Positions 1 to 64,000 of a stretch of DNA of 64,000 bases are shown piece by piece. The translations under genes were made by a program, and so were the position numbers. Position 1 is the stretch's first letter, and each line of letters starts with the position of its first letter. This DNA comes from Candidatus Levyibacteriota bacterium. Lineage in GTDB: Bacteria; Patescibacteriota; Microgenomatia; Levybacterales; UBA12049. Under the pieces are notes generated by a model. That model did not search any database. It had not been told where the DNA came from and was given only the letters and a program-made list of their open reading frames with translations. The DNA lies in NCBI GenBank assembly GCA_029260905.1, contig JAJDCH010000009.1, positions 26,498-90,497 on the forward strand. Direction: 5' to 3'.

Positions 1-374
1 TCCATGTGTCAAATGCAGAATCATCTTTTACTGTTACTTCTGTACTCCCCAAATCCACGCCTGCTTTTTCAAAAAGAGTATAAACATCAGTATTATCTTT
101 TACTGCCTGTATCTCTTTGCCGTCTTTTTTTACAACTTTTAAGATATTCCCGGAAACAGCAATTTCTTGAATCTCTCCTTTTTTTACACTTTGTATGACT
201 TGTGATAGAGGGACTGCGTTTTCAGGCTCAGTCGGACCACCTATTGCTGAGAAAATAAAAAGTGAAAAGAGAATCAGAAATCCGTAGAGGAAAAAGTTTT
301 TCCAGGAAAATTTTGATTTGTTTTTGAGATTTCTTCTCTTGCCATTTAGTGTGGTTTTTCGCGCTCCTGCCATA
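1..374 (-). CDS. Partial CDS (N-terminal 124 aa; continues beyond window start). Membrane protein with one TM helix then a periplasmic domain, resembling the N-terminus of FtsH-type proteases
   Basis: Reverse translation from ATG at 374 gives MAGARKTTLNGKRRNLKNKSKFSWKNFFLYGFLILFSLFIFSAIGG...VIQSVKKGEIQEIAVSGN..., the FtsH N-terminal TM plus extracytoplasmic domain pattern. The plus-strand track ORF 4..198 is probably spurious. Confidence 0.35.
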
Positions 375-428
375 ATTTAAAAAGTCCAAGTAGTATAGCA
401 CAAAACCGGTGGCTCTGCCACAATTGAA

Positions 429-1235
429 TTAAGACTTAAATAGGTTGTTACAAAAATCTGCTATATACATTCCCGCTACTCGGCGCGCAACATCTGATAC
501 CTCATTATCTACTGACATGAATGCATGAGGAATTCCGCTAAGAATCAACTTATTGGGTATTCTGCTAAAAGCTGCATATGCATCTTTTATTTTTTTCGGG
601 ATTACATCATCCTGCTCACTATCAACCGTCATAACAGCTCCTGGGAAGTCTCTAAGGTCAGTAAAAACAGGTGAATTTTCCCAACTATTTGCTTGTCTAA
701 TTGCATAGCTAAACTCCCAAAATGGTTTAAGCCTTAACCTTTCCGTATGCTTACCATAAGCTGATGGATTTATAAGAACTACACCTTTTAATTCAGGTTT
801 TTTTCCTATCAACCTACCAGCAACATACCCTCCCATGCTCGTTCCCACAATAACTATTTTTTTTGGATCTATAGAATTATCATCAAAAAGGACCTCAAGT
901 GCATTTTCTGCATCAGTTAAACGGTTTTGAAGTGTACTATCGTAAAAATTTCCTTTACTCTCTCCAACTCCTCTTGTATCATATGCTAATGAAGCTATGC
1001 CATTTGCTGCTAGTCTTTTCTGCAAGTTTTCATACAACACCTTCCCTCTTCCTCCCTCCGAAGCAGAGCTGTGAATAAGAAGGGTTGCAGGCAAAAGACT
1101 AGCCTTTCTTGATTGTGGAGAAGCATATGAACAACTTAGGGGTATTCCGTCTGAACGAAAAAATCCCTCCCTCCAATCACATTCTAAACCTGGCCTTTCT
1201 TCATGCTCAAGAAGTCCCATCGCGCGATTATACAA
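429..1235 (-). CDS. alpha/beta-fold serine hydrolase (esterase or dienelactone-hydrolase-like)
   Basis: GxSxG nucleophile elbow (IVIVGTSMGGYVAG); size and layout typical of an alpha/beta hydrolase. Confidence 0.55.
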   Translation of the reverse strand: MYNRAMGLLEHEERPGLECDWREGFFRSDGIPLSCSYASPQSRKASLLPATLLIHSSASEGGRGKVLYENLQKRLAANGIASLAYDTRGVGESKGNFYDSTLQNRLTDAENALEVLFDDNSIDPKKIVIVGTSMGGYVAGRLIGKKPELKGVVLINPSAYGKHTERLRLKPFWEFSYAIRQANSWENSPVFTDLRDFPGAVMTVDSEQDDVIPKKIKDAYAAFSRIPNKLILSGIPHAFMSVDNEVSDVARRVAGMYIADFCNNLFKS

Positions 1236-1265
1236 AACAGAACCTATAGTGTCAATACGGGACCG

Positions 1266-2645
1266 CTACGTTAGTAACTTATTAACCTCCGTCTTAAACT
1301 GCTCGCCGCGGTCTTTGTAATCTCTAAACATTCCGAAACTCGCACATGCTGGTGAGAGTAAAACAACATCCCCTAGCTTTGCAATTTTTGAGGCTGCCAA
1401 AACAATTGTCTGCATATCTGTTGCATCCTCAATAATTGGAAATTTAAAATTTGAAATTGGAAATTCCGCTTTCATGCGGTACCACTCATCCCCAATCCCG
1501 ATAATTGCCTTAATATTTTTGGATTCGCCAATTACTTTTCCAAGTTCTGTAAAATCACTGCCCTTACTTGAACCGCCAAGAATTAATATTTCAGGCTGTT
1601 TAAATGCCAAAATTGCAGCTATCGCTGTCTCGGGTGTGGTTGAAAAAGAATCATCATAAAACCTTACTCCATCTATTTCCCGCACAATCTCAATCCTGTG
1701 TTCTAGTCCTTTAAATGACTCAAGAACTTCTCTTATGCTTTCTGTTGATACGCCTGCTAGATTTGCAGTCATAGCAGCTGCACAAACATTTTCGAGATTG
1801 TGTTTTCCGGGAAGTAAGATTTGCTTAATATCCAAAATTTCATTATCACTACCGTTTTTTCGGATAATTACCTTACTGCCTATCACAAAGCATCCGTTTT
1901 CTGTTTCCCTCTCACGGGAAATATAAAAAACCTTTCCTTGCGACTCAACATCTGATTCGTTGCTTGCAGGATAATCTCTGTTGACAATTGCGAGGTCATC
2001 TGTGGTTTGAAAACGCAGTATATTTCTCTTTGCGTCAATATATTCATAAAGATCTTTGTGGTAATCCATGTGTTCACTTGTTGTCATAAGCATAACTGCG
2101 ATGTGTGGAGATTTCGTCAAATCCTGAAGCTGAAAACTGGAAAGCTCCAAAACCACCCAAGAATCAGGAGTCAATCTGTCAAAAAAATCAAGAGGCGGTG
2201 TCCCGATATTTCCTCCCAAATAAACATCGCTACTTTCAGACCTAAGCATTTCATGAATAAGGCTTGCTGTTGTTCCCTTTCCTTTTGTTCCTGTCACGCC
2301 GATCACATTTTTTGTGGGAGACAAATCAAAAAATAATTTTGTTTGAGAAGTGACATCTATTCCTTTTTTCTTTACATCAGCTAATTCTTTTGTGTCAAAT
2401 CTTATTCCTGGACTTCTGACTATTAAATCAAATTCAGATAGGTTTTTTAAATAGTTTTTTCCAAAAATTAAATTGTCTGAAACATCTTCTGCATCCGTTA
2501 AAATTTCTTTATCAATATATTCTTTTTCTTTTCTTTCAAGAAGATAAACACTAGCACCTTTTTTATTAAAAAATCGAGCTGAAGAGAGCCCTTCAACGCC
2601 AAGTCCTATTATCCCTATTTTTTTATTTTTAAAATTATTTATCAT
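1266..2645 (-). CDS. murD: UDP-N-acetylmuramoyl-L-alanine--D-glutamate ligase
   Basis: N-terminal Rossmann motif (IGIIGLGVEGLSSARF) and Mur ligase P-loop (VIGVTGTKGKGTTASL); 459 aa. Confidence 0.85.
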   Translation of the reverse strand: MINNFKNKKIGIIGLGVEGLSSARFFNKKGASVYLLERKEKEYIDKEILTDAEDVSDNLIFGKNYLKNLSEFDLIVRSPGIRFDTKELADVKKKGIDVTSQTKLFFDLSPTKNVIGVTGTKGKGTTASLIHEMLRSESSDVYLGGNIGTPPLDFFDRLTPDSWVVLELSSFQLQDLTKSPHIAVMLMTTSEHMDYHKDLYEYIDAKRNILRFQTTDDLAIVNRDYPASNESDVESQGKVFYISRERETENGCFVIGSKVIIRKNGSDNEILDIKQILLPGKHNLENVCAAAMTANLAGVSTESIREVLESFKGLEHRIEIVREIDGVRFYDDSFSTTPETAIAAILAFKQPEILILGGSSKGSDFTELGKVIGESKNIKAIIGIGDEWYRMKAEFPISNFKFPIIEDATDMQTIVLAASKIAKLGDVVLLSPACASFGMFRDYKDRGEQFKTEVNKLLT

Positions 2646-3439
2646 ATATTTATCTGAAAAAAATCATCAGTATTTATATTTTTACCAAACTTTTTAGAAA
2701 GATCAAAAAGAATTTTTTTGTCTCCGGTTGTGAAAAATTTATATTCCTGATTTTTCTTTTCTGATGCAAGATCTGCTTTCCCCAATACTCTTTTGACTTG
2801 CCTAGCAACAGCGCCACTTGAGTCAAGTACATCCACACTTGATCCAAAATATTTTCCAATCTGTTTTTTCAAAAAAGGAAAATGACTACAGCCAAGTGCC
2901 AGCGTATCAATTTTTTCTTTTTTAAATTTATCTAAAACAATATTCAATACTAAATCTATCTCCTCGCCTTTTAATATTCCTTTTTCTATCAGTGGAACCA
3001 AATCATCTGTTCCATGAGTAAAAACCTGACAGTCTCCTGCAAACTTTTTAATCAAATTTTTCTGATACACACTTTTATCAGTTCTTGTTGTTGAAAGAAC
3101 CCCTATCCTAGCATTTCTAGTTGTTTCTGCTGCTGTTTTAACAACTGGAACTATCCCAACAATTGGTACATTGGCAAACTTTTCTCTGAGCTTATCTAAA
3201 CAAGAAACAGTTATTGTATTACAAGCAACAACTATCAGTTTTGCTTCTTTTTCTAAAAGAAAAGAGGTCATCTTCTTGCTACGCTCATAAATTTCCGCCT
3301 CAGCCTTGCTACCGTATGGACAATTTAAAGAATCAGCAATATAAATTGCTGACTCCTGGGGAAGAAGATTAATTATCTTATCCCAAATCGTCAGACCGCC
3401 TACTCCTGAATCCAAAATTCCTATTGGCTGATTTTGCAT
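2642..3439 (-). CDS. murI: glutamate racemase
   Basis: IGILDSGVGGLTIW, CPYGSK, VVACNTI and ALGCSHFP motifs; 4-nt overlap with the murD start suggests an operon. Confidence 0.85.
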   Translation of the reverse strand: MQNQPIGILDSGVGGLTIWDKIINLLPQESAIYIADSLNCPYGSKAEAEIYERSKKMTSFLLEKEAKLIVVACNTITVSCLDKLREKFANVPIVGIVPVVKTAAETTRNARIGVLSTTRTDKSVYQKNLIKKFAGDCQVFTHGTDDLVPLIEKGILKGEEIDLVLNIVLDKFKKEKIDTLALGCSHFPFLKKQIGKYFGSSVDVLDSSGAVARQVKRVLGKADLASEKKNQEYKFFTTGDKKILFDLSKKFGKNINTDDFFQINI

Positions 3440-3476
3440 GAGGGTATTATAAGGGATTTGACGTTTTTTTACTATG

Positions 3477-3545
3477 TTGCGGGGCTAGGAGTTGAACCTA
3501 GCCTGTGAGATTATGAGCCTCACGTGCACCGTACACTACCCCGCG
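3477..3545 (-). tRNA. tRNA with CAU anticodon, initiator-like (tRNA-fMet candidate)
   Basis: Hand fold: 5' CGCGGGG...CCCCGCA-A 3' gives a C1·A72 mismatch as in E. coli tRNA-fMet; anticodon loop CTCATAA; T-arm CTAGG-TTCAACT-CCTAG. The D-loop is short (69 nt without CCA). Confidence 0.55.
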
Positions 3546-3605
3546 TGTTAGAGAGCTAGTATAGCATTTGATTTGTGCGTGGTCAAATTGATATACTAGG
3601 CAGAC

Positions 3606-3679
3606 GCCAGGGTAGCTCAGTTGGTTAGAGCAGAGGAATCATAAACCTCAGGTCGTGGGTTCGAATCCCTCCCCTGGTA
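3606..3679 (+). tRNA. tRNA with CAU anticodon (elongator Met, or Ile2 if lysidinylated)
   Basis: Cloverleaf GCCAGGG/CCCTGGT acceptor, D-arm GCTC-AGTTGGTTA-GAGC, anticodon loop ATCATAA, T-arm GGGTTCGAATCCC; 74 nt. Confidence 0.65.
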
Positions 3680-3689
3680 CAATTAACTT

Positions 3690-3935
3690 ATGTGGTATAT
3701 ATACATCCTCCTCTGCTCAGATACTAGCCTCTATACAGGGGCGACCAATGATCTAGAGAAGAGGTTTGAGGCGCATAAAAACGGCAAGGGTGGCGCCTAC
3801 ACTAGATCACACAAAGCACTAAAAATCGTTCATAAAGAAGAGTTTCAAACCAAATCCGAAGCTTTAAAAAAAGAAGCAGAAATAAAAAGCTGGAGTCGGG
3901 CAAAAAAAATCAAGAATTTAAAACTCAAAACATAA
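3690..3935 (+). CDS. GIY-YIG nuclease-domain small protein (YhbQ/UPF0213-like)
   Basis: N-terminus YIYILLCSDTSLYTGATNDLEKRFEAH matches the GIY-YIG signature. Confidence 0.6.
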   Translation: MWYIYILLCSDTSLYTGATNDLEKRFEAHKNGKGGAYTRSHKALKIVHKEEFQTKSEALKKEAEIKSWSRAKKIKNLKLKT

Positions 3936-3949
3936 CTTTATTTATATCT

Positions 3950-4300
3950 TTAAAAAAATAGCTCCCACCATTTCTCCCAATTTTGTCTCTTGTCTTCTGG
4001 CTCTTTTTCAGCCGAATCACTAGCCCTTAACGCTGTGCTTGGCAAAACGACTATTCCCTCACCAGGCTTGGCCATAAAAAGCTTATTTCTTGCCTCTTCT
4101 TCCACAAATTCAGGTTTTTTTACTTCTTCAATTTTTTCTTTCAACTCTTCATTTTGTTTTTTTTCCTCTGATATCTGCTCACGCGTATTCTCAACTAGTC
4201 CTCTTTTCTGCCAAAGAGATATAATTGAACGTGTGAGATTATTTATTATCATCAAAGATATAATAATAACTACAAAAAATCCTATTTTTTTCAAATACAT
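3950..4300 (-). CDS. FtsB/DivIC-family septum formation initiator-like protein
   Basis: N-terminal TM, coiled-coil, and the characteristic ARNKLFMAKPGEGIVVLP motif. Confidence 0.55.
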   Translation of the reverse strand: MYLKKIGFFVVIIISLMIINNLTRSIISLWQKRGLVENTREQISEEKKQNEELKEKIEEVKKPEFVEEEARNKLFMAKPGEGIVVLPSTALRASDSAEKEPEDKRQNWEKWWELFF

Positions 4301-4399
4301 AGTCTCTCTAGCATAATACTTTTAGCCTTAATTGAAAAGTAATGCTTTTTCCTGCTTGACTATTATTACTTTTCTTGATATTATGGGATCTATTAAATT

Positions 4400-5260
4400 A
4401 TGGCAACCATAAAAGTTAAAGACGCGCATAAAGAATTTTTGGATTTTCTTAAAGGAAAAAAGCACTCAAGTGCAACTATTTTAGCCTACGGAAAAGACAT
4501 AGATCAACTCGCAAGTTTTCTTGAAGAAATGGATAAGCACCATGTCCATGAAGTAGCAAAAGATGATATACAGGCCTTTCTAGGAAAACTCTCAGAAAAA
4601 GGATACACTCCAAAATCACTCTCAAGAAAACTCAACTCAGCAAGAACATTCTATAGATTCCTGAAAGTAAACGAGTACGTAACAGATGACCCATCTCTTC
4701 TGGTTGATCATCCACAATACGAACTAGCAGCACCAAGAATGTTAAAACCAACAGAATACAGAGCCTTAAGAGATGCAGCCAGAAACGACACAAGAATGTA
4801 TGCAATTATCGAAGTGCTTCTTCAGACAGGTATCAGAATCGGTGAGCTAGCAGATCTTCGTATGTCAGATGTGCAAGGAGATTCACTCAAGATTAGACCT
4901 CACGAAAAACACGCTGAAAGAATAGTTCCCATGAACAGATCAGGAAAAGAAGCATTGGACCGTTATGTTAAGGCTAGGCCAGAAGTAGAAGATGACCACG
5001 TATTTATCACTAAGTCAGGAAAACCATTTCTAGTCCGCAACATTAGAACAGCAATTGAGCGCTATTTCCGAATTGCTGGCATTGAAAATGCCAAGGTGAA
5101 TGACCTCAGACATACATTTGTCGCGCATCATCTCAAACATGGAGTATCACTCGTTCTTCTATCAAAAGTCCTAGGACACAAGAGGCTTTCAACAACAGAG
5201 AGATATCTTCAATACGTACAAGACCGAGGCAAAGACACCACCAACCTCAGCGAATTATAA
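4400..5260 (+). CDS. tyrosine site-specific recombinase (XerC/XerD or phage-integrase family)
   Basis: Conserved catalytic region RHTFVAHHLKHGVSLVLLSKVLGHKRLSTTERYLQ (R...H-x-x-R...Y); 286 aa. Confidence 0.7.
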   Translation: MATIKVKDAHKEFLDFLKGKKHSSATILAYGKDIDQLASFLEEMDKHHVHEVAKDDIQAFLGKLSEKGYTPKSLSRKLNSARTFYRFLKVNEYVTDDPSLLVDHPQYELAAPRMLKPTEYRALRDAARNDTRMYAIIEVLLQTGIRIGELADLRMSDVQGDSLKIRPHEKHAERIVPMNRSGKEALDRYVKARPEVEDDHVFITKSGKPFLVRNIRTAIERYFRIAGIENAKVNDLRHTFVAHHLKHGVSLVLLSKVLGHKRLSTTERYLQYVQDRGKDTTNLSEL

Positions 5261-5280
5261 ACTCATTTTTCAAACTCAAC

Positions 5281-5309
5281 TTCACATCTCAACACACCTG
5301 ATATATAAT
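5281..5309 (+). promoter_or_regulatory. sigma70-like promoter TTCACA-17nt-TATAAT, 9 nt upstream of a GTG start (leaderless-type)
   Basis: TTCACA at 5281-5286 and TATAAT at 5304-5309; the downstream ORF starts with GTG at 5319. Confidence 0.4.
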
Positions 5310-5318
5310 CAGTAGCTA

Positions 5319-6602
5319 GTGGATAAAAACCAGAAATCAGCACTTGATAGTGATTTATTTGAAGAATTTAGATATCTCTACTTTGATGACTACGAATACT
5401 TAGCTACAGAAGACGAGAACAGGGAGAAGAACAAAAAAGATTTCCTTGCTGAAAAAATTGACAACCCCTCTTTTAACTATCCCCTACTGGATTCCTTTGA
5501 TTTTGAGAGTAAAAAAAACAAGTTTATCCAATTAAAAGAAAAGGCTAAAAAAAATAAAAACCAAATAGTTACAAAAGCATATATTGGGCGAATTGATGAG
5601 ATGCTAGAACAAATTGAGATGTTAAAAGCAGCAAAAACAGGTGATGATCTTGAGTTTACTAAACAATCAGTACTTATCTATGGCAAACCATCCCCCGATA
5701 TGTTTGAGTACGATAAAAAAGTGGTAAGTGACACAATTAAAAAAGCGCTTGAATCAGAAAGTTTAGAACGGGCAACTGCGACAACCCTGCTTCAAAAACA
5801 TTTTCCCGATCTTTCCTACAATAAATTGATTGAAAAAGATTTTGACCTTTTACCAAAACTTGTAAAAAATGATAGAAAAGTACTTAAATCAACTGAAATA
5901 AGATATATGTTTGAAAAAGCTGTGAAAGATCTGGATCTTAATAATTGGAAAGTAAAAATTGATAAAACAGGCAAAAAGACAAACCTAAGTGCCAATCAGG
6001 AAACAAAAACAGTCAGTATACCAAATGATGATAATATAAAAACCCGCATGGCGCCTACAACTGAGACAAATATCAAAGCATTAATCAACCATGAGCTAGG
6101 AACGCATGCAAAAAGGCGCGAGAATGGAGAAAAAAGCAAATTAAAACTTCTCGGACTTGGCCTTGATAGATTCCTAAAGGGCGAGGAGGGTCTTGCGTCT
6201 TTTGAATATCAAAAAATACAAGGCGCAAGTTATTTTGCTGGCTTTGGAAGTCATTTCTCAGTATCAATTGGGGTAGGACTTGACGGAAAAAAAAGAAACT
6301 TTAGAGAAGTTTTTGAAATACTAAAACTTTATTTTCTGGCATCAATCGAATCAGATACAGACAGAAAAAAACAGGCAGAGGATCTTGCCTGGAATACCTG
6401 CGTGAGGTGTTTTCGTGGAACAACCTGCAAAACACCAGGCAGCCTATTTACAAAAGGACATGTCTATAGTGAGGGAAATATTGGTATCTACAAACTAATT
6501 ACTTCTGGATCAAAAGAGGTTGAGAGATTTATGGTTGGCAAATATGACCCGACCAATAAAAACCACGTCCAAATCCTTGACGCATTGGGAATTTGGTGCT
6601 AA
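5319..6602 (+). CDS. putative HExxH metallopeptidase, DUF1704 / MATCAP-like (QEGLA-motif family)
   Basis: NHELGTHAKRR (HExxH), then GEEGLASFEYQ about 35 aa later, resembling the QEGLA motif of DUF1704 proteins; GTG start. Confidence 0.4.
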   Translation: MDKNQKSALDSDLFEEFRYLYFDDYEYLATEDENREKNKKDFLAEKIDNPSFNYPLLDSFDFESKKNKFIQLKEKAKKNKNQIVTKAYIGRIDEMLEQIEMLKAAKTGDDLEFTKQSVLIYGKPSPDMFEYDKKVVSDTIKKALESESLERATATTLLQKHFPDLSYNKLIEKDFDLLPKLVKNDRKVLKSTEIRYMFEKAVKDLDLNNWKVKIDKTGKKTNLSANQETKTVSIPNDDNIKTRMAPTTETNIKALINHELGTHAKRRENGEKSKLKLLGLGLDRFLKGEEGLASFEYQKIQGASYFAGFGSHFSVSIGVGLDGKKRNFREVFEILKLYFLASIESDTDRKKQAEDLAWNTCVRCFRGTTCKTPGSLFTKGHVYSEGNIGIYKLITSGSKEVERFMVGKYDPTNKNHVQILDALGIWC

Positions 6603-6619
6603 AAACTAATAACTATTTT

Positions 6620-7096
6620 ATGTCAAACCAAACAGAAAGTCCGCAACCTCAGCCATCAAGAAAAGAAGAATTAACTGGTAAGATTCCTGAACAGTTTATA
6701 AAAGGAATGAGTGCCTCTGGCCTTCAAGTTGATTACTTAAATACTTACATTCAATTTTTCCCATTTTTAGGACAAGTCTTTAAAGAAGGTAAAATCTCAG
6801 AATCAGCAGATCCAAAAACAATCTCTCTTTTAAAAGAACATATCAAAGACACAAAAACCTATACTGAATATTGGTCAGATCAGATTGATATGTATAATAA
6901 AAATGCACTTGAACAAAAATGGATTAAAGTCGACAAGAATTCTACAATGACTCTTTTAGTCACAGAACAACCTGAAACTGAAACGCTTGACTCGCTAGCA
7001 AGCATGGCAAGATCTCTAACTGATTTGGAAAATAACCATTCAGATCAAAAAATATTGGAAGAATTTATAAGAATAGCGGCAGAGCGGAAAGATTAG
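6620..7096 (+). CDS. hypothetical protein
   Basis: Open frame. Start moved to the ATG at 6620 (MSNQTESPQ) to avoid overlap with the upstream gene. No recognisable motif. Confidence 0.3.
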   Translation: MSNQTESPQPQPSRKEELTGKIPEQFIKGMSASGLQVDYLNTYIQFFPFLGQVFKEGKISESADPKTISLLKEHIKDTKTYTEYWSDQIDMYNKNALEQKWIKVDKNSTMTLLVTEQPETETLDSLASMARSLTDLENNHSDQKILEEFIRIAAERKD

Positions 7097-7182
7097 TTAG
7101 AAACGATCATATCAGAGAAGCTGACATTCTTAACGACTTCGGTTTGGAGATTGAAAAACCTAAATCAGAAATATAAACATTA

Positions 7183-7854
7183 TTACTTTTTCTTTGGAGA
7201 CATTCTATTTCTACTTACCCACCATTCATCATCCTTTTTAGCAAACCACCAATCATCTGAGTTTGTACTCATAATCTCTTTTGCAAGATCTTTGGCAACC
7301 TGTGTTTTCAATCTCTTGACAGCAGGCGGGATCGTTGCCTCTGCCCTTTTATTTCCTATATCCACCTGTTCTTTAAGTGAAAGAATCCAATCAATTGTAT
7401 CTGCATCTTTAGCAATAAGAGACTCTTGGGTTTTGCGCTCCTTCCACTCCTTCAGGAGATCAAGTATCTCACCGCCAAAACCAACAGTTGATGTAAGATC
7501 TTTAATCGCTCTGTCCTCATCAGCTTTTGCATATTTCTGGTGAACATAATTAAGATCACTCACTCTTGCCTCAGCCAAATCATGAAAAAGACACATTTTT
7601 ATCACTTTTGCGCTATCTACATTTTTCTCAAGACTAGATAGCACAAATCCCACATAAACAGTCCTGTTGATATGCTCGGCAACTGACTGCTCTCCTGATC
7701 CGACAAAATAAAAACCAGAACGTGGGGTTTTTGAGAGAATACCAACCTCAAAAAGAAAATTAGCAATGTTTTTATATGACTTTCCCATTTTAGTGGGCCA
7801 GGGAGGACTTGCTTCGACTATGCTCAGCATAAACTTCTCGTCCCTAACCATCAT
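7183..7854 (-). CDS. HD-domain phosphohydrolase (YfbR-like 5'-deoxynucleotidase family)
   Basis: H...HD motif (MCLFHDLAEARVSD) with an upstream His (AEHINRTVYVGF). Confidence 0.55.
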   Translation of the reverse strand: MMVRDEKFMLSIVEASPPWPTKMGKSYKNIANFLFEVGILSKTPRSGFYFVGSGEQSVAEHINRTVYVGFVLSSLEKNVDSAKVIKMCLFHDLAEARVSDLNYVHQKYAKADEDRAIKDLTSTVGFGGEILDLLKEWKERKTQESLIAKDADTIDWILSLKEQVDIGNKRAEATIPPAVKRLKTQVAKDLAKEIMSTNSDDWWFAKKDDEWWVSRNRMSPKKK

Positions 7855-7892
7855 CTACAATCTCAATGACTTGCACTGAGCTTGTCGAAGTG

Positions 7893-7965
7893 TGGGCCAG
7901 GGAGGACTCGAACCTCCGACATGGAGTGTATAAGACGCCCGTTCTAGCCGCTGAACTACTGGCCC
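7893..7965 (-). tRNA. tRNA-Ile-like with UAU anticodon (putative AUA decoder)
   Basis: Reverse complement GGGCCAG-TA-GTTC-AGCGGCTA-GAAC-G-GGCGT-CTTATAC-ACTCC-ATGTC-GGAGG-TTCGAGT-CCTCC-CTGGCCC-A. Acceptor and D-arm are Ile-like. One C·U mismatch in the anticodon stem. Confidence 0.5.
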
Positions 7966-8013
7966 GTTTGCGTATTATACCAAAGTACCAAGGGAGACAA
8001 AAGAGTTATAAAC

Positions 8014-10407
8014 CTACAGCCTAGCTCTTTCACCTATTTCACTCTCAACCAAATCAACGCTTTTACCATATTTAAGGCGGGATAATTCTGTTACAAGCTG
8101 TGCAACACGCTCATTCTTTATTGCCTTTTCTTTCTCAACGTCTTTGGTTGTATCAAGTGAAAATGGTGGAATTGGTTCCCCACCAACTATTGTTCTCATA
8201 TAAGCATTATATTTATCAATATTTATCAAGTCGTTTTCATTAAATGTCGGCTGAAACTCATGTTGAAGGTAGTTTGCATCTGTCACACCAACGCGGAATG
8301 ATGCAATAGTACCTACATTTCCAAAAATAGCATTTTTAATCTCCTCCTCCATTTGTCCAATAAACTGATTAGCAACAATCAGGTTCAAACGGTATTTTCG
8401 TGCCTCTGATAGGATTTGCGCGAAATCAGGAGTTGCGAAATTCTGAAACTCATCAACATAAAGGAAAAAGTCTTTCCTCTGGTCCATTGGCATATCCTGC
8501 CTACTCATAGCAGCAACCAAAATACGAGGAACAAGTATTAAGCCCAAGAAATTAGCATTTTCCTCACCAATTTTTCCTTTGGAAAGGTTGATAAGAAGTA
8601 TTTTTTTCTCATCCATTACCTTTCTAAAGTCAAAAGAACTTTTTGATTGACCAATTATGTTTCTGATCATTTTATTGGTAACAAAACGACCAAATTTTGA
8701 TGTGATGTAATCAAGAACTTCAGATTTGTGAAAATCAGATGTTTGAGCAATTTGATCTGTCCAATAACGTCTAATGATTGGATCCTCGACTTTTGGCAAA
8801 AGCTCCTGAACAAATGCCTGATCTGTCAAAACGCGGACAACCTCAATAAAAGTTGATCCTTCCTGATACATAACTGTCAACATCGCGTTTCTGACAGCGT
8901 GTTCAAATCTCGGTCCAACAATACCTGTTTTGTTTGGATCAAAAAGCTTATACATTAAACCGATAATTGAGTTGACCATGAAATGTTTTTGCTGCTCTGT
9001 CTTTGCCTCAAGCATATTAAAACCCATTGGTCTATCCATGTCTGAGGGATCAAAAAGAATAACTTCTTCTGCTCTTTTGGGTGGAATAAGTTGCAAAATG
9101 TCTTCAACCAAATCTCCATGAGGATCTATAACAGCAAGCCCCTCACCTGCATTAATATCCTGCATGATCATAGTTTTAAGAAACTCTGATTTTCCAGTAC
9201 CTGTTTTACCAACAATATATGAGTGCCGTCTCCTGTCATCAAGTCCAATAAAAACAGGTTTACTAATGCCCCTAAAACTGCTTTTTCCAAGATACAAACC
9301 CTCTGTCGCGATTTTGGATGAAACGGGCGCTCTTTTAGCTGTCAACCAATGAACACCAGGTGTTGTGACTCCTTTGTTTGGGAAATGGAAAATAGTTGCC
9401 AATTCCTCACTGGTCATAATTGAAGTCTGTCCCCAGATCGGGAAGTAACGATAAATAAAATCATTCATGAACCAGCCCTTAAACCATGTCCGTGTCTTAA
9501 TAAACGAACTGAGACCACTTGTGAACTGTCCAAATGCACCTTTAATATTGGTCAAATGGGATTTGGCATCCTGTTTTGTTTTAGCACAAACAACAATTCT
9601 GACAAGCGCTTCAAAACCAGGCTTTGTCAGTTTATTCTCAATTCCTTCAAGTTCCTTGCTGTCAGCTTTATAAGTTGCTTTCTCAGGATTTGCTTCATTT
9701 TTTTTGACAGTTCCAATATATGATCTTCCTGCATACTTCCAGTGGCTACTTGCTGGAGATACAACTATTTGTATAACTGCACCCTCCTCCTCTCTCATCT
9801 TGGCAAGAACTGATGTAATTGATGCGAGTGGATCGATTGGAAGTTCCTTAAAAACTCTAATCGGATGGTAATTTGATCCTCTTAATCTAAGGGATATAAA
9901 TTCAACCTTACCTTCTTCTGAGAAGATATTATATTCTGATCCAATCAGTGTGCCCTTTCTTTGTTTTGCAGCAGGATCTGTGACAGGTATTATTTCTGCA
10001 TCAGGATATGCGCCATTTATCTGTTTTTCAACAAAATCGCGGTATTTTTGATTAACATGAATATAGAATCTAATATCCCCTGGCATTCCAACAATTTCAA
10101 ATGCTACGTGAGGTTGTGGCTTAAAAAATATTAATTTATCAGAATGTTTTGTGATACGAAGAGCAGCAAGGCTTGCAAACATTTGTTCTGCTGCGTCTAT
10201 TTTTATTTCATTATCCCTTGGCACTGCTACTTGCAGAAGGACTGAATCAAGCGCGTCTGATTCACGCGTTCGATGTCTTATCCAGAGAAGAAAAACGTAG
10301 CCTGCTCCGTAAAAAATAAAGAACATTAAGCTAACGCTCACCACAATCCAGACAAGTGTTATTAAAAAACTAAATGGATCGTTTTGAATTAACTGCAACT
10401 GATCCAT
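8014..10407 (-). CDS. type IV secretion coupling-protein-like ATPase (VirD4/TraG/TraD family) with N-terminal TM hairpin
   Basis: Two N-terminal TM helices; Walker A YIVGKTGTGKSEF; AVIDPHGD; C-terminal FFLYVDEFQNFATP...RKYRLNLIVANQFIGQM resembling the TraG-D_C region; Walker B ILLINLSKG. About 350 extra aa lie between the TM hairpin and the NTP-binding domain. Confidence 0.55.
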   Translation of the reverse strand: MDQLQLIQNDPFSFLITLVWIVVSVSLMFFIFYGAGYVFLLWIRHRTRESDALDSVLLQVAVPRDNEIKIDAAEQMFASLAALRITKHSDKLIFFKPQPHVAFEIVGMPGDIRFYIHVNQKYRDFVEKQINGAYPDAEIIPVTDPAAKQRKGTLIGSEYNIFSEEGKVEFISLRLRGSNYHPIRVFKELPIDPLASITSVLAKMREEEGAVIQIVVSPASSHWKYAGRSYIGTVKKNEANPEKATYKADSKELEGIENKLTKPGFEALVRIVVCAKTKQDAKSHLTNIKGAFGQFTSGLSSFIKTRTWFKGWFMNDFIYRYFPIWGQTSIMTSEELATIFHFPNKGVTTPGVHWLTAKRAPVSSKIATEGLYLGKSSFRGISKPVFIGLDDRRRHSYIVGKTGTGKSEFLKTMIMQDINAGEGLAVIDPHGDLVEDILQLIPPKRAEEVILFDPSDMDRPMGFNMLEAKTEQQKHFMVNSIIGLMYKLFDPNKTGIVGPRFEHAVRNAMLTVMYQEGSTFIEVVRVLTDQAFVQELLPKVEDPIIRRYWTDQIAQTSDFHKSEVLDYITSKFGRFVTNKMIRNIIGQSKSSFDFRKVMDEKKILLINLSKGKIGEENANFLGLILVPRILVAAMSRQDMPMDQRKDFFLYVDEFQNFATPDFAQILSEARKYRLNLIVANQFIGQMEEEIKNAIFGNVGTIASFRVGVTDANYLQHEFQPTFNENDLINIDKYNAYMRTIVGGEPIPPFSLDTTKDVEKEKAIKNERVAQLVTELSRLKYGKSVDLVESEIGERARL

Positions 10408-10409
10408 AC

Positions 10410-10931
10410 TTACTCTTCCACCTTCCTTTCTTTTACTGAAAAATTAAAAACCTTCCACTGCTCAAGAATAAGCGTTGCAAGCCATCTCAACCCACTTCTT
10501 ATCTTGGATTTCTTTTGCGCAATGGTTGCATCTTCAAAACTCATCGGCAAATCTGGCTTTTGCTGATCATCAATAATAGCAAGCTCCATTGGCGCATTTT
10601 CATCAGTCAACACAACCCCAAGCTCCTCAATATCCTCAGGTAGAGAATTTGATAGACTGTCTGGTCCAGGTTTTACAAATTCTGAAACCTCAGGTGATAT
10701 AACTGCTTCAGATTTTGATTCCTCAACGATTTTCTGCTTTTCCACCTTAGCATCAACTGATATTGGATCATGTTCTGGGTGAACTGAGGCAGGCACAGTT
10801 GGTTTATCAACCAATGATTCTTTCGGTGTATTTGAAACCTCTTGTACGGGTCGATCCGCAATAGGTGTTGGCGCCTGCATTCTAGTTCCAACCTTGCCTT
10901 GAACTGATTGTGTCTGAGTGCTATTGTCCAT
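10410..10931 (-). CDS. hypothetical acidic/Pro-rich protein, translationally coupled to the downstream coupling ATPase
   Basis: Stop lies 2 nt from the start of the 8014..10407 gene; low-complexity N-terminal two thirds. Confidence 0.35.
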   Translation of the reverse strand: MDNSTQTQSVQGKVGTRMQAPTPIADRPVQEVSNTPKESLVDKPTVPASVHPEHDPISVDAKVEKQKIVEESKSEAVISPEVSEFVKPGPDSLSNSLPEDIEELGVVLTDENAPMELAIIDDQQKPDLPMSFEDATIAQKKSKIRSGLRWLATLILEQWKVFNFSVKERKVEE

Positions 10932-11018
10932 AAGATCATATTATCACGAAGGAGTAATATGTAGCAATTTCAGCTAAAGGTTGATCACCTACTTTACAAA
11001 ATTAAGCTAAAAATATCT

Positions 11019-11186
11019 TTATAAAACTTCCCCTGGCTTCCAGCCACAGTCAGGACACGCAGTTATGTCTCCAACCATGATTTTCTGATAATCATCATTA
11101 TCTGCGCTCCAGCGACAGCGCAGACAAATTATCTTAAAACACTCTTCACATTCTTCTTTATTTACTGTTTGTTTAATAATGTCCAT
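11019..11186 (-). CDS. small zinc-ribbon protein (55 aa), not in the ORF track
   Basis: Manual translation MDIIKQTVNKEECEECFKIICLRCRWSADNDDYQKIMVGDITACPDCGWKPGEVL has two CxxC pairs. Confidence 0.3.
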   Translation of the reverse strand: MDIIKQTVNKEECEECFKIICLRCRWSADNDDYQKIMVGDITACPDCGWKPGEVL

Positions 11187-11232
11187 AACTACTTAGCAAT
11201 AAAAACAATCGGATAATTGAACAATGCTTGGC

Positions 11233-11772
11233 CTACCTCTTAACCCAAATCTTCTCTTTTTTCTTTTCCAAAGAATTGGCATATCTTGCCATTGTAAAAA
11301 GGAGATCAGACAAGCGATTAAGATAAATAACGATATTTTTATCGATTTTTTCTTTCCCAGACATTTTTATAACTGCTCTCTCAGCCCTTCTAGCAACTGT
11401 ACGCGCAATATGAAGATGCGCACCGGTCAATCCTCCACCCGGCAGAATAAAGTTCTTTAGATCAGGCAGTTTCCCTGTCATCTTATCAATCAATTTTTCA
11501 AATTCTCCCACCCGTCCATCAACACCCTCAACGGGAAGTGGGTGTGGCATAGCAAGAGCTGAACCTATTTCAAACAAGTCATGTTGAATCCCCTCAAGTT
11601 CTGTTCTTAGTTCTTTGTTCTTGGTTCCCAGTTGCGCGATGGCAACTCCAATTACAGAATTCAACTCGTCAATTGTCCCATACGCACCAACTCGCACATG
11701 ATATTTAGGAACTCTCGTCCCATCAAAAAGCGAGGTCTTTCCTTTATCTCCTGTTCGTGTATAAATCGGCAT
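11233..11772 (-). CDS. ATP:cob(I)alamin adenosyltransferase, PduO type
   Basis: N-terminal MPIYTRTGDKGKTSLFDGTRVPKYHVRVGAYGTIDELNS is the PduO/MMAB signature. Confidence 0.75.
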   Translation of the reverse strand: MPIYTRTGDKGKTSLFDGTRVPKYHVRVGAYGTIDELNSVIGVAIAQLGTKNKELRTELEGIQHDLFEIGSALAMPHPLPVEGVDGRVGEFEKLIDKMTGKLPDLKNFILPGGGLTGAHLHIARTVARRAERAVIKMSGKEKIDKNIVIYLNRLSDLLFTMARYANSLEKKKEKIWVKR

Positions 11773-11775
11773 AAA

Positions 11776-11900
11776 ACAAAAAATCCTAATATCTAAACCC
11801 TAAACACTAAACAAATATTAATATCAAAATTCTAAAACTCAAATGATTTTTTTAATTTGGGTTTTGATATTGTTTAGAAATTAGAAATTAGAACTTAGGA
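11776..11900. repeat. long AT-rich imperfect inverted repeat (about 55-nt arms) between the nrdJ stop and the adenosyltransferase start
   Basis: Arm 11781-11842 and the reverse complement of 11857-11905 share AAATCCTAA...CTAAACAA(TA)TATCAAAA; the ends pair (AAATCCTAA / TTAGGATTT). Confidence 0.3.
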
Positions 11901-11901
11901 T

Positions 11902-14391
11902 TTAACACGCTGAGTATCCACAAGCTACACATTTCTGGCAGCCTTCCTGGTATGCAAGGGTTCCAGATCCGCATTCAGGACAAATATCAAATAGATTGGT
12001 GCTTGATGATGAACCTGCATCTGCTGTAAGTGGAAGCTGTTGAGTAACTGCAATTTTTTCTGCCTCGTCAACAGGTGCTGCATCTTTCATAACTTGCCCC
12101 CCAGCATAACCATTTGAAATACCATTTCCATTACTATGACCATTTGTTGCTCCATTTCCATTTGTTGCATGGTCTTCTGCATCGCTACTTTCTGGCTTGA
12201 GAGTTATCCTATCCTCTACTTTTCCATTCACGCGGAAACTATAATGTCTTGCCAGTACTTTCGCGACAGCATCTGGAAGTGAACGGACTTTATTTTCACC
12301 AAATCCAATACTTCTTGATCCACCGATTCCTGAAAGCTCAGATATAATCTCTCTTATCCTCTCCCTTGCAGGAACAGGGCTATAAATACGAAGCACAAAA
12401 GAAATCATGCGTCCAAGCGCATCAACCAAAGCCATCAAATCTGATCCAGATTTTCCATGATTTATAAACACCTCAAATAAATCATCCTTTTCATCATGAT
12501 TCAAAGTCATATACATTTTTCCTGAAGGGCTATCTGATTTGTATGTTGTTCCTGTCAACATCGCAGGACGCGGTACTCTTGGAGTTACCGGAATTTGTGG
12601 TTTTTGAATTTCAACTTTTTCTTCTTTTTTATCCTCAACTCTTGAAAGAACACCTGTTCTTGAACCATCTCTAAAATAAGTTACACCCTTTAACCCCATG
12701 TCATAACTAAGTTCATAAAGTTTTTTTACATCTTTTACTGTATGTTCATTTGGCGCATTTACTGTTTTGGAAATCGATGAATCTATATATTCCTGGGCAA
12801 TTGCCTGTACTTTTACATGATCCTCGGGTGTTAAATCATTTGCTGAGACAAAAAATCCTGGTCTTTCCTCATCGGGATGTGTTTCTTTCCATGAGTCAAA
12901 CAATGGATGATAAATCTTATGCTCACCCAGTCTGTCAGTACGTAAAAATTCAAACTCATAAACAGGCTCAACTCCCGATGAAACACCTGATATAAGTGAT
13001 GTAGTGCCCGTTGGAGCAATTGTCAAAAGAACTGCATTTCTGATGCCTTGTTTGTGAATCTTTTCTCTTATTGATTTGGGGAGAGCTTTAATGTGATAAC
13101 CTTTTTGATATTTGTCGCGGTCATATTTGGGGAAAACACCTTTTTCTTTTGCCAAATCAGCACTTGCTGTATAAGCGTTATCTCTCAAGGTTGAAAAGAT
13201 TTTATTCAGAACAGGTACTGATTCCTCAGCGCCATATCTTATTTTCATCTTAATAAGAGCATCAGCAAGACCAAGTATTCCAAGACCAGTTCTTCTAATA
13301 TCTTTTGCGATTTTTTCATTCTCAGAGAAAAAATAATGAGTATCATCAATGACATTGTCCAAGAATCTCATTGCCACTCTGACATCCTTGCCAAACTGTT
13401 CATAATCAAACCAGCCTGCCTTATCATTCTTCAAATCATCATCTTTTACATAAGCAGACAGATTCATTGCACCAAGGTTACAAACAGCCCATGCGCCAAG
13501 TGGCTGCTCACCACAAGGATTTGTTGCCAGAAGTTTCTCAAAATACCAGGTGTTTGATCTTTTATTGGATCTGTCCAAGAAATGAAGTCCAGGTTCTGCT
13601 GATCTCCAAGCAGCTTTACAAATAAGATCCCAAAGATATGATGCTTTAATTGTTTTATAAACCTTAACTTTTCCACCCTTTTTCTTCCAATCATGGATAT
13701 CTCCATTCCAGTTTTTGTCATATTTGGGATCATCAAGATCAGGATACATCAAATCCCAATCTGCATCTTTTTTCAAAGCTTCCATAAATGCGTCTGATAC
13801 ACAGACAGATAAATTCGCTCCATTTATTTTGGTCAGATCCTCCTTTACAGTTATGAACTCTTCAACGTCGGGGTGCCAATCATGAATCATAAGCATCAAT
13901 GCTCCTCTTCGTGATCCACCCTGTTGGACAATATCTTTTGTTGCTAGAGAATAAAGCTCAGCCCAGTTCATAGGACCAGATGAGAAACCATTGACTTTTT
14001 TTACCCTTGCGCCTCTTGGACGAAGACCTGAAAGATTAAGGCCAACTCCGCCACCATGTGCCATGATTTCAATCATTTGGGTTAGATTTTGCATGATTCC
14101 GCCCCTTGAATCAGGAGGATTGGGGATAACAAAACAATTAAAATAAGTGACATCAAATCCCGTTCCCGCACCAGCCAAGATACGTCCACCTGGCAAAAAC
14201 TTGAAACCATCCATCACATCATAAAATTCTTTCTCCCATTTCTTTTGATCTTTTTTCTTTTCAACACCAGCAATGCCCTTTGCAACTCTCTTCCACATCT
14301 CATCAGGTGTTTTTTCAAGCGAATTACCCTCTTTATCTTTCAGAGAATATCTATCTAAAAATACTTTTTGTCTTACTCCGTCTAATTTCAT
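11902..14391 (-). CDS. nrdJ: ribonucleoside-diphosphate/triphosphate reductase, class II, adenosylcobalamin-dependent
   Basis: FLPGGRILAGAGTG, active-site NPCGEQPL, C-terminal Cys zinc ribbon (CPECGSG...CQKCVACG); 829 aa; next to a B12 adenosyltransferase and nrdR. Confidence 0.85.
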   Translation of the reverse strand: MKLDGVRQKVFLDRYSLKDKEGNSLEKTPDEMWKRVAKGIAGVEKKKDQKKWEKEFYDVMDGFKFLPGGRILAGAGTGFDVTYFNCFVIPNPPDSRGGIMQNLTQMIEIMAHGGGVGLNLSGLRPRGARVKKVNGFSSGPMNWAELYSLATKDIVQQGGSRRGALMLMIHDWHPDVEEFITVKEDLTKINGANLSVCVSDAFMEALKKDADWDLMYPDLDDPKYDKNWNGDIHDWKKKGGKVKVYKTIKASYLWDLICKAAWRSAEPGLHFLDRSNKRSNTWYFEKLLATNPCGEQPLGAWAVCNLGAMNLSAYVKDDDLKNDKAGWFDYEQFGKDVRVAMRFLDNVIDDTHYFFSENEKIAKDIRRTGLGILGLADALIKMKIRYGAEESVPVLNKIFSTLRDNAYTASADLAKEKGVFPKYDRDKYQKGYHIKALPKSIREKIHKQGIRNAVLLTIAPTGTTSLISGVSSGVEPVYEFEFLRTDRLGEHKIYHPLFDSWKETHPDEERPGFFVSANDLTPEDHVKVQAIAQEYIDSSISKTVNAPNEHTVKDVKKLYELSYDMGLKGVTYFRDGSRTGVLSRVEDKKEEKVEIQKPQIPVTPRVPRPAMLTGTTYKSDSPSGKMYMTLNHDEKDDLFEVFINHGKSGSDLMALVDALGRMISFVLRIYSPVPARERIREIISELSGIGGSRSIGFGENKVRSLPDAVAKVLARHYSFRVNGKVEDRITLKPESSDAEDHATNGNGATNGHSNGNGISNGYAGGQVMKDAAPVDEAEKIAVTQQLPLTADAGSSSSTNLFDICPECGSGTLAYQEGCQKCVACGYSAC

Positions 14392-14400
14392 AATTTTATT

Positions 14401-14877
14401 TTAAATTACTCGACTGCCCAGCTCTGTCTTGCTGGTCAAACGCCTTATTTCTTTTTCAAAATCTTCAGGATCTACAAATTGTTTGAACACACTTGCAAAT
14501 CTTATATAGGCCACTTTATCCAGTTTTTTAAGCTTCTTGGCAACCATGTCTCCTATGATCTTGCTTTCAACTTCCAGAGTATCAAGGCTCAAAAGAGTTC
14601 TTGTGATATCTGTGACAATCATTTCTATCGTATCAGCAGATATTTCTGTTTTCTCACAAGCCTTAAGAATTCCCCCTTTTAACTTTTCCCTGCTGAATTG
14701 CTCTCTTTTATTATCTTTCTTTATTACAGTCAGCTGGATGTTTTCAATTCTCTCATAAGTAGTAAAACGCTTTGAACAGGCTAGACAAGATCTTCTTCTT
14801 CTTATCGTATCCATATCCGCGCTTTCACGAGTTTCAACTACTTCTGATTCTTTGGTTCCGCAATAAGGACAATGCAT
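14401..14877 (-). CDS. nrdR: transcriptional repressor NrdR
   Basis: MHCPYCGTKESEVVETRES...CLACSKRFTTYE zinc ribbon plus ATP-cone; immediately upstream of nrdJ. Confidence 0.85.
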   Translation of the reverse strand: MHCPYCGTKESEVVETRESADMDTIRRRRSCLACSKRFTTYERIENIQLTVIKKDNKREQFSREKLKGGILKACEKTEISADTIEMIVTDITRTLLSLDTLEVESKIIGDMVAKKLKKLDKVAYIRFASVFKQFVDPEDFEKEIRRLTSKTELGSRVI

Positions 14878-15129
14878 AATTTAGCTTCAGCTACCTACAG
14901 CCAACTGTCAGATTGATTTTGATTCTAATAGCTAAAAGCTAAAGACCAACAGTCAACTTGCATGTAGTGTCACAAAAATCATATGCCACTAAATCTTGGG
15001 TGTCAACTATAAATTTGTATATCAAAAAGGATCAGTAGCCTTGTATGAATAATTTTTCTATATTGTTTTCTTACAATTGAAAAATAGGTGTTTAAAAAAA
15101 TAGATCAATAAATCAAACAAATGCCTTTT

Positions 15130-15681
15130 TTAGCTACCAAATTCTTCGACCCTTTTTCTTTGATCTTTAAGCTTTCTTTCTATTTCTTCAAATTTTTTAT
15201 TTTCTTTCTCTGAAAACTTAGTTTTCATAACACCCAATACTTCAATATATTTGGCATTTGCTTGATAAAGGTTGTTCTTAATGATCTGCATTTCCTCTTT
15301 TTCTCCTCTCTCGGATTTTGCCTCCTCCAATGCTTTTTCATAATATGAAAGCGCCATGGAGAAGGTTTGAACAGATCTATCAACTTCTTTCTTGTCAAAC
15401 AAAAGCCTTGATCCTTCAACATATTTATCTGCTCGAAGCAGGCTAAATTCCGCTTTTTTGACAGGATTTGTTATTAAAAAAGAAATAATATTATCCCGAA
15501 CTGCTTTAAGAAAATATAAAGGATCCCCCGGAAGAAGCCCTGGATAGGCTAGCGCATATTCTACAGGCCTAGCAGATTGAGACGATTCAACAACTTCAAC
15601 AACGCCTTCATTGGCAAGAGAAGCATTTGTTCCAATAGTTAAGAATAGAAATAAAACAGCAATTAAAATTTTCTTAAACAT
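15130..15681 (-). CDS. secreted hypothetical protein (signal peptide, coiled-coil C-terminus)
   Basis: N-terminal MFKKILIAVLFLFLTIGTNASLA signal peptide; GLLPGDPLYFLK motif. Confidence 0.4.
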   Translation of the reverse strand: MFKKILIAVLFLFLTIGTNASLANEGVVEVVESSQSARPVEYALAYPGLLPGDPLYFLKAVRDNIISFLITNPVKKAEFSLLRADKYVEGSRLLFDKKEVDRSVQTFSMALSYYEKALEEAKSERGEKEEMQIIKNNLYQANAKYIEVLGVMKTKFSEKENKKFEEIERKLKDQRKRVEEFGS

Positions 15682-15698
15682 AAATTTATGGGGCAGAT

Positions 15699-16283
15699 TT
15701 AGACTCTTTGGGAATCAATTATATCATTTATCTTTTTTACTGCAATATCAAGCATTCCATTATCATTTAACACCACGTGATCGTAGTCTTTTTTTTGTTC
15801 CATTTCCCACTCAACAGGCGCGTTATCAAATCTTTTTGCTCCATCTTCTTCTCCATCTGCTTTTATAACACGTATTCTTAAATCATTGATGTCAGATACT
15901 GTCAAAAAAACAAAAACTGCTTGGGGAATCATTCTTTCAATCTGCTCCCGAACATTTTTAACGCCTTGTGTTTCGATTTTCCAAATAACATCTATTCCCT
16001 TTTCAAGAAGCGGCAGAAGATCATCTTTTTGAGTACCATAATATTCCTTCCTAAATTCAACATACTCAAAAAAGGCATCTTCTTTAATTTTTCGTTCAAA
16101 GTCCAAACGCGTCAAAAAATGATATGGCTCTGCCTCTTTTTCTCCTTTTCTTTTGGGACGTGTTGTGGTGGTTATTACTCTTTTGAAATTGGGATTAATA
16201 CTAAGCAATTTTTCAATTACCGCATCCTTTCCTACACCTGTTGGGCCTGTTAAGACAAGTAAAACGCCTTTTTTATCTGTCAT
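15699..16283 (-). CDS. gmk: guanylate kinase
   Basis: P-loop VLLVLTGPTGVGKD, then ITTTTRPKRKGE...YHF and YYGT. Start placed at the internal Met (MTDKK) so the gene abuts rather than overlaps gap; the track ORF extends to 16328. Confidence 0.7.
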   Translation of the reverse strand: MTDKKGVLLVLTGPTGVGKDAVIEKLLSINPNFKRVITTTTRPKRKGEKEAEPYHFLTRLDFERKIKEDAFFEYVEFRKEYYGTQKDDLLPLLEKGIDVIWKIETQGVKNVREQIERMIPQAVFVFLTVSDINDLRIRVIKADGEEDGAKRFDNAPVEWEMEQKKDYDHVVLNDNGMLDIAVKKINDIIDSQRV

Positions 16284-16284
16284 A

Positions 16285-17397
16285 TTATTGTTGTGGAGGA
16301 GTTCCGCCCTGATCTGTGTTTTCCTCACTTACAGGAGTAGAAGGAGCTGATTCTGATGCTTTTTGTCCAACCATTATTGTCTCCTCAATAAGCCTATTAG
16401 CATAACCATATTCATTATCATACCAGGCAATTACTTTTGCCATAGTCCCGCCAACAACTTGTGTGAGCGACAAGTCAACAATTGACGAGTGAGAATTGCC
16501 AATAATATCACTGGAGACAACAGGTTCATCTGTTACAGCCAAAATCCCCTTAAATACTGGATTTTCAGCCTCTTCCCGTAGCGCATTGTTGATCTCATCG
16601 GCTGTTGTTTCTTTCTTAAGAAGAAAAGTAAAATCAGACAAAGACCCAACAGGAACAGGAACACGAACTGACAGTCCTCCAAATATTCCCTTCAATGCAG
16701 GAAACGCCTCACCTGCTGCAATTGTCGCACCAGTTGATGTTGGAACTATGTTTTGTCCTGCTGCTCTTCCTCTTCTATAGTCTTTATGTCCTCCATCAAT
16801 AAGTCTTTGATCTGATGTATAACCATGAATTGTTGTCATCATGGCTTTCTCTATCCCGAAATGCTCCTCCATTACTTTGGCAACCGGAGTAATACAATTA
16901 GTAGTGCATGATGCATTGCTGATCATGTTCTCACCCTTATATTCATGATCATTTACAGAAATTACATAGGTAGACATCTCCCCACCCTTTGCAGGAGCTG
17001 AAAGCACTACTGATTTTGCCCCAGCTGTCAGATGCGCCTGAGCCTTGTCAGCTGTGACAAAGTGTCCCGTTGACTCAATCACCACATCAACGCTGTGCTC
17101 TTCCCATGGAAGAAGTGTTGGGTCTTTTTGTGAATAAACAGGAATATCTTTTCCATCAACCACTAAGTGCCCAAGCATTGTTTTATCTTCAGCATTTGGA
17201 TTGGGCTTAACTGATATTTCCTGTGGGAGAAGACCATAAACACTATCGTATTTGAGAAGATACATCCAGCCCTGAAGATCTGTTGAATGACCTGCGTTAA
17301 TCGCAACTACTTCAACTTCATCTGTATGCCATTGAAGTATAACCCGATGTGCTATTCTTCCTATTCTTCCATAACCATTTATCGCTACTTTTATCAT
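16285..17397 (-). CDS. gap: glyceraldehyde-3-phosphate dehydrogenase
   Basis: MIKVAINGYGRIGR and SNASCTTNCITPVAKV (catalytic Cys); Pro/Thr-rich C-terminal tail. Confidence 0.85.
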   Translation of the reverse strand: MIKVAINGYGRIGRIAHRVILQWHTDEVEVVAINAGHSTDLQGWMYLLKYDSVYGLLPQEISVKPNPNAEDKTMLGHLVVDGKDIPVYSQKDPTLLPWEEHSVDVVIESTGHFVTADKAQAHLTAGAKSVVLSAPAKGGEMSTYVISVNDHEYKGENMISNASCTTNCITPVAKVMEEHFGIEKAMMTTIHGYTSDQRLIDGGHKDYRRGRAAGQNIVPTSTGATIAAGEAFPALKGIFGGLSVRVPVPVGSLSDFTFLLKKETTADEINNALREEAENPVFKGILAVTDEPVVSSDIIGNSHSSIVDLSLTQVVGGTMAKVIAWYDNEYGYANRLIEETIMVGQKASESAPSTPVSEENTDQGGTPPQQ

Positions 17398-17446
17398 TAC
17401 ATTAAAGTATTACATCTTTTAACTGGTAGATCAAGGGGAGAACTTA

Positions 17447-17782
17447 TTATGCAGCAACTGCTTTCTCTTTTGACTCAAGAGACGATTGCGCATTTTTAAT
17501 AGCTATTAATTTTTGACCTAGAAGATTCAAAGGATCAAGTTTGCTCTCTGGGATATCTTCTCTTGAAAAACCCTGACTTATCCCCGTACTTAACTCTTCT
17601 CGTTTTCTGAAGTGAGTTATAAGACCTTTGACAACCCTTTCTTCTTCTGCTTCTAAAATCTTTCGCTTTTCGTCTATGCCAGTATCTGGCCCCTGTTTTT
17701 GAAGCAGGCTATTCACATATTCCTTTGCAAGGCGTGCATCCCCTTGCGAATTCTCACCCCCAGTAGATCCTTCGTTGTCCAT
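17447..17782 (-). CDS. hypothetical protein
   Basis: Open frame, no recognisable motif. Confidence 0.3.
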   Translation of the reverse strand: MDNEGSTGGENSQGDARLAKEYVNSLLQKQGPDTGIDEKRKILEAEEERVVKGLITHFRKREELSTGISQGFSREDIPESKLDPLNLLGQKLIAIKNAQSSLESKEKAVAA

Positions 17783-17862
17783 ATTAAAAACTTCTCATGA
17801 ATACAGTCTTTTGTCAAGACCTAGACAAAAGACGCAAACCGTTGTTATACTGACTTGTCCTC

Positions 17863-19038
17863 ATGAAATTCATCGATGAAGTAACGATCAAAAATAAAAC
17901 AGTTCTCCTCAGAGTTGATTTCAATGTCTCACTTTTTGAAAATCTCTCCATTTCTGATGATCTTCGTATCAGACAATCAATCCCAACCATCAAATACCTA
18001 CTCAAAGATCACAATAAAATAATCCTGATTGCTCACCTCAATGATCCTGAAAAAAGAGATAAAAAAGAATCACTCATCAGAGTCAAGAATAGGCTTCATG
18101 AATATCTTCCTGATAAAAAAATCCATTTTGTTGAAGACTTTACAAAAAATCCTGAAGGGATAAAAGACATGGATAGCGATATCGTGATGCTTGAAAATAT
18201 CAGATTTTATGAAGGTGAGAAAAAAAATGATCCTGAGTTTGCCAAATCCTTGGCAGGACTTGCAGAAATATACGTCAATGACGCATTTGGGGTCTCACAC
18301 CGTGATCATGCATCAATTGTCGGTATTCCCAAATATCTTCCATCTTTTGGAGGTCTACTTCTGAAAAAAGAAACAACTATTCTTAAAAGGGTTATGGAAA
18401 ATCCCCAAAAACCCTTTGTCGCAATAATTGGCGGCAAAAAAATAAGAACCAAAATAAAATTTATAACTAGACTTGTTAAGGTTGCTGACTATTTGCTGCT
18501 TGGCGGAGGTCTTGCCAATACTTTTCTAGCAGCAGAAGGATACAAAATGGGTGATAGTCTTGTTTCAAGTGAGGATATCAAGATCGCAAAAGACATCCTT
18601 TCTCATGCAAGATACCACAAAACTAGATTTGAACTGCCTGAAGATGCAGTAGTCGCTGATGATAAAAACGATAAAGAAACAGAGGTTAGAAAAGTGGAAG
18701 ACCTTGAACCAGAGGACGAGATCCTTGACATAGGCCCAGAAACACAAGCTGAATTCGGATCAATTATCGCTAAAGCCAAGACAATTATCTGGAATGGGCC
18801 TGTTGGTTACATGGAAAACCCAGTCTTCAAAAGAGGAACTGATTTTCTTTATTATGCAATAACTCACAATACTGATGCTGTTTCAGTTGTCGGAGGTGGA
18901 GATACGCTTGCTGCAATTGCCAAAAAAGAATATCTGGATAAAATAACCCATATCTCAACAGGTGGTGGAGCAATGCTTTTCTATATCGAAAACGGCACCC
19001 TCCCAGGATTGCAAGCGCTTGAAAAATCAAACAACTAG
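17863..19038 (+). CDS. pgk: phosphoglycerate kinase
   Basis: VLLRVDFNV, IIGGKKIRTKIKFI, GGGLANTFL, STGGGAMLFYIENGTLPGL. Confidence 0.85.
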   Translation: MKFIDEVTIKNKTVLLRVDFNVSLFENLSISDDLRIRQSIPTIKYLLKDHNKIILIAHLNDPEKRDKKESLIRVKNRLHEYLPDKKIHFVEDFTKNPEGIKDMDSDIVMLENIRFYEGEKKNDPEFAKSLAGLAEIYVNDAFGVSHRDHASIVGIPKYLPSFGGLLLKKETTILKRVMENPQKPFVAIIGGKKIRTKIKFITRLVKVADYLLLGGGLANTFLAAEGYKMGDSLVSSEDIKIAKDILSHARYHKTRFELPEDAVVADDKNDKETEVRKVEDLEPEDEILDIGPETQAEFGSIIAKAKTIIWNGPVGYMENPVFKRGTDFLYYAITHNTDAVSVVGGGDTLAAIAKKEYLDKITHISTGGGAMLFYIENGTLPGLQALEKSNN

Positions 19039-19472
19039 TGCCATTTGTTGAATTCTTCAAACATCTTAAGTCTTTTTTCTGAACCATCGTATCTCGCATC
19101 AAACCAAGCAGATAAAATTTTATCAAGCCTTTCTGAATCAATATCCCAAGCTGTCAGACACAATACATTGCACTTATCTTTCTCTACTGCCCATGAAGCA
19201 ATCTTTTCATTGGTCGCTAGACATGCGCGAATTCCTGAAAATTTATTCGCCCCCACCTCAACACCAATTCCTGTGCCACAAGTCAAAACACCCTTGTTTT
19301 CCTCATTTTGCAAAACTTTACTTGTAACTTTGGGGATCATCTCCTCAAGCGTCATTTCCTCATCTTTATTTTGAACACCCAGATTTTTATATTCCAAACC
19401 GCGGGATTGCAAAAACCCCTCAACCAGTTTTACGACTTCAAATCCGTGCTTGTCTCCAGCAATATAAATCAT
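19035..19472 (-). CDS. RpiB/LacA/LacB-family sugar-phosphate isomerase (second rpiB-like paralogue)
   Basis: MIYIAGDKHGFEV...LTCGTGIGVEVGANKFSGIRACL pattern; convergent 4-nt overlap with pgk. Confidence 0.6.
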   Translation of the reverse strand: MIYIAGDKHGFEVVKLVEGFLQSRGLEYKNLGVQNKDEEMTLEEMIPKVTSKVLQNEENKGVLTCGTGIGVEVGANKFSGIRACLATNEKIASWAVEKDKCNVLCLTAWDIDSERLDKILSAWFDARYDGSEKRLKMFEEFNKWH

Positions 19473-20296
19473 AATTTATAATCCTCTCTCTGTTTTATCT
19501 CCATTATCATTTTAGCAATTATCTCGTCGTATGAATATTCAGGAAGACCAAGCCCTTTCAATTTGTCTAAGCTATCCGAAATAACTGGTGTCTTGTCCTT
19601 TTTATCAACTGGTGTTATTTGTATACCAAAAGGCGTCAGGATATCCCACGCTGTATCATATCTTGTTTTTTTCTCACGAGTTCCAACAGTAATAATCTCA
19701 CCAACAATTTTTCTATCAATAATTTTTTCTATGACTTCAGATATGTGACCTATGTATGTTTGATGAGCCTTCCAGGAAATATCATAGACAGCCTCAGTCT
19801 TGCCATCCAGATTATTCAAAAGCCTATTGAAAGCGCGGTCATTTATAGTGTTTGGACTAATTCCAAGAACATGACAAGGTCTTATTATCACCCATCCATT
19901 CTTTGCCATCTTAATATACTTTTCACTTTTCTTCTTTGTTCGGCTATATACACTAAATGGGTTTTTTGCGGCAATTGATGATATGTAAATAATTTTTGCA
20001 CCGATCTTATCAGCAGCTGTTACAATATCTTTTGTTGATTCTTGATTAATTCTAATTGCTTCCTCAGAATGAGCCTCACACCACTTGGCCTCAGCTGCTG
20101 CAGCATGAATAATTATGTCTGGCTTTATCTTATTAAAAACCCGCTCAATCTCTTTTTTGTCAGTAATCTCAAGATGAATAAACTCATTAAAAATCTTATT
20201 TTCCCTATAGCTACCAACGACTTTATATTTACTGCGTAAATCAAAATATAGCCTTGCACCCAGATAACTACTAGCACCAGTCAGAAGAATTTTCAT
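19469..20296 (-). CDS. NAD(P)-dependent epimerase/reductase (RmlD-like Rossmann protein)
   Basis: MKILLTGASSYLGARLYFDL glycine-rich dinucleotide motif. Confidence 0.5.
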   Translation of the reverse strand: MKILLTGASSYLGARLYFDLRSKYKVVGSYRENKIFNEFIHLEITDKKEIERVFNKIKPDIIIHAAAAEAKWCEAHSEEAIRINQESTKDIVTAADKIGAKIIYISSIAAKNPFSVYSRTKKKSEKYIKMAKNGWVIIRPCHVLGISPNTINDRAFNRLLNNLDGKTEAVYDISWKAHQTYIGHISEVIEKIIDRKIVGEIITVGTREKKTRYDTAWDILTPFGIQITPVDKKDKTPVISDSLDKLKGLGLPEYSYDEIIAKMIMEIKQREDYKL

Positions 20297-20322
20297 AATT
20301 TAGTAAACCAGTAAATGAAGAG

Positions 20323-20409
20323 CGGAGAGGGCGAGATTCGAACTCGCGGTAGGCTTGCACCCACAGATGTTTTCAAGACATCCGCACTAGACCACTATGC
20401 GACCTCTCC
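20323..20409 (-). tRNA. tRNA-Ser (UGA anticodon)
   Basis: GGAGAGG acceptor, anticodon loop CTTGAAA, long variable arm, T-arm GCGAGTTCGAATCTCGC; 87 nt. Confidence 0.7.
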
Positions 20410-20442
20410 AAGTCTTCGTATTGTAGCAAAAAAAGGAAAATT

Positions 20443-20946
20443 TTACACTTTGAGGAAACTACCAACAACTACCCCCACAGTTGTGGCGATGGCGCCGATG
20501 ATGAACAGCTCAATTGCCGATCTCCAAGGTCTATGCTCAACTATTTTCCCCTTAAGATAACCTATTACGAAGAGTCCGACAAAGGATGATGCAATTGCGG
20601 CATTTCGCGCATCTGGCTGATCAAAAATAATCGTTGGGATAATAGGAAACATACCACCAATTAAATATGCAAAAAACATAATAACAGCACCCAAAAACAA
20701 ACTGTCTTTGTGTCTTCCTGTCTTATCCATCTGATGAACAGCCTTCTCACTGGAGTATTGTCCAGCGCCCATTGAAGATGCCTCCACCATCACAGCCACA
20801 ATCGCCGCAAGAACTATAACTGCCTTATCTGTGACGCCAATTGATATTCCAACCACAACTCCTGTTGTTGAGACTATACCATCCTGGAGTCCAAACATCA
20901 TAGACCTAAAATAATCTTCATGTAGAGCTGATCTTAAATTTTTCAT
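20443..20946 (-). CDS. VIT1/CCC1-family iron/manganese transporter
   Basis: MMFGLQDGIVSTTGVVVGISIG motif with downstream TM helices. Start placed at the internal Met (MKNLRS) because the track ORF (to 21018) runs through a tRNA. Confidence 0.55.
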   Translation of the reverse strand: MKNLRSALHEDYFRSMMFGLQDGIVSTTGVVVGISIGVTDKAVIVLAAIVAVMVEASSMGAGQYSSEKAVHQMDKTGRHKDSLFLGAVIMFFAYLIGGMFPIIPTIIFDQPDARNAAIASSFVGLFVIGYLKGKIVEHRPWRSAIELFIIGAIATTVGVVVGSFLKV

Positions 20947-20954
20947 AAACGCTG

Positions 20955-21040
20955 CGGAGGAGACAGGATTCGAACCTGCGTGAGTATTTCTACTCAGGAA
21001 TTTAGCAAACTCCCGCAATGGGCCTCTATGCGACTCCTCC
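20955..21040 (-). tRNA. tRNA-Ser (GCU anticodon)
   Basis: GGAGGAG acceptor, anticodon loop TTGCTAA, long variable arm, T-arm GCAGGTTCGAATCCTGT; 86 nt. Confidence 0.7.
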
Positions 21041-21080
21041 AGTGTGTTGGTGCATTATATCATCAAGAGGCTATTTCTTG

Positions 21081-22298
21081 CTACTTGTTTTGGTTTTCCA
21101 AAACCTCATTAACCGGTTCAATAAGACGAACTAGAGGTGTTAAAAGTGCCGCCATAACAAAAGTAATTATAATTGCTGATTTCAAATCCAAATGCGCCCC
21201 AGCAATAAGAATAATTACCCAGGGTAAAGCTTTACCAACTCCGCCTGCTATCTCCATGTCTGTAAGATAAGCTGTTATGTCATACTTACGCGCAGCCTGA
21301 TAGAATCTAATCGTGTAAGGAATACTACTCATATTATCAGACATATCTCCCAAAAAATTAACACCAAAAGCGCTTAAAAATGAGTTTGTAAAAGCTCTTA
21401 AAACATGAACAATTGAACGAAACCCTGAGCCAATTCTCAACAACATTGAATTCTTTCCCTTGTCACCTGATTTGCCCATAACTCTAAGAAGAAAAATAGA
21501 AAGTAAAAGAGTTGCTGATGCAATAGCGCCAACATCCTGATATGTTTCAACCGAGAGATAAATAAAAAGTGGCCAGATAAGAACCCCCACCATTGTTTGG
21601 ACATTCATAGCAAAACTAGCAATAAGATGATTAATCGGTGCAGTTTTCATGAGATTTATGTTTGCTTTTTTAGGAACTGGTGGCTCAAGTGTTTTAAGCA
21701 GCGGATAAGAAGCAAGAATGAGCCCCCCACCTGCGACAAGAAAACCATATTCTATACCAAATTGTGTTGCAATCACACCACCAATAAATGGTGCCATACC
21801 TTGTGCAGCGTATGAAAAAATTAGAAGCGTTGTATACTCTGTAGTAGGCTCTTTCTCACTTATTATGGTTGCAAGATCAATATGTCTTGCCATCCAAAAA
21901 GTTCCAAGCGCTATGCCGCCTAAGATTCCTGCAAAATACAAAAGAGTACGGTTTTGAGGAAGAAAATAAAGTGTAATGGTATAAAGAAACATCAAAACAT
22001 AACTTAATATCAATATGTGTTTGGGGCCAAATCTCTTAGCAAGAATTGCTGCAAATGGATTAAAACTGGTTCTAACAAGCTCTGCAAAAATAAAAAACAT
22101 AGCAAGTTGAACTGTTGAAAAACCGAGATTAAAAATGTAGATTGGCACAAAAATCCCGATTAAACCAAATGCAAAAACATAAAAAGAAAGCGAGATATAA
22201 AGCTCATTCATTTCAGTAAAGTGCGGGTGGTGAATTTTTAAGTGCTGATGCAGATAATCGGGCATGAGTTCAATATAACACAAACAGCTTCTTCCCAA
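21081..22298 (-). CDS. major facilitator superfamily transporter
   Basis: About 12 predicted TM helices; 405 aa. Confidence 0.5.
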   Translation of the reverse strand: MGRSCLCYIELMPDYLHQHLKIHHPHFTEMNELYISLSFYVFAFGLIGIFVPIYIFNLGFSTVQLAMFFIFAELVRTSFNPFAAILAKRFGPKHILILSYVLMFLYTITLYFLPQNRTLLYFAGILGGIALGTFWMARHIDLATIISEKEPTTEYTTLLIFSYAAQGMAPFIGGVIATQFGIEYGFLVAGGGLILASYPLLKTLEPPVPKKANINLMKTAPINHLIASFAMNVQTMVGVLIWPLFIYLSVETYQDVGAIASATLLLSIFLLRVMGKSGDKGKNSMLLRIGSGFRSIVHVLRAFTNSFLSAFGVNFLGDMSDNMSSIPYTIRFYQAARKYDITAYLTDMEIAGGVGKALPWVIILIAGAHLDLKSAIIITFVMAALLTPLVRLIEPVNEVLENQNK

Positions 22299-22374
22299 AA
22301 ACTCCTTGAGATCAAAATATCAGTGTTGTATAATTCAGTTCCACTTAGCTTAGTGTTAATATAAGTTAATCATT

Positions 22375-23187
22375 ATGTTTTCGTCTCTGCTTATTACATT
22401 TCGAGAAACTCTTGAAGCGGCACTTGTCGTTGGAATTGTCCTGACTTTTTTGACAAAAACCAATCAAGTCTTATTTAAAAAATTTGTCTGGCAAGGTGTG
22501 GGATTGGGGGTTCTACTTTCAATAATTCTTGCTTTTGTTCTAGAAGCATTCTTTGGCGGGTTTGAAGGGAGAACAGAAGAAATTTTTGAAGGAATACTTA
22601 TGTTTATCACTGCAGGATTTCTAACCTGGATGATTATGTGGGTTCACAAACAAAAAGACATTGCCAAAAACTTAAAAGAAAAAGTTGCTCTTCACGCTAA
22701 AAAGGGCTACGGAATTGGTATAATTTTTCTTGTGACATCATCTGTTTTCCGAGAAGGAATAGAAACAGTCCTTTATCTTAAAGCAAGTAGTCTTGCCGGT
22801 GTCACAAATCAGTTAACTGGGGCTGTAATTGGAATCATTACGGCGCTTATTCTTGGCTATAGTCTTTTTCGCTTTGCAATAAAAGTAAACCTGTCTATTG
22901 TATTTAATGTGACAAGTGTTTTTCTTCTTTTGTTTGCAGCAGGTCTTGTGGGTCATGGAGTTCATGAATTTCAGGAAGTTGGAATTATTCCAATTTTTTC
23001 ATTTGATCCTTTATGGAATATTTCAAATATCCTTGACCATTCAAGTATTCTTGGCAGTTTTCTCAGAGTACTTTTTGGCTACACCAGCAAGCCTACATTT
23101 GTCGAGTTTTTTTCATATGCGACATATATCTCCTTAGTGCTTTTAATCCAAAAACTCACTGATCAAAAACTGAAAGGTTTAAGATAA
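22375..23187 (+). CDS. FTR1/EfeU-family high-affinity iron permease
   Basis: Two RExxE motifs (FRETLEAALVV and FREGIETVLYL) in TM helices. Confidence 0.6.
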   Translation: MFSSLLITFRETLEAALVVGIVLTFLTKTNQVLFKKFVWQGVGLGVLLSIILAFVLEAFFGGFEGRTEEIFEGILMFITAGFLTWMIMWVHKQKDIAKNLKEKVALHAKKGYGIGIIFLVTSSVFREGIETVLYLKASSLAGVTNQLTGAVIGIITALILGYSLFRFAIKVNLSIVFNVTSVFLLLFAAGLVGHGVHEFQEVGIIPIFSFDPLWNISNILDHSSILGSFLRVLFGYTSKPTFVEFFSYATYISLVLLIQKLTDQKLKGLR

Positions 23188-23190
23188 TAT

Positions 23191-23607
23191 ATGAACATGT
23201 TCAAACCAGTTACGGCTAAATCCGTTGATGAATATATCAATATGCTCACACCTGAGCGTAAAAAAACCATTCTCTATCTTCATGAGAAGATACAAAAAGC
23301 CTCCCCCAAGCTAAAAGCCCATTTCTCATACAATATGCTTGGCTATGGTAGCTTCAAATACAAAAATTATAAAAAGGAGATTATTGATTGGCCAACCATA
23401 GCGCTTGCCAGTCAAAAAAACTACATAAGTCTTTATATCTGCGCGCTTGAAAATGGAGAATATATTGCTGAAAAATACAAAGACAAGCTTGGCAAAGTAA
23501 ATGTTGGAAGATCTTGCATCAGATTTAAAAAACTTGAAGACCTTAACATAACTGAAGTTGAGAAAATAATAAAACTTGCCTCCAAAAACCCTGGCTTGAC
23601 TGTTTGA
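23191..23607 (+). CDS. DUF1801 (YdhG-like) domain protein
   Basis: N-terminal VDEYINMLTPERKKTILYLHEKIQKASPKLKAHFSYNMLGYG pattern; immediately follows the FTR1 permease. Confidence 0.4.
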   Translation: MNMFKPVTAKSVDEYINMLTPERKKTILYLHEKIQKASPKLKAHFSYNMLGYGSFKYKNYKKEIIDWPTIALASQKNYISLYICALENGEYIAEKYKDKLGKVNVGRSCIRFKKLEDLNITEVEKIIKLASKNPGLTV

Positions 23608-23638
23608 CAACTAGATAAAATTGGATTAAAGTTAAATT

Positions 23639-24202
23639 GTGCCTGCCTCAGAACAGAAAAAAACAAAAAGTGATAAACAACAAGAACATGATCATAATTT
23701 TGAACATGAGGTTGTAACCTATCTTGAGTGGCACGCTCCAGGACGCCCCTTCAAAGAACGTACATTTGAATTTTTTGCCAACGCCTTTCTTATCATGATG
23801 GCAATAGAAATAATTCTATTTCTTTTTTCTGAATATTTTTTGATGCTTGTTGTTTTTGCATTGGTCTTCCTCTCGTTTGCACTAGCTCTTGTCCCGCCTA
23901 AAAATTTCTACTATACCATCTCATCTGAGGGTATAAGAGTAGAAGATCATTTCTTTATCTGGGATGAGCTCTATGATTTTTATATCCTAAAAAGACACAA
24001 TCGCGAAACAGTTCATGTTACAACAGCTTCATTTTATCCAGGAGAGCTGGTACTGACTATTCCCAAAGACATGGATACTGATTTGGTAAAAAAAATCCTT
24101 CTTCCACATCTTCCATTCAGGGAATACGTAAAACTCACTTTTGTTGAAAAAGCCGGCGACTGGCTGGAAAAAAACTTCCCTCTTGAAAAAAGTATTTCCT
24201 GA
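23639..24202 (+). CDS. hypothetical membrane protein
   Basis: Two central TM helices; no motif. Confidence 0.35.
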   Translation: MPASEQKKTKSDKQQEHDHNFEHEVVTYLEWHAPGRPFKERTFEFFANAFLIMMAIEIILFLFSEYFLMLVVFALVFLSFALALVPPKNFYYTISSEGIRVEDHFFIWDELYDFYILKRHNRETVHVTTASFYPGELVLTIPKDMDTDLVKKILLPHLPFREYVKLTFVEKAGDWLEKNFPLEKSIS

Positions 24203-24217
24203 ACTTATATTCTCAAG

Positions 24218-24305
24218 CGGAGGGTACAGGATTTGAACCTGTGAATCCACCAAAGGCGGATCGAGTTTTCGAAACTCGTGCAATTGACCACTATGCGAAC
24301 CCTCC
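24218..24305 (-). tRNA. tRNA-Ser (CGA anticodon)
   Basis: GGAGGGT acceptor, anticodon loop TTCGAAA, long variable arm, T-arm ACAGGTTCAAATCCTGT; 88 nt. Confidence 0.7.
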
Positions 24306-24314
24306 ACAAAACTG

Positions 24315-24388
24315 TACTCCCGGCGGGATTTGAACCCACGACCTCAACATCCGCAATGTTGCGCTCTATCCAGCTGAGCTACGGGAGC
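24315..24388 (-). tRNA. tRNA-Arg (GCG anticodon)
   Basis: GCTCCCG-TA-GCTC-AGCTGGATA-GAGC-G-CAACA-TTGCGGA-TGTTG-AGGTC-GTGGG-TTCAAAT-CCCGC-CGGGAGT-A; G37 fits m1G for CGN decoding. Confidence 0.65.
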
Positions 24389-24447
24389 ATATGCTGTATT
24401 TTACCTAATCCAGATGAGGCATGCAATTAAAGAATTTTCTCAGTCGA

Positions 24448-25248
24448 CTATTTGCCAGGGGGCTTAGCGGCACCTGTAATTGCGGCAACTGATAAGACAT
24501 AAAAAGCAACTGATACCAAAACAGTGTAGATTAAAATCTTGCCCGTTATCTTCGCGGACTTTGATGCTTTTGGATGTTCTAGAAGCCAATTTGAAACCTT
24601 ATCCTTAACCATAAGAGACTTGGCTATTTTACTTTTTATGCTTTCAATTTTTTGCTCTTCTGAAGAATCTTCATCTTCCAAGACAGCATTAACCTCATTA
24701 CGATCTCCTTGAAGGTCTTCTCTTGCATCTTGCATTTGCTGCTCTATGTTCTGTTCTTCATTATTACCTTCTCTATCCTCACCAAAGTTTTCATCTGGAA
24801 AAAGCTCTCTTCTGGCATCATCGCGGTTAAAACCTGCTATTTCCTCAAGTGGCATTGACTCAAAAGCTCCAAGCCTTGCTTCTTCTGGAAATTCTGAAAG
24901 CGTACTGCCAATATCGCTTTTAATATCATCCCATGGCTTATCGCTTTTCTTTGCGTCAGCAACAATCTCATTCAGTCTTCTTCCTGCTTTTTCCAGTCTT
25001 TCCGCATCTACACCAGGTCCGAACAATGTTCTAAATCCCTCTTCCGGACCGCCTGTTTTGACTGCTTCTACCACTTCTTTAGCACGTGCATCATAAGATT
25101 TTCCTTCATTTTCTGTTGACTCAGAAAAAAGTGGCGCAGGAGTTATTTCAGGCATTGGATTTGTGTCAGGTCCTGGACCTAATTCTTCTGATGTATCATT
25201 CATATAGTTTTCTTCTGTCATTTTATATCCTCCTTTCAGTTTATGCAA
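24448..25248 (-). CDS. hypothetical acidic protein with C-terminal TM anchor
   Basis: D/E-rich, with C-terminal ILIYTVLVSVAFYVLSVAAITGA. Confidence 0.4.
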   Translation of the reverse strand: MHKLKGGYKMTEENYMNDTSEELGPGPDTNPMPEITPAPLFSESTENEGKSYDARAKEVVEAVKTGGPEEGFRTLFGPGVDAERLEKAGRRLNEIVADAKKSDKPWDDIKSDIGSTLSEFPEEARLGAFESMPLEEIAGFNRDDARRELFPDENFGEDREGNNEEQNIEQQMQDAREDLQGDRNEVNAVLEDEDSSEEQKIESIKSKIAKSLMVKDKVSNWLLEHPKASKSAKITGKILIYTVLVSVAFYVLSVAAITGAAKPPGK

Positions 25249-25361
25249 ACAGTAATTATATAAGTTATAATAATACCCAGTATTTTATCTAAATACGATC
25301 ATTCTAGCTTTATATTTACTTAACAAACATCTTATAAAATATCAAAAAATAAAAATTAAAT

Positions 25362-25613
25362 ATGAAAAACAATAAAACTGAAGCTTTTAAAAAACGCCTT
25401 TATGTCTTTGTGCTAAAACTAATTAAATTCATAGAGAGTCTTAAAAAATCTCAAACCAGCAAGGTGATTGGAAACCAACTACTAAGAAGTAATACTGGCA
25501 TTTTGGGAACTTATATAGAAGGCCTATCAGCCAGTTCAAAAAAAGAATATACAAATTATTTTAACTACTCATTAAAATCTGCAAATGAAAGTGGGTTTGG
25601 ATCTGCATACTGA
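25362..25613 (+). CDS. four-helix-bundle protein (23S rRNA intervening-sequence protein family), short or truncated
   Basis: IGNQLLRSNTGILGTYIEGLSASSKKEYTNYFNYSLKSANES matches the QLlRSatSIgANiaEG...Sk.dF pattern of that family. Confidence 0.35.
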   Translation: MKNNKTEAFKKRLYVFVLKLIKFIESLKKSQTSKVIGNQLLRSNTGILGTYIEGLSASSKKEYTNYFNYSLKSANESGFGSAY

Positions 25614-25739
25614 GAGATACTGGAAACGGGAATAAAGAAAAAGCAAGCTCTTTACGTAAAGAGCTTGAGGAAAAAAGAAAATTATTTGATTTTTCATACT
25701 TATCTTTACTATTTTATTTTTAATATTTAATTTAAAACC

Positions 25740-26165
25740 ATGAAATTTGAATTTTCAGCAGGCGGAGTTGTCTTTAAAAAAACAACTAGCAAAACCTTTA
25801 TTTTAATTGCGCAGCACTCTTTTCATCACAACTGGGTCTTCCCAAAAGGCTTAATTGGTGATGAAGATAAGAATGAAACCAAAGAACAGACAGCCATTCG
25901 CGAGGTGGAAGAAGAAACAGGAATAAAAGCCAAAATCTTAGCACCACTTAAGCCTGTTACATTTTGGTATGTTTTTGAAGGAAAAAAAATCAAAAAGACT
26001 GTTTATTATTTTTTGATGGAGCATATATCTGGTGATACCACCAAGCATGATTTTGAAATGGAGGCAGTTGAGTGGATTCCTGAAAATAAAGTTTTTGATA
26101 AGCTTGCATACAAATCAGATAAAAAAGTTTGGGAAGATGCTAAAAAACTGATATCTAATAACTAA
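25740..26165 (+). CDS. NUDIX hydrolase
   Basis: Nudix box GLIGDEDKNETKEQTAIREVEEETGI. Confidence 0.65.
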   Translation: MKFEFSAGGVVFKKTTSKTFILIAQHSFHHNWVFPKGLIGDEDKNETKEQTAIREVEEETGIKAKILAPLKPVTFWYVFEGKKIKKTVYYFLMEHISGDTTKHDFEMEAVEWIPENKVFDKLAYKSDKKVWEDAKKLISNN

Positions 26166-26171
26166 TTACTG

Positions 26172-26258
26172 CGGAGGGAGGGGGATTCGAACCCCCGATA
26201 ATCTTTCGACCATACGAGCTTTCCAAGCCCGCGCACTCGACCACTATGCGATCCCTCC
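26172..26258 (-). tRNA. tRNA-Ser (GGA anticodon)
   Basis: GGAGGGA acceptor, anticodon loop TTGGAAA, long variable arm, T-arm GGGGGTTCGAATCCCCC; 87 nt. Confidence 0.7.
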
Positions 26259-26344
26259 TATTTGGGTATTGTAACAAAAACACCTCAGCCAGTCACCCAA
26301 ACCACCTTGACAACCCCCTCAAAATACATCACACTAAAATTAGT

Positions 26345-28345
26345 ATGCGCCCTGTCCTGAAACGTTTTTTTGCTTTTTGCTTTTTGCTTTTTGCTTTTTG
26401 CTTTTTGCCAAATACTGCTTTTGCCCAAACCACATCTACGTTAAATCAGACCACAAAATCAACTAATTCTTTTACTGAGCCAGATCTTGACCCCAGCGTA
26501 CCACGAAATCAGCATATTTATACTCAATCTGTGATGATTGAGGTCTTATCAGCAGTTGTTTGTCAGATAACAGGGCTTGATCCTGTTAACCCTTATCAGG
26601 GGTGTCTTGGCGTCAATCCCCAGACTCGAAAACTTAGCCTCATCCCACCCAGTCTTGATGAAAAAGGCAGTCCACAAGTGGGGGGGTTACTTGGCGCCAG
26701 CGCCAACATGATTGCAGTGCTTTATGTTCCAACAACTAGCTCTACAGATTATTTTAAGCACGTCGCCGGTAATTTTGGCCTAGTCAAGTCCGCACAAGCA
26801 CAAGAGGATAATAGCTATGGTTTGATTGCTCTTCAGCCTGTCTTTGGTCTTTGGGAAACAGTTCGTAATGTCTCATATACACTTCTTGTTCTGGCATTTG
26901 TGTTCATCGGTGTTGGAATCATGGTTAGATTTAAAATAGATCCAAGAACTGTTATGAATCTCCAAAACCAAATCCCAAGAGTAATCATCACAATTATTCT
27001 TATCACTTTTTCTTATGCAATATCAGCTGTTCTTATTGACATGATGTGGGTTAGTACTTATGCAGGAGTAAGGGTGCTTGGAGATAGTAGCGATACGAAA
27101 ATAAATGACTGTAAAAGCGATAAACCTGAAAGTCTTTCTGAAAACGCAACCAAAAACCTGCTTCAAACACCGCTTACTTATTTCCACAATGTCTTTGGAG
27201 AATGTGATGAGAGTGATGTAAACAAGTACGATGGTGGTTTTCATCGTGTTACATTTGGAGTTGCTGGCAATCTAGGACAAGTCCTCAATGACACAGCCAA
27301 AAGTCTTTTTCAAACAGATGAAAACCGTGAAGAGGGCTGCTTCAGTTTTTCAGGAATCAAACCAAACATCAACCCAGGCGCTTGTCTGATCTCAGGCATC
27401 ACTGGAGTGATGAGCTTCATGCTTATAATTGTTATCTTTGTAATTCTTTTAATTACACTTTTTAGGATCTGGTTTGCGCTTTTGAAGGCATACATCTATA
27501 CACTTGTTTTTGTTATTACTGCGCCTGTTTATTATGTGCTTGGTCTTTTACCCTCCCGTCCTCTTGGATTTCAAAAATGGCTGAGGTCTTTTTTCGCAAA
27601 TATCGCTGTTTTCCCGATAACTGCATTTGTCTTGGTGGGCGCGCGCCTCATGATAGATCTTTACAAAAACGATCTAGCAGATAAATTTGTGCCTCCATTG
27701 GTGGGAACGCCGGTTGGTGCCAATTTCGGAGTCTTAATGGCATTTGGTGCTCTTCTCATCACTCCCTCTCTACAACAGATTCTCAAAGACAAACTAGGTG
27801 TCAAGGGTATTGCGTCACCTGGTCTTATCGCAGCAGGTCTTGCAGTTGGAGCATCCCCTGTCAGCTATCTTGCAGGACGCATGAAGGGCAATCTAACAAG
27901 ACGAGATTCCCATGGTAATCCAATCGGCTCTGTGTCAAGAGGCGTTGAACAAATAGGAAAAAGCGCATATGCGGGGACTATTGGCAAGCTCCCAGGAGGA
28001 GTAGGTAAATGGGCAACACAAAGACAAAAAGAAAATTATGAAATGCGCGCAATGGGAATGGGTGGGAAAACAACCTACAAAGAATTCTTAAAAACAACAG
28101 GCATGAGCGGGAAAGAGATTGATGAAGGCGTTGGTAATATAATACGAGATAAAAAATATAAAGACGACGATTCTGGTAAAGCAAGAGATAAAGCACTAAG
28201 AGACATGACGCATGAAAAGGCTAGAAACCGTCATGTTGACTTTGGTTCCCATGTCCAACACGGAGAATCTGGAACTGGCAGGACTGCTCCAAGAAGACAA
28301 ACACCACCAGACAACAATAACGGTGAAGATAGCAACACTGGTTAA
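26345..28345 (+). CDS. polytopic membrane protein, candidate VirB6/TrbL-like type IV secretion channel component
   Basis: Signal peptide, about 150-aa extracytoplasmic region, at least six TM helices, hydrophilic Gly/Lys-rich C-terminal tail. Start placed at ATG 26345 because the track ORF start (26246) runs into a tRNA. Confidence 0.4.
   Translation: MRPVLKRFFAFCFLLFAFCFLPNTAFAQTTSTLNQTTKSTNSFTEPDLDPSVPRNQHIYTQSVMIEVLSAVVCQITGLDPVNPYQGCLGVNPQTRKLSLIPPSLDEKGSPQVGGLLGASANMIAVLYVPTTSSTDYFKHVAGNFGLVKSAQAQEDNSYGLIALQPVFGLWETVRNVSYTLLVLAFVFIGVGIMVRFKIDPRTVMNLQNQIPRVIITIILITFSYAISAVLIDMMWVSTYAGVRVLGDSSDTKINDCKSDKPESLSENATKNLLQTPLTYFHNVFGECDESDVNKYDGGFHRVTFGVAGNLGQVLNDTAKSLFQTDENREEGCFSFSGIKPNINPGACLISGITGVMSFMLIIVIFVILLITLFRIWFALLKAYIYTLVFVITAPVYYVLGLLPSRPLGFQKWLRSFFANIAVFPITAFVLVGARLMIDLYKNDLADKFVPPLVGTPVGANFGVLMAFGALLITPSLQQILKDKLGVKGIASPGLIAAGLAVGASPVSYLAGRMKGNLTRRDSHGNPIGSVSRGVEQIGKSAYAGTIGKLPGGVGKWATQRQKENYEMRAMGMGGKTTYKEFLKTTGMSGKEIDEGVGNIIRDKKYKDDDSGKARDKALRDMTHEKARNRHVDFGSHVQHGESGTGRTAPRRQTPPDNNNGEDSNTG
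26365..26408 (+). repeat. heptanucleotide tandem repeat (TTTTTGC) x6 inside the signal-peptide codons of the VirB6-like gene
   Basis: Read directly: tttttttgc tttttgc tttttgc tttttgc tttttgc tttttgc, encoding FAFCFLLFAFCFL. Confidence 0.8.
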
Positions 28346-31300
28346 TTAGATTTCGTCTGTTGGGCAATTGCTCTGATGAAAAATCCAAGCGCTGCCAAAA
28401 ACGCAACAAAACCTATCTTGCCATCAGGATGCCCTCTTTGACCAACAGTCAGATCTTTCAACATCTGGACACCAAACATCCTTTCTGTTGCAGTTTTTGC
28501 CCTCTTATGAAACCACTCCATATCAGCCTTGTTGAAATATCCTTCTTCAGCCTTAATCTTACCCAATTTTGTAAATTCATCACCCTCAATATCAACCGGC
28601 AGACTTTTTAATGCATCAATAACATTGAGATAATAGGTAAAATCATACCTTGGGTCTTTTGCATGATAAGCTTTATGGGCTAGGAAATCTGCTGCGAATT
28701 TCGACATAATAAACTGCTTAACAAGAAGCCTCTGGTTTTTGCTATCCTGCACTTTATGATAATCAATCCTGATCCTTCCATCTTCATCTCTTTCATAACC
28801 ACCATCTTTACTATCTTTCCAAAATTCTTTTCTGTTTAGCATGTCATAACCAAACATTGCCTCACCAAGTGGCATATCCCGCCAGACAGGCTTGCCAAGC
28901 ACAATTGTGGCCTGCTGATCAAGCGATCTGACCTTTCTTGAAAAATCAAGTTTTCCATAATCTCTAAATAAATATCTAAGAGGTTTAACAAAGTTTTTCT
29001 GGTAAGCATTGGTAAATTTCTCAGCATCAAATGTCACACCTTTTAATGGATGGTGAGTTGTAAAATCCTCAAACTTAAACTGCTCCTTCTGCTCCATAAT
29101 GGTGTCATACATATGAAGCGCCTTCTGGAAATGATCACGAACATAATATTCCTGAGCACCCTGCTCAAATTGCAATTTACCAGCCCTATCAAGATAAGCT
29201 TGATCCATCTGAGATTTTGCCTCAGCCATTCTCTTTTCTTTTTCTTCTTTTGAGAGACCTGCGCCATTCAGATCTGCGTTAAGCTTTTCAAGTAGTTTTT
29301 TTTGTGTTGTCTTCAGCTTTATCAGCTCATCAAATATCTCAAGAGGTGTGCGATAACGCTTAACTGAATCCTTTACCCACTCGCCTTTTTCATTTCTATA
29401 CTCACGGTCAACTTCTTCAAAATCGGTTGTCCTTATACCGCTCCACATATCAACCAGCAGCGACTTCATCTGAAACATAGAGAAAAAATTACCAAAAAAA
29501 TCTCCCCTTGGAAGCATTTTGTTTCGATATTGCTGAAAATGCATAAGCCTGTTATAGCGGTTAAAACCTCCTGCTTCTACATCATTTCTACCTGCTCCTC
29601 CTGAAAAACCAGGAATGGAGTTTGCAAGCATATATGCATACCATCTGGCATGCTCGTCCCTTTTACCATCATCATCATTTAGTTCATACTTGTCTCCCAC
29701 CACCTCCATGAGGGCATATTTAAGAAAAGTTTCTACATTTGGATCAGGACCCTTATCACCATAAATATTTATAAACTTGATAAAATTCTCTGCCTGCTCT
29801 CTTGTCTCCACTCTACCTGTTTTTGCATCAAATGCTTTTTCAAAATACTTAAGCTTTTCAGCTGTAAATGGTGCGGACTGTCTTTTCTCGCCAGACACAC
29901 CAGTCTGCATGCTTTGAACATTCTTGAAAATCTCAAGCATTTTTTTCTTATCAAAGAAATCAGACTTTGACCCCAGCATTTCCCGCAGTTTGTCAAAATC
30001 AGACAAATGATGAAGTATGTGATGCATCTCAAGCCAAGCAGCACCAAGATTGTTATCTGACTGAAACTCTTCTCCTTTTTTATATCCTTTGAATTTATGA
30101 GAAAAAGTAGTCATCAGATTCAAAAGATTTTTTTCAAAAGTTTGTTTGGTAAGCTTACTGTCTAAAAACGCTTCGAGCATTCCTTGCTTGAGCTTGTCTG
30201 GCTCATCCCTTATTTTATGAAGCTGAGTACTCCAACTATGAGTAAGCGTAAGCGCCATTGACTGCTTAACCAGCTGACGATAAAGCTCATAGTATTCAGT
30301 TTTACCATCTTCGCTATTAAAAAATTTCTTTGGGTTAAGAAAAACATCTTGCAGTGAAACAGTACCAAAACCAGAAGGTCTATCGATCTTAACAGCGCTA
30401 AAAAAATCAACAGGGCTTTCCTGATTAAAGTCCCAAGCAAACCACATCCTGTTTTGCGCCCAGGTCACAAAATTGGATTCATTTACATAGTATTTACTTT
30501 TTTCTGTATCTATTACTTTTTTCCCATTCTCTAGCACATAACCCTTCCTTGGATCATCATCTATATGTTTGTAAATAATCCGCATTTCAAGCAGAGGAAA
30601 ACGTCCGCTTAGTCCCCATTCGCCATGACCATAACCATTCATAGCTCTCCAGGCAAGTCCCTCAATTGAATCAGGATTTCTATCTGCCTCATGATCATTT
30701 TCAGCTGTAAAATCTTTATAAAAAACAAACTTTCTGATCCAATCAAATGGAAGGTTTAATTTTTGCAAAAGACAGAAAGCTGCAGGGTTGTTTTTATAAT
30801 TCTCTGCTTGCCCTCTCTTCTCAGGATCATTAAGCCATTGATCAATTTGTGTTTTCGACTCCTGCGCCAATGTTTCAAGATTGGAAAAATCCTCAGGCTT
30901 TTTACCTTTAGCAAGCATTATTTCAAGTACTGATTTTGCCTGTCCAAAATCAAGATTAAGGTGAGTTACAAGATTTTTACCTACTTGTTTTATTTTTTCA
31001 TTGGTCCAACCCGTACCATACTCACTCCAATCAACCTTAATCTTTGACATCTTAACTACATCTGTCTCTTGTTTTATAAGTCCTCCATTCTCATTTTTCT
31101 CCACCCTCTCTCCGTTCTTGTCCTCTGCCACAAACCTCCACTCATCTCTTTTCCCTTTTATTGCCTCTCCTGGTGGTGGTTCGTTCTGTCTCTCATTCCA
31201 CTGATGTCCCTCCCTGCCCCCATTTATGCCACCGATTGTTGAAAGACCTTGTTGGATATCCTCTTCAATTTTTTGCATCTTGCGTCGCCACTGCCCAATT

Positions 31301-31518
31301 TCCATTTCAGCTCTTATCTGCCTATCCAACTCGTCCTTATCCGCAAGACTTCCACCCCTGGGTGGACCCATTCCGCGTTTTATAAACTCCATTACCGAGA
31401 ATCGCTTCTCATGTGGCAAATCCTCTATTCGCTTGCCTTCATGGGCTTCCCATTCTTTTTCCGCCCTTAACTGTTCTGGTGTTTTTTCGCTTGTCTGGTC
31501 AAGTACTGCTGCTTCCAT
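28342..31518 (-). CDS. giant hypothetical protein (1058 aa), K/E-rich, cytoplasmic, with a single C-terminal TM tail anchor
   Basis: Long uninterrupted frame; no signal peptide; C-terminal GKIGFVAFLAALGFFIRAIAQ; convergent 4-nt overlap with the VirB6-like gene. Confidence 0.45.
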   Translation of the reverse strand: MEAAVLDQTSEKTPEQLRAEKEWEAHEGKRIEDLPHEKRFSVMEFIKRGMGPPRGGSLADKDELDRQIRAEMEIGQWRRKMQKIEEDIQQGLSTIGGINGGREGHQWNERQNEPPPGEAIKGKRDEWRFVAEDKNGERVEKNENGGLIKQETDVVKMSKIKVDWSEYGTGWTNEKIKQVGKNLVTHLNLDFGQAKSVLEIMLAKGKKPEDFSNLETLAQESKTQIDQWLNDPEKRGQAENYKNNPAAFCLLQKLNLPFDWIRKFVFYKDFTAENDHEADRNPDSIEGLAWRAMNGYGHGEWGLSGRFPLLEMRIIYKHIDDDPRKGYVLENGKKVIDTEKSKYYVNESNFVTWAQNRMWFAWDFNQESPVDFFSAVKIDRPSGFGTVSLQDVFLNPKKFFNSEDGKTEYYELYRQLVKQSMALTLTHSWSTQLHKIRDEPDKLKQGMLEAFLDSKLTKQTFEKNLLNLMTTFSHKFKGYKKGEEFQSDNNLGAAWLEMHHILHHLSDFDKLREMLGSKSDFFDKKKMLEIFKNVQSMQTGVSGEKRQSAPFTAEKLKYFEKAFDAKTGRVETREQAENFIKFINIYGDKGPDPNVETFLKYALMEVVGDKYELNDDDGKRDEHARWYAYMLANSIPGFSGGAGRNDVEAGGFNRYNRLMHFQQYRNKMLPRGDFFGNFFSMFQMKSLLVDMWSGIRTTDFEEVDREYRNEKGEWVKDSVKRYRTPLEIFDELIKLKTTQKKLLEKLNADLNGAGLSKEEKEKRMAEAKSQMDQAYLDRAGKLQFEQGAQEYYVRDHFQKALHMYDTIMEQKEQFKFEDFTTHHPLKGVTFDAEKFTNAYQKNFVKPLRYLFRDYGKLDFSRKVRSLDQQATIVLGKPVWRDMPLGEAMFGYDMLNRKEFWKDSKDGGYERDEDGRIRIDYHKVQDSKNQRLLVKQFIMSKFAADFLAHKAYHAKDPRYDFTYYLNVIDALKSLPVDIEGDEFTKLGKIKAEEGYFNKADMEWFHKRAKTATERMFGVQMLKDLTVGQRGHPDGKIGFVAFLAALGFFIRAIAQQTKSN

Positions 31519-31650
31519 AAAATCTCCTTTCTTTAAGATACTACTACCATCATATCTAGTAGCAGATCACAGTGTCAATTGAGGCAATTGTAGCCCTATA
31601 AAGCAGAACAAGCTTTATATATAAATTACAAGAAGTTAACAAAACAGTTT

Positions 31651-31678
31651 TTGCGCTTTGAGTTTTGCGCTTTGAGTT
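31651..31678 (+). repeat. 14-bp direct repeat x2 (TTGCGCTTTGAGTT) overlapping the promoter of the regulator gene
   Basis: ttgcgctttgagtt ttgcgctttgagtt is followed at once by TATAAT (31680-31685) and ATG 31692. Confidence 0.75.
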
Positions 31679-31685
31679 TTATAAT
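31658..31685 (+). promoter_or_regulatory. putative promoter TTGAGT-16nt-TATAAT embedded in the direct repeats, leaderless-type
   Basis: The -35-like TTGAGT lies inside the first repeat copy; TATAAT sits 6 nt before the ATG. Confidence 0.35.
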
Positions 31686-31691
31686 CTATTT

Positions 31692-33026
31692 ATGGACGAA
31701 TATTTTGAAGCAACATATCCTGATACCGCACGAATTGCGACACTGAGTCAAATTGCCGATTTTGTCAAAAAAGGCGAATCCGCACAGCTGATTGGATTGC
31801 CCACATCTGGAAGATCTATAATTCTCAGACTCCTTGCACACAACAGCAAAGTGCGGTCAAAACACTTTGGCAAAAATTCCAAATTCCATTTTGTATTAAT
31901 TGACTTTTCAGAAATAAAAAACAGATCACTTTTTGACTGCATGAAGTTTTTCTTTTTGTCCCTGTCTGATTCTCTAAGAGCACGAGGAATGGATGAAGAA
32001 TATAAAAAAGTAAATCAATTATTTAAAGAGTCACTCAGCTTTAATGACGAGCTGGTTTTGTTTCAGGCCTTAAAAGACGCATTTGACTATCTTATCCTTG
32101 AAAGAAACCTAAACATTACATTACTCTTTGACAGATTTGAAGAATATATTCCAAGTATTACAGATCAGTTTTTTACCAACCTTCGCACTCTTCGCTCTCG
32201 CGCAATTTATAAGTTTTCAGTTATTTTTTCTCTTACCCGTCCGCTTGAGACCATGCTTGACCCATTACTTCTTGCCGATTTTTATGAACTAATTGCCGGC
32301 AATCTGATATTTCTATCCCTTGCAGATAGTGAAATAAACAAAACAAGAATAAAACATATTGAAAAAGTAACAGGCAAAAAACTCTCTTCAGTTCTTTTTG
32401 ATGAACTAACAAAACTGACAGGCGGAGCGGGCAAGCTTCTAAAAATTTCTACAGAAAGCATATTGGCCAATCAACAATTTAACAATTTAGCTATAGAGCA
32501 ATTGAGCAAAAATTTATTGCCCCAAAAACCAGTTCAAAAAACTCTGTCTGAAATCTTGCGTTCTCTGACACCTGAGGAACAGTCAGATCTCCTTACTCAA
32601 AAGTATGATAACTCTGATGTTGAGGAATATTTCGAAAAAATAGGTCTTGTTAAAAATAAAAGGATTCAAATTCCACTTTTTGAGGAATATCTGAAATCAG
32701 ATTTGATTAAAAATTCAATAAATGAAGAAAAAATTTTCTATGATAAAAATACCAATACAATCAAAAAGGGCGAGACAACTGTTTCTGACCAGCTTACTTC
32801 ATCTGAGTTCTTACTTCTCAGGCATCTTTTGCAAAATAAAGGTCAGGTTATAACTCGCGATGATATAATCAGCGCTGTCTGGCCGGATGTGAAATCAACT
32901 GCAGGAATAACTGATCAAGCAGTTGATCAGTTGATATTTAGATTAAGAAGAAAAATTGAAGAAAATCCCGCCAGTCCAGTCTATCTTTTTACTATTAAAG
33001 GACGCGGTTTCAAGTTTGAATCATAG
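31692..33026 (+). CDS. transcriptional regulator: N-terminal NTPase-like domain (degenerate P-loop) fused to a C-terminal OmpR/PhoB-type winged-helix DNA-binding domain, with no receiver domain
   Basis: C-terminus LTSSEFLLLRHLLQNKGQVITRDDIISAVWPDV...VDQLIFRLRRKIEEN...TIKGRGFKF is a Trans_reg_C signature; N-terminal LIGLPTSGRSIILRLL is P-loop-like. Start placed at ATG 31692; the track start is 31665. Confidence 0.55.
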   Translation: MDEYFEATYPDTARIATLSQIADFVKKGESAQLIGLPTSGRSIILRLLAHNSKVRSKHFGKNSKFHFVLIDFSEIKNRSLFDCMKFFFLSLSDSLRARGMDEEYKKVNQLFKESLSFNDELVLFQALKDAFDYLILERNLNITLLFDRFEEYIPSITDQFFTNLRTLRSRAIYKFSVIFSLTRPLETMLDPLLLADFYELIAGNLIFLSLADSEINKTRIKHIEKVTGKKLSSVLFDELTKLTGGAGKLLKISTESILANQQFNNLAIEQLSKNLLPQKPVQKTLSEILRSLTPEEQSDLLTQKYDNSDVEEYFEKIGLVKNKRIQIPLFEEYLKSDLIKNSINEEKIFYDKNTNTIKKGETTVSDQLTSSEFLLLRHLLQNKGQVITRDDIISAVWPDVKSTAGITDQAVDQLIFRLRRKIEENPASPVYLFTIKGRGFKFES

Positions 33027-33038
33027 CCTCAAAAAGCC

Positions 33039-33067
33039 TTGACAAAAACTCTAAATTTTTATATATT
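33039..33067 (+). promoter_or_regulatory. sigma70-like promoter TTGACA-17nt-TATATT upstream of the basic-protein gene
   Basis: TTGACA at 33039-33044 and TATATT at 33062-33067; ATG at 33076. Confidence 0.35.
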
Positions 33068-33075
33068 ATAATGCT

Positions 33076-33609
33076 ATGAAAGAGGGTAATCACATTGTTA
33101 TTCCATTCAGACCGAAAGTACGCGGTGGGGAAACAGTGCCTCAAGTAGAACAAAAAAAGAAAAAGCAATCAACTCTAAAAACAGCTATGGATTTGGTGCA
33201 GGAGCATGATCCCGCTATTCCTCAAACAACAAAAAGATTTTCAATGCGACAAAGATATCGAGGCAACTGGAGGATGCTTAGAACATCAGCTGGTAGAGAA
33301 ATGTACAACAAGGTTCTAGCGATAAAATATCTTCGCGCAGAAACAGCAAGCAAAAAAGAGCAATCCAAACCTAACAGGGAAAATGAAAAAGCACCAAGAA
33401 CGCGACAAAAAGAAACGCTGGTTGCGAGTTTCAAAAACAGAAAAAGGCTTAGAAAAGAAAGCGCTGCAACTGGAATAAATCTTGGTATGTTTGTGCCAGA
33501 GACTCCAAAACAAGAAATTGACTCCAAGCTAAAAAAAGAATTAAGAAACAGACCATTTACTGTTTTTGATGCAGGAAAAAATAAAACAAAGGAGAAACAA
33601 GCCGCTTAA
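33076..33609 (+). CDS. hypothetical highly basic (K/R-rich) protein
   Basis: No TM helix; about 30% K plus R; possibly nucleic-acid binding. Confidence 0.35.
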   Translation: MKEGNHIVIPFRPKVRGGETVPQVEQKKKKQSTLKTAMDLVQEHDPAIPQTTKRFSMRQRYRGNWRMLRTSAGREMYNKVLAIKYLRAETASKKEQSKPNRENEKAPRTRQKETLVASFKNRKRLRKESAATGINLGMFVPETPKQEIDSKLKKELRNRPFTVFDAGKNKTKEKQAA

Positions 33610-33652
33610 GACTCCCCTTGCAATTTCTCAAAACTCAAAGTAATCTATAGAC

Positions 33653-33976
33653 ATGGCTTATCTTGCTCAATTGCGACTTCCAGGCGGCAACAATATCGAT
33701 GCCCCAAAAGGCATTCCCCAGGGTGGAATAAATGAAGTTCAATCAATCTTCAGCAACAGCATTACTATCATGATTATACTGACAATCATTCTTGCTCTTT
33801 TCTTTCTTATCTGGGGAGGTATCCAATGGATCACATCAGGTGGGGATAAAAATAAGGTAGCACAAGCCCGAGCCAAACTAACCTGGGCAATAATTGGTGT
33901 TGTTGTTGCTTTTGTTTCGTTTTTAATCGTAAATCTTATTGGATACTTCTTTAATATCCCAATTTTCGGGTCTTAA
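33653..33976 (+). CDS. VirB2/TrbC-like small membrane protein (pilin candidate), paralogue 1
   Basis: Two TM helices flanking the invariant FFLIWGGIQWITSGGDKNKVAQARAK motif shared with the next two genes. The N-terminus lacks a clear signal peptide, so the start is uncertain. Confidence 0.4.
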   Translation: MAYLAQLRLPGGNNIDAPKGIPQGGINEVQSIFSNSITIMIILTIILALFFLIWGGIQWITSGGDKNKVAQARAKLTWAIIGVVVAFVSFLIVNLIGYFFNIPIFGS

Positions 33977-34043
33977 ACTTTATCAATTCTTCTTTTGGCT
34001 ATTGACAAGGAGAAAAAAAATATACTATCATTGAGTTAATCCT

Positions 34044-34469
34044 ATGAAAAAGGCACAAAACATAATCTTAGCTTTATTTGTCGCTCTATCTCTTTTTGTC
34101 TTTACACCAGCTGTTGTTTTTGCTGGTCCTACGATAAATCCATGTCCAGACGGAGCTGACGGAGGCGGAACTGACTTCGGCAACCTTTGCGACCTTGACG
34201 CTGACCAAGTCGGTCCATTGATTTCAAGAGTTGTACAGATTCTTCTTATCGCTGCTGCAATTATTGCTCTTTTCTTTCTCATCTGGGGAGGTATTCGCTG
34301 GGTAACATCAGGTGGAGACAAAGCCAAGGTAGATGAAGCCAGAAAACACATTGTTGCTGCAATAATTGGTCTGATTATTGCTTTCCTAGCATTCTTTATC
34401 TTAAGTTTTGTACTTAACCTCTTTGGAATAAGCCTTACTGAATTACAGCTTCCACAGCTTACTCCATAA
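34044..34469 (+). CDS. VirB2/TrbC-like small membrane protein (pilin candidate), paralogue 2
   Basis: Signal peptide, then TM-loop-TM with FFLIWGGIRWVTSGGDKAKVDEARKH. Confidence 0.45.
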   Translation: MKKAQNIILALFVALSLFVFTPAVVFAGPTINPCPDGADGGGTDFGNLCDLDADQVGPLISRVVQILLIAAAIIALFFLIWGGIRWVTSGGDKAKVDEARKHIVAAIIGLIIAFLAFFILSFVLNLFGISLTELQLPQLTP

Positions 34470-34514
34470 ACCTAAACTTGCTTTTCTACCCACGTCTTTG
34501 ATAGGCTAAATAAA

Positions 34515-34919
34515 ATGACACAAATTAAAAAATCCTTTGTTTTTTTCTTAATGCTTACAGGCTTATTTGCTATGCTCCCAAGTCCAGCTCTCGCAAACAG
34601 CTGGGACAGTTGTGTTAAAAAGCTTCCAGCCGGAGGCGAGGTCCCAACTCTTAGATGTTTTCCGGTTGTATTTAGCAATCTTACCAGCACAGCTCTTACA
34701 TTTGTGGGCGCAGTTGCTGTAATTCTTATTGTCTATTCGGGCATCAAATTTGTAACATCAGGTGGAGATCCCAAGAAAGTCGGTGAAGCTCGAGCAATTA
34801 TGACCTATGCGATAATTGGTGCAGTAATAGTTCTGCTATCTTTTACAATAATTTATCTGATTAGCTACTTTACAGGCGCGGATTGTGTAACTGATTTTTC
34901 TATTGGAAGCTGCAATTAA
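34515..34919 (+). CDS. VirB2/TrbC-like small membrane protein (pilin candidate), paralogue 3
   Basis: Signal peptide, then TM-loop-TM with ILIVYSGIKFVTSGGDPKKVGEARAI. Confidence 0.45.
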   Translation: MTQIKKSFVFFLMLTGLFAMLPSPALANSWDSCVKKLPAGGEVPTLRCFPVVFSNLTSTALTFVGAVAVILIVYSGIKFVTSGGDPKKVGEARAIMTYAIIGAVIVLLSFTIIYLISYFTGADCVTDFSIGSCN

Positions 34920-35035
34920 AACGGTGGTTTGGCCTCTTTTCATCAAAACTTTTCACAAAAACCCTGTCAATCTGGATCATTTGACACACTTTGTTCCGGT
35001 TGAAATGCTATTTTTCACATTATACACTGATTGAA

Positions 35036-36397
35036 ATGGACCAGCACCCAATACCCCAAGATGTTACAGGCTTTCAATTTAAGCTTATTGGAAGCATGAC
35101 TGTAAAACAGTTTGGCTTTGTTGCAACTGGGGTTATAATGGCAGTTCTTTTCTACTACCTGCCACTTAGCGGGTTTTTTGGTATTCTTTTCAAGATTTTT
35201 GCAATTCCCTTTTTTGGAGCAAGTGGCTTTATAATTGCATTTGTACCAATTGATGGCAGGTCAATTGATGTAATGGTCGGAAATTTTACTAAAGCGCTTT
35301 TTTCTCCCAATCAGTACGTCTATCACAAACTCGGCAAAAAATTTAGCTTCTCAACAGTCAATACTCACAAGAGTCTTTTTGCCCAAAATCAAACCACCAG
35401 CTCTCATCCAAAACAAGAAGTAACACAAAAAACAGATCAGCTTCGATCATTTCTAAAAGAAAGCGTCAAATCAAAACCAAAAAGCGCATTAGATGAAAAA
35501 GAAGCTGCTTTTATCAGCTCTTTTGCTCCAGCACCTCAAACAACTCCCCAAGCGGCCATTTCTTCACATCCAACAAAAAACATACCCATGCTTCAGCAAG
35601 CACAACAAATACTGTCATCTATAAAGCCGGTTCAAACCATTACGCACCAAACACCTAACCAAACCCCTCAACAAACAAAAAAGGCCATCCAAGATACTAC
35701 AAATCCAATTGATCAAAATAACCCAACTAGTAAAAATGTGCCTGAGCATAATCAAGCACCAGCTGCAAAACCAATAGACGCAGAGCCTGACTCGCTTCAT
35801 AAACAAATTCAAGAAGCGCATAACCAAAAACTCAGACTAGAAAAAGAATTGGCTGATTTAAAAGCTCAACTAGGCACGCGTAAAACCCAACCAGAACCTG
35901 AACCATCTCAAGCAGCAACACAGATGTCTTCAACGACAACCACCCCTGCTCAACCAACAAAACCAACAGAAACAAACACTATGCCTGCTACACAGCCTCA
36001 ACAAGCGACAACGTCAGTTGCTCCAACACCAAGCTCAACACACGTAAGAAGTATTCCAAAAGAACAATCTAAAAAAATGGGTCTTCTCGCGCCAGATACT
36101 CCAAATGTCATAGTTGGTGTAGTCAAAGACGCCAGAGGCAATCTTCTCCCAAACGTGCTTGTTGAGGTCAAAGACAGGGAAGAAAACCCAGTTCGCGCAT
36201 TTAAAACAAATCCTCTTGGACAGTTTGTTTCAGCAACCCCTCTTTTACCGGGCGCGTATACAATAAGCCTTGAGGACCCCAAAAAACAACACACATTTGA
36301 TGAGATTCAGATAACGGCAGGCGGCCAAATCTTACCACCCATTGAGATAATTTCTTATGACGCCAGAGAACAACTAAGAAGAGAGTTGTTTAATTAA
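35036..36397 (+). CDS. PrgI/VirB3-like membrane domain fused to a Q/T/P-rich linker and a C-terminal carboxypeptidase-regulatory-like beta-sandwich domain
   Basis: N-terminus MDQHPIPQDVTGFQFKLIGSMTVKQFGFVATGVIMAVLFYYLP...FVPIDGRSIDVMVGNF matches the PrgI-family pattern; C-terminus VIVGVVKDARGNLLPNVLVEV...GAYTISL is CarboxypepD_reg-like. Start placed at the internal Met. Confidence 0.45.
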   Translation: MDQHPIPQDVTGFQFKLIGSMTVKQFGFVATGVIMAVLFYYLPLSGFFGILFKIFAIPFFGASGFIIAFVPIDGRSIDVMVGNFTKALFSPNQYVYHKLGKKFSFSTVNTHKSLFAQNQTTSSHPKQEVTQKTDQLRSFLKESVKSKPKSALDEKEAAFISSFAPAPQTTPQAAISSHPTKNIPMLQQAQQILSSIKPVQTITHQTPNQTPQQTKKAIQDTTNPIDQNNPTSKNVPEHNQAPAAKPIDAEPDSLHKQIQEAHNQKLRLEKELADLKAQLGTRKTQPEPEPSQAATQMSSTTTTPAQPTKPTETNTMPATQPQQATTSVAPTPSSTHVRSIPKEQSKKMGLLAPDTPNVIVGVVKDARGNLLPNVLVEVKDREENPVRAFKTNPLGQFVSATPLLPGAYTISLEDPKKQHTFDEIQITAGGQILPPIEIISYDAREQLRRELFN

Positions 36398-36409
36398 TTT
36401 ATATAACTT

Positions 36410-37093
36410 ATGCCTGTTCAAAAAGCACATGCTACAACGCAAAAATTTACAGAGATTGTTGACTTTGTCGACAATCTGGTAATCCTTGAGGGGGGAGCTG
36501 CTTGCCTTGTGATTGAAATAACAGCTAGCAACTTCTCGCTTCTATCCAGAAGAGAGCAGGATTCTCGTATTTTTTCTTACGCTTCGCTTCTTAATTCACT
36601 TTCTTTTCCAATACAAATACTTATCAGAAATAAAAAAATGGATATATCGCTTTATCTAAGAGAGCTAGATGCTGTTGTTAAAAGCACCAAAAACGAACAA
36701 CTGGCAACATATATTGATTATTATCGAGATTTTGTTCAGGAAATGGTGACAGTAAACGTTGTTTTAAACAAAGCTTTTTATATCGTCATTCCATTTTCAT
36801 CACTTGAGCTGGGCATTGGTGGAGCAACAAAACAAGCAACAAAAAAAGGCTCTCCAGCCCCATCTCAAAAAGATGTTTTTGCTCAAACAGCTGCAAAAGC
36901 TCTGCAATCAAAGGCAAGCTCAGTCCTTGGACAGCTTCAAAAATTTGCGGTAACAGCTCGTGTTCTTGAAAAGGAAGACCTAGTGAAGCTTTTTTATGAT
37001 ATATACAATGACGGCGCAAATATAGGAACTGAGCAGGTAAAAGATGCTGCAGATACTCCAATCATAAGAAAAGAAGGAGAAGTTCAAGCATGA
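36410..37093 (+). CDS. hypothetical protein, possibly the detached N-terminal domain of a split VirB4
   Basis: EIVDFVDNLVILEGGAACLVIEITASNFSLLSRREQDS resembles the VirB4 N-terminal region. ATGA overlap with the downstream VirB4 ATPase gene. Confidence 0.3.
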   Translation: MPVQKAHATTQKFTEIVDFVDNLVILEGGAACLVIEITASNFSLLSRREQDSRIFSYASLLNSLSFPIQILIRNKKMDISLYLRELDAVVKSTKNEQLATYIDYYRDFVQEMVTVNVVLNKAFYIVIPFSSLELGIGGATKQATKKGSPAPSQKDVFAQTAAKALQSKASSVLGQLQKFAVTARVLEKEDLVKLFYDIYNDGANIGTEQVKDAADTPIIRKEGEVQA

Positions 37094-39144
37094 AAATCCC
37101 ATTTTTAAATAAATCATCCAAACAAACACCCACCTCACAAGTGGTAAAAAAAGCGCAAGGCGTTCCCCAACAAAAAACTGCACCTCAGGTTGTAAAACCG
37201 CAACAAAATAAAGCTATTGCAACGCTTGAGAAGGGCGCAACGTCAGTTATTGACATAATAGCTCCCTCATCTGTTGAAGTTGACTTTCGTTATGTCAGGG
37301 TTGGCGAGACCTATTACACAACTCTTTTTCTCGCTGGCTATCCACGCTATGTTTCTCCAGGCTGGCTAACGCCAATTATTGATTATGACCATACATTGGA
37401 TATCAGCATGTTTATTTACCCAACCTCATCATCAGACGTTCTTAGTGATTTAAAAAGAAAAATTGGTGAAATGCAAGCAACTATTTCATCTGATGCAGAA
37501 GCAGGCAAAGCAACAGACCCGACAGTTGAGGCGGCGCTTGAAGACGCGCTTGGTCTTCAGGAAGAGCTAGCCAAGGGAGTTGAGAGATTCTTCCAGTTTG
37601 GTTTTTATATCACTGTTTCAGCAGGAGACCTGGGAGAACTCCAAGAAACAACCAAAGAATTAAAAACCACACTAAGCTCTCTTCTTCTTGCAGGCAAAAC
37701 AGCAACTCTTCAGTCAGAAGAAGGCTTTAAGTCAACTCTTCCAATCGGACAAGACAGGCTTTATATAACACGAAATATGGATACCACCTCTCTTGCAACC
37801 ACCTTTCCCTTCACATCAGCTGTTTTAACTCAAAATAAAGGCGTAATGTATGGAGTGAATCAACAGAATGGGTCACTTATCATCTTTGACAGATTTTCCC
37901 TTGAAAATGCCAATGAGGTGGTTCTTGGAAAATCTGGCGCGGGAAAATCTTACACAATTAAGCTTGAAATCGCCAGACAATTCATGCTTGGCGCAGAGGT
38001 TATTGTAATTGATCCTGAAGGAGAGTATGGAACACTTACTCCAACCCTCGGAGGTGAGACAGTTGATTTTTCATCAAACTCCGAAGTAAAACTAAACCCT
38101 TTTGACCTTGCAGATGTTTATGAAGAGGGCGAAAACCAATTGGGGTTGAAGATTCTTTCTCTACACGGACTTCTAAAAATAATCATGGGGGACATGGATG
38201 CAGAGCATGATGCTATTCTAGACAGAGCCTTAATTGAAACTTATCGTCAAAAGGGAATAACTACCGACCCTGCAACCCAAAAAAAACAACCCCCACTTAT
38301 GGAAGATCTTTATAAAGCGCTCCTTGGCATGGAAACACAAACTGCAAAAGACCTAGCTTTCAGGCTCGAGAAATTCATCAAAGGTTCTGCTGCTGGGATT
38401 TTTAATCAACAATCAAACTTCGTAATCGACAATCCTCTAACAGTTTTTTCAATCCGAAACCTTGAAGAGGAGTTAAGACCAGTTGCAATGCACATCATTC
38501 TTGATTTTGTCTGGACAAAGGTTAAAAAAACTCTTAAAAAAAGAATTCTGATCCTTGATGAAGCATGGTACATGATGAAATATCAGGACTCTGCATCGTT
38601 TGTCTACTCAATTGCAAAAAGAGCGCGTAAATACTACCTTGGCATGACCACGGCTACACAAGATGTCGAAGACTTTCTCAAAAACGAATATGGCAAGGCG
38701 GTTCTCACCAACTCATCAATCCAAATACTTCTTAAGCAAGGGACTGCTGAGGTCGATATGATCGCTGATACGTTTTATTTATCGGAGGGAGAAAAGGCCC
38801 TTCTTCTTTCATCTGATGTAGGGGAAGGACTTTTCTTTGCCGGACAAAACCATGTAACCATGAAGGTGTTTGCAGCGCCTTTTGAGCATGAATTGATAAC
38901 ATCCAATCCTCAAGAGGTTATGAAACGACAAGAAGAAGAAAAGGCAGAAAGAGACACTGAGGCAGCAGAGTCAGCTTCTCAAGCTCCACAAGCAGCACAG
39001 CAGACCACAACACAACAACCTAGCCCTCAGACAACACCACAAACACCTGCTCCTGAAGCGCCAGCTGCTCCCCAAGCCCAAAATTCCACAACTCCAACTA
39101 CTACACCTCCGGGTGTTCCCCCAACTGCTCAGCAGACATCATAG
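37090..39144 (+). CDS. VirB4/TrbE/CagE-family type IV secretion ATPase (ATPase portion) with Pro/Gln/Thr-rich C-terminal tail
   Basis: Walker A VVLGKSGAGKSYTIK, VIVIDPEGEY, Walker B RILILDEAW, and the upstream GYPRYVSPGWL region typical of VirB4. Confidence 0.7.
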   Translation: MKIPFLNKSSKQTPTSQVVKKAQGVPQQKTAPQVVKPQQNKAIATLEKGATSVIDIIAPSSVEVDFRYVRVGETYYTTLFLAGYPRYVSPGWLTPIIDYDHTLDISMFIYPTSSSDVLSDLKRKIGEMQATISSDAEAGKATDPTVEAALEDALGLQEELAKGVERFFQFGFYITVSAGDLGELQETTKELKTTLSSLLLAGKTATLQSEEGFKSTLPIGQDRLYITRNMDTTSLATTFPFTSAVLTQNKGVMYGVNQQNGSLIIFDRFSLENANEVVLGKSGAGKSYTIKLEIARQFMLGAEVIVIDPEGEYGTLTPTLGGETVDFSSNSEVKLNPFDLADVYEEGENQLGLKILSLHGLLKIIMGDMDAEHDAILDRALIETYRQKGITTDPATQKKQPPLMEDLYKALLGMETQTAKDLAFRLEKFIKGSAAGIFNQQSNFVIDNPLTVFSIRNLEEELRPVAMHIILDFVWTKVKKTLKKRILILDEAWYMMKYQDSASFVYSIAKRARKYYLGMTTATQDVEDFLKNEYGKAVLTNSSIQILLKQGTAEVDMIADTFYLSEGEKALLLSSDVGEGLFFAGQNHVTMKVFAAPFEHELITSNPQEVMKRQEEEKAERDTEAAESASQAPQAAQQTTTQQPSPQTTPQTPAPEAPAAPQAQNSTTPTTTPPGVPPTAQQTS

Positions 39145-39167
39145 AGCTTTTTTGCTACTATTAAACT

Positions 39168-40445
39168 ATGGACATTGAGAACAAATTACCAGAAGAAGAT
39201 CAATCAGAAGAACAAGAAAACAATGACCGATCTAGCCCCTCAAATCCCAGCTCCAATGGCAGGGGTGAAAAAAAGGAAGCCAAGAACGAAGTAAAACAAA
39301 ACAAAAAAGAAAATATTGACAAAAACGATCAAAAAGCTAAGGGCAAAGATGATGCTCTCAATCAACAACACAGCAAAGATAAAGGGCTAGGACTTTTAAG
39401 CAAAAAATTAAAGGCTGTTCGCGAAGCAAAAAGAGGAGAGAGGCTTAAGGCTGCAAAAACCTTAGCCAAAAGCGCAATCAAAAAAAAAGTTTTGCAAGCT
39501 GCTAAAAAAGGTCTTATTGCTGGTGGAAACACCATTGCGCCTGGACTTGGTACTGCTACAGGGTTTGCTATAGATCATCCCAAAACAGCTGCAATTATTG
39601 TTGTCTTGGCCATTACACTTCCAATTATAATATTAACTATGGTTTTTTCTGCATTTACCAGTTCTTTAAACACTTCTGGTGAGGGTGATTCCGTTTTTGT
39701 TTCAGGCTCTTGTCCACATGATGCGATTGCTGGCGGCGTGGCAGAATGTTCGATAAACGTTTCTTATCCTGGAGAAGCATCAGACATACTAATTTCAATT
39801 GACCTTCCACCTGGCACTGAATATATCGACTCTGTGCCTGAAGCCACTTTTGACGGCAAGACCATCTCGTGGAGTCTTATTGGCCCAAACCCCTTACCAA
39901 ACGCAAAACTAAGCAATGTCAACACAACCCTGCTTTTCCATCTACGTGGAAGTGGTGTTCCCTCGGCAAGCCTACCCATTGCTTACTCGATTGTTCCATT
40001 TGTTGAATCAGAAACCCCCATTCAAGAAGCATTAAACAATTCTGGTTGTGATGGATCAACCCCGAATAATCCTCATGGAAATTTTGGCAACCCAAATTGC
40101 GATTTTAATAAAAATGAATTGGGTAAAATTTTAAGAAGAGAAGACCCTGCCAACGCATACAAATGGGATGCAATAATAGCTTGTGAGAGTACATACAACC
40201 CAAACGCCTATAATCCAAATTCCTCTAGTGGAAAAGGGGCATATGGGCTTTTGCAGATGAATCCCGCACAACAAAGAACTGATATTTATAGATTTGATGC
40301 TGGAAATGTAAACTGGAACCCAGACAGTAGGCCACTTGGTGTTGCAGCAGGAGCACAGGTTACAAACGCAATAAACTATAATACTATTGGATTGAAAGGA
40401 AGTTTCAAGTATTGGGAATGTAGAAAGGCAGCTGGAATAAGATGA
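39168..40445 (+). CDS. membrane-anchored cell-wall hydrolase: DUF11-like repeat domain plus Rpf-type lysozyme-like transglycosylase domain (VirB1 functional analogue)
   Basis: K-rich N-terminus, TM (AAIIVVLAITLPIIILTMVF), DUF11-like SINVSYPGEASDILISIDLPPGTEYI, and C-terminal WDAIIACESTYNPNAYNP...GKGAYGLLQMNP resembling the Rpf transglycosylase-like domain. Confidence 0.5.
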   Translation: MDIENKLPEEDQSEEQENNDRSSPSNPSSNGRGEKKEAKNEVKQNKKENIDKNDQKAKGKDDALNQQHSKDKGLGLLSKKLKAVREAKRGERLKAAKTLAKSAIKKKVLQAAKKGLIAGGNTIAPGLGTATGFAIDHPKTAAIIVVLAITLPIIILTMVFSAFTSSLNTSGEGDSVFVSGSCPHDAIAGGVAECSINVSYPGEASDILISIDLPPGTEYIDSVPEATFDGKTISWSLIGPNPLPNAKLSNVNTTLLFHLRGSGVPSASLPIAYSIVPFVESETPIQEALNNSGCDGSTPNNPHGNFGNPNCDFNKNELGKILRREDPANAYKWDAIIACESTYNPNAYNPNSSSGKGAYGLLQMNPAQQRTDIYRFDAGNVNWNPDSRPLGVAAGAQVTNAINYNTIGLKGSFKYWECRKAAGIR

Positions 40446-40981
40446 TAAACATAGACAAAAAATACATTTTACTAGGAGCGCTTTTTTTAACTCTTGTGTT
40501 TGTGCTTGTGTTAATTGCAACCGGATCAGTCGGAGCGCCAGTTGCAGAGGACCAGTCAACAATTCCAACACAATCACCTATTGATGGCAATCTTGATCAA
40601 GCCAACACAATTCCACCCGTCACATACAATACTGATGCAAGTAAAAAACAGATTGAGAAAAAAGAAAACAGAATTCCTTTGACTCAATCTGATCTTGATG
40701 CCAAACAAGAAATTCTTTCCCTTCTGCCTGAAGGGCAGAGCTATGGAATTATTTATTCGTCAGAAAATTTCAATATTGAATACGTAGAGTCTTTAGATTT
40801 GATAAAGGTAGAAATTTTGTCAAACAGTATTGAAGATATTAAAACCGAAGCTGTTAACTGGTTTAGGGATCAAGGATTGAGCCAGGAGGGAGTTTGCAAC
40901 TATCCGGTTGATTTTTATCTAGGTTCTGGCGTTGTCCCGGATGGCGGAGAAATATTTAGCCCTATTGCGCCAGGTTGTTGA
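40442..40981 (+). CDS. hypothetical bitopic membrane protein (N-terminal TM plus about 150-aa external domain), possible VirB8/PrgL-like component
   Basis: Topology and size only; ATGA overlap with the upstream gene. Confidence 0.3.
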   Translation: MINIDKKYILLGALFLTLVFVLVLIATGSVGAPVAEDQSTIPTQSPIDGNLDQANTIPPVTYNTDASKKQIEKKENRIPLTQSDLDAKQEILSLLPEGQSYGIIYSSENFNIEYVESLDLIKVEILSNSIEDIKTEAVNWFRDQGLSQEGVCNYPVDFYLGSGVVPDGGEIFSPIAPGC

Positions 40982-40993
40982 GAGTTTTAAAAT

Positions 40994-41698
40994 TTGTTTA
41001 TGAGAAAAAAATTAAATATTTTGTTTATATTTTTAATGATCTCTGTTTTTTCAATCATTAACCCCCTAATTGTCTCTGCTCAGACGGGAATTGCTTGTAT
41101 TGATGTTTATTTTGACCCAGGCGCACCTAAACCAGATCCAGCAGAGGGTTGTCCTGATGTGGCTGCACCGGGAGAAATACCAAGCGCTGACAGGACAGCT
41201 CTTTTACAACAAATTTCTACTTTTATTAACAATGGCACCATCTCTTTTTCTCATGACAATGACAAAAACGCAATGCTTGGTAACGGTATTGTCCAGAGGA
41301 GGGTTGGAACCGGAACTGTAGAAATAAGCACTAAGGCGCTACGAATGTATGTTTATATGGCTAATCAGGGTTTTAAATTCAACGTTTCATCTATGATAGG
41401 AGGACACTCAAGGTGTGTTAAGGGGTCTAGTCCTTGCCGCGAATCTGCCCATTGGTCAGGAAGAGGAGTTGATATTAACAATATAAATGATTTTGATATA
41501 GACACAAACAGGTCTAGGGAATCCCAAAATACATTAAAAAATTTTATGATTGTTTTAAACAATATGCCGACAGAGATTTCCCCTCGTCAAATAATTTGCT
41601 CTGGCAATGGTGTGGTAGACTCCTCTGTCTTAGCTTTACAAAAGGGTGTAAGTGGTATTGTTGATGGGCACCTAGATCATGTTCATATAGGTTATTAA
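40994..41698 (+). CDS. secreted peptidase M15-family (VanY/endolysin-like D-Ala-D-Ala carboxypeptidase fold) cell-wall hydrolase
   Basis: Signal peptide; SAHWSGRGVDIN (S-x-H-x-x-G-x-x-x-D zinc motif) and C-terminal DHVHIGY. Confidence 0.45.
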   Translation: MFMRKKLNILFIFLMISVFSIINPLIVSAQTGIACIDVYFDPGAPKPDPAEGCPDVAAPGEIPSADRTALLQQISTFINNGTISFSHDNDKNAMLGNGIVQRRVGTGTVEISTKALRMYVYMANQGFKFNVSSMIGGHSRCVKGSSPCRESAHWSGRGVDINNINDFDIDTNRSRESQNTLKNFMIVLNNMPTEISPRQIICSGNGVVDSSVLALQKGVSGIVDGHLDHVHIGY

Positions 41699-41699
41699 T

Positions 41700-42284
41700 A
41701 TGGATAAAGTGAACTTTCTCAAAAAAAATAAATGGATATTCAGCTTGGTTGTGTTTATTGTTTTTTTGCTGGGCGCATTCTCACTTATTCCATCAAGCAC
41801 CAATCAATTTCCTGAAGAAATTACCCCCACCAGATCTCCTGAGTCAAGTCAAAATGGGTTTTCTGAAGAAGATCCAAAAAATTTTGCTCATGAATATGAG
41901 TTTGATCCCTTAATCGTAGAAGGAGCGACCAATCAAGAGGTATTAACAGACGGAACAATAATATATTCTGTTCCTTCAGAAAACCCAAACCGACCAGATG
42001 AAGTTTATGTAAAAAATGGTCTTATTGTTTTTAAAAGTGTATATATTCCCATAAGCTGGACTATGAAGCTTTCTGAGCTTGTAGAATTTACGGGTGATCC
42101 TCCGTGGATTTTTGAAGGGTCTAAATATTATGGTGACACAATAAGGGTTTATGTTTACCCTGATATGGGGCTTGCATTGATTGTGGATGAAGATAAAGAT
42201 TTAGTGTTGGAGCAACACCTTTTTGACCCCATGCCTGTTGAGCAATACATTGAAAGGTATGGGGAGGATATCCCTGCGCGTTAG
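41700..42284 (+). CDS. hypothetical bitopic membrane protein
   Basis: N-terminal TM WIFSLVVFIVFLLGAFSLIP; no motif. Confidence 0.35.
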   Translation: MDKVNFLKKNKWIFSLVVFIVFLLGAFSLIPSSTNQFPEEITPTRSPESSQNGFSEEDPKNFAHEYEFDPLIVEGATNQEVLTDGTIIYSVPSENPNRPDEVYVKNGLIVFKSVYIPISWTMKLSELVEFTGDPPWIFEGSKYYGDTIRVYVYPDMGLALIVDEDKDLVLEQHLFDPMPVEQYIERYGEDIPAR

Positions 42285-43396
42285 TTTTGCTGTACTTTTA
42301 CCGGCATTATTATATGAAGAAATGAGGGATCGTCTTTTATTTTGAAAACTCCTGGATTTAGGGGGCCTGTCATTTCAAAAACAAGTTCTTTTGAGTTTAT
42401 GGTAGATAGGGCTTCTTGCAGGTAGCGCGCGTTAAAAGCTATTTCATTGTCCTCTCCCTTCATGTTTGCCTCCACTTCTACTTCATTTTCTCCTGTTGAT
42501 GTTGATTGAGAAGATATTGTTATTTTATTTTTTCCAAAAGATAATTTAATAATATTTGCTCCATCTCTTGCAAAAACAGAGCATGTTTTAACAGCTCTTT
42601 GCATTTCTTCTCTGTCAAAAGAAACATTTAATGAAAAATCGGTGGGAATTATTTTTTCAAAATTAGGGTATGTGGCCTCAATTAATCTTCCCACAAGCAC
42701 ACTTTCTCCTTGTTCGAAAAGTAGCTGATTGTTGTCTGTCGACACATACATTCCTACCTCTTCCGAATCATCATTTATAGATAATAGTTCTTTAAACACT
42801 CTGGCAGGAACTATAAAAGGTGTTTTGTTGTTTAATTTTTTTGTTTTTGTTTTGTGGTGTTTTAAAGACAAACGATAACCATCTGTTGCTACAAGAAGAA
42901 ACCCTTCTTCTTCTGGTCTTAAAAGAACACCTGACAAGGCAGGTCTTGTGGTGTCTGTGCTTGCCGAAAAAATAACTTGAGAGAAATCTTTCTGTCCTTC
43001 TTCTTTATTAAAATTTGTTATTTTTTCTCCTTTTTCTTTATATATATTTGGGAATTCTTCTTCATTAATTGTTTGGAAGGTGCTTTTTGTTTTTTTTGTA
43101 CTCACAGTAAGGGAGGTTTTGTTTTTTGTTTCTATGGTTATGGTTTCTTCATTAAGAGAACTAACCAATTCTATAAATGTTCTTGCGGGTATTGTTATTT
43201 CTCCTTCCTCTTCTATTTTTGCAGGTATTTTGGTTTCTATGCCTATTTCTAAATCAGTAGCTGTTATTTTCAATTCTTTACCTTGTGCTCGTATAAGAAT
43301 ATTTAAAAGGATTGGTAGTTGCCCCTTGCTGGAAACAGCATGATTTACAAAAGAAAGTTTGTTTTTTAAAATGTTTGTTAAAACCTGTATCTTCAT
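42281..43396 (-). CDS. dnaN: DNA polymerase III beta sliding clamp
   Basis: MKIQVLTNILKNKLSFVNHAVSSKGQLPILLNILI...ATDLEIGIE, the three-domain clamp pattern; downstream of dnaA. Confidence 0.85.
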   Translation of the reverse strand: MKIQVLTNILKNKLSFVNHAVSSKGQLPILLNILIRAQGKELKITATDLEIGIETKIPAKIEEEGEITIPARTFIELVSSLNEETITIETKNKTSLTVSTKKTKSTFQTINEEEFPNIYKEKGEKITNFNKEEGQKDFSQVIFSASTDTTRPALSGVLLRPEEEGFLLVATDGYRLSLKHHKTKTKKLNNKTPFIVPARVFKELLSINDDSEEVGMYVSTDNNQLLFEQGESVLVGRLIEATYPNFEKIIPTDFSLNVSFDREEMQRAVKTCSVFARDGANIIKLSFGKNKITISSQSTSTGENEVEVEANMKGEDNEIAFNARYLQEALSTINSKELVFEMTGPLNPGVFKIKDDPSFLHIIMPVKVQQN

Positions 43397-43644
43397 ATAA
43401 CTATTTTAGTTGTTGTAGTAGTCTATCTGGAAAAGTGGAAAAAATCAACTTATAAATATCTTATAAAGAAATTTATATAAATTAGTTTATCCACCAAATC
43501 AACCTTTTTTTTTAAAAAAACAAAATATAATAATGCCAAACCTCATTAAACCATAGGCATAAAAAATGTGGATAAAATGTTTAAATCTTTCTGTATAAAA
43601 TGTTAACAAAAAAATAACAAAAACTTCTTAACAAATTATCCACG
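43397..43644. other. oriC-type region: AT-rich dnaA-dnaN intergenic spacer with three DnaA boxes
   Basis: TTATCCACC at 43487-43495; TGTGGATAA (perfect reverse-complement consensus) at 43567-43575; TTATCCACG at 43636-43644 overlapping the dnaA stop; T10A7 tract at about 43496-43515. Confidence 0.7.
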
Positions 43645-45000
43645 TATTGTTTTGGTAATCCCCAATATTTCCTCTTGTATTTCTTTTTTATTATTCATTA
43701 AATCACGCACCTTATCCACAGCGTGCATGATTGTTGTGTGATCTCGACCACCCATCACATTTCCAATATTGGTTAATGTAAGCCCCAACTCTTCTTTTAA
43801 TATAAACATGGTTATATGTCTAGCGCGAACCAAAAAAGCATCTCTTTTGGGACCAGTTAGCATGGTGGGCTTTATTCTATAAAAAGAACATACCTGATCT
43901 ATAACATCGTCTGCATGTAGGTGGTGAGTTTTTTCAGGCACAAAGTTTCCTAATGACTGTTGAGCCACCTTCAGTGTTAAAGTCTCATTTTTTGTTTTTG
44001 CTTCTGTAACAACCCTAAGCAAAAGCCCCTCAAGAGATCTTGTATCTGTTGCTTGCTCTGCTAAATATTTTGCAACATCAATAGGTAGATCAAAACCAAA
44101 CTTTTTGGCTTTTATCAAAAGAATAGCAGTCTTTAATTCAAAATCCGGTTTTGCAATATCTACAGTTAACCCTCCTGCAAAACGGGAAGAAAGTCTTTTT
44201 TCAAGCTTTTTTATTTCATGGGGAGGTCTATCCGAAGAAAGAGCTATTTGTGAGCCCTTATCTATTAAAATATTAAAAGTGTGAAAAAGCTCCTCTTGAA
44301 CCTTTTCTTTGCCCTCAACAAATTGAATATCGTCAATTATAAGAAGGTTTGCAGATCGAAATCTTTTTTTCATTCTTCCTGTATCATTGCTTCTAATAGC
44401 TTCAACCACCTCGTTTGTAAACTCCTCACTAGTTATGTAGATTATTTTTTGAGAAGGGTTGTCCACATAAACCTTATTTGCTATAGCATGCATTAAATGT
44501 GTTTTTCCAACACCAACAGGACCATAGATAAAAAGCGGATTGTAAGATTTTCCAATATTACCTGCAACTGTTTGTGCAGAAACAGTTGCTAGTTGATTGC
44601 TGCCTGAAACAGCAAAGTTGTTAAATGTAAAGTCTGGCCTCACACGTGGTAAGTGACCAATTGTTTTTTCTTCATTTCCAGCATTTTTTATCGTTTGTTC
44701 TGCAAAAAGAGGCCCTTCATCAATGTCTTTGTTTTTAAGCATGACACCCACTCTTGGTACAAAAATAACTGAGACCTTTTCTCCGGTATGAAGATAAAGA
44801 GACTCTTCAATCTCTTTTAAAAACCTTGTTTTTAACATGTTTATCACCATTGGAGAGGTTGCAGCAACTGACGCTGTTTTTGCATTAATTGATAAAAGAG
44901 AAGTTGGTTTGAGAAGGGCGGCAAATGTTCCTCGAGAAACGCTAGGCTTTATTCCAGATAAAACCTTGTCCCAAACTTTTTTTAACTTTATTTCGTTCAT
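43636..45000 (-). CDS. dnaA: chromosomal replication initiator protein DnaA
   Basis: AAA+ Walker A GPVGVGKTHLMHAIAN, Walker B LLIIDDIQF, and a C-terminal DnaA-box-binding helix-turn-helix. Confidence 0.9.
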   Translation of the reverse strand: MNEIKLKKVWDKVLSGIKPSVSRGTFAALLKPTSLLSINAKTASVAATSPMVINMLKTRFLKEIEESLYLHTGEKVSVIFVPRVGVMLKNKDIDEGPLFAEQTIKNAGNEEKTIGHLPRVRPDFTFNNFAVSGSNQLATVSAQTVAGNIGKSYNPLFIYGPVGVGKTHLMHAIANKVYVDNPSQKIIYITSEEFTNEVVEAIRSNDTGRMKKRFRSANLLIIDDIQFVEGKEKVQEELFHTFNILIDKGSQIALSSDRPPHEIKKLEKRLSSRFAGGLTVDIAKPDFELKTAILLIKAKKFGFDLPIDVAKYLAEQATDTRSLEGLLLRVVTEAKTKNETLTLKVAQQSLGNFVPEKTHHLHADDVIDQVCSFYRIKPTMLTGPKRDAFLVRARHITMFILKEELGLTLTNIGNVMGGRDHTTIMHAVDKVRDLMNNKKEIQEEILGITKTIRG

Positions 45001-45034
45001 AGTAGATCATGGCGCAGGGTTAACAGTTTAGTAA

Positions 45035-45043
45035 TGTGGATAA
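45035..45043. promoter_or_regulatory. consensus DnaA box (TGTGGATAA) upstream of dnaA, in the dnaA-rpmH divergent intergenic region
   Basis: Exact reverse complement of TTATCCACA. Confidence 0.65.
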
Positions 45044-45187
45044 CTTTTTGTCAAGAGGCAGTTTGCTTACTGGTCAATAATCGACATCAATAACATGTTT
45101 TCTAGAGTCTTTAGTTATGTGTTTTAAGTTTTAAGCCAAGCCGTCAACGCGTTGTTAACCTTTGGTTTTTGTGGTATACTTACCCTC

Positions 45188-45322
45188 ATGGAAAGGTTAA
45201 CAAAACCAAAAAAAATAAAAAGAAAAAGAAAACATGGCTTTCTAACTCTAATGAAAAGCAATGATGGAAGAAAAATAATAAAGCGTAGAAGAGAAACAGG
45301 AAGAAAAAGACTGACTGTCTAA
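45188..45322 (+). CDS. rpmH: 50S ribosomal protein L34
   Basis: Manual translation MERLTKPKKIKRKRKHGFLTLMKSNDGRKIIKRRRETGRKRLTV (44 aa) matches L34. Absent from the ORF track because it is under 60 aa. Confidence 0.75.
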   Translation: MERLTKPKKIKRKRKHGFLTLMKSNDGRKIIKRRRETGRKRLTV

Positions 45323-45330
45323 ACCCTCCC

Positions 45331-45669
45331 ATGTTAAAAAAGCTCTACAGGATAAGTGCCGCAAAAAGATTAAAAAATCCTAATGTTTTTAGATCAAGTT
45401 TTTTTATTGCTAGATTTGAGGATAGCAAGCAGGGTGTGTCTAGGTTTGGTTTTGTTGTTAGAAAAACCATTGATAAAAGGGCGGTTGTCAGAAATAGAAT
45501 CAAAAGACTTTTTAGATCATGCATAGAAGAAGAATTGTTAAATATTAAACCGGGTTTTGATATGCTTTTTTTTGTAGAAAAAGGTATAATAGGAAAAACA
45601 AGAGAAGAGATCTGCGCGGAATTGAAAAGCTTTTTGCTAAAAAAAAACCTCCTGATTTCAAATAATTAA
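45331..45669 (+). CDS. rnpA: ribonuclease P protein component
   Basis: RLKNPNVFRSSFF...FGFVVRKTIDKRAVVRNRIKRLFR pattern; conserved rpmH-rnpA order. Confidence 0.8.
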   Translation: MLKKLYRISAAKRLKNPNVFRSSFFIARFEDSKQGVSRFGFVVRKTIDKRAVVRNRIKRLFRSCIEEELLNIKPGFDMLFFVEKGIIGKTREEICAELKSFLLKKNLLISNN

Positions 45670-45670
45670 A

Positions 45671-45895
45671 ATGAAAAAACTTTTTATTTCCACCATCCGA
45701 TTTTACAAATCTTTCATATCTCCTGTTCTTAAGCAGGTTTTGGGAATACAAAAAATTTGTAGGTATGATGTTTCTTGCTCAACCTATGCTATGGACGTGA
45801 TTAAAAAAAAGGGCGTTGTAAAAGGATTAGCTTTATCTTTTAAAAGAATTATAACTTGTGCCAATCCTAATTATTCTTATGGGAAATATATTTGA
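45671..45895 (+). CDS. yidD: membrane protein insertion efficiency factor YidD
   Basis: IRFYKSFISPVL...CRYDVSCSTYAMDVIKKKGVVKG. Confidence 0.75.
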   Translation: MKKLFISTIRFYKSFISPVLKQVLGIQKICRYDVSCSTYAMDVIKKKGVVKGLALSFKRIITCANPNYSYGKYI

Positions 45896-46649
45896 CATTA
45901 TTTTTGTTAACCCGCTTATTAATGCAATGGTTGCAATTTATCACTTATTAACAAGTGCTGGAATTCCATATGCTGTTGGGTTTTCGATAGTTGGGCTTAC
46001 AGCGGTGATACGTATTGTGATTTCTCCCCTCTTGGCGCATCAAATAAAGGCGCAAAAAAAAATGCAAGCAATGCAGCCACATCTATCGAAAATAAAAGAA
46101 AAGCATAAGGGTGATGCTAAGGCTCAACAGGCAGCAACAATGGCACTTTATAAAGAACATGAGATTAATCCAGCAGCAGGTTGTTTGCCGCTCTTGGTTC
46201 AGTTGCCCCTTTTTTGGGCGCTTTTTCATGTTATTCAAGAAATTGTTAAAAAAGACGGTATTACATACATAAACAAAGCTGTTTATTCAAGCAGTTTGAG
46301 AGTAACGGGTAATTGGGACACAAGTTTTTTTGGACTTCCGATAGGTCAATCGCCAAGCGAGCTTGTTTCAACAACCGGCTTTCTCATTGTTCTTGTACCT
46401 ATTATCACAGCAGCTTTAATGTTTGTTCAGTCAAAAATGCTTGCGCCAAAGGTTAAGAAAGACGCAGTTAAAAAAGATGGACCTGATGATTTTGCAACAA
46501 CTTTTCAGAAGCAATCAATGTATTTAATACCTATAATCATCGGTTTTGCTGGTTGGACATTCTCAATAGGACTTTCTCTGTACTGGAATACTTTTACTAT
46601 TTTTGGTATTATACAGCAGTACTTTTTAAACAAAGATAAAAATGAGTGA
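45858..46649 (+). CDS. yidC: membrane protein insertase YidC (short Oxa1-type)
   Basis: ISPLLAHQIKAQKKMQAMQPHLSKIKEKHKGD...GCLPLLVQLPLFWALF pattern. The true start may be a downstream ATG near 45879 to reduce the overlap with yidD. Confidence 0.75.
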   Translation: MPILIILMGNIFDIIFVNPLINAMVAIYHLLTSAGIPYAVGFSIVGLTAVIRIVISPLLAHQIKAQKKMQAMQPHLSKIKEKHKGDAKAQQAATMALYKEHEINPAAGCLPLLVQLPLFWALFHVIQEIVKKDGITYINKAVYSSSLRVTGNWDTSFFGLPIGQSPSELVSTTGFLIVLVPIITAALMFVQSKMLAPKVKKDAVKKDGPDDFATTFQKQSMYLIPIIIGFAGWTFSIGLSLYWNTFTIFGIIQQYFLNKDKNE

Positions 46650-47109
46650 TCTAAAAATTACAACCAAAGAAAAAAAAACAATAGAAGAAGCAATCGGTGA
46701 TCTTTTTGCATCCCTTGAGATACAGGGGACATTTACTCTTTCACAAAATGATGAAATATTAGATATTGTGATGGAAACTGAAGATAGTGGCATGATAATT
46801 GGATATCATGGAGAGACACTTGAATCGCTTCAGCTTATTATTTCTTTAATGGTTGCCAAAAAGATAGATAAGTTTATAAGAGTTTCAATTGAGGTTGACG
46901 GTTACAAAAAAGCCCGCATGGAATATCTGGAATCTTTGGCAAGACAGATGAAGGAAAAAGTGTTAGAAGAAAAACAGGAACAGGTGGTAGATTCTCTTAA
47001 ATCATGGGAGAGGCGTATTGTTCACCTTGCCCTTCAAGATGATCCTGATGTTGTTTCAGAGTCAGCTGGCGTTGGACGCGACAGGGTTCTAATAATAAAG
47101 CCCAAGTAA
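46642..47109 (+). CDS. jag: Jag/KhpB-family RNA-binding protein (KH plus R3H)
   Basis: C-terminal R3H region RIVHLALQDDPDVVSESAGVGRDRVLIIKP; conserved position after yidC. Confidence 0.7.
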   Translation: MSDLKITTKEKKTIEEAIGDLFASLEIQGTFTLSQNDEILDIVMETEDSGMIIGYHGETLESLQLIISLMVAKKIDKFIRVSIEVDGYKKARMEYLESLARQMKEKVLEEKQEQVVDSLKSWERRIVHLALQDDPDVVSESAGVGRDRVLIIKPK

Positions 47110-47146
47110 ATTGCTGCATTGCTTGATTGTTCAATTGTTAAGACAA

Positions 47147-47174
47147 CAATGAAACAATGAAACAATGAGACAAT
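47147..47174 (+). repeat. octanucleotide tandem repeat (CAATGAAA x2, CAATGAGA, partial CAAT) spanning the start codon of the downstream membrane-protein gene
   Basis: caatgaaa caatgaaa caatgaga caat; each unit carries an ATG. The first two are followed by in-frame TGA; the third opens the 440-aa ORF at 47165. Confidence 0.75.
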
Positions 47175-48487
47175 TCGTTTCAAACCTCGAAAAAATTCTC
47201 TTCTACGCGTTACTCCTTTTGCTCCCTGTGCAACTTGGCAAACATTTCTGGCCTAGCTCTTCTTTTGTTCATGGTTTGAGAATTGATTATTTATCCCCCA
47301 CTCTTTACTTGACTGACATTATTGTTGGGTTGTTGTTTGTTGTGTGGGCTATTCGCGCATTTGGTGCAAGGCGTAAGGCGCAAAACTTAAAACAACAATT
47401 AAAAACTAAAAGTTTTTTAAGCTTCACAGCAGCGTTTTTGTTTTTGGTTTTCAATGTTTTTCAAAACGCGGTAATAGAGCACGCCCTTTATTATGTGTTA
47501 AAAATTCTAGAAATGGGTTTTGTGGTTTTTTATATAGCTAAATTTGTGGATTTGAAAAAAGATTTGGTAAAGGTTATAAGTATTTTAGGTTTGGGCTCTG
47601 TTTTTGAATCAATTCTTGCAATTGCCCAGTTTTTTAACAAAGGATCAATTGGAGGAGTGTTATATTATCTTGGGGAACGGACATTTACATCAACTACTCC
47701 TGGAATTTCTAATGCGTCAATTCAGGGAGAGCTAGTTCTTCGACCGTATGCAACATTCCCCCACCCCAATGTGCTAGCTGGATATTTGGTGGTTGTAATG
47801 ACACTTGTTTTGTTTTTGTTTGTAATGATAAGCAAAAAACAAAAAACTATCAGTTATCAGTTATCAGTTATCAGTTATCTTATCCTTAGTACATTTGCCC
47901 TTTTCCTAACGCTTAGCAGAATAGCAGTATTGGTTTGGGTTTTGGTTTTAGGATTTGTGTTGGTTAAAAAAATATTATCCAGCAATGTGGTAATAAAACA
48001 GGTAGGCAATATGTTAACAATTTTTATTATAATTGCTTTTGTTTTTTTTACTCCCCTATTCTCCCGTTTTCTGGAAACATCAATTAGAGAACAGTCAGTT
48101 GTGCAAAGAAAAGAATTGATAAATGCATCAGTCGAGATGGTAAAAGAAAAGCCATTTACAGGAGTTGGTCTTGGTAACTTTATCCCAACACTTGTTAATA
48201 TAAGTGGTCCGCTTAAATCATCAACTTATCTCCAACCGGTTCATAATATTTATCTTCTCGTTGCTGCAGAAACAGGACTGATTGGGCTTGGTTTTTTTCT
48301 GATTTTTCTCTATAAAACATTTAAAAAAACCAGCCATAAGCTACATATCATAAGTCATATGCGATTGGTTTTTTTAATAATTTTAGTTCTTGGAATGTTT
48401 GATCATTACTTCTTAACACTTCAACAAGGGCAACTGCTTTTTGTAGTTGTCTTGGGTTTGTGCTGGACAAAAAATAATTTTACATAA
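47165..48487 (+). CDS. O-antigen ligase/polymerase-like (Wzy/WaaL family) polytopic membrane protein
   Basis: About 10 TM helices with the characteristic ETGLIGLGFFLIFLY region near the C-terminus. Confidence 0.5.
   Translation: MRQFVSNLEKILFYALLLLLPVQLGKHFWPSSSFVHGLRIDYLSPTLYLTDIIVGLLFVVWAIRAFGARRKAQNLKQQLKTKSFLSFTAAFLFLVFNVFQNAVIEHALYYVLKILEMGFVVFYIAKFVDLKKDLVKVISILGLGSVFESILAIAQFFNKGSIGGVLYYLGERTFTSTTPGISNASIQGELVLRPYATFPHPNVLAGYLVVVMTLVLFLFVMISKKQKTISYQLSVISYLILSTFALFLTLSRIAVLVWVLVLGFVLVKKILSSNVVIKQVGNMLTIFIIIAFVFFTPLFSRFLETSIREQSVVQRKELINASVEMVKEKPFTGVGLGNFIPTLVNISGPLKSSTYLQPVHNIYLLVAAETGLIGLGFFLIFLYKTFKKTSHKLHIISHMRLVFLIILVLGMFDHYFLTLQQGQLLFVVVLGLCWTKNNFT
47848..47879 (+). repeat. heptanucleotide tandem repeat (TATCAGT) x4.6 inside the coding sequence of the O-antigen-ligase-like gene
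   Basis: tatcagt tatcagt tatcagt tatcagt tatc read directly; the unit length is not a multiple of 3. Confidence 0.8.
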
Positions 48488-48684
48488 ATTAATAATTGAT
48501 AGTTTAAAGTTGTGAACGGGAAAAAATTTACAAACAGTAGCTTCGCAAACTTAAGGTTTCTTATTTTTTTCGTAACTTTTGAAAGTTGAGATTAGCCCGC
48601 AAATTTGAGTAAAATTCACATCCCGCACTGCGAAAACCCATCTGATCCATTCACTAAAACTAATAAATTTAGTATCATAAAATT

Positions 48685-51363
48685 ATGCCCAATGATCAGC
48701 CCGCCCTAATCGCAACTGAAGAAAAGCAAACTCTGCCAATTTTAATAGTAGATAAAAAAGGAGGATTTGGAACCATGCTTGCTCAAAAATTACAAGAGCA
48801 CTTCCTTGTAGTTCTTGTTAGTAAAGATGTACCTGATTTTCATAAAAACCTTATCCATGTCCCCTATAAGAGAAAGATACCAACAATTCCCGATAATACA
48901 TTTACACAAATTTTTGTTTTTTATAACGGCGAAGAAGAAGTGCTTGAAATGCTTCCAAGCTTTATGAAAAAGGCAAACGATACAGGAGGGAAATTAATTT
49001 TCATATTAAGTCTTTTTCAAAGCAATGAAAAAATATTTAAAAGAATCTCTCACCATACATATCATTCAATGCAAACAATTTTATATGGTGAGGTTTTTGA
49101 ACAAAAAGCAACTTCATCTAATGTTGTTAATTTTTTTGTCCATCAAGCAAGAGGAAAAGGCAAGCTTGAAATACCAAATGATGGTATGGATAAATATTAT
49201 CCAGTTTTTGATGAAGATGTAATCACGGTTATTATCGCGACCGCATTTAGTCAAGGAAAACCAAATAAGCTTACTTTTGTTTTTCCTAAGGTTCCGTTTA
49301 CGGCTTTAAGTATTGCAAGAATTATTAAAAAAATTAATCCAGATTTGAGTTTTGATTTTAAAAAAAGTAAGTACAAGGCGCCCAATCTTTTTATGCCCGA
49401 TGGGGGAGTTTATGTATACACTTCATATCCACTTGAAGATCGGATCAGAATGATTCCAGCAAAGCATGATAAATGGATTGAAAAAGCATCTAGCAAAGTT
49501 CTCAAGCTACCAAAACAAGAATTAAAATTTAATTTTAAGACTTTTCTGCTTAGTGTTTTGGTTGCAACAATGCTTCCGCTTATTGTTTCTGTTTTTTCAA
49601 TGGGGTTAGGACTTTTTGGGCTTTATGGATCTGTGAGTGCTTTTTCCAGAGGAGAGGTGCAAGCAGCAGAAGGGTTTGCTGGCTTTTCGAAGAGCTCATT
49701 TGAAGTTGCTGATTTTACAAGTAGCAATTTCCCAGCTATTTATTTTTTTCCTGAACCATTTAGGTCAAATTTCACAGACAGTATTTTAAGAGGTAAAAGA
49801 GTATCAGTTGCAGGTCTTGAGCTGATTCAGGCATTTGTAGTAGTTAAAAACATAACCAATGGAGAAAGCAAAAGCCCCAAAGATGATTATTTAAAATCAA
49901 TTGCATCAATTAAAAACTCGCTTCTTACTCTTTCTCAGATGAGAACAGAAGGGCAAATACCACCAAGTATAGAAAAAAAACTAGCTGATCTGGATGAATT
50001 GATAGGCATAGTTGAAAATACAATTGATGCAACACCTGAGCTTTTGGGATTTGATGAAGAGAAAAAATATCTGATTCTTTTTCAAAATAATATGGAACTT
50101 CGTGCAGGAGGTGGCTTTATTGGATCATATGGACTTTTGACATTGAGAGATGGAAGAGTAAAGGATTTTGTAGTCAATGATGTTTATGATGCAGATGGTC
50201 AATTAACAACGCATGTGGAGCCACCATATGCTCTTAGACGTTATTTAGGGGTTGAGCATTGGTTCATGAGAGATAGTAACTATTCAATTGATTTTAGCGC
50301 TTCAGGTGCAGCTGCAGCCGACTTATTTGAAAGATCAGTTGATGTAACTGTTGACGGAGTAATAGGGATAGACACTGTTTTTTTGAAAAAGATTTTGGAG
50401 GCAGTTGGTCCTGTGTCTGTGAGTGATTATAAAGAAACTGTAAATGCAGACAACTTTTATCTTTTGACACAAACTCATGCTGAAAAAAATTTTTTTCCTG
50501 GATCAACCCAGAAAAAAGATTTTTTAAGATCTTTATTTACAACACTTCAATTAAAGGTGTTTGAGGGGGATATATCTTATTTTGATCTTATAAAAAAAAC
50601 TGGTGAGGCAATAAAAGAAAAACATGTGCTTTTTGCATTTAAAAATAGGGCAGTTGAAGAAGTGTTTAAAGTCAACTCGTTAACAGGTGGGTTTTGGGAT
50701 GAAAGAACTTCCAAGACAGATACGTTTCTTGACTTTCTGGGAATAGTTGATAGTAACCTGGGGTCAAATAAGGTTAATTATTATCTCAAACGAAAAATAA
50801 GCCACGGTGTGAATTTTTCGCCAAGTGGTAATGTAACAGCTGTTGCTGTAGTTGATTTTGAAAACACCAGCACAAAAGATAGTATTTTTGGTGGGGATTA
50901 CAAAAACTATATGCGTTTTATACTTCCAGAGGGCGCTGTTCTGAATGCAGTAAGTATCGATGGATTGGCTATTGAAACAACACCAGCAATAACAGAACCT
51001 TCAATTTTTAATGATCAGACTTTTGTACCACCAAGTCAATTAGAGATAGAAACATCGGTAGTTGATGGAAAAAACATAATTGGATTTTTTTTGATTGTCC
51101 CAACAAGTTCAAAAAAGAAGATTGGAGTTTCATATTCGATTGCAAATGCTCTAAATATAGATTCTGATAAGTTCTCATATAATCTCAGGCTATTTAAACA
51201 GCCAGGAACAGTTGATGATCCTTATGCGCTTACATTTACTTACCCAAACTCGATAAAACTTTCAGACAAAAATATAGGAATAGTAGATCTTGGAGGAAAA
51301 TTTGTTTTTGAATCAAAAATGCTGACTGATCAAGATATAATTATTAATTTCGTAAAAAGGTAA
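48685..51363 (+). CDS. DUF4012 domain-containing bitopic membrane protein (892 aa)
   Basis: Cytoplasmic N-terminal domain, TM (LLSVLVATMLPLIVSVFSMGLGLFGLYG), then extracytoplasmic LILFQNNMELRAGGGFIGSYGLLTLRDG...HWFMRDSNYS, the DUF4012 signature. Confidence 0.55.
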   Translation: MPNDQPALIATEEKQTLPILIVDKKGGFGTMLAQKLQEHFLVVLVSKDVPDFHKNLIHVPYKRKIPTIPDNTFTQIFVFYNGEEEVLEMLPSFMKKANDTGGKLIFILSLFQSNEKIFKRISHHTYHSMQTILYGEVFEQKATSSNVVNFFVHQARGKGKLEIPNDGMDKYYPVFDEDVITVIIATAFSQGKPNKLTFVFPKVPFTALSIARIIKKINPDLSFDFKKSKYKAPNLFMPDGGVYVYTSYPLEDRIRMIPAKHDKWIEKASSKVLKLPKQELKFNFKTFLLSVLVATMLPLIVSVFSMGLGLFGLYGSVSAFSRGEVQAAEGFAGFSKSSFEVADFTSSNFPAIYFFPEPFRSNFTDSILRGKRVSVAGLELIQAFVVVKNITNGESKSPKDDYLKSIASIKNSLLTLSQMRTEGQIPPSIEKKLADLDELIGIVENTIDATPELLGFDEEKKYLILFQNNMELRAGGGFIGSYGLLTLRDGRVKDFVVNDVYDADGQLTTHVEPPYALRRYLGVEHWFMRDSNYSIDFSASGAAAADLFERSVDVTVDGVIGIDTVFLKKILEAVGPVSVSDYKETVNADNFYLLTQTHAEKNFFPGSTQKKDFLRSLFTTLQLKVFEGDISYFDLIKKTGEAIKEKHVLFAFKNRAVEEVFKVNSLTGGFWDERTSKTDTFLDFLGIVDSNLGSNKVNYYLKRKISHGVNFSPSGNVTAVAVVDFENTSTKDSIFGGDYKNYMRFILPEGAVLNAVSIDGLAIETTPAITEPSIFNDQTFVPPSQLEIETSVVDGKNIIGFFLIVPTSSKKKIGVSYSIANALNIDSDKFSYNLRLFKQPGTVDDPYALTFTYPNSIKLSDKNIGIVDLGGKFVFESKMLTDQDIIINFVKR

Positions 51364-51368
51364 ATTAT

Positions 51369-52064
51369 ATGTCTCTTCTTGATTTTATTTTCCCAAAACG
51401 TTGTGTTGGTTGTAGAAAGTTCGGTTCACGTATTTGTACTGATTGTTTTTCCCAAATTTCTTTTATTGATGGGGGAGTCTGTGTTGTTTGTCAGCATCAT
51501 GCAATTAATGGTCTAACCCACCCTGTTTGTGGTGGGAAATACACACCTGATGGTGTATTTTCAAGCCTTGTTTATAAAAGCGTTGTCAAAAAACTGATTT
51601 ATAAATTTAAGTATAAGCCTCATCTAATTGTTTTGAAATCTCAAATGACTGATCTTTTTTATGAAGGTCTTTTAGAAAAGGAAGAGTTTTATAATCTTTT
51701 AGATAAACAGGTTGCTTTTATTCCAATTCCACTTCATGCATCCCGTTTTAGAATGCGTGGTTATAACCAATCAGAGCTTCTGGCAAAAGAACTGGGGAAA
51801 AGATTTAGTGTAGCTGTTTTAAGTGTTTTAGAAAGAGTAAAAAATACCAAGACGCAGGTTGGTTTGAAAAAAGAGGATAGGGAAAAAAATATCAAAAACG
51901 CGTTTAGGATTAAGAATAATGAATTAGGAACTAGGAATTATAATGCTGTTTTTTTGGTGGATGATGTAGCAACGAGCGGTGCGACTCTTAAAGAAGCAGC
52001 AAAAGTTTTGAAAAAAGCAGGATTTAAGAAAGTTTATGGTCTGACTCTAGCGCATGGAGAATAG
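51369..52064 (+). CDS. comFC: ComF-family protein (double zinc ribbon plus phosphoribosyltransferase domain)
   Basis: N-terminal CxxC x2 (CVGCRKFGSRICTDCF...CVVCQHH) and the PRTase motif VFLVDDVATSGATLKEA. Confidence 0.65.
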   Translation: MSLLDFIFPKRCVGCRKFGSRICTDCFSQISFIDGGVCVVCQHHAINGLTHPVCGGKYTPDGVFSSLVYKSVVKKLIYKFKYKPHLIVLKSQMTDLFYEGLLEKEEFYNLLDKQVAFIPIPLHASRFRMRGYNQSELLAKELGKRFSVAVLSVLERVKNTKTQVGLKKEDREKNIKNAFRIKNNELGTRNYNAVFLVDDVATSGATLKEAAKVLKKAGFKKVYGLTLAHGE

Positions 52065-52100
52065 TTTTACATTTGTCCTAAGATTAAGTATCATCAAGGT

Positions 52101-52541
52101 ATGAAGATTACCAACAAAAAGGCCTTTTTTGATTTTGAAATTAGAGAGAAGTTTGAAGCAGGCATAAATCTGACTGGAGCTGAGGTCAAGGCAATACGCT
52201 TGGGGCACGCTGATTTGACAGGAGCATTTGTCAAAATAAAAGGACTGGAAGCCTATCTAGTAGGCTCAAAAATTTTCCCATATGAATATGCAAGACCTGA
52301 TAATTATGATTCAATGCGAACAAGAAAACTGCTTTTGCATAAAAAAGAATTGATCTCGCTTAAGTCCAAAATTGAGGGCGCGAACTTGACTTTGGTGCCT
52401 GTTTCATGGTATACTACAAGTCGCCTGATTAAGCTTGAGGTAGCGCTTGGAAAATCAAAGAAGAAGTTTGACAAAAAAGCAGCAATTAAGAAAAAAGATC
52501 TTGATCGTGAACAGGAAGAACTTTTAAAGAATAAATACTAA
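52101..52541 (+). CDS. smpB: SsrA-binding protein
   Basis: NKKAFFDFEIREKFEAGINLTGAEVKAIR...LLLHKKEL; followed by tmRNA. Confidence 0.85.
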   Translation: MKITNKKAFFDFEIREKFEAGINLTGAEVKAIRLGHADLTGAFVKIKGLEAYLVGSKIFPYEYARPDNYDSMRTRKLLLHKKELISLKSKIEGANLTLVPVSWYTTSRLIKLEVALGKSKKKFDKKAAIKKKDLDREQEELLKNKY

Positions 52542-52607
52542 ATTCGAATTGATAGAAATCAACATTCACTTATAAAAATTAACATTTGATTTTTATTGGG
52601 GGATGAA

Positions 52608-53021
52608 TTGATTCGACGGGAAAAGTACCTTAAAAACTGCAAGCCGGCATTGAATCAAAGCCGTAAAACTGATTCAAAAATTAAATGCTAAATCTAGCAT
52701 TAAAAATCTAGAAGATAGGTTGGCGCTCGCGGAAGCGAAGCTAGCTAGGAGACTAGGTTTCGGACAATCAGCTTACGCGCAAGCAATTGCTGCTTAGGTT
52801 TTAGTCCTGTCTGTATGGTCTTTCTCAGCGGGATTATATAAGGCAAAAATACAGTTGGGGAACTTTATCTAAGACTGGTTAGTCTTTTATATCGAATTTA
52901 TAACCTATGCTTTACTTTTCTTGTTAATTGGATAAGGTAAAGTTAAATTTAAAAATTAACTAAGCTTGTAGATGTTGAGAGATAATTTATCCGGACTCCA
53001 GTTCACTGCTGGACATCTCCA
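52608..53021 (+). ncRNA. ssrA: transfer-messenger RNA (tmRNA, ssrA)
   Basis: 5' GGGGATGAATTGATTCGACGGG (compare E. coli GGGGCUGAUUCUGGAUUCGACGGG); 3' T-arm CCAGTTCACTGCTGG, then acceptor CATCTCC-A pairing with the 5' GGGGATG. Internal open frame ends ...GGA CAA TCA GCT TAC GCG CAA GCA ATT GCT GCT TAG, so the tag ends ...SAYAQAIAA. Sits next to smpB. Confidence 0.7.
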
Positions 53022-53028
53022 CAAATAA

Positions 53029-53052
53029 ACCGTCAGAAATGACGGTTTTTTA
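53029..53052. terminator. bidirectional rho-independent terminator between ssrA and the convergent 620-aa gene
   Basis: Perfect hairpin CCGTCA-gaaa-TGACGG followed by TTTTTT(A)TTT. Confidence 0.6.
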
Positions 53053-53056
53053 TTTA

Positions 53057-54919
53057 TTAAAGCTTGATTTCAAAAATCTTTTTGTCTGCGAGAAATTTTA
53101 TTGTTCCACCACTTTCATCAACATCGATAGCTAGGGCCTTGCCGAGAAGATCTGCAACGTATTGGGATTTAAAAGCACCCTCTTTATCAAGAGTAACAAT
53201 TCTTGAGTTGCCTTTATCAAGAACATAAACATTTTCAGTGTCAATGTTGGTTGCAATTTTTGTGGGATTGTTAAAAGGTTGATCAATTCCTGAAATTTTA
53301 AGCCCGTCAGACTCGCCCCTGGTGTATTTGGAGACATCTCCAGTTGAATAAAGAACCCAAACAGATCCATCGATTGCCATACTCACGGCCTTACTAATAT
53401 CAGGGCTAGTTTGAAAGTAGTCTGACCTGCCAAATCCGCTTGATCCCGCAACGTATTTATGTATTTGGTTGTTTTGATCTAATATATAAATATTTCCTTG
53501 ATAGACTGATAAGTCTTTTGGGTTTTCCCAATCATCATCATTTTCAATAATTTCTTTCCCGTCAACAATCACAGCATCTTTGGTTAAGACATGAACACCA
53601 TCTGTTCCAGTGGTAGTAGAAATAGCATTTTTGCTGTCAAGCAGTACACCAAGCAAGCTGTTGTCATCAACTGTTATTTCTTTTGGCTCAACCTTATTTA
53701 CATTTGCTGTTTCTGTCAGTTCATCCTGTACTTTTTTGTGAAGATCTTCTATTTGATTATCCTGCTCTGACCCTTGTTTAAATTTTTCTAGATTTGCTTT
53801 TAGCAAGTTTTCTGCTTCCATAAAATCACTTCTTGCTAAACCTTCATTTATACTTTTGAGGTCTATTCCGCTTTGATAATTTTTAAGTGCAGGATCATAA
53901 ATAGCTGCAAACTCAGCATCTGTTTTTTGATCAATTTGTTTTTTGGTGTTGAGAATGAGACTTGAGACAAGAACTAGTAATATAAAAATTACAACACTTA
54001 GAATCATTTTTTTTCGATGATTAAGATTTTGGAATTTTGAACCTAGAACCCCCCAAACCTGTATTTGTTTTGAAGAGCCAAAGAGGCGAGGGTCTGGATC
54101 AGCATCAGGAGTTGCGTATTCTGCGCTTGGATTATCAGGCCTTATGACATCTGCATCAAGAGATTCATTTTCATACGATTTTTCTTCAGTAATTTTTTCA
54201 TCCTCTGTTTCAATACCACCATCCTCATCATCGGCTATTTGGAGTTCTTGTTTTTTTACTTCATCTTCAATGGTGGGCTCGTCTTTTGTATCAGCTTGAT
54301 GGGAAATGCCTTGGTAATTAACTATTACAGCTCCAAGTCCACCGTTTTCTGTTTTGTGCATTGCAGGAGACAAGACTTCTGCAATATCGTTTGGGAGGGT
54401 TGCCTCAAGCGCTTCTTCTATTTTTGATCTCTCTACATTCTCTGAGAACTGAATTGTTTCAAGAATAATTAGATCTTTATTTTCAAGAAAGCCTGATGCT
54501 GACAATACCTCATTGTTTGTATCTGTTTTTTCAAGTAATTCTCCTATTTTATCCCCTCTTTTCATGATGACTCTTCCAGCACCTGCTATAAACACATACA
54601 AAACATTTTCCTTTATGAAACAAATTGAAAGACTGATGAGGGTTGATTTGGGAACTGAATTTATACTTTCTTCAATTGCAGTTTTGATAGTTTCAATTGT
54701 CTTTTCAGAGAGGGCAAAGAATTCAGCTTCCAGATTGTTTAGAACATCTTTGCCGATTGAGTTAAGGGGAATTTCTTCATGTTTTTCTCTTATCAGCGAG
54801 AGAATAGCAAAAAAGTTTCCTGCGTTGTAAGCCTGTGCCCAAGACAAGTCAGTTGGTGTTGCAACCAGTTTGGCAAACGAGATGACAGGAGCACTTGCTT
54901 TAAGTGAATTCTCAGACAT
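53057..54919 (-). CDS. bitopic membrane protein with cytoplasmic N-terminal domain and extracytoplasmic C-terminal NHL-repeat-like beta-propeller
   Basis: Central TM KMILSVVIFILLVLVSSLILN; C-terminal repeats such as FNNPTKIATNIDTENVYVLDKGNSRIVTLDKEG fit the NHL repeat pattern. Confidence 0.4.
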   Translation of the reverse strand: MSENSLKASAPVISFAKLVATPTDLSWAQAYNAGNFFAILSLIREKHEEIPLNSIGKDVLNNLEAEFFALSEKTIETIKTAIEESINSVPKSTLISLSICFIKENVLYVFIAGAGRVIMKRGDKIGELLEKTDTNNEVLSASGFLENKDLIILETIQFSENVERSKIEEALEATLPNDIAEVLSPAMHKTENGGLGAVIVNYQGISHQADTKDEPTIEDEVKKQELQIADDEDGGIETEDEKITEEKSYENESLDADVIRPDNPSAEYATPDADPDPRLFGSSKQIQVWGVLGSKFQNLNHRKKMILSVVIFILLVLVSSLILNTKKQIDQKTDAEFAAIYDPALKNYQSGIDLKSINEGLARSDFMEAENLLKANLEKFKQGSEQDNQIEDLHKKVQDELTETANVNKVEPKEITVDDNSLLGVLLDSKNAISTTTGTDGVHVLTKDAVIVDGKEIIENDDDWENPKDLSVYQGNIYILDQNNQIHKYVAGSSGFGRSDYFQTSPDISKAVSMAIDGSVWVLYSTGDVSKYTRGESDGLKISGIDQPFNNPTKIATNIDTENVYVLDKGNSRIVTLDKEGAFKSQYVADLLGKALAIDVDESGGTIKFLADKKIFEIKL

Positions 54920-54922
54920 TAT

Positions 54923-55174
54923 TTATACTATAACAATAGTAATTAAAAAAAGCGAGATTCCAAGAATTAGGAAAATGGCAGATGTTGTTTGGATGATGGC
55001 TGATGCTTTGTTTGCAGATAAATTAAGCGTTCTGTTTAAGACCTTTACTCTGCTGATTACAATAAGCGTAAAAAGAATATAGACAAACACAAGGCCAAGA
55101 AGTAAAAGTTTAAACGTAAGATTTATCCCCTCTGTTTGTGCAAAACTGAAAAAACTGATCAGATCAGGTGACAT
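54923..55174 (-). CDS. small two-TM membrane protein
   Basis: Two hydrophobic helices; short overlap with the upstream gene. Confidence 0.3.
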   Translation of the reverse strand: MSPDLISFFSFAQTEGINLTFKLLLLGLVFVYILFTLIVISRVKVLNRTLNLSANKASAIIQTTSAIFLILGISLFLITIVIV

Positions 55175-55811
55175 TTCTTTTTGCTCCTTTCACTTGAGGT
55201 CTAAGATCAGTTACAAGATCTGCAACAGTTGCAGGATGAGGTGTTTGCTCAAATTCAAAATTGGCTTTTAGCGCCTCAGTTTGAATCGGCACATCACCAT
55301 AGTCAAAAAAACTTTGGAAAAACCCTTTTTGGGTATAAGAAACATCAACAACGTCTTCGATGTTTGTTTCAGATAGATGGTAATGAAGAATGTTATCAAT
55401 ATCAAGATCAAGAAGTCTCTTTTGGGTCACTATTCCAACATGATAAAACCAGACCATGAATTTGGTAAAAGCAAAGTTAAAAACAAGAATGTAGTAGAAA
55501 GAAACAAGAATGAAAATATATTGGGATGAAATTGAAAATGGAATAAGGTTTGGCAAAAATAAAAAAATAAAGGGAATTAATAAAAATATAAAGGTATAAA
55601 AAATCCAAACAAAATTTGTGATGAAATGACGTCTGAGAAAAAGTATTAATTTTTCTGATTTTTCCTGATTGGCAAAGTGAATCCCTGTTGGGCTGGGGCA
55701 GTACGCGCTAAAAATACCAGGTTCTTGATCCACCTCTTTGAGAATAGGGTTTGTGTTTTCGGTTTCTTGCTTTTTTGTTTCGGTTTTCGTATTTACAAAA
55801 ATATCAGGCAT
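55164..55811 (-). CDS. membrane protein with possible bacterial PH (bPH_2/YdbT-like) domain
   Basis: Two TM helices followed by an approximately 90-aa domain; architecture only. Confidence 0.3.
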   Translation of the reverse strand: MPDIFVNTKTETKKQETENTNPILKEVDQEPGIFSAYCPSPTGIHFANQEKSEKLILFLRRHFITNFVWIFYTFIFLLIPFIFLFLPNLIPFSISSQYIFILVSFYYILVFNFAFTKFMVWFYHVGIVTQKRLLDLDIDNILHYHLSETNIEDVVDVSYTQKGFFQSFFDYGDVPIQTEALKANFEFEQTPHPATVADLVTDLRPQVKGAKRNVT

Positions 55812-55812
55812 A

Positions 55813-57513
55813 TTATTTATGTTCTATATTAAAAAATGCAAAACCCGATTGCGGGATTGAGAGATAGCCTGGTGCTCTCAGGTTAAACGCTCTTTTGAAA
55901 TCATCACCACTCATGGAGACACCATTTATTGTGACATTGGCAGTGCTTCCGTTTCCTTGTGAGACAGAGACACTTGTCGCGTTTGATATGCCTCCTTTGC
56001 CTGAGGTGAGGCTTCGTAGCTCATCCATGCTGTAGGGATTTCCACCCCAGCAAGAAGTTGTAATAGGTGTAATTCGTCCTGTGTCAATTCCACCAGAATC
56101 ACGGAGTGCAATTGCAGCATTAACAATATCTGCCATCTCAGTTGGGCTTAGCCAAGGATTTGACCTGCCACATGTGTTTCCTGAATTGCTGTATCCTTGT
56201 CTCCACCATGATTTGTAGAGCCATGGAGATCCTCCGTCTTTTTCCCATGCTTTGTCAATAAATCTTGAGCCGCCAGATCCATCTTTGGTATCCCAACCAA
56301 TTGGTGATGCATATCCACCATGGGTTGACGCGTAGTAGGTGACTACATCTTCAAGAACCTGTCCTCGTGTTGACTCAACCGCGCTTCTCCAAGCAGCAGG
56401 TGGATTATCAGCTTTTCCAGAATTAAAAACCTGACATGATTCACTGGTACAGATCTCTTTACCTTCGACTTTATATCTATATGCATAAGTTCTTGCCGCA
56501 ACGGCTTGAGCTTTTAGTGCTTCAGGATGCCAACTGGATGGCATTTCTGCAATTCCCATTAGGTATCGTTCCTCAAAGTTTATCGAGCCATGTCCTGCAA
56601 CGTTTATATCCCCTCCTGTATCCTTGCTGACAGGCTGTTTGCCATAGTATGCATTCAAGATTGTTTTAAAGTCTTGTCCAGCCTGCGCGCGCCCTCTTGC
56701 TCCATATTGGCTCATTCCTTTTCTGTGCGTATATCCACCAAAAGAGAAAGCAGCAAATGAGCCACCTGGGGCTGATTCATTAAACCCCTTGATTGAGGAA
56801 AGGTATTCATCTGCAAGCTCGCCTGACCCAATTGTAAAAGTAAAAGTACCTGATCTTGCGGAAAGAATTTCTTGTTGCTTGGCAGATAGGTCTGCGATTT
56901 TTCCTGATAAATCGCTTTGATAGTTTTTGGCTCCCTTGACAACTTCATCAAGCTTGGCTGATTTTTCATCCAAAGATTTTTTGACTGATGCTAGTCTTTT
57001 TTGTTCATCTTCAAGGCCTGCCTTTTTGCGTTCTAGATCAACAAGCGTCAAAACCATATTTGTAATTAGAGCCTTGTCTTGTTTTGTTTTGGCTTGTTGG
57101 AGAGAGATAGTCCTGGTTGCATCAGATATATCTCCAACTGAAAAAAGCGCTAGAAACGGGCTTGAGTAGTAGGAGTTTATATAGAACTCACGTATAGTTG
57201 CAGAAATAACCCGTTCTTTTGCTTCAAACTCCTCATAGCCCTTATCAATTTCTTTTTTCTTAACAACAATTCCATTTTCAATACTAATGATGCTTGATTT
57301 TATTCCCTCAATTTGTTTTTTCATGCGGGTCAACTCTTCCTCAACTGGCTCAGTTGCTGCAATTGATTTAGCAAGCGCATCATTTAAGTTGGCAAGCTCT
57401 TTGTTGATATTATCTAATTCATCAGCCTTTATAAGTGATGGATGAGCAACAAGAAGAATACTTAACGAAAGTACAAAAGAGGTAAATAGAAGAAAAATCT
57501 TTTTAATGGGCAT
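55813..57513 (-). CDS. SpoIID/LytB-domain protein with N-terminal signal peptide and long coiled-coil
   Basis: GMSQYGARGRAQAGQDFKTILNAYYG signature. The N-terminal third is coiled-coil, reminiscent of EnvC-type amidase activators. Confidence 0.6.
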   Translation of the reverse strand: MPIKKIFLLFTSFVLSLSILLVAHPSLIKADELDNINKELANLNDALAKSIAATEPVEEELTRMKKQIEGIKSSIISIENGIVVKKKEIDKGYEEFEAKERVISATIREFYINSYYSSPFLALFSVGDISDATRTISLQQAKTKQDKALITNMVLTLVDLERKKAGLEDEQKRLASVKKSLDEKSAKLDEVVKGAKNYQSDLSGKIADLSAKQQEILSARSGTFTFTIGSGELADEYLSSIKGFNESAPGGSFAAFSFGGYTHRKGMSQYGARGRAQAGQDFKTILNAYYGKQPVSKDTGGDINVAGHGSINFEERYLMGIAEMPSSWHPEALKAQAVAARTYAYRYKVEGKEICTSESCQVFNSGKADNPPAAWRSAVESTRGQVLEDVVTYYASTHGGYASPIGWDTKDGSGGSRFIDKAWEKDGGSPWLYKSWWRQGYSNSGNTCGRSNPWLSPTEMADIVNAAIALRDSGGIDTGRITPITTSCWGGNPYSMDELRSLTSGKGGISNATSVSVSQGNGSTANVTINGVSMSGDDFKRAFNLRAPGYLSIPQSGFAFFNIEHK

Positions 57514-57574
57514 AGGACTAATATTATACCAAACTTAGTAAAGCATATTTTACACGATTTGCAAAATTAAAAAA

Positions 57575-58144
57575 ATGTGCTATTATGACAGGGATTCTGC
57601 CCCAGGCTTTAATTATATGGATCAAGACGCACAATTTCAGGATTACCCTGCATATACTGAAAAATCTTCTAACAAAGGCAAGTTTTTTGCGATATTTTTT
57701 GTAACTGTTCTTCTTATTGCTGGAGTTGTCGGAGGTCTTTATTTTATGGGAGCCAACCAGCAGACTGAAGAACCAGAAATTGCAGTAATACCAACTCTTG
57801 AACCAACTGCAACCCCTGATCCAGAAGCAACTAATTCAGCAGAAACTTCAGATGAAGATCTTGAGAAAAGCGATTTGACGGTTGATGTTCTGAATGGTTC
57901 AGGAGTTGCTGGAGCAGCAGGTGGTGTAGCAGCTACATTAAGATCTGCAGGATACACGATTGGATCTACAGGAAATGGGGATAATTTTGATTATGAAGGC
58001 ATAACTATTGTTATAAAAAGTGACAAAAAAGCCTTTCTTAAGCTTTTGCAGGCAGACTTAGAGGATGTGGCATCTGGAAGCGCTATCACATCAGAAACTT
58101 CAGATGATATTTCAGCTGATGCTGAAGTAATTGTTGGACAGTAG
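57575..58144 (+). CDS. LytR_C-domain (cell-envelope-related LytR C-terminal) membrane protein
   Basis: TM anchor, Thr/Pro linker, then LTVDVLNGSGVAGAAGGVAATLRSAGYTIGSTGNGDNFDYEGITIV. Confidence 0.5.
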   Translation: MCYYDRDSAPGFNYMDQDAQFQDYPAYTEKSSNKGKFFAIFFVTVLLIAGVVGGLYFMGANQQTEEPEIAVIPTLEPTATPDPEATNSAETSDEDLEKSDLTVDVLNGSGVAGAAGGVAATLRSAGYTIGSTGNGDNFDYEGITIVIKSDKKAFLKLLQADLEDVASGSAITSETSDDISADAEVIVGQ

Positions 58145-58239
58145 GCTTAATTCTTGGATTTATGATTTAAGAATTCTTTAAATTTTCTTTAGTTCCTCTC
58201 GTCAAATCTCCATAAATCTGATATTATAAATCATAGTTC

Positions 58240-58689
58240 ATGAAAATATTTATCGCTACAGATCACGCTGGTTTTGAATTTAAAAATCAGATTAAAGAAT
58301 TTCTTCTAGAAAAAGGTTATGATGTTGAAGATTGTGGGGCTCATGTTTTTGATAAAGAAGATGATTATCCTGATTTTATTTCAGTAGCTGCTGAGAAAGT
58401 CGCAAAGAATCCTGATGCGTTTGGGATTGTGCTTGGAAAATCAGGAGCGGGTGAGGCGATTGTTGCAAATAAAATAAACGGTATCCGTGCAGTTTTGGCT
58501 GTTTCTGAGAAAAATGCAATGCTTGCAAGAGAGCACAATGATGCAAATGTTTTATCTGTTGGATCAGAAATTGTTGATCACGAATTGGCAAAAAAATTAA
58601 TTGAAATTTTTCTTAATACTCCATTTTCAAACGAGGAGCGTCACCTTAGAAGAATAAATAAAATAAAGGAGATAGAAAAACGTGTTTGA
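58240..58689 (+). CDS. rpiB: ribose-5-phosphate isomerase B
   Basis: MKIFIATDHAGFEFK...GIVLGKSGAGEAIVANKINGIRAVLA. Confidence 0.75.
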   Translation: MKIFIATDHAGFEFKNQIKEFLLEKGYDVEDCGAHVFDKEDDYPDFISVAAEKVAKNPDAFGIVLGKSGAGEAIVANKINGIRAVLAVSEKNAMLAREHNDANVLSVGSEIVDHELAKKLIEIFLNTPFSNEERHLRRINKIKEIEKRV

Positions 58690-59371
58690 AATTATCCCTT
58701 CGCCTGGTACAGAAAATAAAGATTTTGCTGAGATTGATGAGAAAATAAAATCAGTTAGAGAGCTTGCTAAGACAATCCATATTGACGTAATTGATGGAAA
58801 GTACGCTGATAATACTACTTTTTCAGACCCAAATCCTTTTTCAAAATATACCAAAGAATTGCCAAGCGGAGAAAGAGGACAGCTTGTCGGAGGTAAGGGT
58901 TTGGTGCTTGAGGTGCATTTGATGGTTGAGGATCCGCTAAGTTATGTAAAAAGATTTGCCGATGCAGGCTTCCATAGGTTTATTGGTCAAATTGAGAAAA
59001 TGCCGGATCAGGAGGCATTTGTTGCTGAGGCGCAGCTTTATGGAGAGGTGGCGCTTGCTCTAGATAAGCAATCAAGCATTGATGATTTGAAAGTACCTTT
59101 GTCTGATCTTGATTCGCTTCTTGTTATGACAATTCAAGCAGGATTTTCAGGACAAAAATTTGAAGAACAACTTCTTGAGAAGGTCAAAAAGATTAGAGAG
59201 AAAGATGAGTATCTGCCGATTGAGGTAGATGGTGGGATAAATGAGCATACAATTCAAATTGCAGCATCAGCTGGTGCGACAAGATTTGTGGCAACCAGCG
59301 CGATTTTTGGTGGGAAAACACCTCTTGAGCAATTCAAACTTCTCCAGGAAAAACTAAAACCGCTTCTTTAG
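58682..59371 (+). CDS. rpe: ribulose-phosphate 3-epimerase-like TIM-barrel protein
   Basis: IIPSP...IHIDVIDGKYADNTTF, LEVHLMVEDP and IEVDGGIN match Rpe landmarks; GTG start overlaps the rpiB end. Confidence 0.55.
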   Translation: MFEIIPSPGTENKDFAEIDEKIKSVRELAKTIHIDVIDGKYADNTTFSDPNPFSKYTKELPSGERGQLVGGKGLVLEVHLMVEDPLSYVKRFADAGFHRFIGQIEKMPDQEAFVAEAQLYGEVALALDKQSSIDDLKVPLSDLDSLLVMTIQAGFSGQKFEEQLLEKVKKIREKDEYLPIEVDGGINEHTIQIAASAGATRFVATSAIFGGKTPLEQFKLLQEKLKPLL

Positions 59372-59407
59372 TATTGACCTACATATTAAGCTGCATATAA
59401 TAGACAT

Positions 59408-60694
59408 ATGTCAGATGAAGCAGAAATTGGAGAAGGGCAAGGGCCTTTGGCAAAAGATTTGGGTGTTCATGATGAAAAATTAAGCGGTAAAGAAAAAGAG
59501 GTGTTGCAAGTCCTCAGCCCTGATTTCAATAAAGATGGACACGGGCTTATTTTAGAAAAAATGAGGGCATTGGCTCTTTTATCTTGCGGAATTTCTTTGG
59601 ATGTTGCCAAGATGATCGGAAAAGACCATGATTCAACATCTGAGCATAGGGGTTTTATCGCAGTTTCTGAGGATAATCAGCAAGTTGTTTTTAAGATACT
59701 TGAAAGGTTAATTCCTGATTTTGAAGACTGGAAGAGCGCCAACTGGCATGATTTAGATCAGGCTAAAGTCGTTAGTCTACAGGAGCATATTAAATGGGCG
59801 TTCACTTCTGAAGAAGCAAGAAACTCTCCCAAAAATATCTCAGAAAAGAATTTAAAGCAACTCAAGTCAAGATTGGCAAAAGAATATTCTGCAAAAGACA
59901 TGGAAATAGAGGATGCCTACGACCTTGTAAAAGAAGCAGGCGGGATTGTGACACCTGAGCTTGCCGCTGTTCTTAAAAATGGGGATTACGATCTCCTCAT
60001 AGGAGATGATACGAGCGGTCGTCTATCTGCTTTGATACTTCATGATCTTACCCAGAGGTACGCGCGGGAAAATCCCAGCGCCAATGACCCGCCTCTTTTA
60101 TTTGTTGCGGGAGGACGTGGAATAGAGGAGAGAAAAGCAGCCATCCAGGATCATTTTCAGAAATTGTTTAAAAAAGCCAAACAGTCTCCAAGTCGGGCGC
60201 TGCTTGTGACTGAGACAATTGCAACAGGTAATTCGGAAAGAGTTTTTGCTGGGATGATGCGGGAAATTGGCGTTCCCACTGATATAGCAACAGTCGAGTT
60301 GATACAACCAGACCTATCGCCAAAAAGGCTAGAAGAAAATTCAGATAATGAAGGGTTAGAGAAGGAGCTTAGTCAGTTTGCAAATCATATAAAGCAGATA
60401 GTCGAACCCAGCAGGCTATTTATAAATTGGGTAGGCCCTGAATGGGGTAATGTGCACGGTAAGCCTCAAGGCACTGTGAAGAAGCTGAAAAATACAACAG
60501 CAGCACTTTCGGACTCAGACAGTATAGAGCATTCGACAAGAAAGATTGAAAGAATTGATCCGGTTACTCAAGAAAAAGTTTCAGATCCATGGATGATTGC
60601 AAATCCCAAAACACACAAAGCCGTTTTGCTACAAAGAGCATTTATTCCCCATGTGGTTGAGGAGCTGTATAAGGAATATTTTGAAACGGTCTGA
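59408..60694 (+). CDS. hypothetical protein with two degenerate phosphoribosyltransferase-like motifs
   Basis: DLLIGDDTSGRLSALI and ALLVTETIATGNS resemble PRPP-binding loops; otherwise no match. Confidence 0.3.
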   Translation: MSDEAEIGEGQGPLAKDLGVHDEKLSGKEKEVLQVLSPDFNKDGHGLILEKMRALALLSCGISLDVAKMIGKDHDSTSEHRGFIAVSEDNQQVVFKILERLIPDFEDWKSANWHDLDQAKVVSLQEHIKWAFTSEEARNSPKNISEKNLKQLKSRLAKEYSAKDMEIEDAYDLVKEAGGIVTPELAAVLKNGDYDLLIGDDTSGRLSALILHDLTQRYARENPSANDPPLLFVAGGRGIEERKAAIQDHFQKLFKKAKQSPSRALLVTETIATGNSERVFAGMMREIGVPTDIATVELIQPDLSPKRLEENSDNEGLEKELSQFANHIKQIVEPSRLFINWVGPEWGNVHGKPQGTVKKLKNTTAALSDSDSIEHSTRKIERIDPVTQEKVSDPWMIANPKTHKAVLLQRAFIPHVVEELYKEYFETV

Positions 60695-60712
60695 ATATTT
60701 TTAGCCGTCTTA

Positions 60713-60928
60713 TTATTTATTTTGCGAAGAGCTGTTGATTGAACTTGTCATGATGGATGTTCTTTGAAGAATTAGATAAACTGAAAAAGTCGCCAAGACA
60801 ACGATAATTGCGATAAGAGAAACTATAAGTATAAGCGTTTTTCTTCCTGACTCTTTGTTGTAACCACTTTCTGCTTCATCTAGATTCGTAGAATAATCTT
60901 TTTTGATGGTTATATTTTTCTTGGGCAT
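60713..60928 (-). CDS. small hypothetical membrane protein (C-terminal TM) downstream of the PBP gene
   Basis: Start moved to the internal Met to avoid overlap with the PBP 3' end; weak support. Confidence 0.2.
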   Translation of the reverse strand: MPKKNITIKKDYSTNLDEAESGYNKESGRKTLILIVSLIAIIVVLATFSVYLILQRTSIMTSSINSSSQNK

Positions 60929-60932
60929 AAAC

Positions 60933-63161
60933 TTATTGTCCTTCAGGCGGACTGGTTGTTGGTTGACCAGGTTGAGCACAAGAAATGCAGTATTTATTGC
61001 CAATCGAATCTGTTATAACGTCATGTTCCTGCTCTTCAACATTTTCTGTTTGGCCAGGTTTTGCTTGCTCCCCAGTAGTCTTATCAATAAAAACCTTTTC
61101 TTTTTTAATCGTTACGCTTGATTTGGATTCAGTACCTCTTACAAAATATTCAAACCTGGTGTTACATCCCTGTCCCTCTCTTGGTTCAATCCCAGTTGAT
61201 GAACAGACGTACTTTCCATAAACATTTGGTGGTTTTTGTGGAATTTCAGGATTTTTTCCTTCAAGAAGATGGTTCATCAGATTGTTCCAGATTGGGGCTG
61301 CGCCTGTGACTCCTGAGACAATTCCACTCATTGCAGAATGATCATTGTTTCCCACCCAAACAGCAACCAGATATGAGGGAGTATAGCCAATTGTCCAATT
61401 GTCACGATAGTCATTGGTAGTTCCTGTTTTGACAGATACGTGTTTGCCTGGAATTCTAAGCGCTGAATTTGGACCAAAAGCAGGGGTTCTTGCATTATTA
61501 TCACTTAAGATATCAGAAATTATAAATGCTACCTCAGATGGGATTATTTTTTTGCCAAATATAGGACTGTCTGGCGGTTTGTATTCTTCAAGCACTTTTC
61601 CTTCTCTGTTTGTTATTTTGAGAATTGGTTGTAGATCTACCCTATACCCTTGATTAGCAAGCGTTCCAAAAGCTGTTGCCATCTCCGTCATTGTTACTTC
61701 ACCTCCACCCAGGGTAAGTGCTAAACCATATCTACTTGGATCAGTAAGGCTTCTTAGGCCCATTGAATTTCCTATTTCAACCATTTGTTTAACACCGTTT
61801 ATTTTAAGCATCTGAACGGCTGGTATGTTGTATGAATTAGCAAGAGCCTGTCTCATTGAAACAATTCCATGAAATCTGTTGTCATAGTTTTTGGGGCAAT
61901 AAGGTTTTTGTCCGGGGTTTGGAAAACAAACTGCCGCATCAATAAAAGGAGTTGCAGCAGTATATCCGTTCATAAGACCAATCGCGTAATTGATTGGTTT
62001 TATAGACGATCCTGGTTGAAGTTTGGAAAGAGTTACATTTACGTTTGGTTCAAAGACACAATTATATCCAGGTATGCAACCCTCAGGCTCTGCCTCTCCA
62101 AAGTAATCCTTTCCTCCAACCATTGCCAATACCTCACCGGTTGCAGGATTGGTAATAAGCGCCCCCCCATTTCCGACCCGATATCCTTTTACATCATCAA
62201 GAATTGCTGAAACTGATGCTTCAGCATATTCCTGGATTTCCATATCAAGACTAGTTTGAATTTCAAGCCCTCCTTGTGTTACGACTTTTTCACCATATTT
62301 TTTAACCAAAAGATCTTTAAGATAAAACACAAAATGAGGTGCTTTTATTGGATTTGAGATTTTTTGAAACTCAAGTTTTTGACTAAAAGCGTCATCATAT
62401 TCTTTTTTTGTAATATATCCTTGTTCCTGCATTCTTCTTAGTGTTTCTTCTTGTCTTTTTTTACCTAGTTCAGGACGTGATCCATAAGGAGATAAAACAC
62501 TTGGTGATTCAGGCATAGCAGCAATAAAGGCAGCCTCAGCAAGACTCACCTTAGATACTGATTTTCCAAAAAAAGTTTGAGCCGCAGCTTCCACTCCATA
62601 AGAGGTTCCACCATATGGAACTTGATTAAGATACATTTCAAGAATTTTATCTTTTGGATAAAGCGCTTCGGTTGCAAAAGAAAGAATAACTTCTTTTACC
62701 TTTCGGTCTATTGTCCGTTCTGGTGAAAGAAGACTGTTTTTAACTAGTTGTTGGGTTAGCGTAGATCCGCCTTGAAGTTCGTCATGGACAATGATTGAAT
62801 AAAGCGCACGAGTAATTCCTCTTATGTCAATTGCGCCGTGTCGGTAGAAATCTTTATCTTCAATTGCAATTGATGCATGCTGCATATCTTCCGGGATGTC
62901 TTTAAGCGGTACAAATGTCTGATTGCGGTCTGCATAAATCGTGTAGAGATGCTCGCCATTTCTGTCATAAATTTTGCTTGAGTAAGATCCCGTGTTGGCG
63001 CCAAGCTTGGTAGGAGAAGGAAGATCGCTAAGGAGAAAAATATAAAGCCCAGCTATTGATACCAAGATAAAGACAAGAATTAAAAGTGGAATAAGAACCC
63101 TTTTCTTTTTAAGAGAAAATTTTTTTGCGTTCTTGATTACTTTTTCGTACCGCTTAATCAT
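60933..63161 (-). CDS. class A penicillin-binding protein (bifunctional transglycosylase/transpeptidase, PBP1A-type)
   Basis: N-terminal TM, GT51 motifs (RHGAIDIRGITRA...GGSTLTQQLVKN), transpeptidase GSSIKP (SxxK) and KTGTTND (KTG). Confidence 0.85.
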   Translation of the reverse strand: MIKRYEKVIKNAKKFSLKKKRVLIPLLILVFILVSIAGLYIFLLSDLPSPTKLGANTGSYSSKIYDRNGEHLYTIYADRNQTFVPLKDIPEDMQHASIAIEDKDFYRHGAIDIRGITRALYSIIVHDELQGGSTLTQQLVKNSLLSPERTIDRKVKEVILSFATEALYPKDKILEMYLNQVPYGGTSYGVEAAAQTFFGKSVSKVSLAEAAFIAAMPESPSVLSPYGSRPELGKKRQEETLRRMQEQGYITKKEYDDAFSQKLEFQKISNPIKAPHFVFYLKDLLVKKYGEKVVTQGGLEIQTSLDMEIQEYAEASVSAILDDVKGYRVGNGGALITNPATGEVLAMVGGKDYFGEAEPEGCIPGYNCVFEPNVNVTLSKLQPGSSIKPINYAIGLMNGYTAATPFIDAAVCFPNPGQKPYCPKNYDNRFHGIVSMRQALANSYNIPAVQMLKINGVKQMVEIGNSMGLRSLTDPSRYGLALTLGGGEVTMTEMATAFGTLANQGYRVDLQPILKITNREGKVLEEYKPPDSPIFGKKIIPSEVAFIISDILSDNNARTPAFGPNSALRIPGKHVSVKTGTTNDYRDNWTIGYTPSYLVAVWVGNNDHSAMSGIVSGVTGAAPIWNNLMNHLLEGKNPEIPQKPPNVYGKYVCSSTGIEPREGQGCNTRFEYFVRGTESKSSVTIKKEKVFIDKTTGEQAKPGQTENVEEQEHDVITDSIGNKYCISCAQPGQPTTSPPEGQ

Positions 63162-63210
63162 TTTGACTCTCCTATTTTAGCAGATTTCTCGTTAAGGTAT
63201 AATAGGTCAT

Positions 63211-64000
63211 ATGCTATCAAATTTAGGCATTAACTTGCTCGATATCATTATTATTGCCGTAATTATGTTTTATGCCCACGAAGGATATATGTTGGGTTTT
63301 TTGGTTGCACTTATGGATTTGGCTAGTTTTATTGCGTCATTTGTTATTGCGTTGAAGTTTTATCCTTTTGTTGCAGACCTCCTGCTTATTGTTTTTCAAA
63401 TACCAATCGGAATTGCAAATGCAGTAGGTTTTTTTCTGCTTGCTTTTATAAGCGAAGTTTTATTTAGTCTTTTTTTAAAAAGGGTAGTTTCATCTTTTCC
63501 CAGAGCTCCAATTGATAATAGGCCTTACAAATTTTTTAAGAAAATTGATCATCTTCTTGGTGTTTTCCCAGGGATGATATCTGCCTTTATTGTTTTAGCA
63601 TTCATACTTAGCGTTATTGTTTCTCTTCCCTCAACTCCTCTTATTAAAAATTTGGCAACAGGATCAAAAATTGGATCAAGACTGATCGCAAATACGTCGT
63701 TCATAGAAAGTAAGTTAAATGCTGTTTTTGGTGGAGCGCTTAACGATACTCTTAACTTTCTGACAGTAAAACCAGAAAGTGATGAAACGGTTGAGCTTCG
63801 ATTTCGCGTGTCAGACGGAAAAATTTCAAAACAAGCAGAAAATGAAATGTTTACTCTTGTAAATAAAGAAAGGGTTGAGGCTGGCCTTCCTCCAGTTGTT
63901 TTTGATGAATCTCTTGCAGGTGTTGGGCGCTTACACTCACAGGATATGTTTGAGAGAGGGTATTTCTCGCATTACACCCCTGAGGGACTTGATCCTTTTG
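63211..64000 (+). CDS. partial CDS (3' end beyond window): CvpA-like membrane domain fused to a CAP/SCP (YkwD-like) domain
   Basis: N-terminal hydrophobic helices (LGINLLDIIIIAVIMFYAHEGYMLGF...), then ERVEAGLPPVVFDESLAGVGRLHSQDMFERGYFSHYTPEGLDP matching the CAP-domain pattern. ATG at 63211; no stop in the window. Confidence 0.45.
   Translation, partial: MLSNLGINLLDIIIIAVIMFYAHEGYMLGFLVALMDLASFIASFVIALKFYPFVADLLLIVFQIPIGIANAVGFFLLAFISEVLFSLFLKRVVSSFPRAPIDNRPYKFFKKIDHLLGVFPGMISAFIVLAFILSVIVSLPSTPLIKNLATGSKIGSRLIANTSFIESKLNAVFGGALNDTLNFLTVKPESDETVELRFRVSDGKISKQAENEMFTLVNKERVEAGLPPVVFDESLAGVGRLHSQDMFERGYFSHYTPEGLDPF

Follow-up and report, generated by a model that had tools for sequence, protein, structure and literature searches.

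[quoted passage not shown]

A common ATPase gene preceded by a small partner gene

The window analyzed here is a 64,000-nucleotide stretch of contig JAJDCH010000009.1 from a Candidatus Levyibacteriota bacterium. On its minus strand, two adjacent genes encode a 797-residue ATPase and a 173-residue partner protein, with the following features.

10410..10931, minus strand: 173-aa partner of the ATPase (ORF, 2-nt spacer, Shine-Dalgarno sequence)
10446..10550, minus strand: conserved C-terminal motif of the partner, residues 128–162, LPMSFED...SGLRWLATLILEQWK
8014..10407, minus strand: 797-aa DUF8128-type ATPase of the VirD4/VirB4 family, type A paralog group (ORF, homologues, Pfam and NCBIfam profiles, fold searches)
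10273..10377, minus strand: single N-terminal transmembrane helix, residues 11–45
9283..10272, minus strand: N-terminal domain, residues 46–375, Pfam PF26449 (DUF8128), VirB4-NTD-like fold
8017..9282, minus strand: RecA-type ATPase domain, residues 376–797, with a helical insertion at about 471–599
9187..9210, minus strand: Walker A, GKTGTGKS, residues 400–407
8449..8466, minus strand: Walker B, FLYVDE, residues 648–653, with D652 and E653 invariant

The ATPase gene is no chance ORF: NCBI contains an identical protein, and among over 6,700 scored homologues the best 120 are 72–80% identical to it over the full length. Identity between Microgenomatia orders is 61–80%, the composition of the gene is that of its flanks, and a XerC-like recombinase is encoded 2.8 kb away. 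A scan for promoters and terminators gave a result no better than shuffled sequences. The window gene itself is an unremarkable ortholog within a very common family.

The TAA stop codon of the partner gene is followed by GT and then by the ATG of the ATPase, with the Shine-Dalgarno sequence GGAAGGTGG directly 5'. This agrees with the original prediction of a translationally coupled upstream ORF, and the two genes are likely coupled in this way. As had also been proposed, the partner is acidic and proline-rich (net charge −11, E 11%, P 8.7%); its N-terminal part is predicted to be disordered, its C-terminus to form a basic helix, and a Pfam search returned no match. Among 77 related loci, 67 have an ORF of 108–281 aa whose end lies about 80 nt or less from the start of the ATPase, and in 53 the distance is 12 nt or less. 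Partner sequences are not alignable between classes; the C-terminal motif has the consensus LPmsd.Qaa.glK..ki.dS.rWLAelc.rqwkk, and 48 of 58 partners share its W-L-A core. A gene for a Zn-ribbon protein of about 465 aa, which often lies 5' of the partner in relatives, is missing from the window.

A single membrane helix, a VirB4-like N-terminal domain and a RecA-type motor

The original prediction described a coupling protein with an N-terminal transmembrane hairpin and an insertion of about 350 aa. The N-terminus has a single hydrophobic run of some 32 residues (12–43), and the AlphaFold2 model has one continuous helix at residues 11–45; the anchor is therefore a single transmembrane helix and no hairpin. 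In this it differs from R388 TrwB (PDB 1e9r) and Legionella DotL (7ovb), which have two transmembrane helices with a periplasmic loop. From the basic sequence RHRTRE that follows the helix, an N-out/C-in topology is predicted. A comparable anchor is present in 54 of 76 representatives of the type A paralog group and 25 of 29 of type B, the two groups being described below.

About 330 residues (46–375) do lie between anchor and motor, but as a separate N-terminal domain and not as an insertion in a VirD4 scaffold. In precomputed Pfam annotation, PF26449 is assigned to the identical NCBI protein (P0001) and to all 120 best homologues, and the 797-aa protein thus has the layout of a PF26449 N-domain followed by a DUF87/TrwB_AAD_bind ATPase. 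Residues 1–380 had no Pfam or NCBIfam match in a search whose Pfam copy was without PF26449. In a check on the structure of this domain, which the original prediction had proposed, the VirB4 N-terminal domain was the only fold match by two methods, and on the modeled structure the extra residues are a VirB4-N-terminal-domain-like module; the full-length model is of moderate quality (pLDDT 67.6, pTM 0.48). The relation is visible by fold comparison only, as hhalign of the N-domain with the TrsD-like and VirB4 proteins encoded elsewhere in the window gave no match.

The motor carries Walker A, DPHGD (residues 428–432), FLYVDE(FQNF) (648–657) and ANQ (679–681), motifs that the original prediction had named and that do not vary among 38 homologues. 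It is a RecA-like nucleotide-binding domain with Walker A and B motifs and a TrwB-like structure. Its fold scores were 21.4 for TrwB, 20.9 for DotL, 20.6 for the VirB4 C-terminal domain, 21.5 for DptH and 11.6 for FtsK, so that the motor fold does not distinguish VirD4, VirB4 and DptH. The helical insertion is positioned like the all-alpha domain of type IV coupling proteins and is spanned by the TrwB_AAD_bind match; VirB4 C-terminal domains also carry a helical bundle.

By sequence profiles, the motor domain is closest to conjugative coupling proteins. The three Pfam families named for checking in the original prediction all score above their gathering scores: T4SS-DNA_transf (35.1 bits, cut-off 20.1), TrwB_AAD_bind (31.8 bits, cut-off 20.5) and TraG-D_C at residues 649–712 (24.7 bits, cut-off 22); DUF87 (33.7 bits) is above its gathering score as well. 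FtsK_SpoIIIE, the match that would have spoken against this assignment, reached 20.7 bits, under its cut-off of 24, and the protein has neither the alpha/beta plus gamma organization of an FtsK motor domain nor the HAS-barrel N-domain and HerA motor, usually accompanied by NurA, of HerA. Of the NCBIfam models, the VirD4-like family CD1115 matches best, with 58.7 bits where 250 are required, and SXT_TraD reaches 49.2 bits where 366 are required; no named coupling-protein equivalog or subfamily model reached its cut-off. Similarity to VirD4/TrwB lies mostly in the Walker A region (E ~1e-3 to PDB sequences), the only part matched in a profile search against PDB sequences.

The motor motifs and Pfam matches agree with the coupling-protein layout of the original prediction; the overall order of transmembrane helix, VirB4-like N-terminal domain and ATPase is the layout of VirB4, and two transmembrane helices joined directly to the nucleotide-binding domain, as in coupling proteins, are replaced by one helix and a 330-residue globular domain. 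These comparisons raise the idea of a second VirB4-like assembly ATPase, resembling a VirB3-VirB4 fusion, that energizes pilus or channel biogenesis and takes no part in substrate selection. The order of domains fits, the N-domain matches VirB4 alone, the motor scores about as well against VirB4 as against TrwB, and the VirB4 of the secretion cluster described below has a short N-terminal part, the remainder being split off as the TrsD-like gene. However, the profiles strongly favor coupling proteins over VirB4_plasma (17.2 bits) and VirB4_CagE (11.7 bits), the Pfam VirB4 families P-loop_TraG and CagE_TrbE_VirB do not match, and hhalign to the VirB4 of the window aligns only residues 388–479, around Walker A. 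Unlike R388 TrwK (7o42/8rtd) and the VirB4 of T. pseudethanolicus (C-terminal domain, 4ag5), the ATPase belongs to no VirB4 sequence model (TIGR00929 and CD1110 included), its gene is not beside a VirB3/PrgI gene, and a bona fide VirB4 is encoded elsewhere in the genome. We therefore regard a second VirB4 as unlikely.

A T4SS-like cluster near dnaA and the surroundings of the ATPase gene

The window holds one further feature of interest, identified with Pfam and NCBIfam.

34044..42284, plus strand: origin-proximal T4SS-like cluster, putative functional partner of the ATPase

This cluster encodes two T4SS pilins, a PrgI-like protein (468 aa), a TrsD-like protein (227 aa) with NCBIfam matches to the TrsD/VirB4 N-terminal part, a 684-aa VirB4 of the CD1110 family (392 bits, cut-off 325), an SLT hydrolase and three proteins of no assigned function; dnaN and dnaA are located at 42281–45000. 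No coupling protein was found within the cluster by Pfam or NCBIfam. CD1110 and CD1115, the latter the best match of the ATPase, are neighboring families in NCBIfam numbering, and we assume for both an origin in one C. difficile CTn-type monoderm element. Together with the placement of Patescibacteria VirB4 in the monoderm MPF-FATA class (Quinonero-Coronel et al., 2025; PMC12102498), these matches suggest that the ATPase and the cluster share ancestry.

The cluster starts 23.1 kb from the start of the partner gene, which bears out the distance in the earlier description of an ATPase encoded 23 kb from the rest of its system; membership in that system is an assumption, since none of 80 related loci has a T4SS gene (VirB4, pilin, PrgI, SLT) within 6 kb. 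The view of a coupling-type protein without a relaxase was supported: neither a relaxase nor a second coupling-like gene was found in the 54 scanned ORFs among the 56 of at least 120 aa in the window, the other two (52101–52541 and 58240–58689) both being shorter than 150 aa. In a published survey of 3,035 Patescibacteria genomes, only 103 had a relaxase (PMC12102498).

The neighbors conserved across the 80 related loci are NrdR, class II RNR, cobalamin adenosyltransferase and the XerC-like recombinase. The RNR synteny is absent from the loci L085, L087 and L092 outside Microgenomatia; being confined to Microgenomatia, it possibly reflects inherited gene order only. Outside that group, gene order gives no support for a functional connection of the ATPase with XerC or RNR.

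These surroundings bear on two readings of the ATPase, both of which we consider very improbable. A classical coupling protein that serves an integrated conjugative element in DNA export, or is a remnant of one, would account for the Pfam coupling-protein matches and the nearby recombinase. Against it, the scanned ORFs of the window include no relaxase, relaxases are rare in the phylum, and the gene is unlinked to mating-pair-formation genes and occupies a fixed chromosomal site among housekeeping genes in the 80 loci, the recombinase is syntenic too, and the gene matches its flanks in composition and is under strong purifying selection. The second reading is an ATPase of the DptH/DndH/mad8 or HerA kind that works in defense or DNA repair. 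Here the conserved neighborhood lacks a nuclease, methylase, NurA, Sir2 or Dnd partner, and the N-domain is VirB4-like, with no HAS barrel, and differs from that of the DptH/DndH C-domain proteins, PADLOC mad8 and HerA. Moreover, the family is near-universal, syntenic and well conserved across orders, unlike patchy defense islands, and its counterpart in Ca. Southlakia epibionticum is essential.

Two paralog groups and fitness data from Southlakia

Clustering of 147 representatives yielded two deep groups, type A and type B. The motor domain of the window protein has a mean identity of 49.3% to cluster 1 and 42.9% to cluster 2, and the protein is of type A, with a type A motor, a small coupled upstream ORF and no sigma/HARE-HTH gene. 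Type A members are usually paired with a small acidic disordered partner bearing a conserved basic C-terminal helix. Type B proteins, of the SEML1_0293 type, are about 920–1,000 aa long and 33–37% identical to the window protein, compared with 40–50% within type A; they have no small acidic partner and are encoded directly 3' of a Sigma70_r4+HARE-HTH gene. This is the arrangement at L087 and L089, and SEML1_0293 comes after SEML1_0294 in just this way.

At locus L092, which holds the cluster-1 member P0144, the order is small ORF, ATPase, 187-aa protein, DUF11/PKD protein, gyrB and gyrA, the same as SEML1_0141 to SEML1_0146 of Southlakia. Synteny and clustering, and not a comparison with the Southlakia sequence itself, thus suggest that type A includes the SEML1_0141/0142 pair. 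Like the window pair, it consists of a small upstream ORF and a large ATPase with a P-loop domain from about residue 380 (PMC10633639), and both belong to Patescibacteria-enriched families. The Southlakia ATPase has 1,019 aa, and Saccharimonadia and WWE3 relatives carry long low-complexity C-terminal tails that the window ATPase lacks. A Rosetta-stone search of the C-terminal extensions of relatives of 1,000–2,000 aa found no Pfam domain; they are Pro/Ala-rich or otherwise of low complexity. One relative, 53% identical in the motor, has TPR repeats fused to it and comes from a contig that is GC-rich and non-CPR-like, where no T4SS gene lies within 9 kb; a search with this protein (P0162) gave only 4 matches.

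In the fitness data for Southlakia, SEML1_0142 is scored ES/ES/ES and SEML1_0141 GD/ES/ES, the pattern of the VirB4 SEML1_0008 and most T4SS genes, and the dispensable type B gene SEML1_0293 is NE/NE/NE (Wang et al., 2023; PMC10633639). That study in Cell reported no recognizable coupling protein; the later survey described the Southlakia homologue of the SEML1_0293 type as a non-essential t4cp, possibly exapted (Quinonero-Coronel et al., 2025; PMC12102498). Essentiality in Southlakia is compatible also with an essential role independent of the T4SS. A substitute for FtsK was rejected as an explanation, given the low FtsK fold score and a canonical FtsK that is present and essential in Southlakia.

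A proposed role at the T4SS platform

The ATPase can be described as a cytoplasmic-membrane-anchored member of the FtsK-HerA superfamily, on its VirB4/VirD4 branch, built of a transmembrane helix, the DUF8128 domain and the motor, and its family is present in nearly all Patescibacteria. With about even confidence, we propose that it is a type A motor that docks on the dnaA-side T4SS and drives or gates substrate passage. The N-terminal domain would dock the ATPase, presumably a hexamer, to the relaxase-less chromosomal T4SS at its inner-membrane platform, on the model of the VirB4 N-terminal domain with VirB3/VirB8 in R388, and the C-terminal helix of the partner may bind the same platform. 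By hydrolyzing ATP, the motor would power or gate the passage of a substrate, protein or nucleic acid, through that T4SS.

In support of such a role are the domain, motif and fold matches, the ancestry suggested to be shared with a cluster that has no coupling ATPase of its own, the paralog split, the Southlakia fitness pattern and the conservation of partner and ATPase. The survey counts are listed on this side too: of the 3,035 Patescibacteria genomes, 2,918 (96%) have VirD4-like homologues, only 148 of 5,713 homologues lie near virB4, and relaxases are confined to 103 genomes (PMC12102498). Against the role speak the lack of linkage to T4SS genes in the 80 loci, an abundance greater than that of VirB4 (80% of genomes), the TPR-fused relative in a non-T4SS context and the missed equivalog cut-offs. 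The lack of linkage, the greater abundance and the TPR-fused relative, with the stable NrdR/RNR/adenosyltransferase synteny, agree with a T4SS-independent essential membrane translocase. Working alone or with other partners, it would move nucleic acid or protein across or along the membrane, with nucleotide or RNA/DNA acquisition, envelope biogenesis and division as possible purposes. The survey does not settle what these homologues do and raises exaptation (PMC12102498), and host-RNA uptake, by a motor not known, has been reported for a Patescibacterium. On the other side, the RNR synteny ends at Microgenomatia, the close structural relatives of both domains are found only among T4SS ATPases, the Southlakia fitness pattern is that of T4SS genes, and DNA segregation and uptake already have canonical FtsK and Com proteins. 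We judge such a translocase possible, and less probable than a motor docked on the T4SS.

As a long shot, the type A ATPase, in which a docking domain of the VirB4 kind is joined to a motor of the VirD4 kind, would be an intermediate that has survived from between VirB4 and coupling proteins and, with its disordered partner, would supply the missing essential motor of the Patescibacteria T4SS. It would draw host RNA/DNA or other cargo into the epibiont, in place of exporting DNA, and would thereby feed the NrdR/RNR nucleotide-salvage genes next to which it lies in Microgenomatia.

Patescibacteria make up a large share of bacterial diversity, and the one species tested depends on a relaxase-less, pilus-bearing T4SS. 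The two paralog groups, the placement of the essential Southlakia pair in type A and the VirB4-type docking fold provide concrete, testable candidates for the energizing of this system, and these findings are also relevant to the divergence of VirB4 and VirD4.

Gene pair and domain architecture

An acidic 173-aa protein (the partner) and a 797-aa VirD4/TraG-like ATPase had been predicted as neighbors, and both reading frames are present as described. The predicted motifs were likewise all found, and each is invariant across 38 aligned homologues.

Features of the gene pair
8014..10407, (-), ATPase ORF, 797 aa
10410..10931, (-), partner ORF, 173 aa
ATPase residues 400-407, Walker A, GKTGTGKS
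ATPase residues 428-432, DPHGD
ATPase residues 648-657, Walker B, FLYVDEFQNF
ATPase residues 679-681, ANQ

Only two bases separate the TAA stop of the partner from the ATG of the ATPase, and a Shine-Dalgarno sequence, GGAAGGTGG, lies within the 3' end of the partner gene; this arrangement makes translational coupling of the two genes plausible. The partner carries a net charge of −11 and is rich in E, V, S, K and P, in keeping with its predicted acidity, and has neither a TM segment nor a Pfam domain. A tRNA-Ile with anticodon UAU is encoded on the strand of the ATPase (7892-7965, (-)), 48 nt past its stop codon. Reading of AUA by tRNA-Ile(UAU) is uncommon among bacteria.

Residues 384-712 of the ATPase match the Pfam profiles T4SS-DNA_transf, TrwB_AAD_bind and TraG-D_C, as anticipated, as well as DUF87, each just over its gathering score, while FtsK_SpoIIIE falls under its own. 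The membrane anchor departs from the original prediction of a TM hairpin: there is one hydrophobic stretch (residues 12-43), a single helix (11-45) in the AlphaFold model. After this helix, the basic RHRTRE points to a single-pass anchor with a predicted N-out/C-in orientation. The extra residues before the motor, thought to be an insertion, are indeed present (~330 aa), but they form a separate domain, which exists in Pfam as PF26449/DUF8128 and is annotated on an identical database protein and every close homologue.

The modeled N-terminal domain resembles that of VirB4

A predicted model of residues 45-375 (pLDDT 77.5, pTM 0.79) was compared with solved structures by two methods. In Foldseek, TrwK/VirB4 chains fill the first 14 places, with E values of 4e-9 to 2e-6 and a probability of 1.0; one of these chains is 457 residues long, and the first match after them had an E of 1.5e-3. 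Because no P-loop proteins were among the fold matches, and because 253 aligned residues are more than the Hcp1 tag in 7o42 could supply, the modeled DUF8128 domain must resemble the N-terminal domain of VirB4. None of the sequence methods used detected this relationship, and the likeness therefore rests on predicted structure.

The fold of the motor, in contrast to that of the N-terminal domain, draws no such distinction.

Motor fold scores
DptH/DndH C-domain, 21.5
TrwB, 21.4 (324 residues aligned)
DotL, 20.9
VirB4 CTD, 20.6
HerA, 17.0
Cag-beta, 16.5
FtsK, 11.6
TcpA, 11.4

FtsK and HerA, the families that would have spoken against a VirD4/TraG assignment, score below TrwB. Taken by itself, the modeled fold is equally near VirD4, VirB4 and DptH and does not separate them. 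By sequence, the best NCBIfam scores were CD1115 VirD4-like (58.7 bits) and SXT TraD (49.2), against 17.2 and 11.7 for VirB4 models, and all are far under the curated cut-offs. The PADLOC model mad8 scores similarly to CD1115, at 55 bits. We consider a defense or repair ATPase very improbable. The motor profiles lean towards coupling proteins, and the ATPase combines a VirB4-type architecture (TM - NTD - CTD) with a motor that is closer to VirD4 by sequence profile. A second VirB4-like assembly ATPase would fit the architecture and sits poorly with this lean; we regard it as improbable.

Genomic setting

The window is chromosome rather than a mobile element. It encodes eight tRNAs, a tmRNA and housekeeping genes (MurD, class II RNR with NrdR, GAPDH, PGK, YidC, PBP1, dnaA-dnaN), and its nucleotide composition is uniform throughout. 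As predicted, a Pfam scan turned up no relaxase; it covered 54 of the window's 56 ORFs with 120 aa or more, and the other two (52101-52541 and 58240-58689) are both shorter than 150 aa. An ICE remnant is accordingly given very little probability. Among species-representative genomes, the nearest relatives of the ATPase are from Levybacteria (70-80% identity), followed by Gottesman-, Woese- and Amesbacteria (61-65%), and the organism is therefore a Patescibacterium of the class Microgenomatia.

34044-42284, (+), T4SS-like cluster, adjoining dnaN/dnaA and the cumulative GC-skew minimum

The cluster contains two T4SS pilins, a PrgI-like protein (468 aa), a TrsD-like protein (227 aa), VirB4, an SLT hydrolase and three unknowns; no coupling-type ATPase was found in it. 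Its position (window 34044-45000) agrees with the published origin-proximal location of Patescibacteria T4SS genes. Its VirB4 is bona fide, with a score of 392 bits for the NCBIfam CD1110 family, labeled VirB4-like, where the cut-off is 325. We take CD1110 and the VirD4-like CD1115 both to come from one C. difficile CTn-type monoderm conjugative element. A survey of T4SS genes across 3,035 Patescibacteria genomes grouped their VirB4 with the monoderm MPF-FATA class (Quinonero-Coronel et al., 2025; PMC12102498). The presumed shared origin and this placement hint at common ancestry of the ATPase and the cluster.

Several other genes were noted in the window. Between the ATPase gene and the cluster lie genes for a 699-aa multi-pass membrane protein with no Pfam or NCBIfam match (26246-28345, (+)), which could be a candidate VirB6-like channel component, and a 1,058-aa protein with no Pfam match (28342-31518, (-)). 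A 427-aa protein (5319-6602, (+)) matches Pfam MATCAP, the microtubule-associated tyrosine carboxypeptidase family, an unexpected name in a Patescibacterium. A ComFC-like protein with a double zinc ribbon and a phosphoribosyltransferase (51369-52064, (+)) means that a competence-type DNA uptake route exists apart from the ATPase.

The ATPase is unlinked to T4SS genes in 80 related loci

VirB4, pilin, PrgI and SLT genes lie within 6 kb of the ATPase in none of 80 related loci. Its recurrent neighbors there are cobalamin adenosyltransferase (59), RNR (53), an XerC-like recombinase (34) and NrdR (23). As this synteny is absent from WWE3, Saccharimonadia and the lineage of locus L087, this neighborhood is probably inherited gene order and not a functional operon. 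The motor type also extends beyond T4SS contexts: at locus L091, on a GC-rich, non-CPR-like contig, a 1,443-aa protein (9001-13332) fuses a motor 53% identical to that of the window to ~970 aa of TPR-containing sequence, with PEP carboxylase, acetyl-CoA synthetase and dihydroxyacetone kinase as neighbors; T4SS genes are absent for 9 kb around it. There are about 28 representatives of this kind.

The partner, by comparison, recurs. Of 77 related loci, 67 have an ORF of 108-281 aa whose end lies no more than about 80 nt from the start of the ATPase; in 53 of them the distance is at most 12 nt, with some ORFs overlapping the start. The partners are barely alignable overall; 48 of 58 share the C-terminal motif LPmsd.Qaa.glK..ki.dS.rWLAelc.rqwkk, and an acidic N-terminal part (median charge −7.5) precedes a basic last 45 residues (+4). 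About 25 of the 80 loci encode, between adenosyltransferase and partner, a ~465-aa protein that evolves fast and has a Zn ribbon at its C terminus (L001 7902-9314; L003 7801-9189); the window instead has a 300-nt gap (10932-11232). The partner motif is unrecognizable in Saccharimonadia and WWE3, where the ATPases bear a long disordered C-terminal tail that may stand in for the disordered partner. These tails span 230-1,180 aa and are Pro/Ala- or SPFG-rich (L092 7001-13021; protein P0126).

The window ATPase is an ordinary ortholog in a very common, already catalogued family. An exhaustive search, counted in clusters at 50% identity, returned 23,088 with E ≤ 1e-3, of which 6,160 reach E ≤ 1e-30. 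Protein length runs from about 780 to over 2,000 aa, and low-complexity tails without Pfam domains mark the long members. The survey counted 5,713 VirD4-type homologues in 2,918 of its 3,035 genomes, only 148 of them near virB4, and recorded VirB4 for 2,417 genomes and a relaxase for 103 (PMC12102498).

Two paralog groups

The motor domains of 147 representatives cluster into two deep groups, and the window protein belongs to the larger (mean identity 49.3%, versus 42.9% to the smaller). Supplementary tables for Ca. Southlakia epibionticum ML1 (Se) list two such proteins (Wang et al., 2023; PMC10633639). SEML1_0142 (1,019 aa, P-loop domain 381-800) is essential (ES/ES/ES) and has a 139-aa ORF, SEML1_0141 (GD/ES/ES), directly upstream, while SEML1_0293 (921 aa) is non-essential and lies directly downstream of a sigma-70-region-4/HARE-HTH protein (PMC10633639). 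The larger-group member P0144, on a 321-kb contig, sits in the order small ORF - ATPase - 187 aa - PF01345(DUF11)/PKD protein - gyrB - gyrA, identical to that of SEML1_0141 to 0146. In the smaller group, P0248 and P0164 follow a Sigma70_r4+HARE-HTH gene with a gap of 2-7 nt, the same arrangement as SEML1_0294 -> 0293. From this clustering and synteny, we infer that the window gene and SEML1_0141/0142 belong to one paralog group (type A).

Both types occur on the L087 contig (750-4560 and 9067-11823). The ~925-aa type there, and at L089 (2950-6976), begins 2-7 nt after a Sigma70_r4+HARE-HTH gene, which suggests a conserved regulator-ATPase pair.

The survey authors considered the Se ML1 homologue dispensable and possibly exapted (PMC12102498), and the Se T4SS was described as having no recognizable coupling protein (PMC10633639). 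What the literature calls the "non-essential t4cp" is, on this assignment, the other paralog, of the SEML1_0293 type. In fitness, SEML1_0141/0142 show the pattern seen for VirB4 (SEML1_0008) and for most T4SS genes.

Possible function

The ATPase is a single-pass membrane-anchored member of the VirB4/VirD4 family, of the type A DUF8128 group. Its most likely role, to which we give roughly an even chance, is as the unlinked coupling or energizing ATPase of the relaxase-less, origin-proximal T4SS, because the cluster lacks a coupling ATPase of its own, because the family and the cluster appear to share MPF-FATA-type ancestry, and because SEML1_0141/0142 and the T4SS genes share an essentiality phenotype in Se. 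The VirB4-like N-domain would be a plausible docking module, since in R388 cryo-EM the VirB4 N-terminal domain touches VirB3 and the tails of VirB8. Against a T4SS role stand the missing linkage, a family distribution wider than that of VirB4, relatives in non-T4SS contexts and a motor fold just as near DptH. The first three of these points would suit an essential translocase that works independently of the T4SS, which we hold to be a less likely though serious alternative; the shared fitness pattern speaks for the T4SS. A 2026 preprint reports that a cultivated Patescibacterium takes up host RNA via pilus-like tubes whose motor is not known, which makes a role for the ATPase in nucleic-acid import conceivable.

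As far as our searches show, the VirB4-NTD-like DUF8128 fold, the two-paralog split and the placing of the Se essential pair in the small-partner group are not in the literature; no paper was found mentioning DUF8128 by name. Resting on predicted structures and synteny, they offer testable leads on what energizes the essential T4SS of Patescibacteria.

Follow-up and report, generated by a model that had tools for sequence, protein, structure and literature searches.

The window, a 64,000-nucleotide stretch of DNA from a Candidatus Levyibacteriota bacterium, encodes on its + strand a 666-aa membrane protein (positions 26345–28345), whose family spans Levybacteria and is weakly similar to TrbL/VirB6; its gene is the one that the repeat described below would switch. 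A longer open reading frame begins at 26246 and overlaps an opposite-strand tRNA-Ser(gga) gene (26171–26258); the recorded protein (P0001) is the identical 666 aa and begins at the ATG at 26345. The signal-peptide coding segment lies at 26345–26425 (+ strand), covering M1–A27 and followed by Q28. This N-terminus consists of an n-region MRPVLKR, an h-region FFAFCFLLFAFCFL that derives from the array, and a c-region PNTAFA with the cleavage site directly before QTT, an organization into n-, h- and c-regions that matches Sec signal peptides. In an alignment of 40 homologues, A27 was invariant and Q28 nearly so, and nearly all of 94 homologues open with M-R/K-x-S/A-A-R, continue with a hydrophobic stretch and follow it with (F)A-Q-T. 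Because of this shared pattern and the conservation of A27 and Q28, we read the N-terminus of the window protein as an n/h/c signal peptide. The first-pass annotation had placed a repeat in the signal-peptide codons, and rightly so: the array codes for the h-region between MRPVLKR and PNTAFA.

The array is a perfect heptanucleotide repeat, (TTTTTGC)×6.0, at 26367–26408 on the + strand, and it is the proposed slippage site. TRF returned it as 42 nt with 100% matches and no indels, and its score of 84 was the highest in the 64-kb window. It had been described as six head-to-tail heptamers at 26365–26408, within codons 7–21. Six perfect copies are indeed present, but the two T's at 26365–26366 are out of register, and the array therefore starts two bases later, at 26367. 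It extends from the second base of codon 8 to the first base of codon 22 of the 666 codons, so that the codon range was correct to within one codon, and it codes for F8-FAFCFLLFAFCFL-P22. A three-copy TTTTTGC pattern occurred at a single site in the window and at a mean of 0.00 sites in 100 dinucleotide-preserving shuffles. A perfect-SSR scan of the window (unit 2–15 nt, at least 3 copies, at least 15 nt) found three repeats in total, the TTTTTGC array included. The other two both lie inside one O-antigen-ligase-like gene, and one of them is a perfect heptamer. Throughout the 853 kb of Levybacteria DNA examined, the TTTTTGC array was the longest perfect period-7 run and the longest perfect non-triplet repeat.

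A promoter-like motif precedes the gene at 26307–26335 (+ strand), formed by TTGACA (26307–26312), a spacer of 17 nt and CACACT (26330–26335), the last ending 9 nt ahead of the ATG at 26345. The consensus TTGAC(A/T)-N17-CA(A/C)ACT was common to 97 of 134 orthologous loci, with the ATG 4–13 nt downstream (mostly 6–9). A generic sigma-70 scan made no + strand promoter call at 26307–26335, and the motif was visible only by orthologue comparison. Its end 9 nt before the ATG suggests that the mRNA is leaderless or near-leaderless and has a single start codon. The first 76 nt of this mRNA were predicted to be unstructured (centroid 0 kcal/mol), and the folding energy of its 5' end was no different from that of shuffles (z = +1.0). 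Some orthologues carry palindromic insertions in the n-region; their folding was not better than that of shuffles (z = −0.6, −0.2), and we assign them no structural role.

We rebuilt the gene in silico with 2–10 TTTTTGC units and obtained the full-length open reading frame solely at 3, 6 and 9 units, whereas 2, 4, 5, 7, 8 and 10 units gave products of 23–49 aa. The earlier argument, that a unit which is not a multiple of three would frameshift the gene on gain or loss of one copy, was borne out: five copies truncate the protein to 30 aa and seven to 42 aa. In the other two frames, the interval from the upstream stop to the array has no start codon, and hence no rescue start. Because 7 and 3 are coprime, the array is hydrophobic in whichever frame it is entered, always running through the cycle FLLFAFC.

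The window protein itself matched no Pfam family at E ≤ 0.01, and the family profile searched against PDB sequences returned noise only, with no solved homologue. At the family level, weak matches to PF04610 (TrbL/VirB6) were found in 22 of 40 members (best E 3e-6). The functional context is a T4SS-type gene cluster on the + strand at 34044–40445, 8–13 kb from the array gene, with T4SS pilin 1 (34044–34469), T4SS pilin 2 (34515–34919), a PrgI-family protein (34991–36397), a VirB4/TraG-P-loop ATPase (37090–39144) and an SLT-domain protein (39168–40445). A possible likeness to TrbL/VirB6 (PF04610) lies in a polytopic membrane protein, in weak family profile matches and in the T4SS pilin, PrgI and VirB4-like genes of the window, whereas the difference lies in a window protein without a Pfam match and a family profile without a solved structure. 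The name 'VirB6-like' given in the first-pass annotation may accordingly be apt for the family, by its PF04610 matches and T4SS neighbours, but not for the window protein taken alone. We know of no repeat-driven switching of VirB6 genes. The orthologous loci came almost exclusively from Candidatus Levybacteria/Levyibacteriota MAGs. The closest relative was 46% identical, the cluster of the window protein consisted of one member on one contig, and neither an exact protein look-up nor a search of metagenome contigs for the repeat with its flanks found another copy of the window locus. The window thus comes from a Levybacteria genome whose species has a single representative in the collections.

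The orthologue set comprised 160 loci, half of them taken from GTDB species representatives and half from metagenomes (80 each); removal of duplicates left 143 non-redundant loci. Plain Phe/Leu-rich signal-peptide coding, the alternative named in the first-pass annotation, would go with orthologues that lack the repeat; instead, 38 of the 143 had an array of period 7 or 14 at the equivalent site, with 44 period-7/14 arrays in the signal-peptide segment altogether. At other ORF starts, such arrays occurred in 10 of 429 cases (odds ratio 15, P = 1.6e-16 versus the signal-peptide segment). The 32 period-7 arrays of the signal-peptide segment comprised 20 distinct units, were 56% T and had 3.3–6.1 copies; examples, all in frame, are TTCTGTT (L029), CTTGTTA (L037), CTATTCT (L048) and TTCTATT (L060). 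The repeat units placed Ser, Tyr and Cys inside h-regions; it is the DNA repeat that sets the peptide there, not the other way round. All 38 array-bearing representative loci were in frame, bounding the OFF fraction at about 7.6% (95%), and the frame analysis found no OFF allele among the 160 orthologous loci, some of which are cut by contig ends. Near-identical locus pairs were mostly 100% identical re-assemblies, and copy numbers were identical between re-assemblies and even between species.

A comparison of copy number across strains, which the first-pass annotation had proposed as one way to check its candidate switch, uncovered frameshifted alleles that differ by unit steps in two orthologous lineages, L048 and L125. 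Of 30 array-bearing orthologues submitted for this comparison, 3 were absent from the collection; for the other 27, we listed what their 90% protein clusters contain and inspected the DNA wherever the N-terminus was odd. The reference allele of the L048 lineage (L048/L148) has 4.9 copies and is ON, and its protein was present on at least 24 contigs. Two alleles of this lineage were OFF: L162 (ERZ27254845), with 3.9 copies (−7 nt) and with 0 mismatches and no other gap over 4,527 nt, and L161 (ERZ27254752), with 2.9 copies (−14 nt) and with 0 mismatches and no other gap over 4,704 nt. The L125 lineage is ON at 4.9 copies, and its allele L164 (ERZ27254763) was OFF at 3.9 copies (−7 nt), in a strain about 96% identical overall with identical array flanks. 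The ON allele was present in sibling samples of the ERZ series (ERZ27254754, ERZ27254846 and ERZ27254836). The OFF alleles were the assembled consensus on contigs of 5.8–10.6 kb from three samples, and comprised about 3 of ~140 contig-level observations. Reads and assembly k-mers greatly exceed the arrays in length, and these alleles are therefore in all likelihood real and not assembly errors. The alleles found in the two lineages showed unit losses and no gains; all differed by 1 or 2 units, and none by ±3 units. At least two array changes in the L048 lineage, against 0 changes at about 4,600 neighbouring positions, indicated that the mutation rate of the array exceeds that of an individual nucleotide site by orders of magnitude. 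We concluded that slippage and frameshifting at the signal-peptide site are demonstrated for this gene family. Two other candidate OFF alleles were rejected: the DNA of P0113, which has an internal Met start, contained no indel and one SNP only, and the scaffold of P0136 has an N-gap across the repeat region and is uninformative.

Array sequences were also compared between more distant orthologues. L048, L113 and L125 were 63–67% identical in nucleotide sequence over the rest of the gene and used the identical codon at 44–48% of conserved residues. Their 34-nt arrays were identical in L048 and L113, and one base different in L125. By our own estimate, which allowed for the better-conserved local flanks, the chance of such array identity in a static sequence is about 0.004 and 1e-4. 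The identity would be unremarkable if units were continually lost and regained, as just seven sites would then evolve independently. L150 and L155 carry internally uniform arrays of different units at the matching position. Together, the array identity among diverged genes and the uniform but different units of L150 and L155 indicate that units of the signal-peptide arrays keep turning over, as in concerted evolution. Unit gains would be implied indirectly by this process.

Heptamer arrays are a general feature of Levybacteria genomes. TRF found 218 arrays at a score of at least 40 in 858 kb, of which 68 had period 7 and 42 had period 14 (110/218), and periods 4 and 5 were missing. Perfect runs in 853 kb had a heavy tail of long runs for period 7 alone, with a bump at 30–35 nt; 28 runs of period 7 had at least 14 matched positions, and periods 4, 5, 6, 8, 9, 10 and 11 had essentially no long runs. 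A syntenic gene for a cytoplasmic NUDIX hydrolase carried in-frame heptamer arrays in two loops, in at least 9 loci and with lineage-specific units, and intergenic heptamer-type arrays occurred at 18 places in the orthologous-locus DNA. Because such arrays are this widespread, their recurrence in h-regions could reflect tolerance rather than selection for mutability. Repeats enriched at N-termini have been taken as a sign of selection for phase variation, but tolerance can also produce such enrichment (PMC3315296).

The closest known counterpart is neuO, the O-acetyltransferase gene of E. coli K1, which has an AAGACTC heptamer array in its 5' coding region, is ON only if the copy number is divisible by three and slips by single units, with 3–53 copies in 64 complete genomes and 66% OFF (PMC13001214). 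The two systems share a 7-nt unit in the 5' end of the open reading frame, the divisible-by-three rule and slippage by single units. They differ in that neuO has its 3–53 copies in a soluble N-terminal extension and is 66% OFF, whereas the present array has 6 copies (3–6 in orthologues) in a signal-peptide core, OFF alleles are rare and the unit sequence varies between Levybacteria lineages. The Neisseria opa genes reportedly carry a CTCTT pentamer array in their signal-peptide coding region (Stern et al. 1986). As with the present array, an envelope protein has the hydrophobic stretch of its leader peptide encoded by a non-triplet repeat, whose copy number sets the frame. However, opa has a pentamer in many more copies and is a multigene family of mostly OFF outer-membrane adhesins, whereas the Levybacteria repeat is a heptamer, and the core gene that carries it is single-copy and syntenic and encodes a T4SS-type inner-membrane component.

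Heptamer repeats are also known from cyanobacteria, as STRR. Marine Beggiatoaceae have genome-wide TAACTGA direct repeats (PMC4679880), and the part of that paper which cites Mrazek et al. relates a heptamer excess among long-unit SSRs in many prokaryotes, ascribed to polymerase slippage. These repeats resemble the Levybacteria arrays in the favoured unit length of seven and in being scattered genome-wide, including upstream of start codons. They differ in using one or a few fixed units at mostly intergenic places, whereas Levybacteria have a unit of their own for each locus (20 at the signal-peptide site) and many in-frame arrays inside open reading frames. The Levybacteria arrays are therefore not a fixed-unit genome-wide repeat type, with 20 units at one orthologous site and others in the NUDIX and intergenic arrays.

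The mechanism has precedents in neuO (heptamers) and opa (repeats in signal peptides); the novelty lies in the lineage, in the gene affected and in arrays that recur throughout the family while their units turn over. Most CPR/Patescibacteria are uncultured, and their ways of varying the surface are poorly understood. SSR-based phase variation had been called little documented in CPR bacteria, and our literature search agreed, finding no report of it for CPR/Patescibacteria.

With moderate confidence, we favor the interpretation that the array is a working translational ON/OFF slippage switch of a signal-peptide-bearing, TrbL/VirB6-like membrane protein. The array would be a hotspot of slipped-strand mispairing in the gene for one component of a type-IV-secretion-like apparatus. 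At six units, translation would begin at the sole ATG, which probably lies at the very 5' end of a leaderless mRNA or close to it, and would run through to 666 aa (ON); should replication add or remove one or two units, the frame would shift to a stop after 30–42 residues (OFF), and a later compensating change would bring back six units and the ON state. Repeated loss and regain would keep the units alike, and the same seven-residue cycle in any frame would always be hydrophobic and hence tolerated in the h-region. The OFF state would bring cells some advantage, such as evasion of phages or hosts that recognize the apparatus, or a saved cost. We infer that copy number at the six-copy array of the window differs within the population of this organism, that ON and OFF can interconvert on an ecological time scale and that OFF cells benefit. 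Adaptive, reversible switching is a hypothesis, weakened by the rarity of OFF alleles, the low copy numbers (3–6) and the presence of arrays in the NUDIX gene and in intergenic DNA as well. The label of a 'classic' contingency gene thus fits the frame mechanics and the OFF alleles of orthologues, but not the rarity of OFF, the few and stable copies or the arrays outside surface genes.

The most serious competitor of the switch is that the array is a tolerated by-product, in which a lineage-wide process of heptamer generation and homogenization gives rise to repeats at any site that can tolerate them (h-regions, surface loops, intergenic DNA), and OFF alleles are unused loss-of-function mutants purged by selection. 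This account is possible, but we hold it to be the less probable one. It would explain why periods 7 and 14 make up half of the arrays (110/218 in 858 kb) and period 7 alone has the heavy tail of perfect runs, and it accommodates the in-frame arrays in NUDIX loops (at least 9 loci) and at the 18 intergenic places. The ON state of 38/38 representative array-bearing loci, the OFF share of about 2% of contigs and the conservation of copy number between species also agree with purging. Yet a strongly deleterious mutant should not become so frequent as to be the consensus on 5.8–10.6 kb contigs in three samples, and the OFF alleles of the L048 lineage had no other change in 4.5–4.7 kb. A by-product also leaves the persistence of the arrays unexplained: a single hydrophobic-to-hydrophobic substitution would break an array free of cost, but perfect arrays have survived in lineages whose genes otherwise diverge at one position in three. 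The 15-fold excess at the N-terminus of the VirB6-like gene, compared with other ORF starts, likewise speaks for something specific to this site.

Two further explanations carried far less weight. Steps of three units (±7 residues) might tune the length of the signal peptide, shifting it between a cleaved signal and a membrane anchor, or the T/C-rich repeat might keep a leaderless 5' end unstructured; the frame kept at 3, 6 and 9 copies, the predicted lack of structure in the first 76 nt (centroid 0 kcal/mol) and the promoter-like hexamer 9 nt before the ATG are compatible with such a protein- or RNA-level role. We consider it improbable, given that the alleles found differed by 1 or 2 units and never by ±3, that the folding energy equaled that of shuffles (z = +1.0), and that an unstructured or hydrophobic segment needs no perfect repeats. 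Still more improbable is that the array is chance-periodic coding of a Phe/Leu-rich signal peptide, or an artefact of assembly. It is true that h-regions are T-rich in AT-rich genomes, as are the orthologue units (56% T), but the array has perfect period 7 over 42 nt, none of the 100 shuffles had a three-copy match, and the 28 period-7 runs with at least 14 matched positions stood against essentially none for periods 4–6 and 8–11 in 853 kb. The equivalent architecture was moreover assembled independently in dozens of projects, and collapse in assembly would not be expected of an array much shorter than the read length. We regard chance T-rich coding and artefact as ruled out by the shuffles and the period-7 run statistics.

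If the slippage switch is as we interpret it, a known mechanism operates at one conserved site in a T4SS-type gene that is itself conserved throughout a class-level lineage of CPR, and both ON and OFF alleles occur in public assemblies. This raises the question of whether populations of ultrasmall bacteria switch their secretion or pilus machinery in step with hosts or phages. A wider idea, which we offer as speculation with the odds against it, is that a lineage-wide process of heptamer-specific repeat generation and homogenization seeds reversible switches in many genes of Levybacteria and perhaps of other CPR. These would include the conserved VirB6-like signal-peptide switch, by which episymbiont populations would turn a type-IV-secretion-like surface machine off and on and so hedge against pilus-specific phages or the defences of hosts, and the heptamer in the O-antigen-ligase-like gene would be another member. 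Heptamer arrays could also serve as a marker for finding further switchable genes in Levybacteria genomes.

We compared tandem-run lengths over all 160 orthologous loci together with the window, 853 kb in total. Long perfect tandem runs formed a heavy tail at period 7 (and 14) only, and were nearly absent at periods 4, 5, 6 and 8–11. Run lengths showed no smooth decay, and instead formed a bump at 30–35 nt (4.3–5 copies), which is not obviously a prediction of simple slippage.

Heptamer arrays also occurred in the syntenic NUDIX hydrolase gene upstream of the TrbL/VirB6-like gene. The copy in the window (25740–26165) lacks an array; many orthologous loci carry arrays in frame in two surface loops of the protein (L048 597–627; L125 828–858; L142 367–396; L150 259–292; L051 2378–2409; L040 493–524; L064 2089–2121). 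The repeated unit differed by lineage, and included GAATCAG, AGCAATC, AAAAGTC, AAGCGAC and others. Because the NUDIX hydrolase is a cytoplasmic enzyme, we concluded that heptamer arrays are not restricted to envelope genes.

The second heptamer array of the window, a perfect (TATCAGT)x4.6 at 47848–47879, lies within a Wzy_C/O-antigen-ligase-like gene (47165–48487). It encodes residues ~228–238 of the protein, immediately ahead of the Wzy_C domain. At the start of the same gene, (AACAATGA)x3 (47145–47168) places three ATGs, one in each frame; the first two open MKQ-stop mini-ORFs, each of which overlaps the following ATG. Besides the gene with the (TTTTTGC)x6 array, the genome may carry here a second envelope gene that can be switched.

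Other variation was found inside the TrbL/VirB6-like family itself. In many orthologues the n-region of the signal peptide contained short palindromic or heptamer-palindrome insertions (L048 1870–1905; L113; L150; L155 1470–1530; and others), read in frame as ..VRRSSREVGP.., ..APRSFSEVGP.. or ..NFQFSIFNLKSKFNFKF... The predicted folding of these palindromic insertions was no better than that of shuffled sequences. Homologues P0131 and P0132, members of one 90%-identity protein cluster (that of L124), differed wholly over their first ~60 residues, signal peptides and arrays included. Such N-terminal divergence within a single cluster suggests that the 5' module was exchanged by recombination. 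Additional length variation is provided by natural variants P0102 (L048 cluster) and P0098 (L029 cluster), which lack 16 and 11 residues, respectively, through in-frame deletions elsewhere in the gene; the 16-residue deletion falls within a Gly-rich repeated segment.

Upstream of the TrbL/VirB6-like gene, a promoter-like architecture, TTGAC(A/T)-N17-CA(A/C)ACT-N4-13-ATG, was conserved in 97 of 134 orthologous loci (26307–26347 in the window). Its −10-like hexamer is unusual (CAAACT 68 times, CACACT 26 times) and sits very near the start codon. At 31649–31694, a stretch that takes in the start codon of a Trans_reg_C regulator gene, a perfect (TTTTGCGCTTTGAG)x2.3 repeat was found directly 5' of the gene's TATAAT (31680–31685). 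Since only 6 nt separate this −10 element from the ATG at 31692, the regulator gene may be leaderless too, with its −35 region supplied by the repeat.

The window also contains a tRNA-Ile gene (anticodon TAT, 7892–7965). Genes dnaN and dnaA (42281–45000, minus strand) are located at the minimum of the cumulative GC skew (region 42281–45850), and therefore the window probably includes the replication origin.

Follow-up and report, generated by a model that had tools for sequence, protein, structure and literature searches.

The type IV secretion-like gene cluster that neighbours the replication origin in this member of the Levyibacteriota (CPR/Patescibacteria) is real and intact, and on our analysis it is very probably a chromosomal, origin-proximal Patescibacteria type IV secretion system (T4SS) that would serve as a host-contact organelle and not as the conjugation apparatus of a mobile element. 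Within the window, by which we mean the whole stretch of 64,000 nucleotides analysed, ORF calling returned ten close-packed ORFs on the forward strand between 33653 and 42284, with gaps of 1–71 bp or 4-bp overlaps between them, the last overlapping the stop of the convergent dnaN (42281–43396, minus strand) by 4 bp. The first-pass annotation had given exactly these coordinates, and its strand and extent stand, but it announced nine genes up to dnaN where its own list sums to ten. All of these ORFs are intact and retain their catalytic motifs, the GC content of the block matches that of its flanks, and Pfam searches of the window ORFs identified its neighbours as housekeeping genes. The family assignments are far above chance (VirB4 E 4e-117; pilins E 2e-9 to 1e-11; PrgI E 8.5e-8; coupling protein with four Pfam coupling-protein families), HMM searches thus matching the VirB3 (PrgI), VirB4 and VirD4 families alike, and the overall earlier interpretation of the locus is supported.

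The block opens with three VirB2-like T4SS pilins, all scoring over the threshold of Pfam T4SS_pilin (PF18895), which bears out the proposal of three tandem VirB2/TrbC-like small membrane proteins. Type 1 (33653–33976, +, 107 aa) has two hydrophobic helices without an obvious signal peptide (PF18895 2e-9, 37.8 bits, cut-off 26.6; TrbC 0.023; NCBIfam Mycoplasma-ICE pilin-like NF045849 5.7e-7, under cut-off); types 2 (34044–34469, +, 141 aa; PF18895 9.8e-12, NF045849 1.2e-8) and 3 (34515–34919, +, 134 aa; PF18895 5.5e-9) each have a signal peptide and two helices. The three types are positional orthologues across genomes. The order 1-2-3 is found in 23 of 35 loci, with type 3 adjoining prgI in such arrays and being the only nearby pilin type in a further six; type-1 orthologues occupy the same slot in relatives at 42–59% identity, and the type-2 slot is expanded in some, reaching five copies in locus L028.

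The next gene encodes a PrgI/VirB3-like membrane protein fusion (34991–36397, +, 468 aa), recognised as such from the outset, in which the PrgI domain (Pfam PrgI 8.5e-8 over residues 20–111, over threshold) is followed by a long Pro/Thr/Gln-rich linker and a C-terminal carboxypeptidase-regulatory-like beta-sandwich domain (CarboxypepD_reg 3.6e-7, residues 374–445; 30.9 bits, cut-off 32.3); the two parts are separate ORFs in locus L036. The two-piece VirB4 ATPase of the first-pass annotation consists of a TrsD-type protein (36410–37093, +, 227 aa), found in 49 of 50 loci, and VirB4 itself (37090–39144, +, 684 aa). We interpret TrsD as the detached N-terminal domain of VirB4 because its profile positions (NCBIfam VirB4_plasma 105–233, E 1.6e-8; TrsD 3.6e-4) complement those of VirB4, because the two genes overlap by 4 bp, and because they form a single ORF of 832 aa in locus L038. 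VirB4 has intact Walker A (GKSGAGKS, residue 280) and Walker B (ILILDE, residue 486) motifs and a Pro/Gln/Thr-rich C-terminal tail, and matches NCBIfam conju_CD1110 at 4.1e-117 (392 bits, cut-off 325), Mycoplasma ICE VirB4 at 1.3e-75 and TraC at 1.9e-52, as well as Pfam P-loop_TraG (1.1e-25) and AAA_10.

The VirB1 analogue (39168–40445, +, 425 aa) has a basic N-terminus, one transmembrane segment (142–160), a DUF11-like beta domain and a C-terminal lysozyme-like/lytic transglycosylase domain with a catalytic 'CES' followed by 'GLLQM'. Its description as DUF11 plus an Rpf-type transglycosylase is upheld by matches to Pfam SLT (7.5e-5; 22.7 bits, cut-off 21.3) and RpfC (0.006) and, for DUF11, at family level; ten weak PDB sequence matches, all to c-type lysozymes or EmtA, align on the catalytic Glu. 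Among its orthologues, 10 of 26 carry DUF11, three a fused Peptidase_M15_4 and one a glucosaminidase. The 179-aa bitopic protein that follows (40442–40981, +) comprises an N-terminal transmembrane segment and an extracellular alpha/beta domain (about 110 aa) in which Cys152 and Cys179 are conserved, and its family is often present in two or three copies in relatives. It had been put forward as a VirB8-like candidate, an identity we reject as it gives no VirB8/NTF2 fold or profile signal, and profile and fold comparison found no VirB8-like scaffold in the T4SS locus. We counted this, together with the fact that the window VirB6-like and DUF11 assignments hold at family level only, against our best explanation. 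The product of 40994–41698 (+, 234 aa) is secreted or anchored and carries the motif of LAS-type (M15/Hedgehog-like) zinc peptidases (SAHWSGRGVD at 151–160, HVH at 229–231). Like the VirB8 proposal, the label of M15 peptidase is one of the weaker claims of the first-pass annotation: this SxHxxGxGxD...HxH motif makes the protein a candidate, and Pfam, NCBIfam and PDB sequence searches gave no match; the gene is accessory, a motif search of related loci finding an orthologue in L010 only. The last gene before dnaN (41700–42284, +, 194 aa), correctly described as a further bitopic protein, has an N-terminal transmembrane segment and a conserved domain some 120 aa long, with 18 homologous ORFs in related loci (17 were aligned with the window copy, as family A2). 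It gave no Pfam or PDB signal, and hhalign showed it to be unrelated to the 179-aa family.

Conservation extends beyond the block as first described, which in 14 or more related Levyibacteriota genomes begins at a divergent VirB6/TrbL-like polytopic membrane protein (26345–28345, +, 666 aa) with a signal/transmembrane segment, an extracellular Cys-containing loop, at least five transmembrane helices and a basic cytoplasmic tail. The start at 26345 is right, since a longer ORF from 26246 would overlap tRNA-Ser (26171–26258) and the database protein (P0001) also has 666 aa. The copy in the window matches no Pfam or NCBIfam family; 15 of 62 homologues match Pfam TrbL/VirB6 (PF04610, best 3.6e-7), and six of the top eight Foldseek PDB matches of its AF2 model (pLDDT 77) are R388 TrwI/VirB6, a weak fold match (best E 0.03, probability 0.93, TM about 0.3). 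The earlier call of a VirB6-like channel protein thus holds on family-level and fold similarity, and the gene is syntenic in 18 loci. Between it and the regulator there is always a conserved 1058-aa protein (28342–31518, −; same position in 15 related loci), which lacks a signal peptide and has one hydrophobic segment, at its C-terminus (1035–1053). This protein has no Pfam, NCBIfam or PDB match, its family alignment contains no invariant His, and its relatives amount to only 158 representative clusters at E ≤ 1e-3 among 1.84 billion proteins. The regulator candidate (31665–33026, +, 453 aa), which adjoins the pilins, in one orientation or the other, in 21 loci, has a C-terminal OmpR/PhoB-type winged-helix DNA-binding domain (Pfam Trans_reg_C 3.4e-18) and no receiver domain; NCBIfam matches are confined to the C-terminal 100 aa of response regulators, and the N-terminal domain, which has no match, contains a degenerate P-loop-like GLPTSGRS.

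The VirD4-like type IV coupling protein (T4CP; 8014–10407, −, 797 aa), also anticipated in the first-pass annotation, is encoded about 23 kb away from the main block. A distant VirD4 relative, it has one N-terminal transmembrane segment, and its Walker A motif (GKTGTGKS, residue 400) and Walker B motif (FLYVDE, residue 648) are both intact. It exceeds the thresholds of Pfam T4SS-DNA_transf (8.9e-9), TrwB_AAD_bind (9e-8) and TraG-D_C (2.4e-5); its best NCBIfam match is conju_CD1115 (4.7e-16, under cut-off). Its orthologue directly adjoins prgI-trsD-virB4 in related loci L039 and L033, and in the window its neighbours are nucleotide-metabolism genes (HD/YfbR-like, class II RNR, NrdR), a setting we counted for uptake. 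Profile searches of all window ORFs of at least 100 aa found no relaxase, Rep_trans, VirB7/9/10 or VirB11 domain, in agreement with what had been reported.

The genes dnaN and dnaA (ORF calls, 42281–45000, −) converge on the T4SS operon. The block was rightly placed beside oriC, because exact DnaA boxes (TTATCCACA at 43567, 43712 and 45035, the only three in the window) flank dnaA and the cumulative GC skew is lowest at about 40 kb; the cluster forming the putative oriC (43487–45043, no strand) includes one-mismatch boxes at 43487 and 43636. The order VirB6-like gene, 1058-aa protein, regulator, pilins 1-2-3, prgI, trsD, virB4, hydrolase, bitopic proteins and convergent dnaN and dnaA is repeated in Levyibacteriota MAGs whose VirB4 proteins share 42–85% identity; it is common to dozens of related genomes, and dnaN/dnaA orthologues are convergent with the T4SS in 31 of 32 loci, 0.4–6.4 kb from virB4. 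Judged by this recurrent order, the flank-like GC and the housekeeping neighbours, the block appears to be chromosomal, as claimed, pilin genes included, and vertically inherited. The core of the locus appears to descend from monoderm MPF-FATA conjugation machinery, consistent with the noted resemblance to minimized Gram-positive (PrgH-L/FATA-type) systems: both ATPases are best matched by CTn2-type FATA families (VirB4 by CD1110, T4CP by CD1115), and TrsD and PrgI are present. Homology of these four proteins to Firmicutes and Tenericutes conjugation proteins, a tyrosine recombinase gene at 4400–5260 and the relaxases known from 103 Patescibacteria genomes (PMC12102498) might point instead to a conventional conjugative element (ICE or integrated plasmid), or a recently inactivated remnant, with its relaxase outside the window. 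We regard this as highly improbable, however, as the same chromosomal site is occupied in those 31 genomes and in Candidatus Southlakia epibionticum, composition and intact ORFs are as described above, no relaxase domain lies within 64 kb, and the recombinase, XerC/D-like in appearance, is 29 kb away among housekeeping genes.

A relaxase-free, pilin-bearing, chromosomal FATA-type architecture near dnaA/dnaN has already been published (2023, 2025), and the locus is an ordinary member of this class. In S. epibionticum ML1 the T4SS cluster SEML1_0006–0019, essential by Tn-seq, adjoins dnaA/dnaN (Wang et al. 2023, PMC10633639), its order (T4SS genes on the minus strand of the record) being dnaA, dnaN, lysozyme-like hydrolase, DD-peptidase-fold protein (SEML1_0007, in the same position relative to virB4 as our LAS-motif protein), VirB4, a small unannotated protein in the TrsD position, PrgI, a ~1000-aa protein, a TrbL/VirB6-like protein and a PF18895 pilin array. 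Parts list and neighbourhood are common to both, and that cluster likewise has no relaxase or coupling protein. The two differ in class (Microgenomates versus Saccharimonadia) and in pilin number (three versus six); in the Levyibacteriota locus prgI is preceded by the pilins and these in turn by the VirB6-like gene, the NTF2-like (TraM/VirB8-like) SEML1_0012 has no counterpart that we found, and the OmpR-type regulator, the PrgI beta-sandwich fusion and the two bitopic families are additional. Across Patescibacteria, pilin arrays abundant in Microgenomatia, TrsD association, rare relaxases and dnaA/dnaN proximity have been described (Quinonero-Coronel et al. 2025, PMC12102498; see also the review PMC12857230). 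Our locus resembles that clade in its MPF-FATA-related VirB4, TrsD adjoining virB4, PrgI/VirB3, VirB2-like array, T4CP far from virB4, lack of a relaxase, and dnaA/dnaN/rnpA close by. Whereas VirB6 homologues were scarce in Microgenomatia and 22.6% of VirB3 homologues there were associated with virB4, here a divergent VirB6-like gene (by transitive Pfam and fold similarity) lies 5 kb upstream and PrgI is adjacent to trsD-virB4; pilin diversity, ascribed in that study to versatility, here takes the form of three conserved positional types.

Compared with monoderm MPF-FATA conjugative systems (CTn2 CD1110/CD1115, pCF10 PrgH-L, pIP501, pGO1 TrsD, Mycoplasma ICE Mbov_0395/0397), the locus shares a VirB4 over the CD1110-family cut-off, a T4CP closest to CD1115, TrsD, PrgI, the lack of VirB7/9/10/11 and a cell-wall hydrolase gene adjoining virB4, and with the Mycoplasma ICE also sub-threshold NF045849 pilin matches and a TrsD piece matching the VirB4 N-terminus. 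Unlike them it has no relaxase or oriT, is not on a mobile element, bears a VirB2-like array, has no detected VirB8-like PrgL/TraM or PrgB-type adhesin, and its hydrolase has no CHAP domain. VirB2-, VirB3-, VirB4-, VirB6-, VirB1- and VirD4-like functions are shared with Gram-negative VirB/D4 systems (Agrobacterium VirB, and R388 Trw, whose TrwI/VirB6 gave the best PDB matches of the VirB6-like model), but window profile searches found no VirB5, VirB7, VirB9, VirB10 or VirB11, as expected given a monoderm envelope. With Helicobacter ComB and Sulfolobales Ced it shares a T4SS-derived ATPase, the lack of a relaxase and a possible import function, though the accessory proteins differ and similarity to Ced is remote (CedB E 1.3e-13, 50 bits against a cut-off of 700; CedD E 6.6e-7); we counted against import that these known importing systems are only remote relatives.

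Transport direction, substrate and assembly steps are all inferred, the last by analogy with solved T4SSs. VirB4 and its detached TrsD piece would dock at the membrane via PrgI/VirB3, and the VirB6/TrbL-like protein would provide the membrane channel and the platform for pilus assembly, with VirB4 pulling the three pilins from the membrane to be polymerised into a thin pilus. The membrane-anchored lysozyme-like hydrolase and the LAS-motif peptidase would open the peptidoglycan, and the two bitopic families and the PrgI C-terminal domain probably form the wall-spanning scaffold, replacing a recognisable VirB8. The coupling ATPase would be contributed from its gene 23 kb away, and the OmpR-type regulator and 1058-aa protein may be lineage-specific conserved neighbours.

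As to what such an organelle would move, we lean, with somewhat less than even confidence, towards uptake of host-derived material (e.g. nucleic acids) over export of effectors or toxins into or onto the host cell, as in Dot/Icm, Cag and the Xanthomonas killing T4SSs, which we consider possible but rather unlikely. To our knowledge, well-studied T4SSs with VirB2 pili all translocate outward, which we counted for export, and the T4CP retains the TraG-D_C substrate-recognition region. Wang et al. noted the absence of relaxase and coupling proteins near the S. epibionticum cluster and suggested that it 'may instead export proteins' (PMC10633639). However, the window yielded no candidate effector genes bearing recognisable secretion signals, the conserved neighbours either are structural proteins or have no assigned function, and the S. 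epibionticum coupling protein is reported to be dispensable. The same non-essentiality, with the dispensability of ComEC-dependent DNA uptake in that species (PMC12102498, PMC12857230), also weakens a model of T4CP-driven nucleic-acid import; we counted for uptake a 2026 preprint in which a cultivated relative feeds on host RNA and forms tubular structures that may be T4SS pili. These structures, at the parasite-host interface, would also suit a VirB2-type pilus acting only in host attachment and recognition without translocation, as would three pilin types conserved in a fixed order, one slot of which has expanded in copy number, and attachment was among the first-pass annotation's own speculations. 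We think this improbable, because Saccharibacteria attachment is already attributed to type IV pili, a separate system (PMC10633639, PMC12102498, PMC12857230), and because the system has kept both a VirB6-like channel protein and a T4CP whose Walker motifs are intact.

We therefore return to the host-contact organelle as the preferred reading. Extrapolating from one Saccharibacteria species, the Levyibacteriota T4SS may be a requirement for the life of an epibiont on its host cell, across whose two envelopes it would move macromolecules.

The block beside the replication origin, similar to a type IV secretion system (T4SS), is a real feature, which the first-pass annotation had read largely correctly, and the locus is of an already known kind rather than a new one. 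At 33653–42284 (+ strand) it comprises ten ORFs in succession, encoding proteins of 107, 141, 134, 468, 227, 684, 425, 179, 234 and 194 aa; the first reading had counted nine genes, although its own list names ten. Intergenic gaps are 1–71 bp, with 4-bp overlaps at two junctions (trsD/virB4 and hydrolase/179-aa gene), and the 194-aa ORF, last in the block, overlaps the stop codon of the convergent dnaN (42281–43396, – strand), next to which lies dnaA (43636–45000, – strand). Exact DnaA boxes occur three times in the 64-kb window (at 43567, 43712 and 45035), the cumulative GC skew has its minimum near 40 kb, and rnpA, yidC and jag/khpB lie on the far side of the origin. The dnaN/dnaA junction, the adjoining DnaA boxes and the skew minimum together therefore place the block against oriC, as had been claimed, on the chromosome of a Patescibacteria genome. 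Otherwise it is surrounded by genes with housekeeping roles (among them a Mur ligase, glycolysis enzymes, ribonucleotide reductase, a PBP and SmpB), and a promoter and terminator scan returned fewer promoter-like sites than were found in shuffled sequence.

Searching the GTDB species genomes with the VirB4 protein recovered 50 loci at 42–85% identity, the best of them in Candidatus Levyibacteriota MAGs (Microgenomates group, Patescibacteria). All derive from CPR-type MAGs, several with evidently wrong non-CPR bin labels (uncultured Gammaproteobacteria, Acidiferrales, Sulfotelmatobacter, Limnocylindrales and Nanoarchaeia; loci L005–L007, L012, L018–L022, L033, L036 and others), an origin which is no more than suggestive of a place for this VirB4 within the Patescibacteria clade. 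The conserved gene order in these loci runs from a VirB6-like gene (+), a gene for a 1058-aa protein (–) and an OmpR-type regulator on either strand to pilins 1-2-3, prgI, trsD, virB4, the hydrolase, the 179-aa family in one to three copies, a variable slot, the 194-aa family in one or two copies, convergent dnaN and dnaA. Thus, while the + strand ORFs lie where the first-pass annotation put them, the functional block in this lineage starts at 26345 rather than at 33653.

Among the block proteins, the one of 684 aa is a VirB4 ATPase with MPF-FATA affinity and intact Walker A and Walker B motifs; it matches NCBIfam conju_CD1110 (E = 4.1e-117; 392 bits, cut-off 325) ahead of the Mycoplasma-ICE VirB4 model and then TraC. 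The 227-aa protein encoded directly upstream is a TrsD homologue (NCBIfam TrsD, 3.6e-4) whose best match is the Mycoplasma-ICE VirB4 model, and which is present in 49 of the 50 related loci; it aligns to positions 105–233 of the VirB4 model (E = 1.6e-8), the 684-aa protein covering positions 277–893. In one Candidatus Microgenomates MAG (L038:9335–11833, + strand) TrsD and VirB4 form a single 832-aa ORF, perhaps the original condition before the split, perhaps a fusion that arose later. Given the complementary positions and this fusion, the original description of a two-piece VirB4 was correct; the pair corresponds to the published TrsD and VirB4 pair, and the natural fusion lends support to reading TrsD as an N-terminus split off from VirB4. 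Upstream of trsD, the 468-aa protein carries an N-terminal PrgI domain (VirB3 homologue; Pfam E = 8.5e-8, 33.1 bits against a cut-off of 27) and, after a Pro/Thr/Gln-rich linker, a C-terminal carboxypeptidase-regulatory-like beta-sandwich slightly under the Pfam threshold. Since the two parts are separate genes in the related locus L036, the earlier term "PrgI/VirB3-like fusion" is apt.

Each of the three tandem small membrane proteins upstream of prgI (type 1, 33653–33976; type 2, 34044–34469; type 3, 34515–34919) has two hydrophobic helices and exceeds the gathering score of Pfam PF18895, T4SS_pilin (E = 2e-9, 9.8e-12 and 5.5e-9), with weaker similarity to TrbC/VirB2, so that the cluster contains a PF18895 VirB2-like pilin array; the first reading had called the three VirB2/TrbC-like. 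The three are positional orthologues, found in the order 1-2-3 in 23 of 35 loci, with higher identity between orthologues (42–62%) than between the window paralogues (about 36–51% over partial alignments). Type 3 adjoins prgI in 1-2-3 arrays and is the sole pilin type near prgI in six loci. Expansions sit in the type-2 slot, with up to five copies: a Levyibacteriota MAG (L028:3207–7018, + strand) has seven tandem pilin genes, namely type 1, five of type 2 and type 3, all extra copies therefore being confined to the middle slot. Three types in a fixed order, perhaps anciently diverged, could point to a heteromeric pilus, or to major and minor roles, rather than to antigenic variation. All three pilins also show sub-threshold similarity (E = 5.7e-7, 1.2e-8 and 1e-4) to NF045849, the Mycoplasma ICE "Mbov_0395 pilin-like conjugal transfer protein" family; to judge from this similarity, pilin-like proteins are perhaps not foreign to FATA-type systems and may already be present in their Tenericutes branch.

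The remaining block proteins were only partly as first described. The 425-aa protein, previously presented as a VirB1 analogue with DUF11 and an Rpf-type transglycosylase, has one TM segment and a C-terminal lysozyme-like or lytic transglycosylase domain (Pfam SLT, 22.7 bits against a cut-off of 21.3), and its weak PDB matches are c-type lysozymes or EmtA in ten cases out of ten, aligned on the catalytic Glu. The enzymatic domain thus stands, while DUF11 is undetectable in the window copy and occurs in 10 of 26 orthologues; in the orthologue set as a whole, a Peptidase_M15_4 domain is fused in three cases and a glucosaminidase in one. The putative M15 peptidase, of 234 aa (40994–41698), retains the LAS zinc-ligand motifs SAHWSGRGVD and HVH, both kept in two related ORFs, and the motif is all that remains of that assignment: neither the single sequence nor a 3-sequence profile gave a Pfam, NCBIfam or PDB sequence match, and an orthologue was found in just one related locus. 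Both the 179-aa and the 194-aa protein are bitopic, each from its own conserved family, and hhalign found no kinship between the two families. A word-index homologue search with the 179-aa family yielded only 2–5 proteins, which kept its alignment shallow. A VirB8-like (NTF2-fold) component of the PrgL/TraM/TcpC kind, which marks conjugative MPF-FATA systems, was not found.

Two further components lie outside the main block, both where the first-pass annotation had placed them. The protein encoded at 26345–28345 has no HMM match of its own in the window copy, and a PDB profile search with its family found nothing at the sequence level, but 15 of 62 homologues match Pfam TrbL/VirB6 PF04610 (best 3.6e-7). 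An AF2 model built from the 62-sequence alignment (pLDDT 77) gave, in a fold search of 350,542 PDB chains, R388 TrwI/VirB6 as six of the top eight matches, all weak (E = 0.03, TM about 0.3). On these homologue and fold matches we accept this polytopic membrane protein as VirB6-like at the level of the family, which makes it a candidate for the VirB6 reported as scarce in Microgenomatia in the 2025 survey's account (PMC12102498). Its start is set at 26345 because a longer ORF would overlap the tRNA-Ser gene that abuts it (26171–26258, – strand). The VirD4-like coupling protein (T4CP; 8014–10407, – strand) exceeds the Pfam thresholds of T4SS-DNA_transf, TrwB_AAD_bind and TraG-D_C, has conju_CD1115 as its best NCBIfam match, and has intact Walker motifs. 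Its orthologue adjoins prgI-trsD-virB4 in loci L039 and L033, an adjacency that ties it functionally to the T4SS. Around it (7183–14877) are genes for an HD/YfbR-like 5'-deoxynucleotidase, a PduO-type cobalamin adenosyltransferase, a class II-like ribonucleotide reductase and NrdR; an unannotated 173-aa ORF (10410–10931) precedes it, and directly downstream (7892–7965, – strand) lies an ARAGORN-predicted tRNA-Ile whose anticodon is UAU, a means of decoding AUA that is uncommon in bacteria. A MATCAP/DUF1704 domain (microtubule-associated tyrosine carboxypeptidase family; E = 3.6e-23) is encoded nearby in this CPR genome, at 5319–6602 (+ strand).

Between the VirB6-like gene and the pilins lie two genes that are conserved and unannotated. 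The tail-anchored 1058-aa protein (28342–31518, – strand) lacks a signal peptide and carries a single hydrophobic segment near its C-terminus; in 15 related loci its gene is likewise placed after the VirB6-like gene and before the regulator. Searches of Pfam (with 14 homologues), NCBIfam and PDB profiles and exhaustive HMMER searches yielded no annotation, the family being narrow (158 clusters among 1.84 billion representatives by HMMER). It is unlikely to be an HUH relaxase since no His is invariant in the alignment, and it possibly corresponds to SEML1_0011, an essential protein of 999 aa in Candidatus Southlakia epibionticum (Saccharibacteria). The regulator (31665–33026, + strand) is a winged-helix protein of the OmpR/PhoB type that lacks a receiver domain and has a degenerate P-loop (GLPTSGRS) in its N-terminal domain; it is kept beside the pilins while its strand flips (+ here and in 4 loci, – in 17). 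For the next ORF (33076–33609, + strand), which encodes a highly basic protein of 177 aa, none of the related loci has a homologue. About 6 kb beyond oriC is a ComFC-like gene (51369–52064, + strand; double zinc ribbon and phosphoribosyltransferase); together with the tRNA-Ser beside the VirB6-like gene this recalls S. epibionticum, where genes for ComF and tRNA-Ser flank the pilin array, perhaps by coincidence.

The whole T4SS block, 26345–42284, is transcribed toward oriC and hence head-on to the replication fork (DnaA boxes 43487–45043). The remaining ORFs of the window comprise 34 co-directional with replication and 15 head-on to it, or 11 head-on when the block's three + strand neighbours (26246–33609) are left out of the count. 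In 31 of the 32 related loci with dnaN in range, dnaN is convergent with virB4 and 0.4–6.4 kb from it. The S. epibionticum T4SS genes are reported on the minus strand beside dnaA and dnaN (PMC10633639), and the orientation toward oriC seen in Microgenomates probably holds in S. epibionticum as well. Gene dosage is the explanation offered in the published passages on origin proximity, in which orientation does not figure; by its head-on layout the operon could have the expression or the mutation rate of its host-interaction genes tied to replication.

In its parts list the locus is that of S. epibionticum SEML1_0006–0019, as given in Table S2 of Wang et al. 2023: dnaA, dnaN, recF, two unknowns, a lysozyme-like hydrolase, a DD-peptidase-fold protein and VirB4, then unannotated, PrgI, 999-aa, NTF2-like and TrbL/VirB6-like proteins and six PF18895 pilins (PMC10633639). 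That study reports by Tn-seq that these genes are essential for epibiotic growth, and describes a Gram-positive-like composition with an essential pilin array and with coupling protein and relaxase absent (PMC10633639); the requirement is known for S. epibionticum only. The survey of Quinonero-Coronel et al. 2025 describes a monophyletic Patescibacteria VirB4 clade related to MPF-FATA, TrsD, PrgI/VirB3, VirB6 and arrays of VirB2-like pilins (the latter abundant in Microgenomatia), a T4CP usually far from virB4, location near dnaA/dnaN/rnpA, and relaxases in 103 genomes only (PMC12102498), and a 2025 review lists the Patescibacteria systems as a new T4SS type (PMC12857230). What the first-pass annotation made of the locus thus essentially restates published conclusions, and so does its speculation about attachment or DNA uptake. 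That the Levyibacteriota T4SS has lineage-conserved unrecognised parts and a fixed layout missing from published surveys (the 1058-aa cytoplasmic protein, the receiver-less regulator, the fixed 1-2-3 pilins and the operon toward oriC) is a claim we consider rather doubtful.

A conjugative element or its decaying remnant is one alternative, and a tyrosine recombinase of XerC/D-like appearance does lie in the window, 29 kb away (4400–5260). However, the chromosomal site is fixed and the genes are intact in dozens of genomes, and we therefore regard this origin as very unlikely. Conjugative MPF-FATA systems have a relaxase and oriT on a plasmid or ICE, whereas the site here is fixed in 31 of 32 relatives and no relaxase is associated with the cluster within 64 kb; they also make contact through adhesins without a VirB2-type pilin, whereas this locus has three PF18895 pilins. 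Among all non-shadow window ORFs of at least 100 aa, Pfam gave no match to relaxases, Rep_trans, VirB9/VirB10 or VirB11/T2SSE, bearing out what had been noted from the sequence, and the VirB7/9/10 outer-membrane core and VirB11 ATPase of diderm VirB/D4 systems likewise had no matches in the scanned ORFs.

The direct observations are those of homology, of ATPase motifs that are intact, of synteny conserved among relatives, of a chromosomal setting and of no relaxase within 64 kb; for the mechanism we draw on established T4SS models and S. epibionticum genetics. By analogy with these, VirB4/TrsD anchored by PrgI/VirB3 would energise the pulling of VirB2-like pilins out of the membrane, and the pilins would polymerise on the VirB6-like platform, while the lysozyme-like and LAS-motif hydrolases would breach the wall and the bitopic proteins would scaffold the channel, giving a machine that may contact a host cell and move macromolecules. 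We tentatively favour uptake of host material, because nucleotide biosynthesis is generally missing in CPR bacteria in the published accounts (PMC12102498, PMC10633639), the T4CP gene lies among nucleotide-metabolism genes, and a 2026 preprint describes a relative in cultivation for which host RNA serves as food, with possible T4SS pili at the interface. Export of effectors by the same machine is possible, if on the unlikely side, and a pilus serving purely as an adhesin is improbable.

Beyond the published work, the locus and its relatives add a VirB6 candidate, a TrsD–VirB4 fusion, positional orthology of the pilins, two conserved unannotated neighbours, the head-on orientation and the sub-threshold similarity of the pilins to NF045849, increments which leave the classification unchanged. 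A very large part of the diversity of uncultured bacteria belongs to the Patescibacteria, and few of their machines besides this T4SS have been shown to be essential to life as an epibiont; a clean Levyibacteriota example with these additions could help in modelling or dissecting it.
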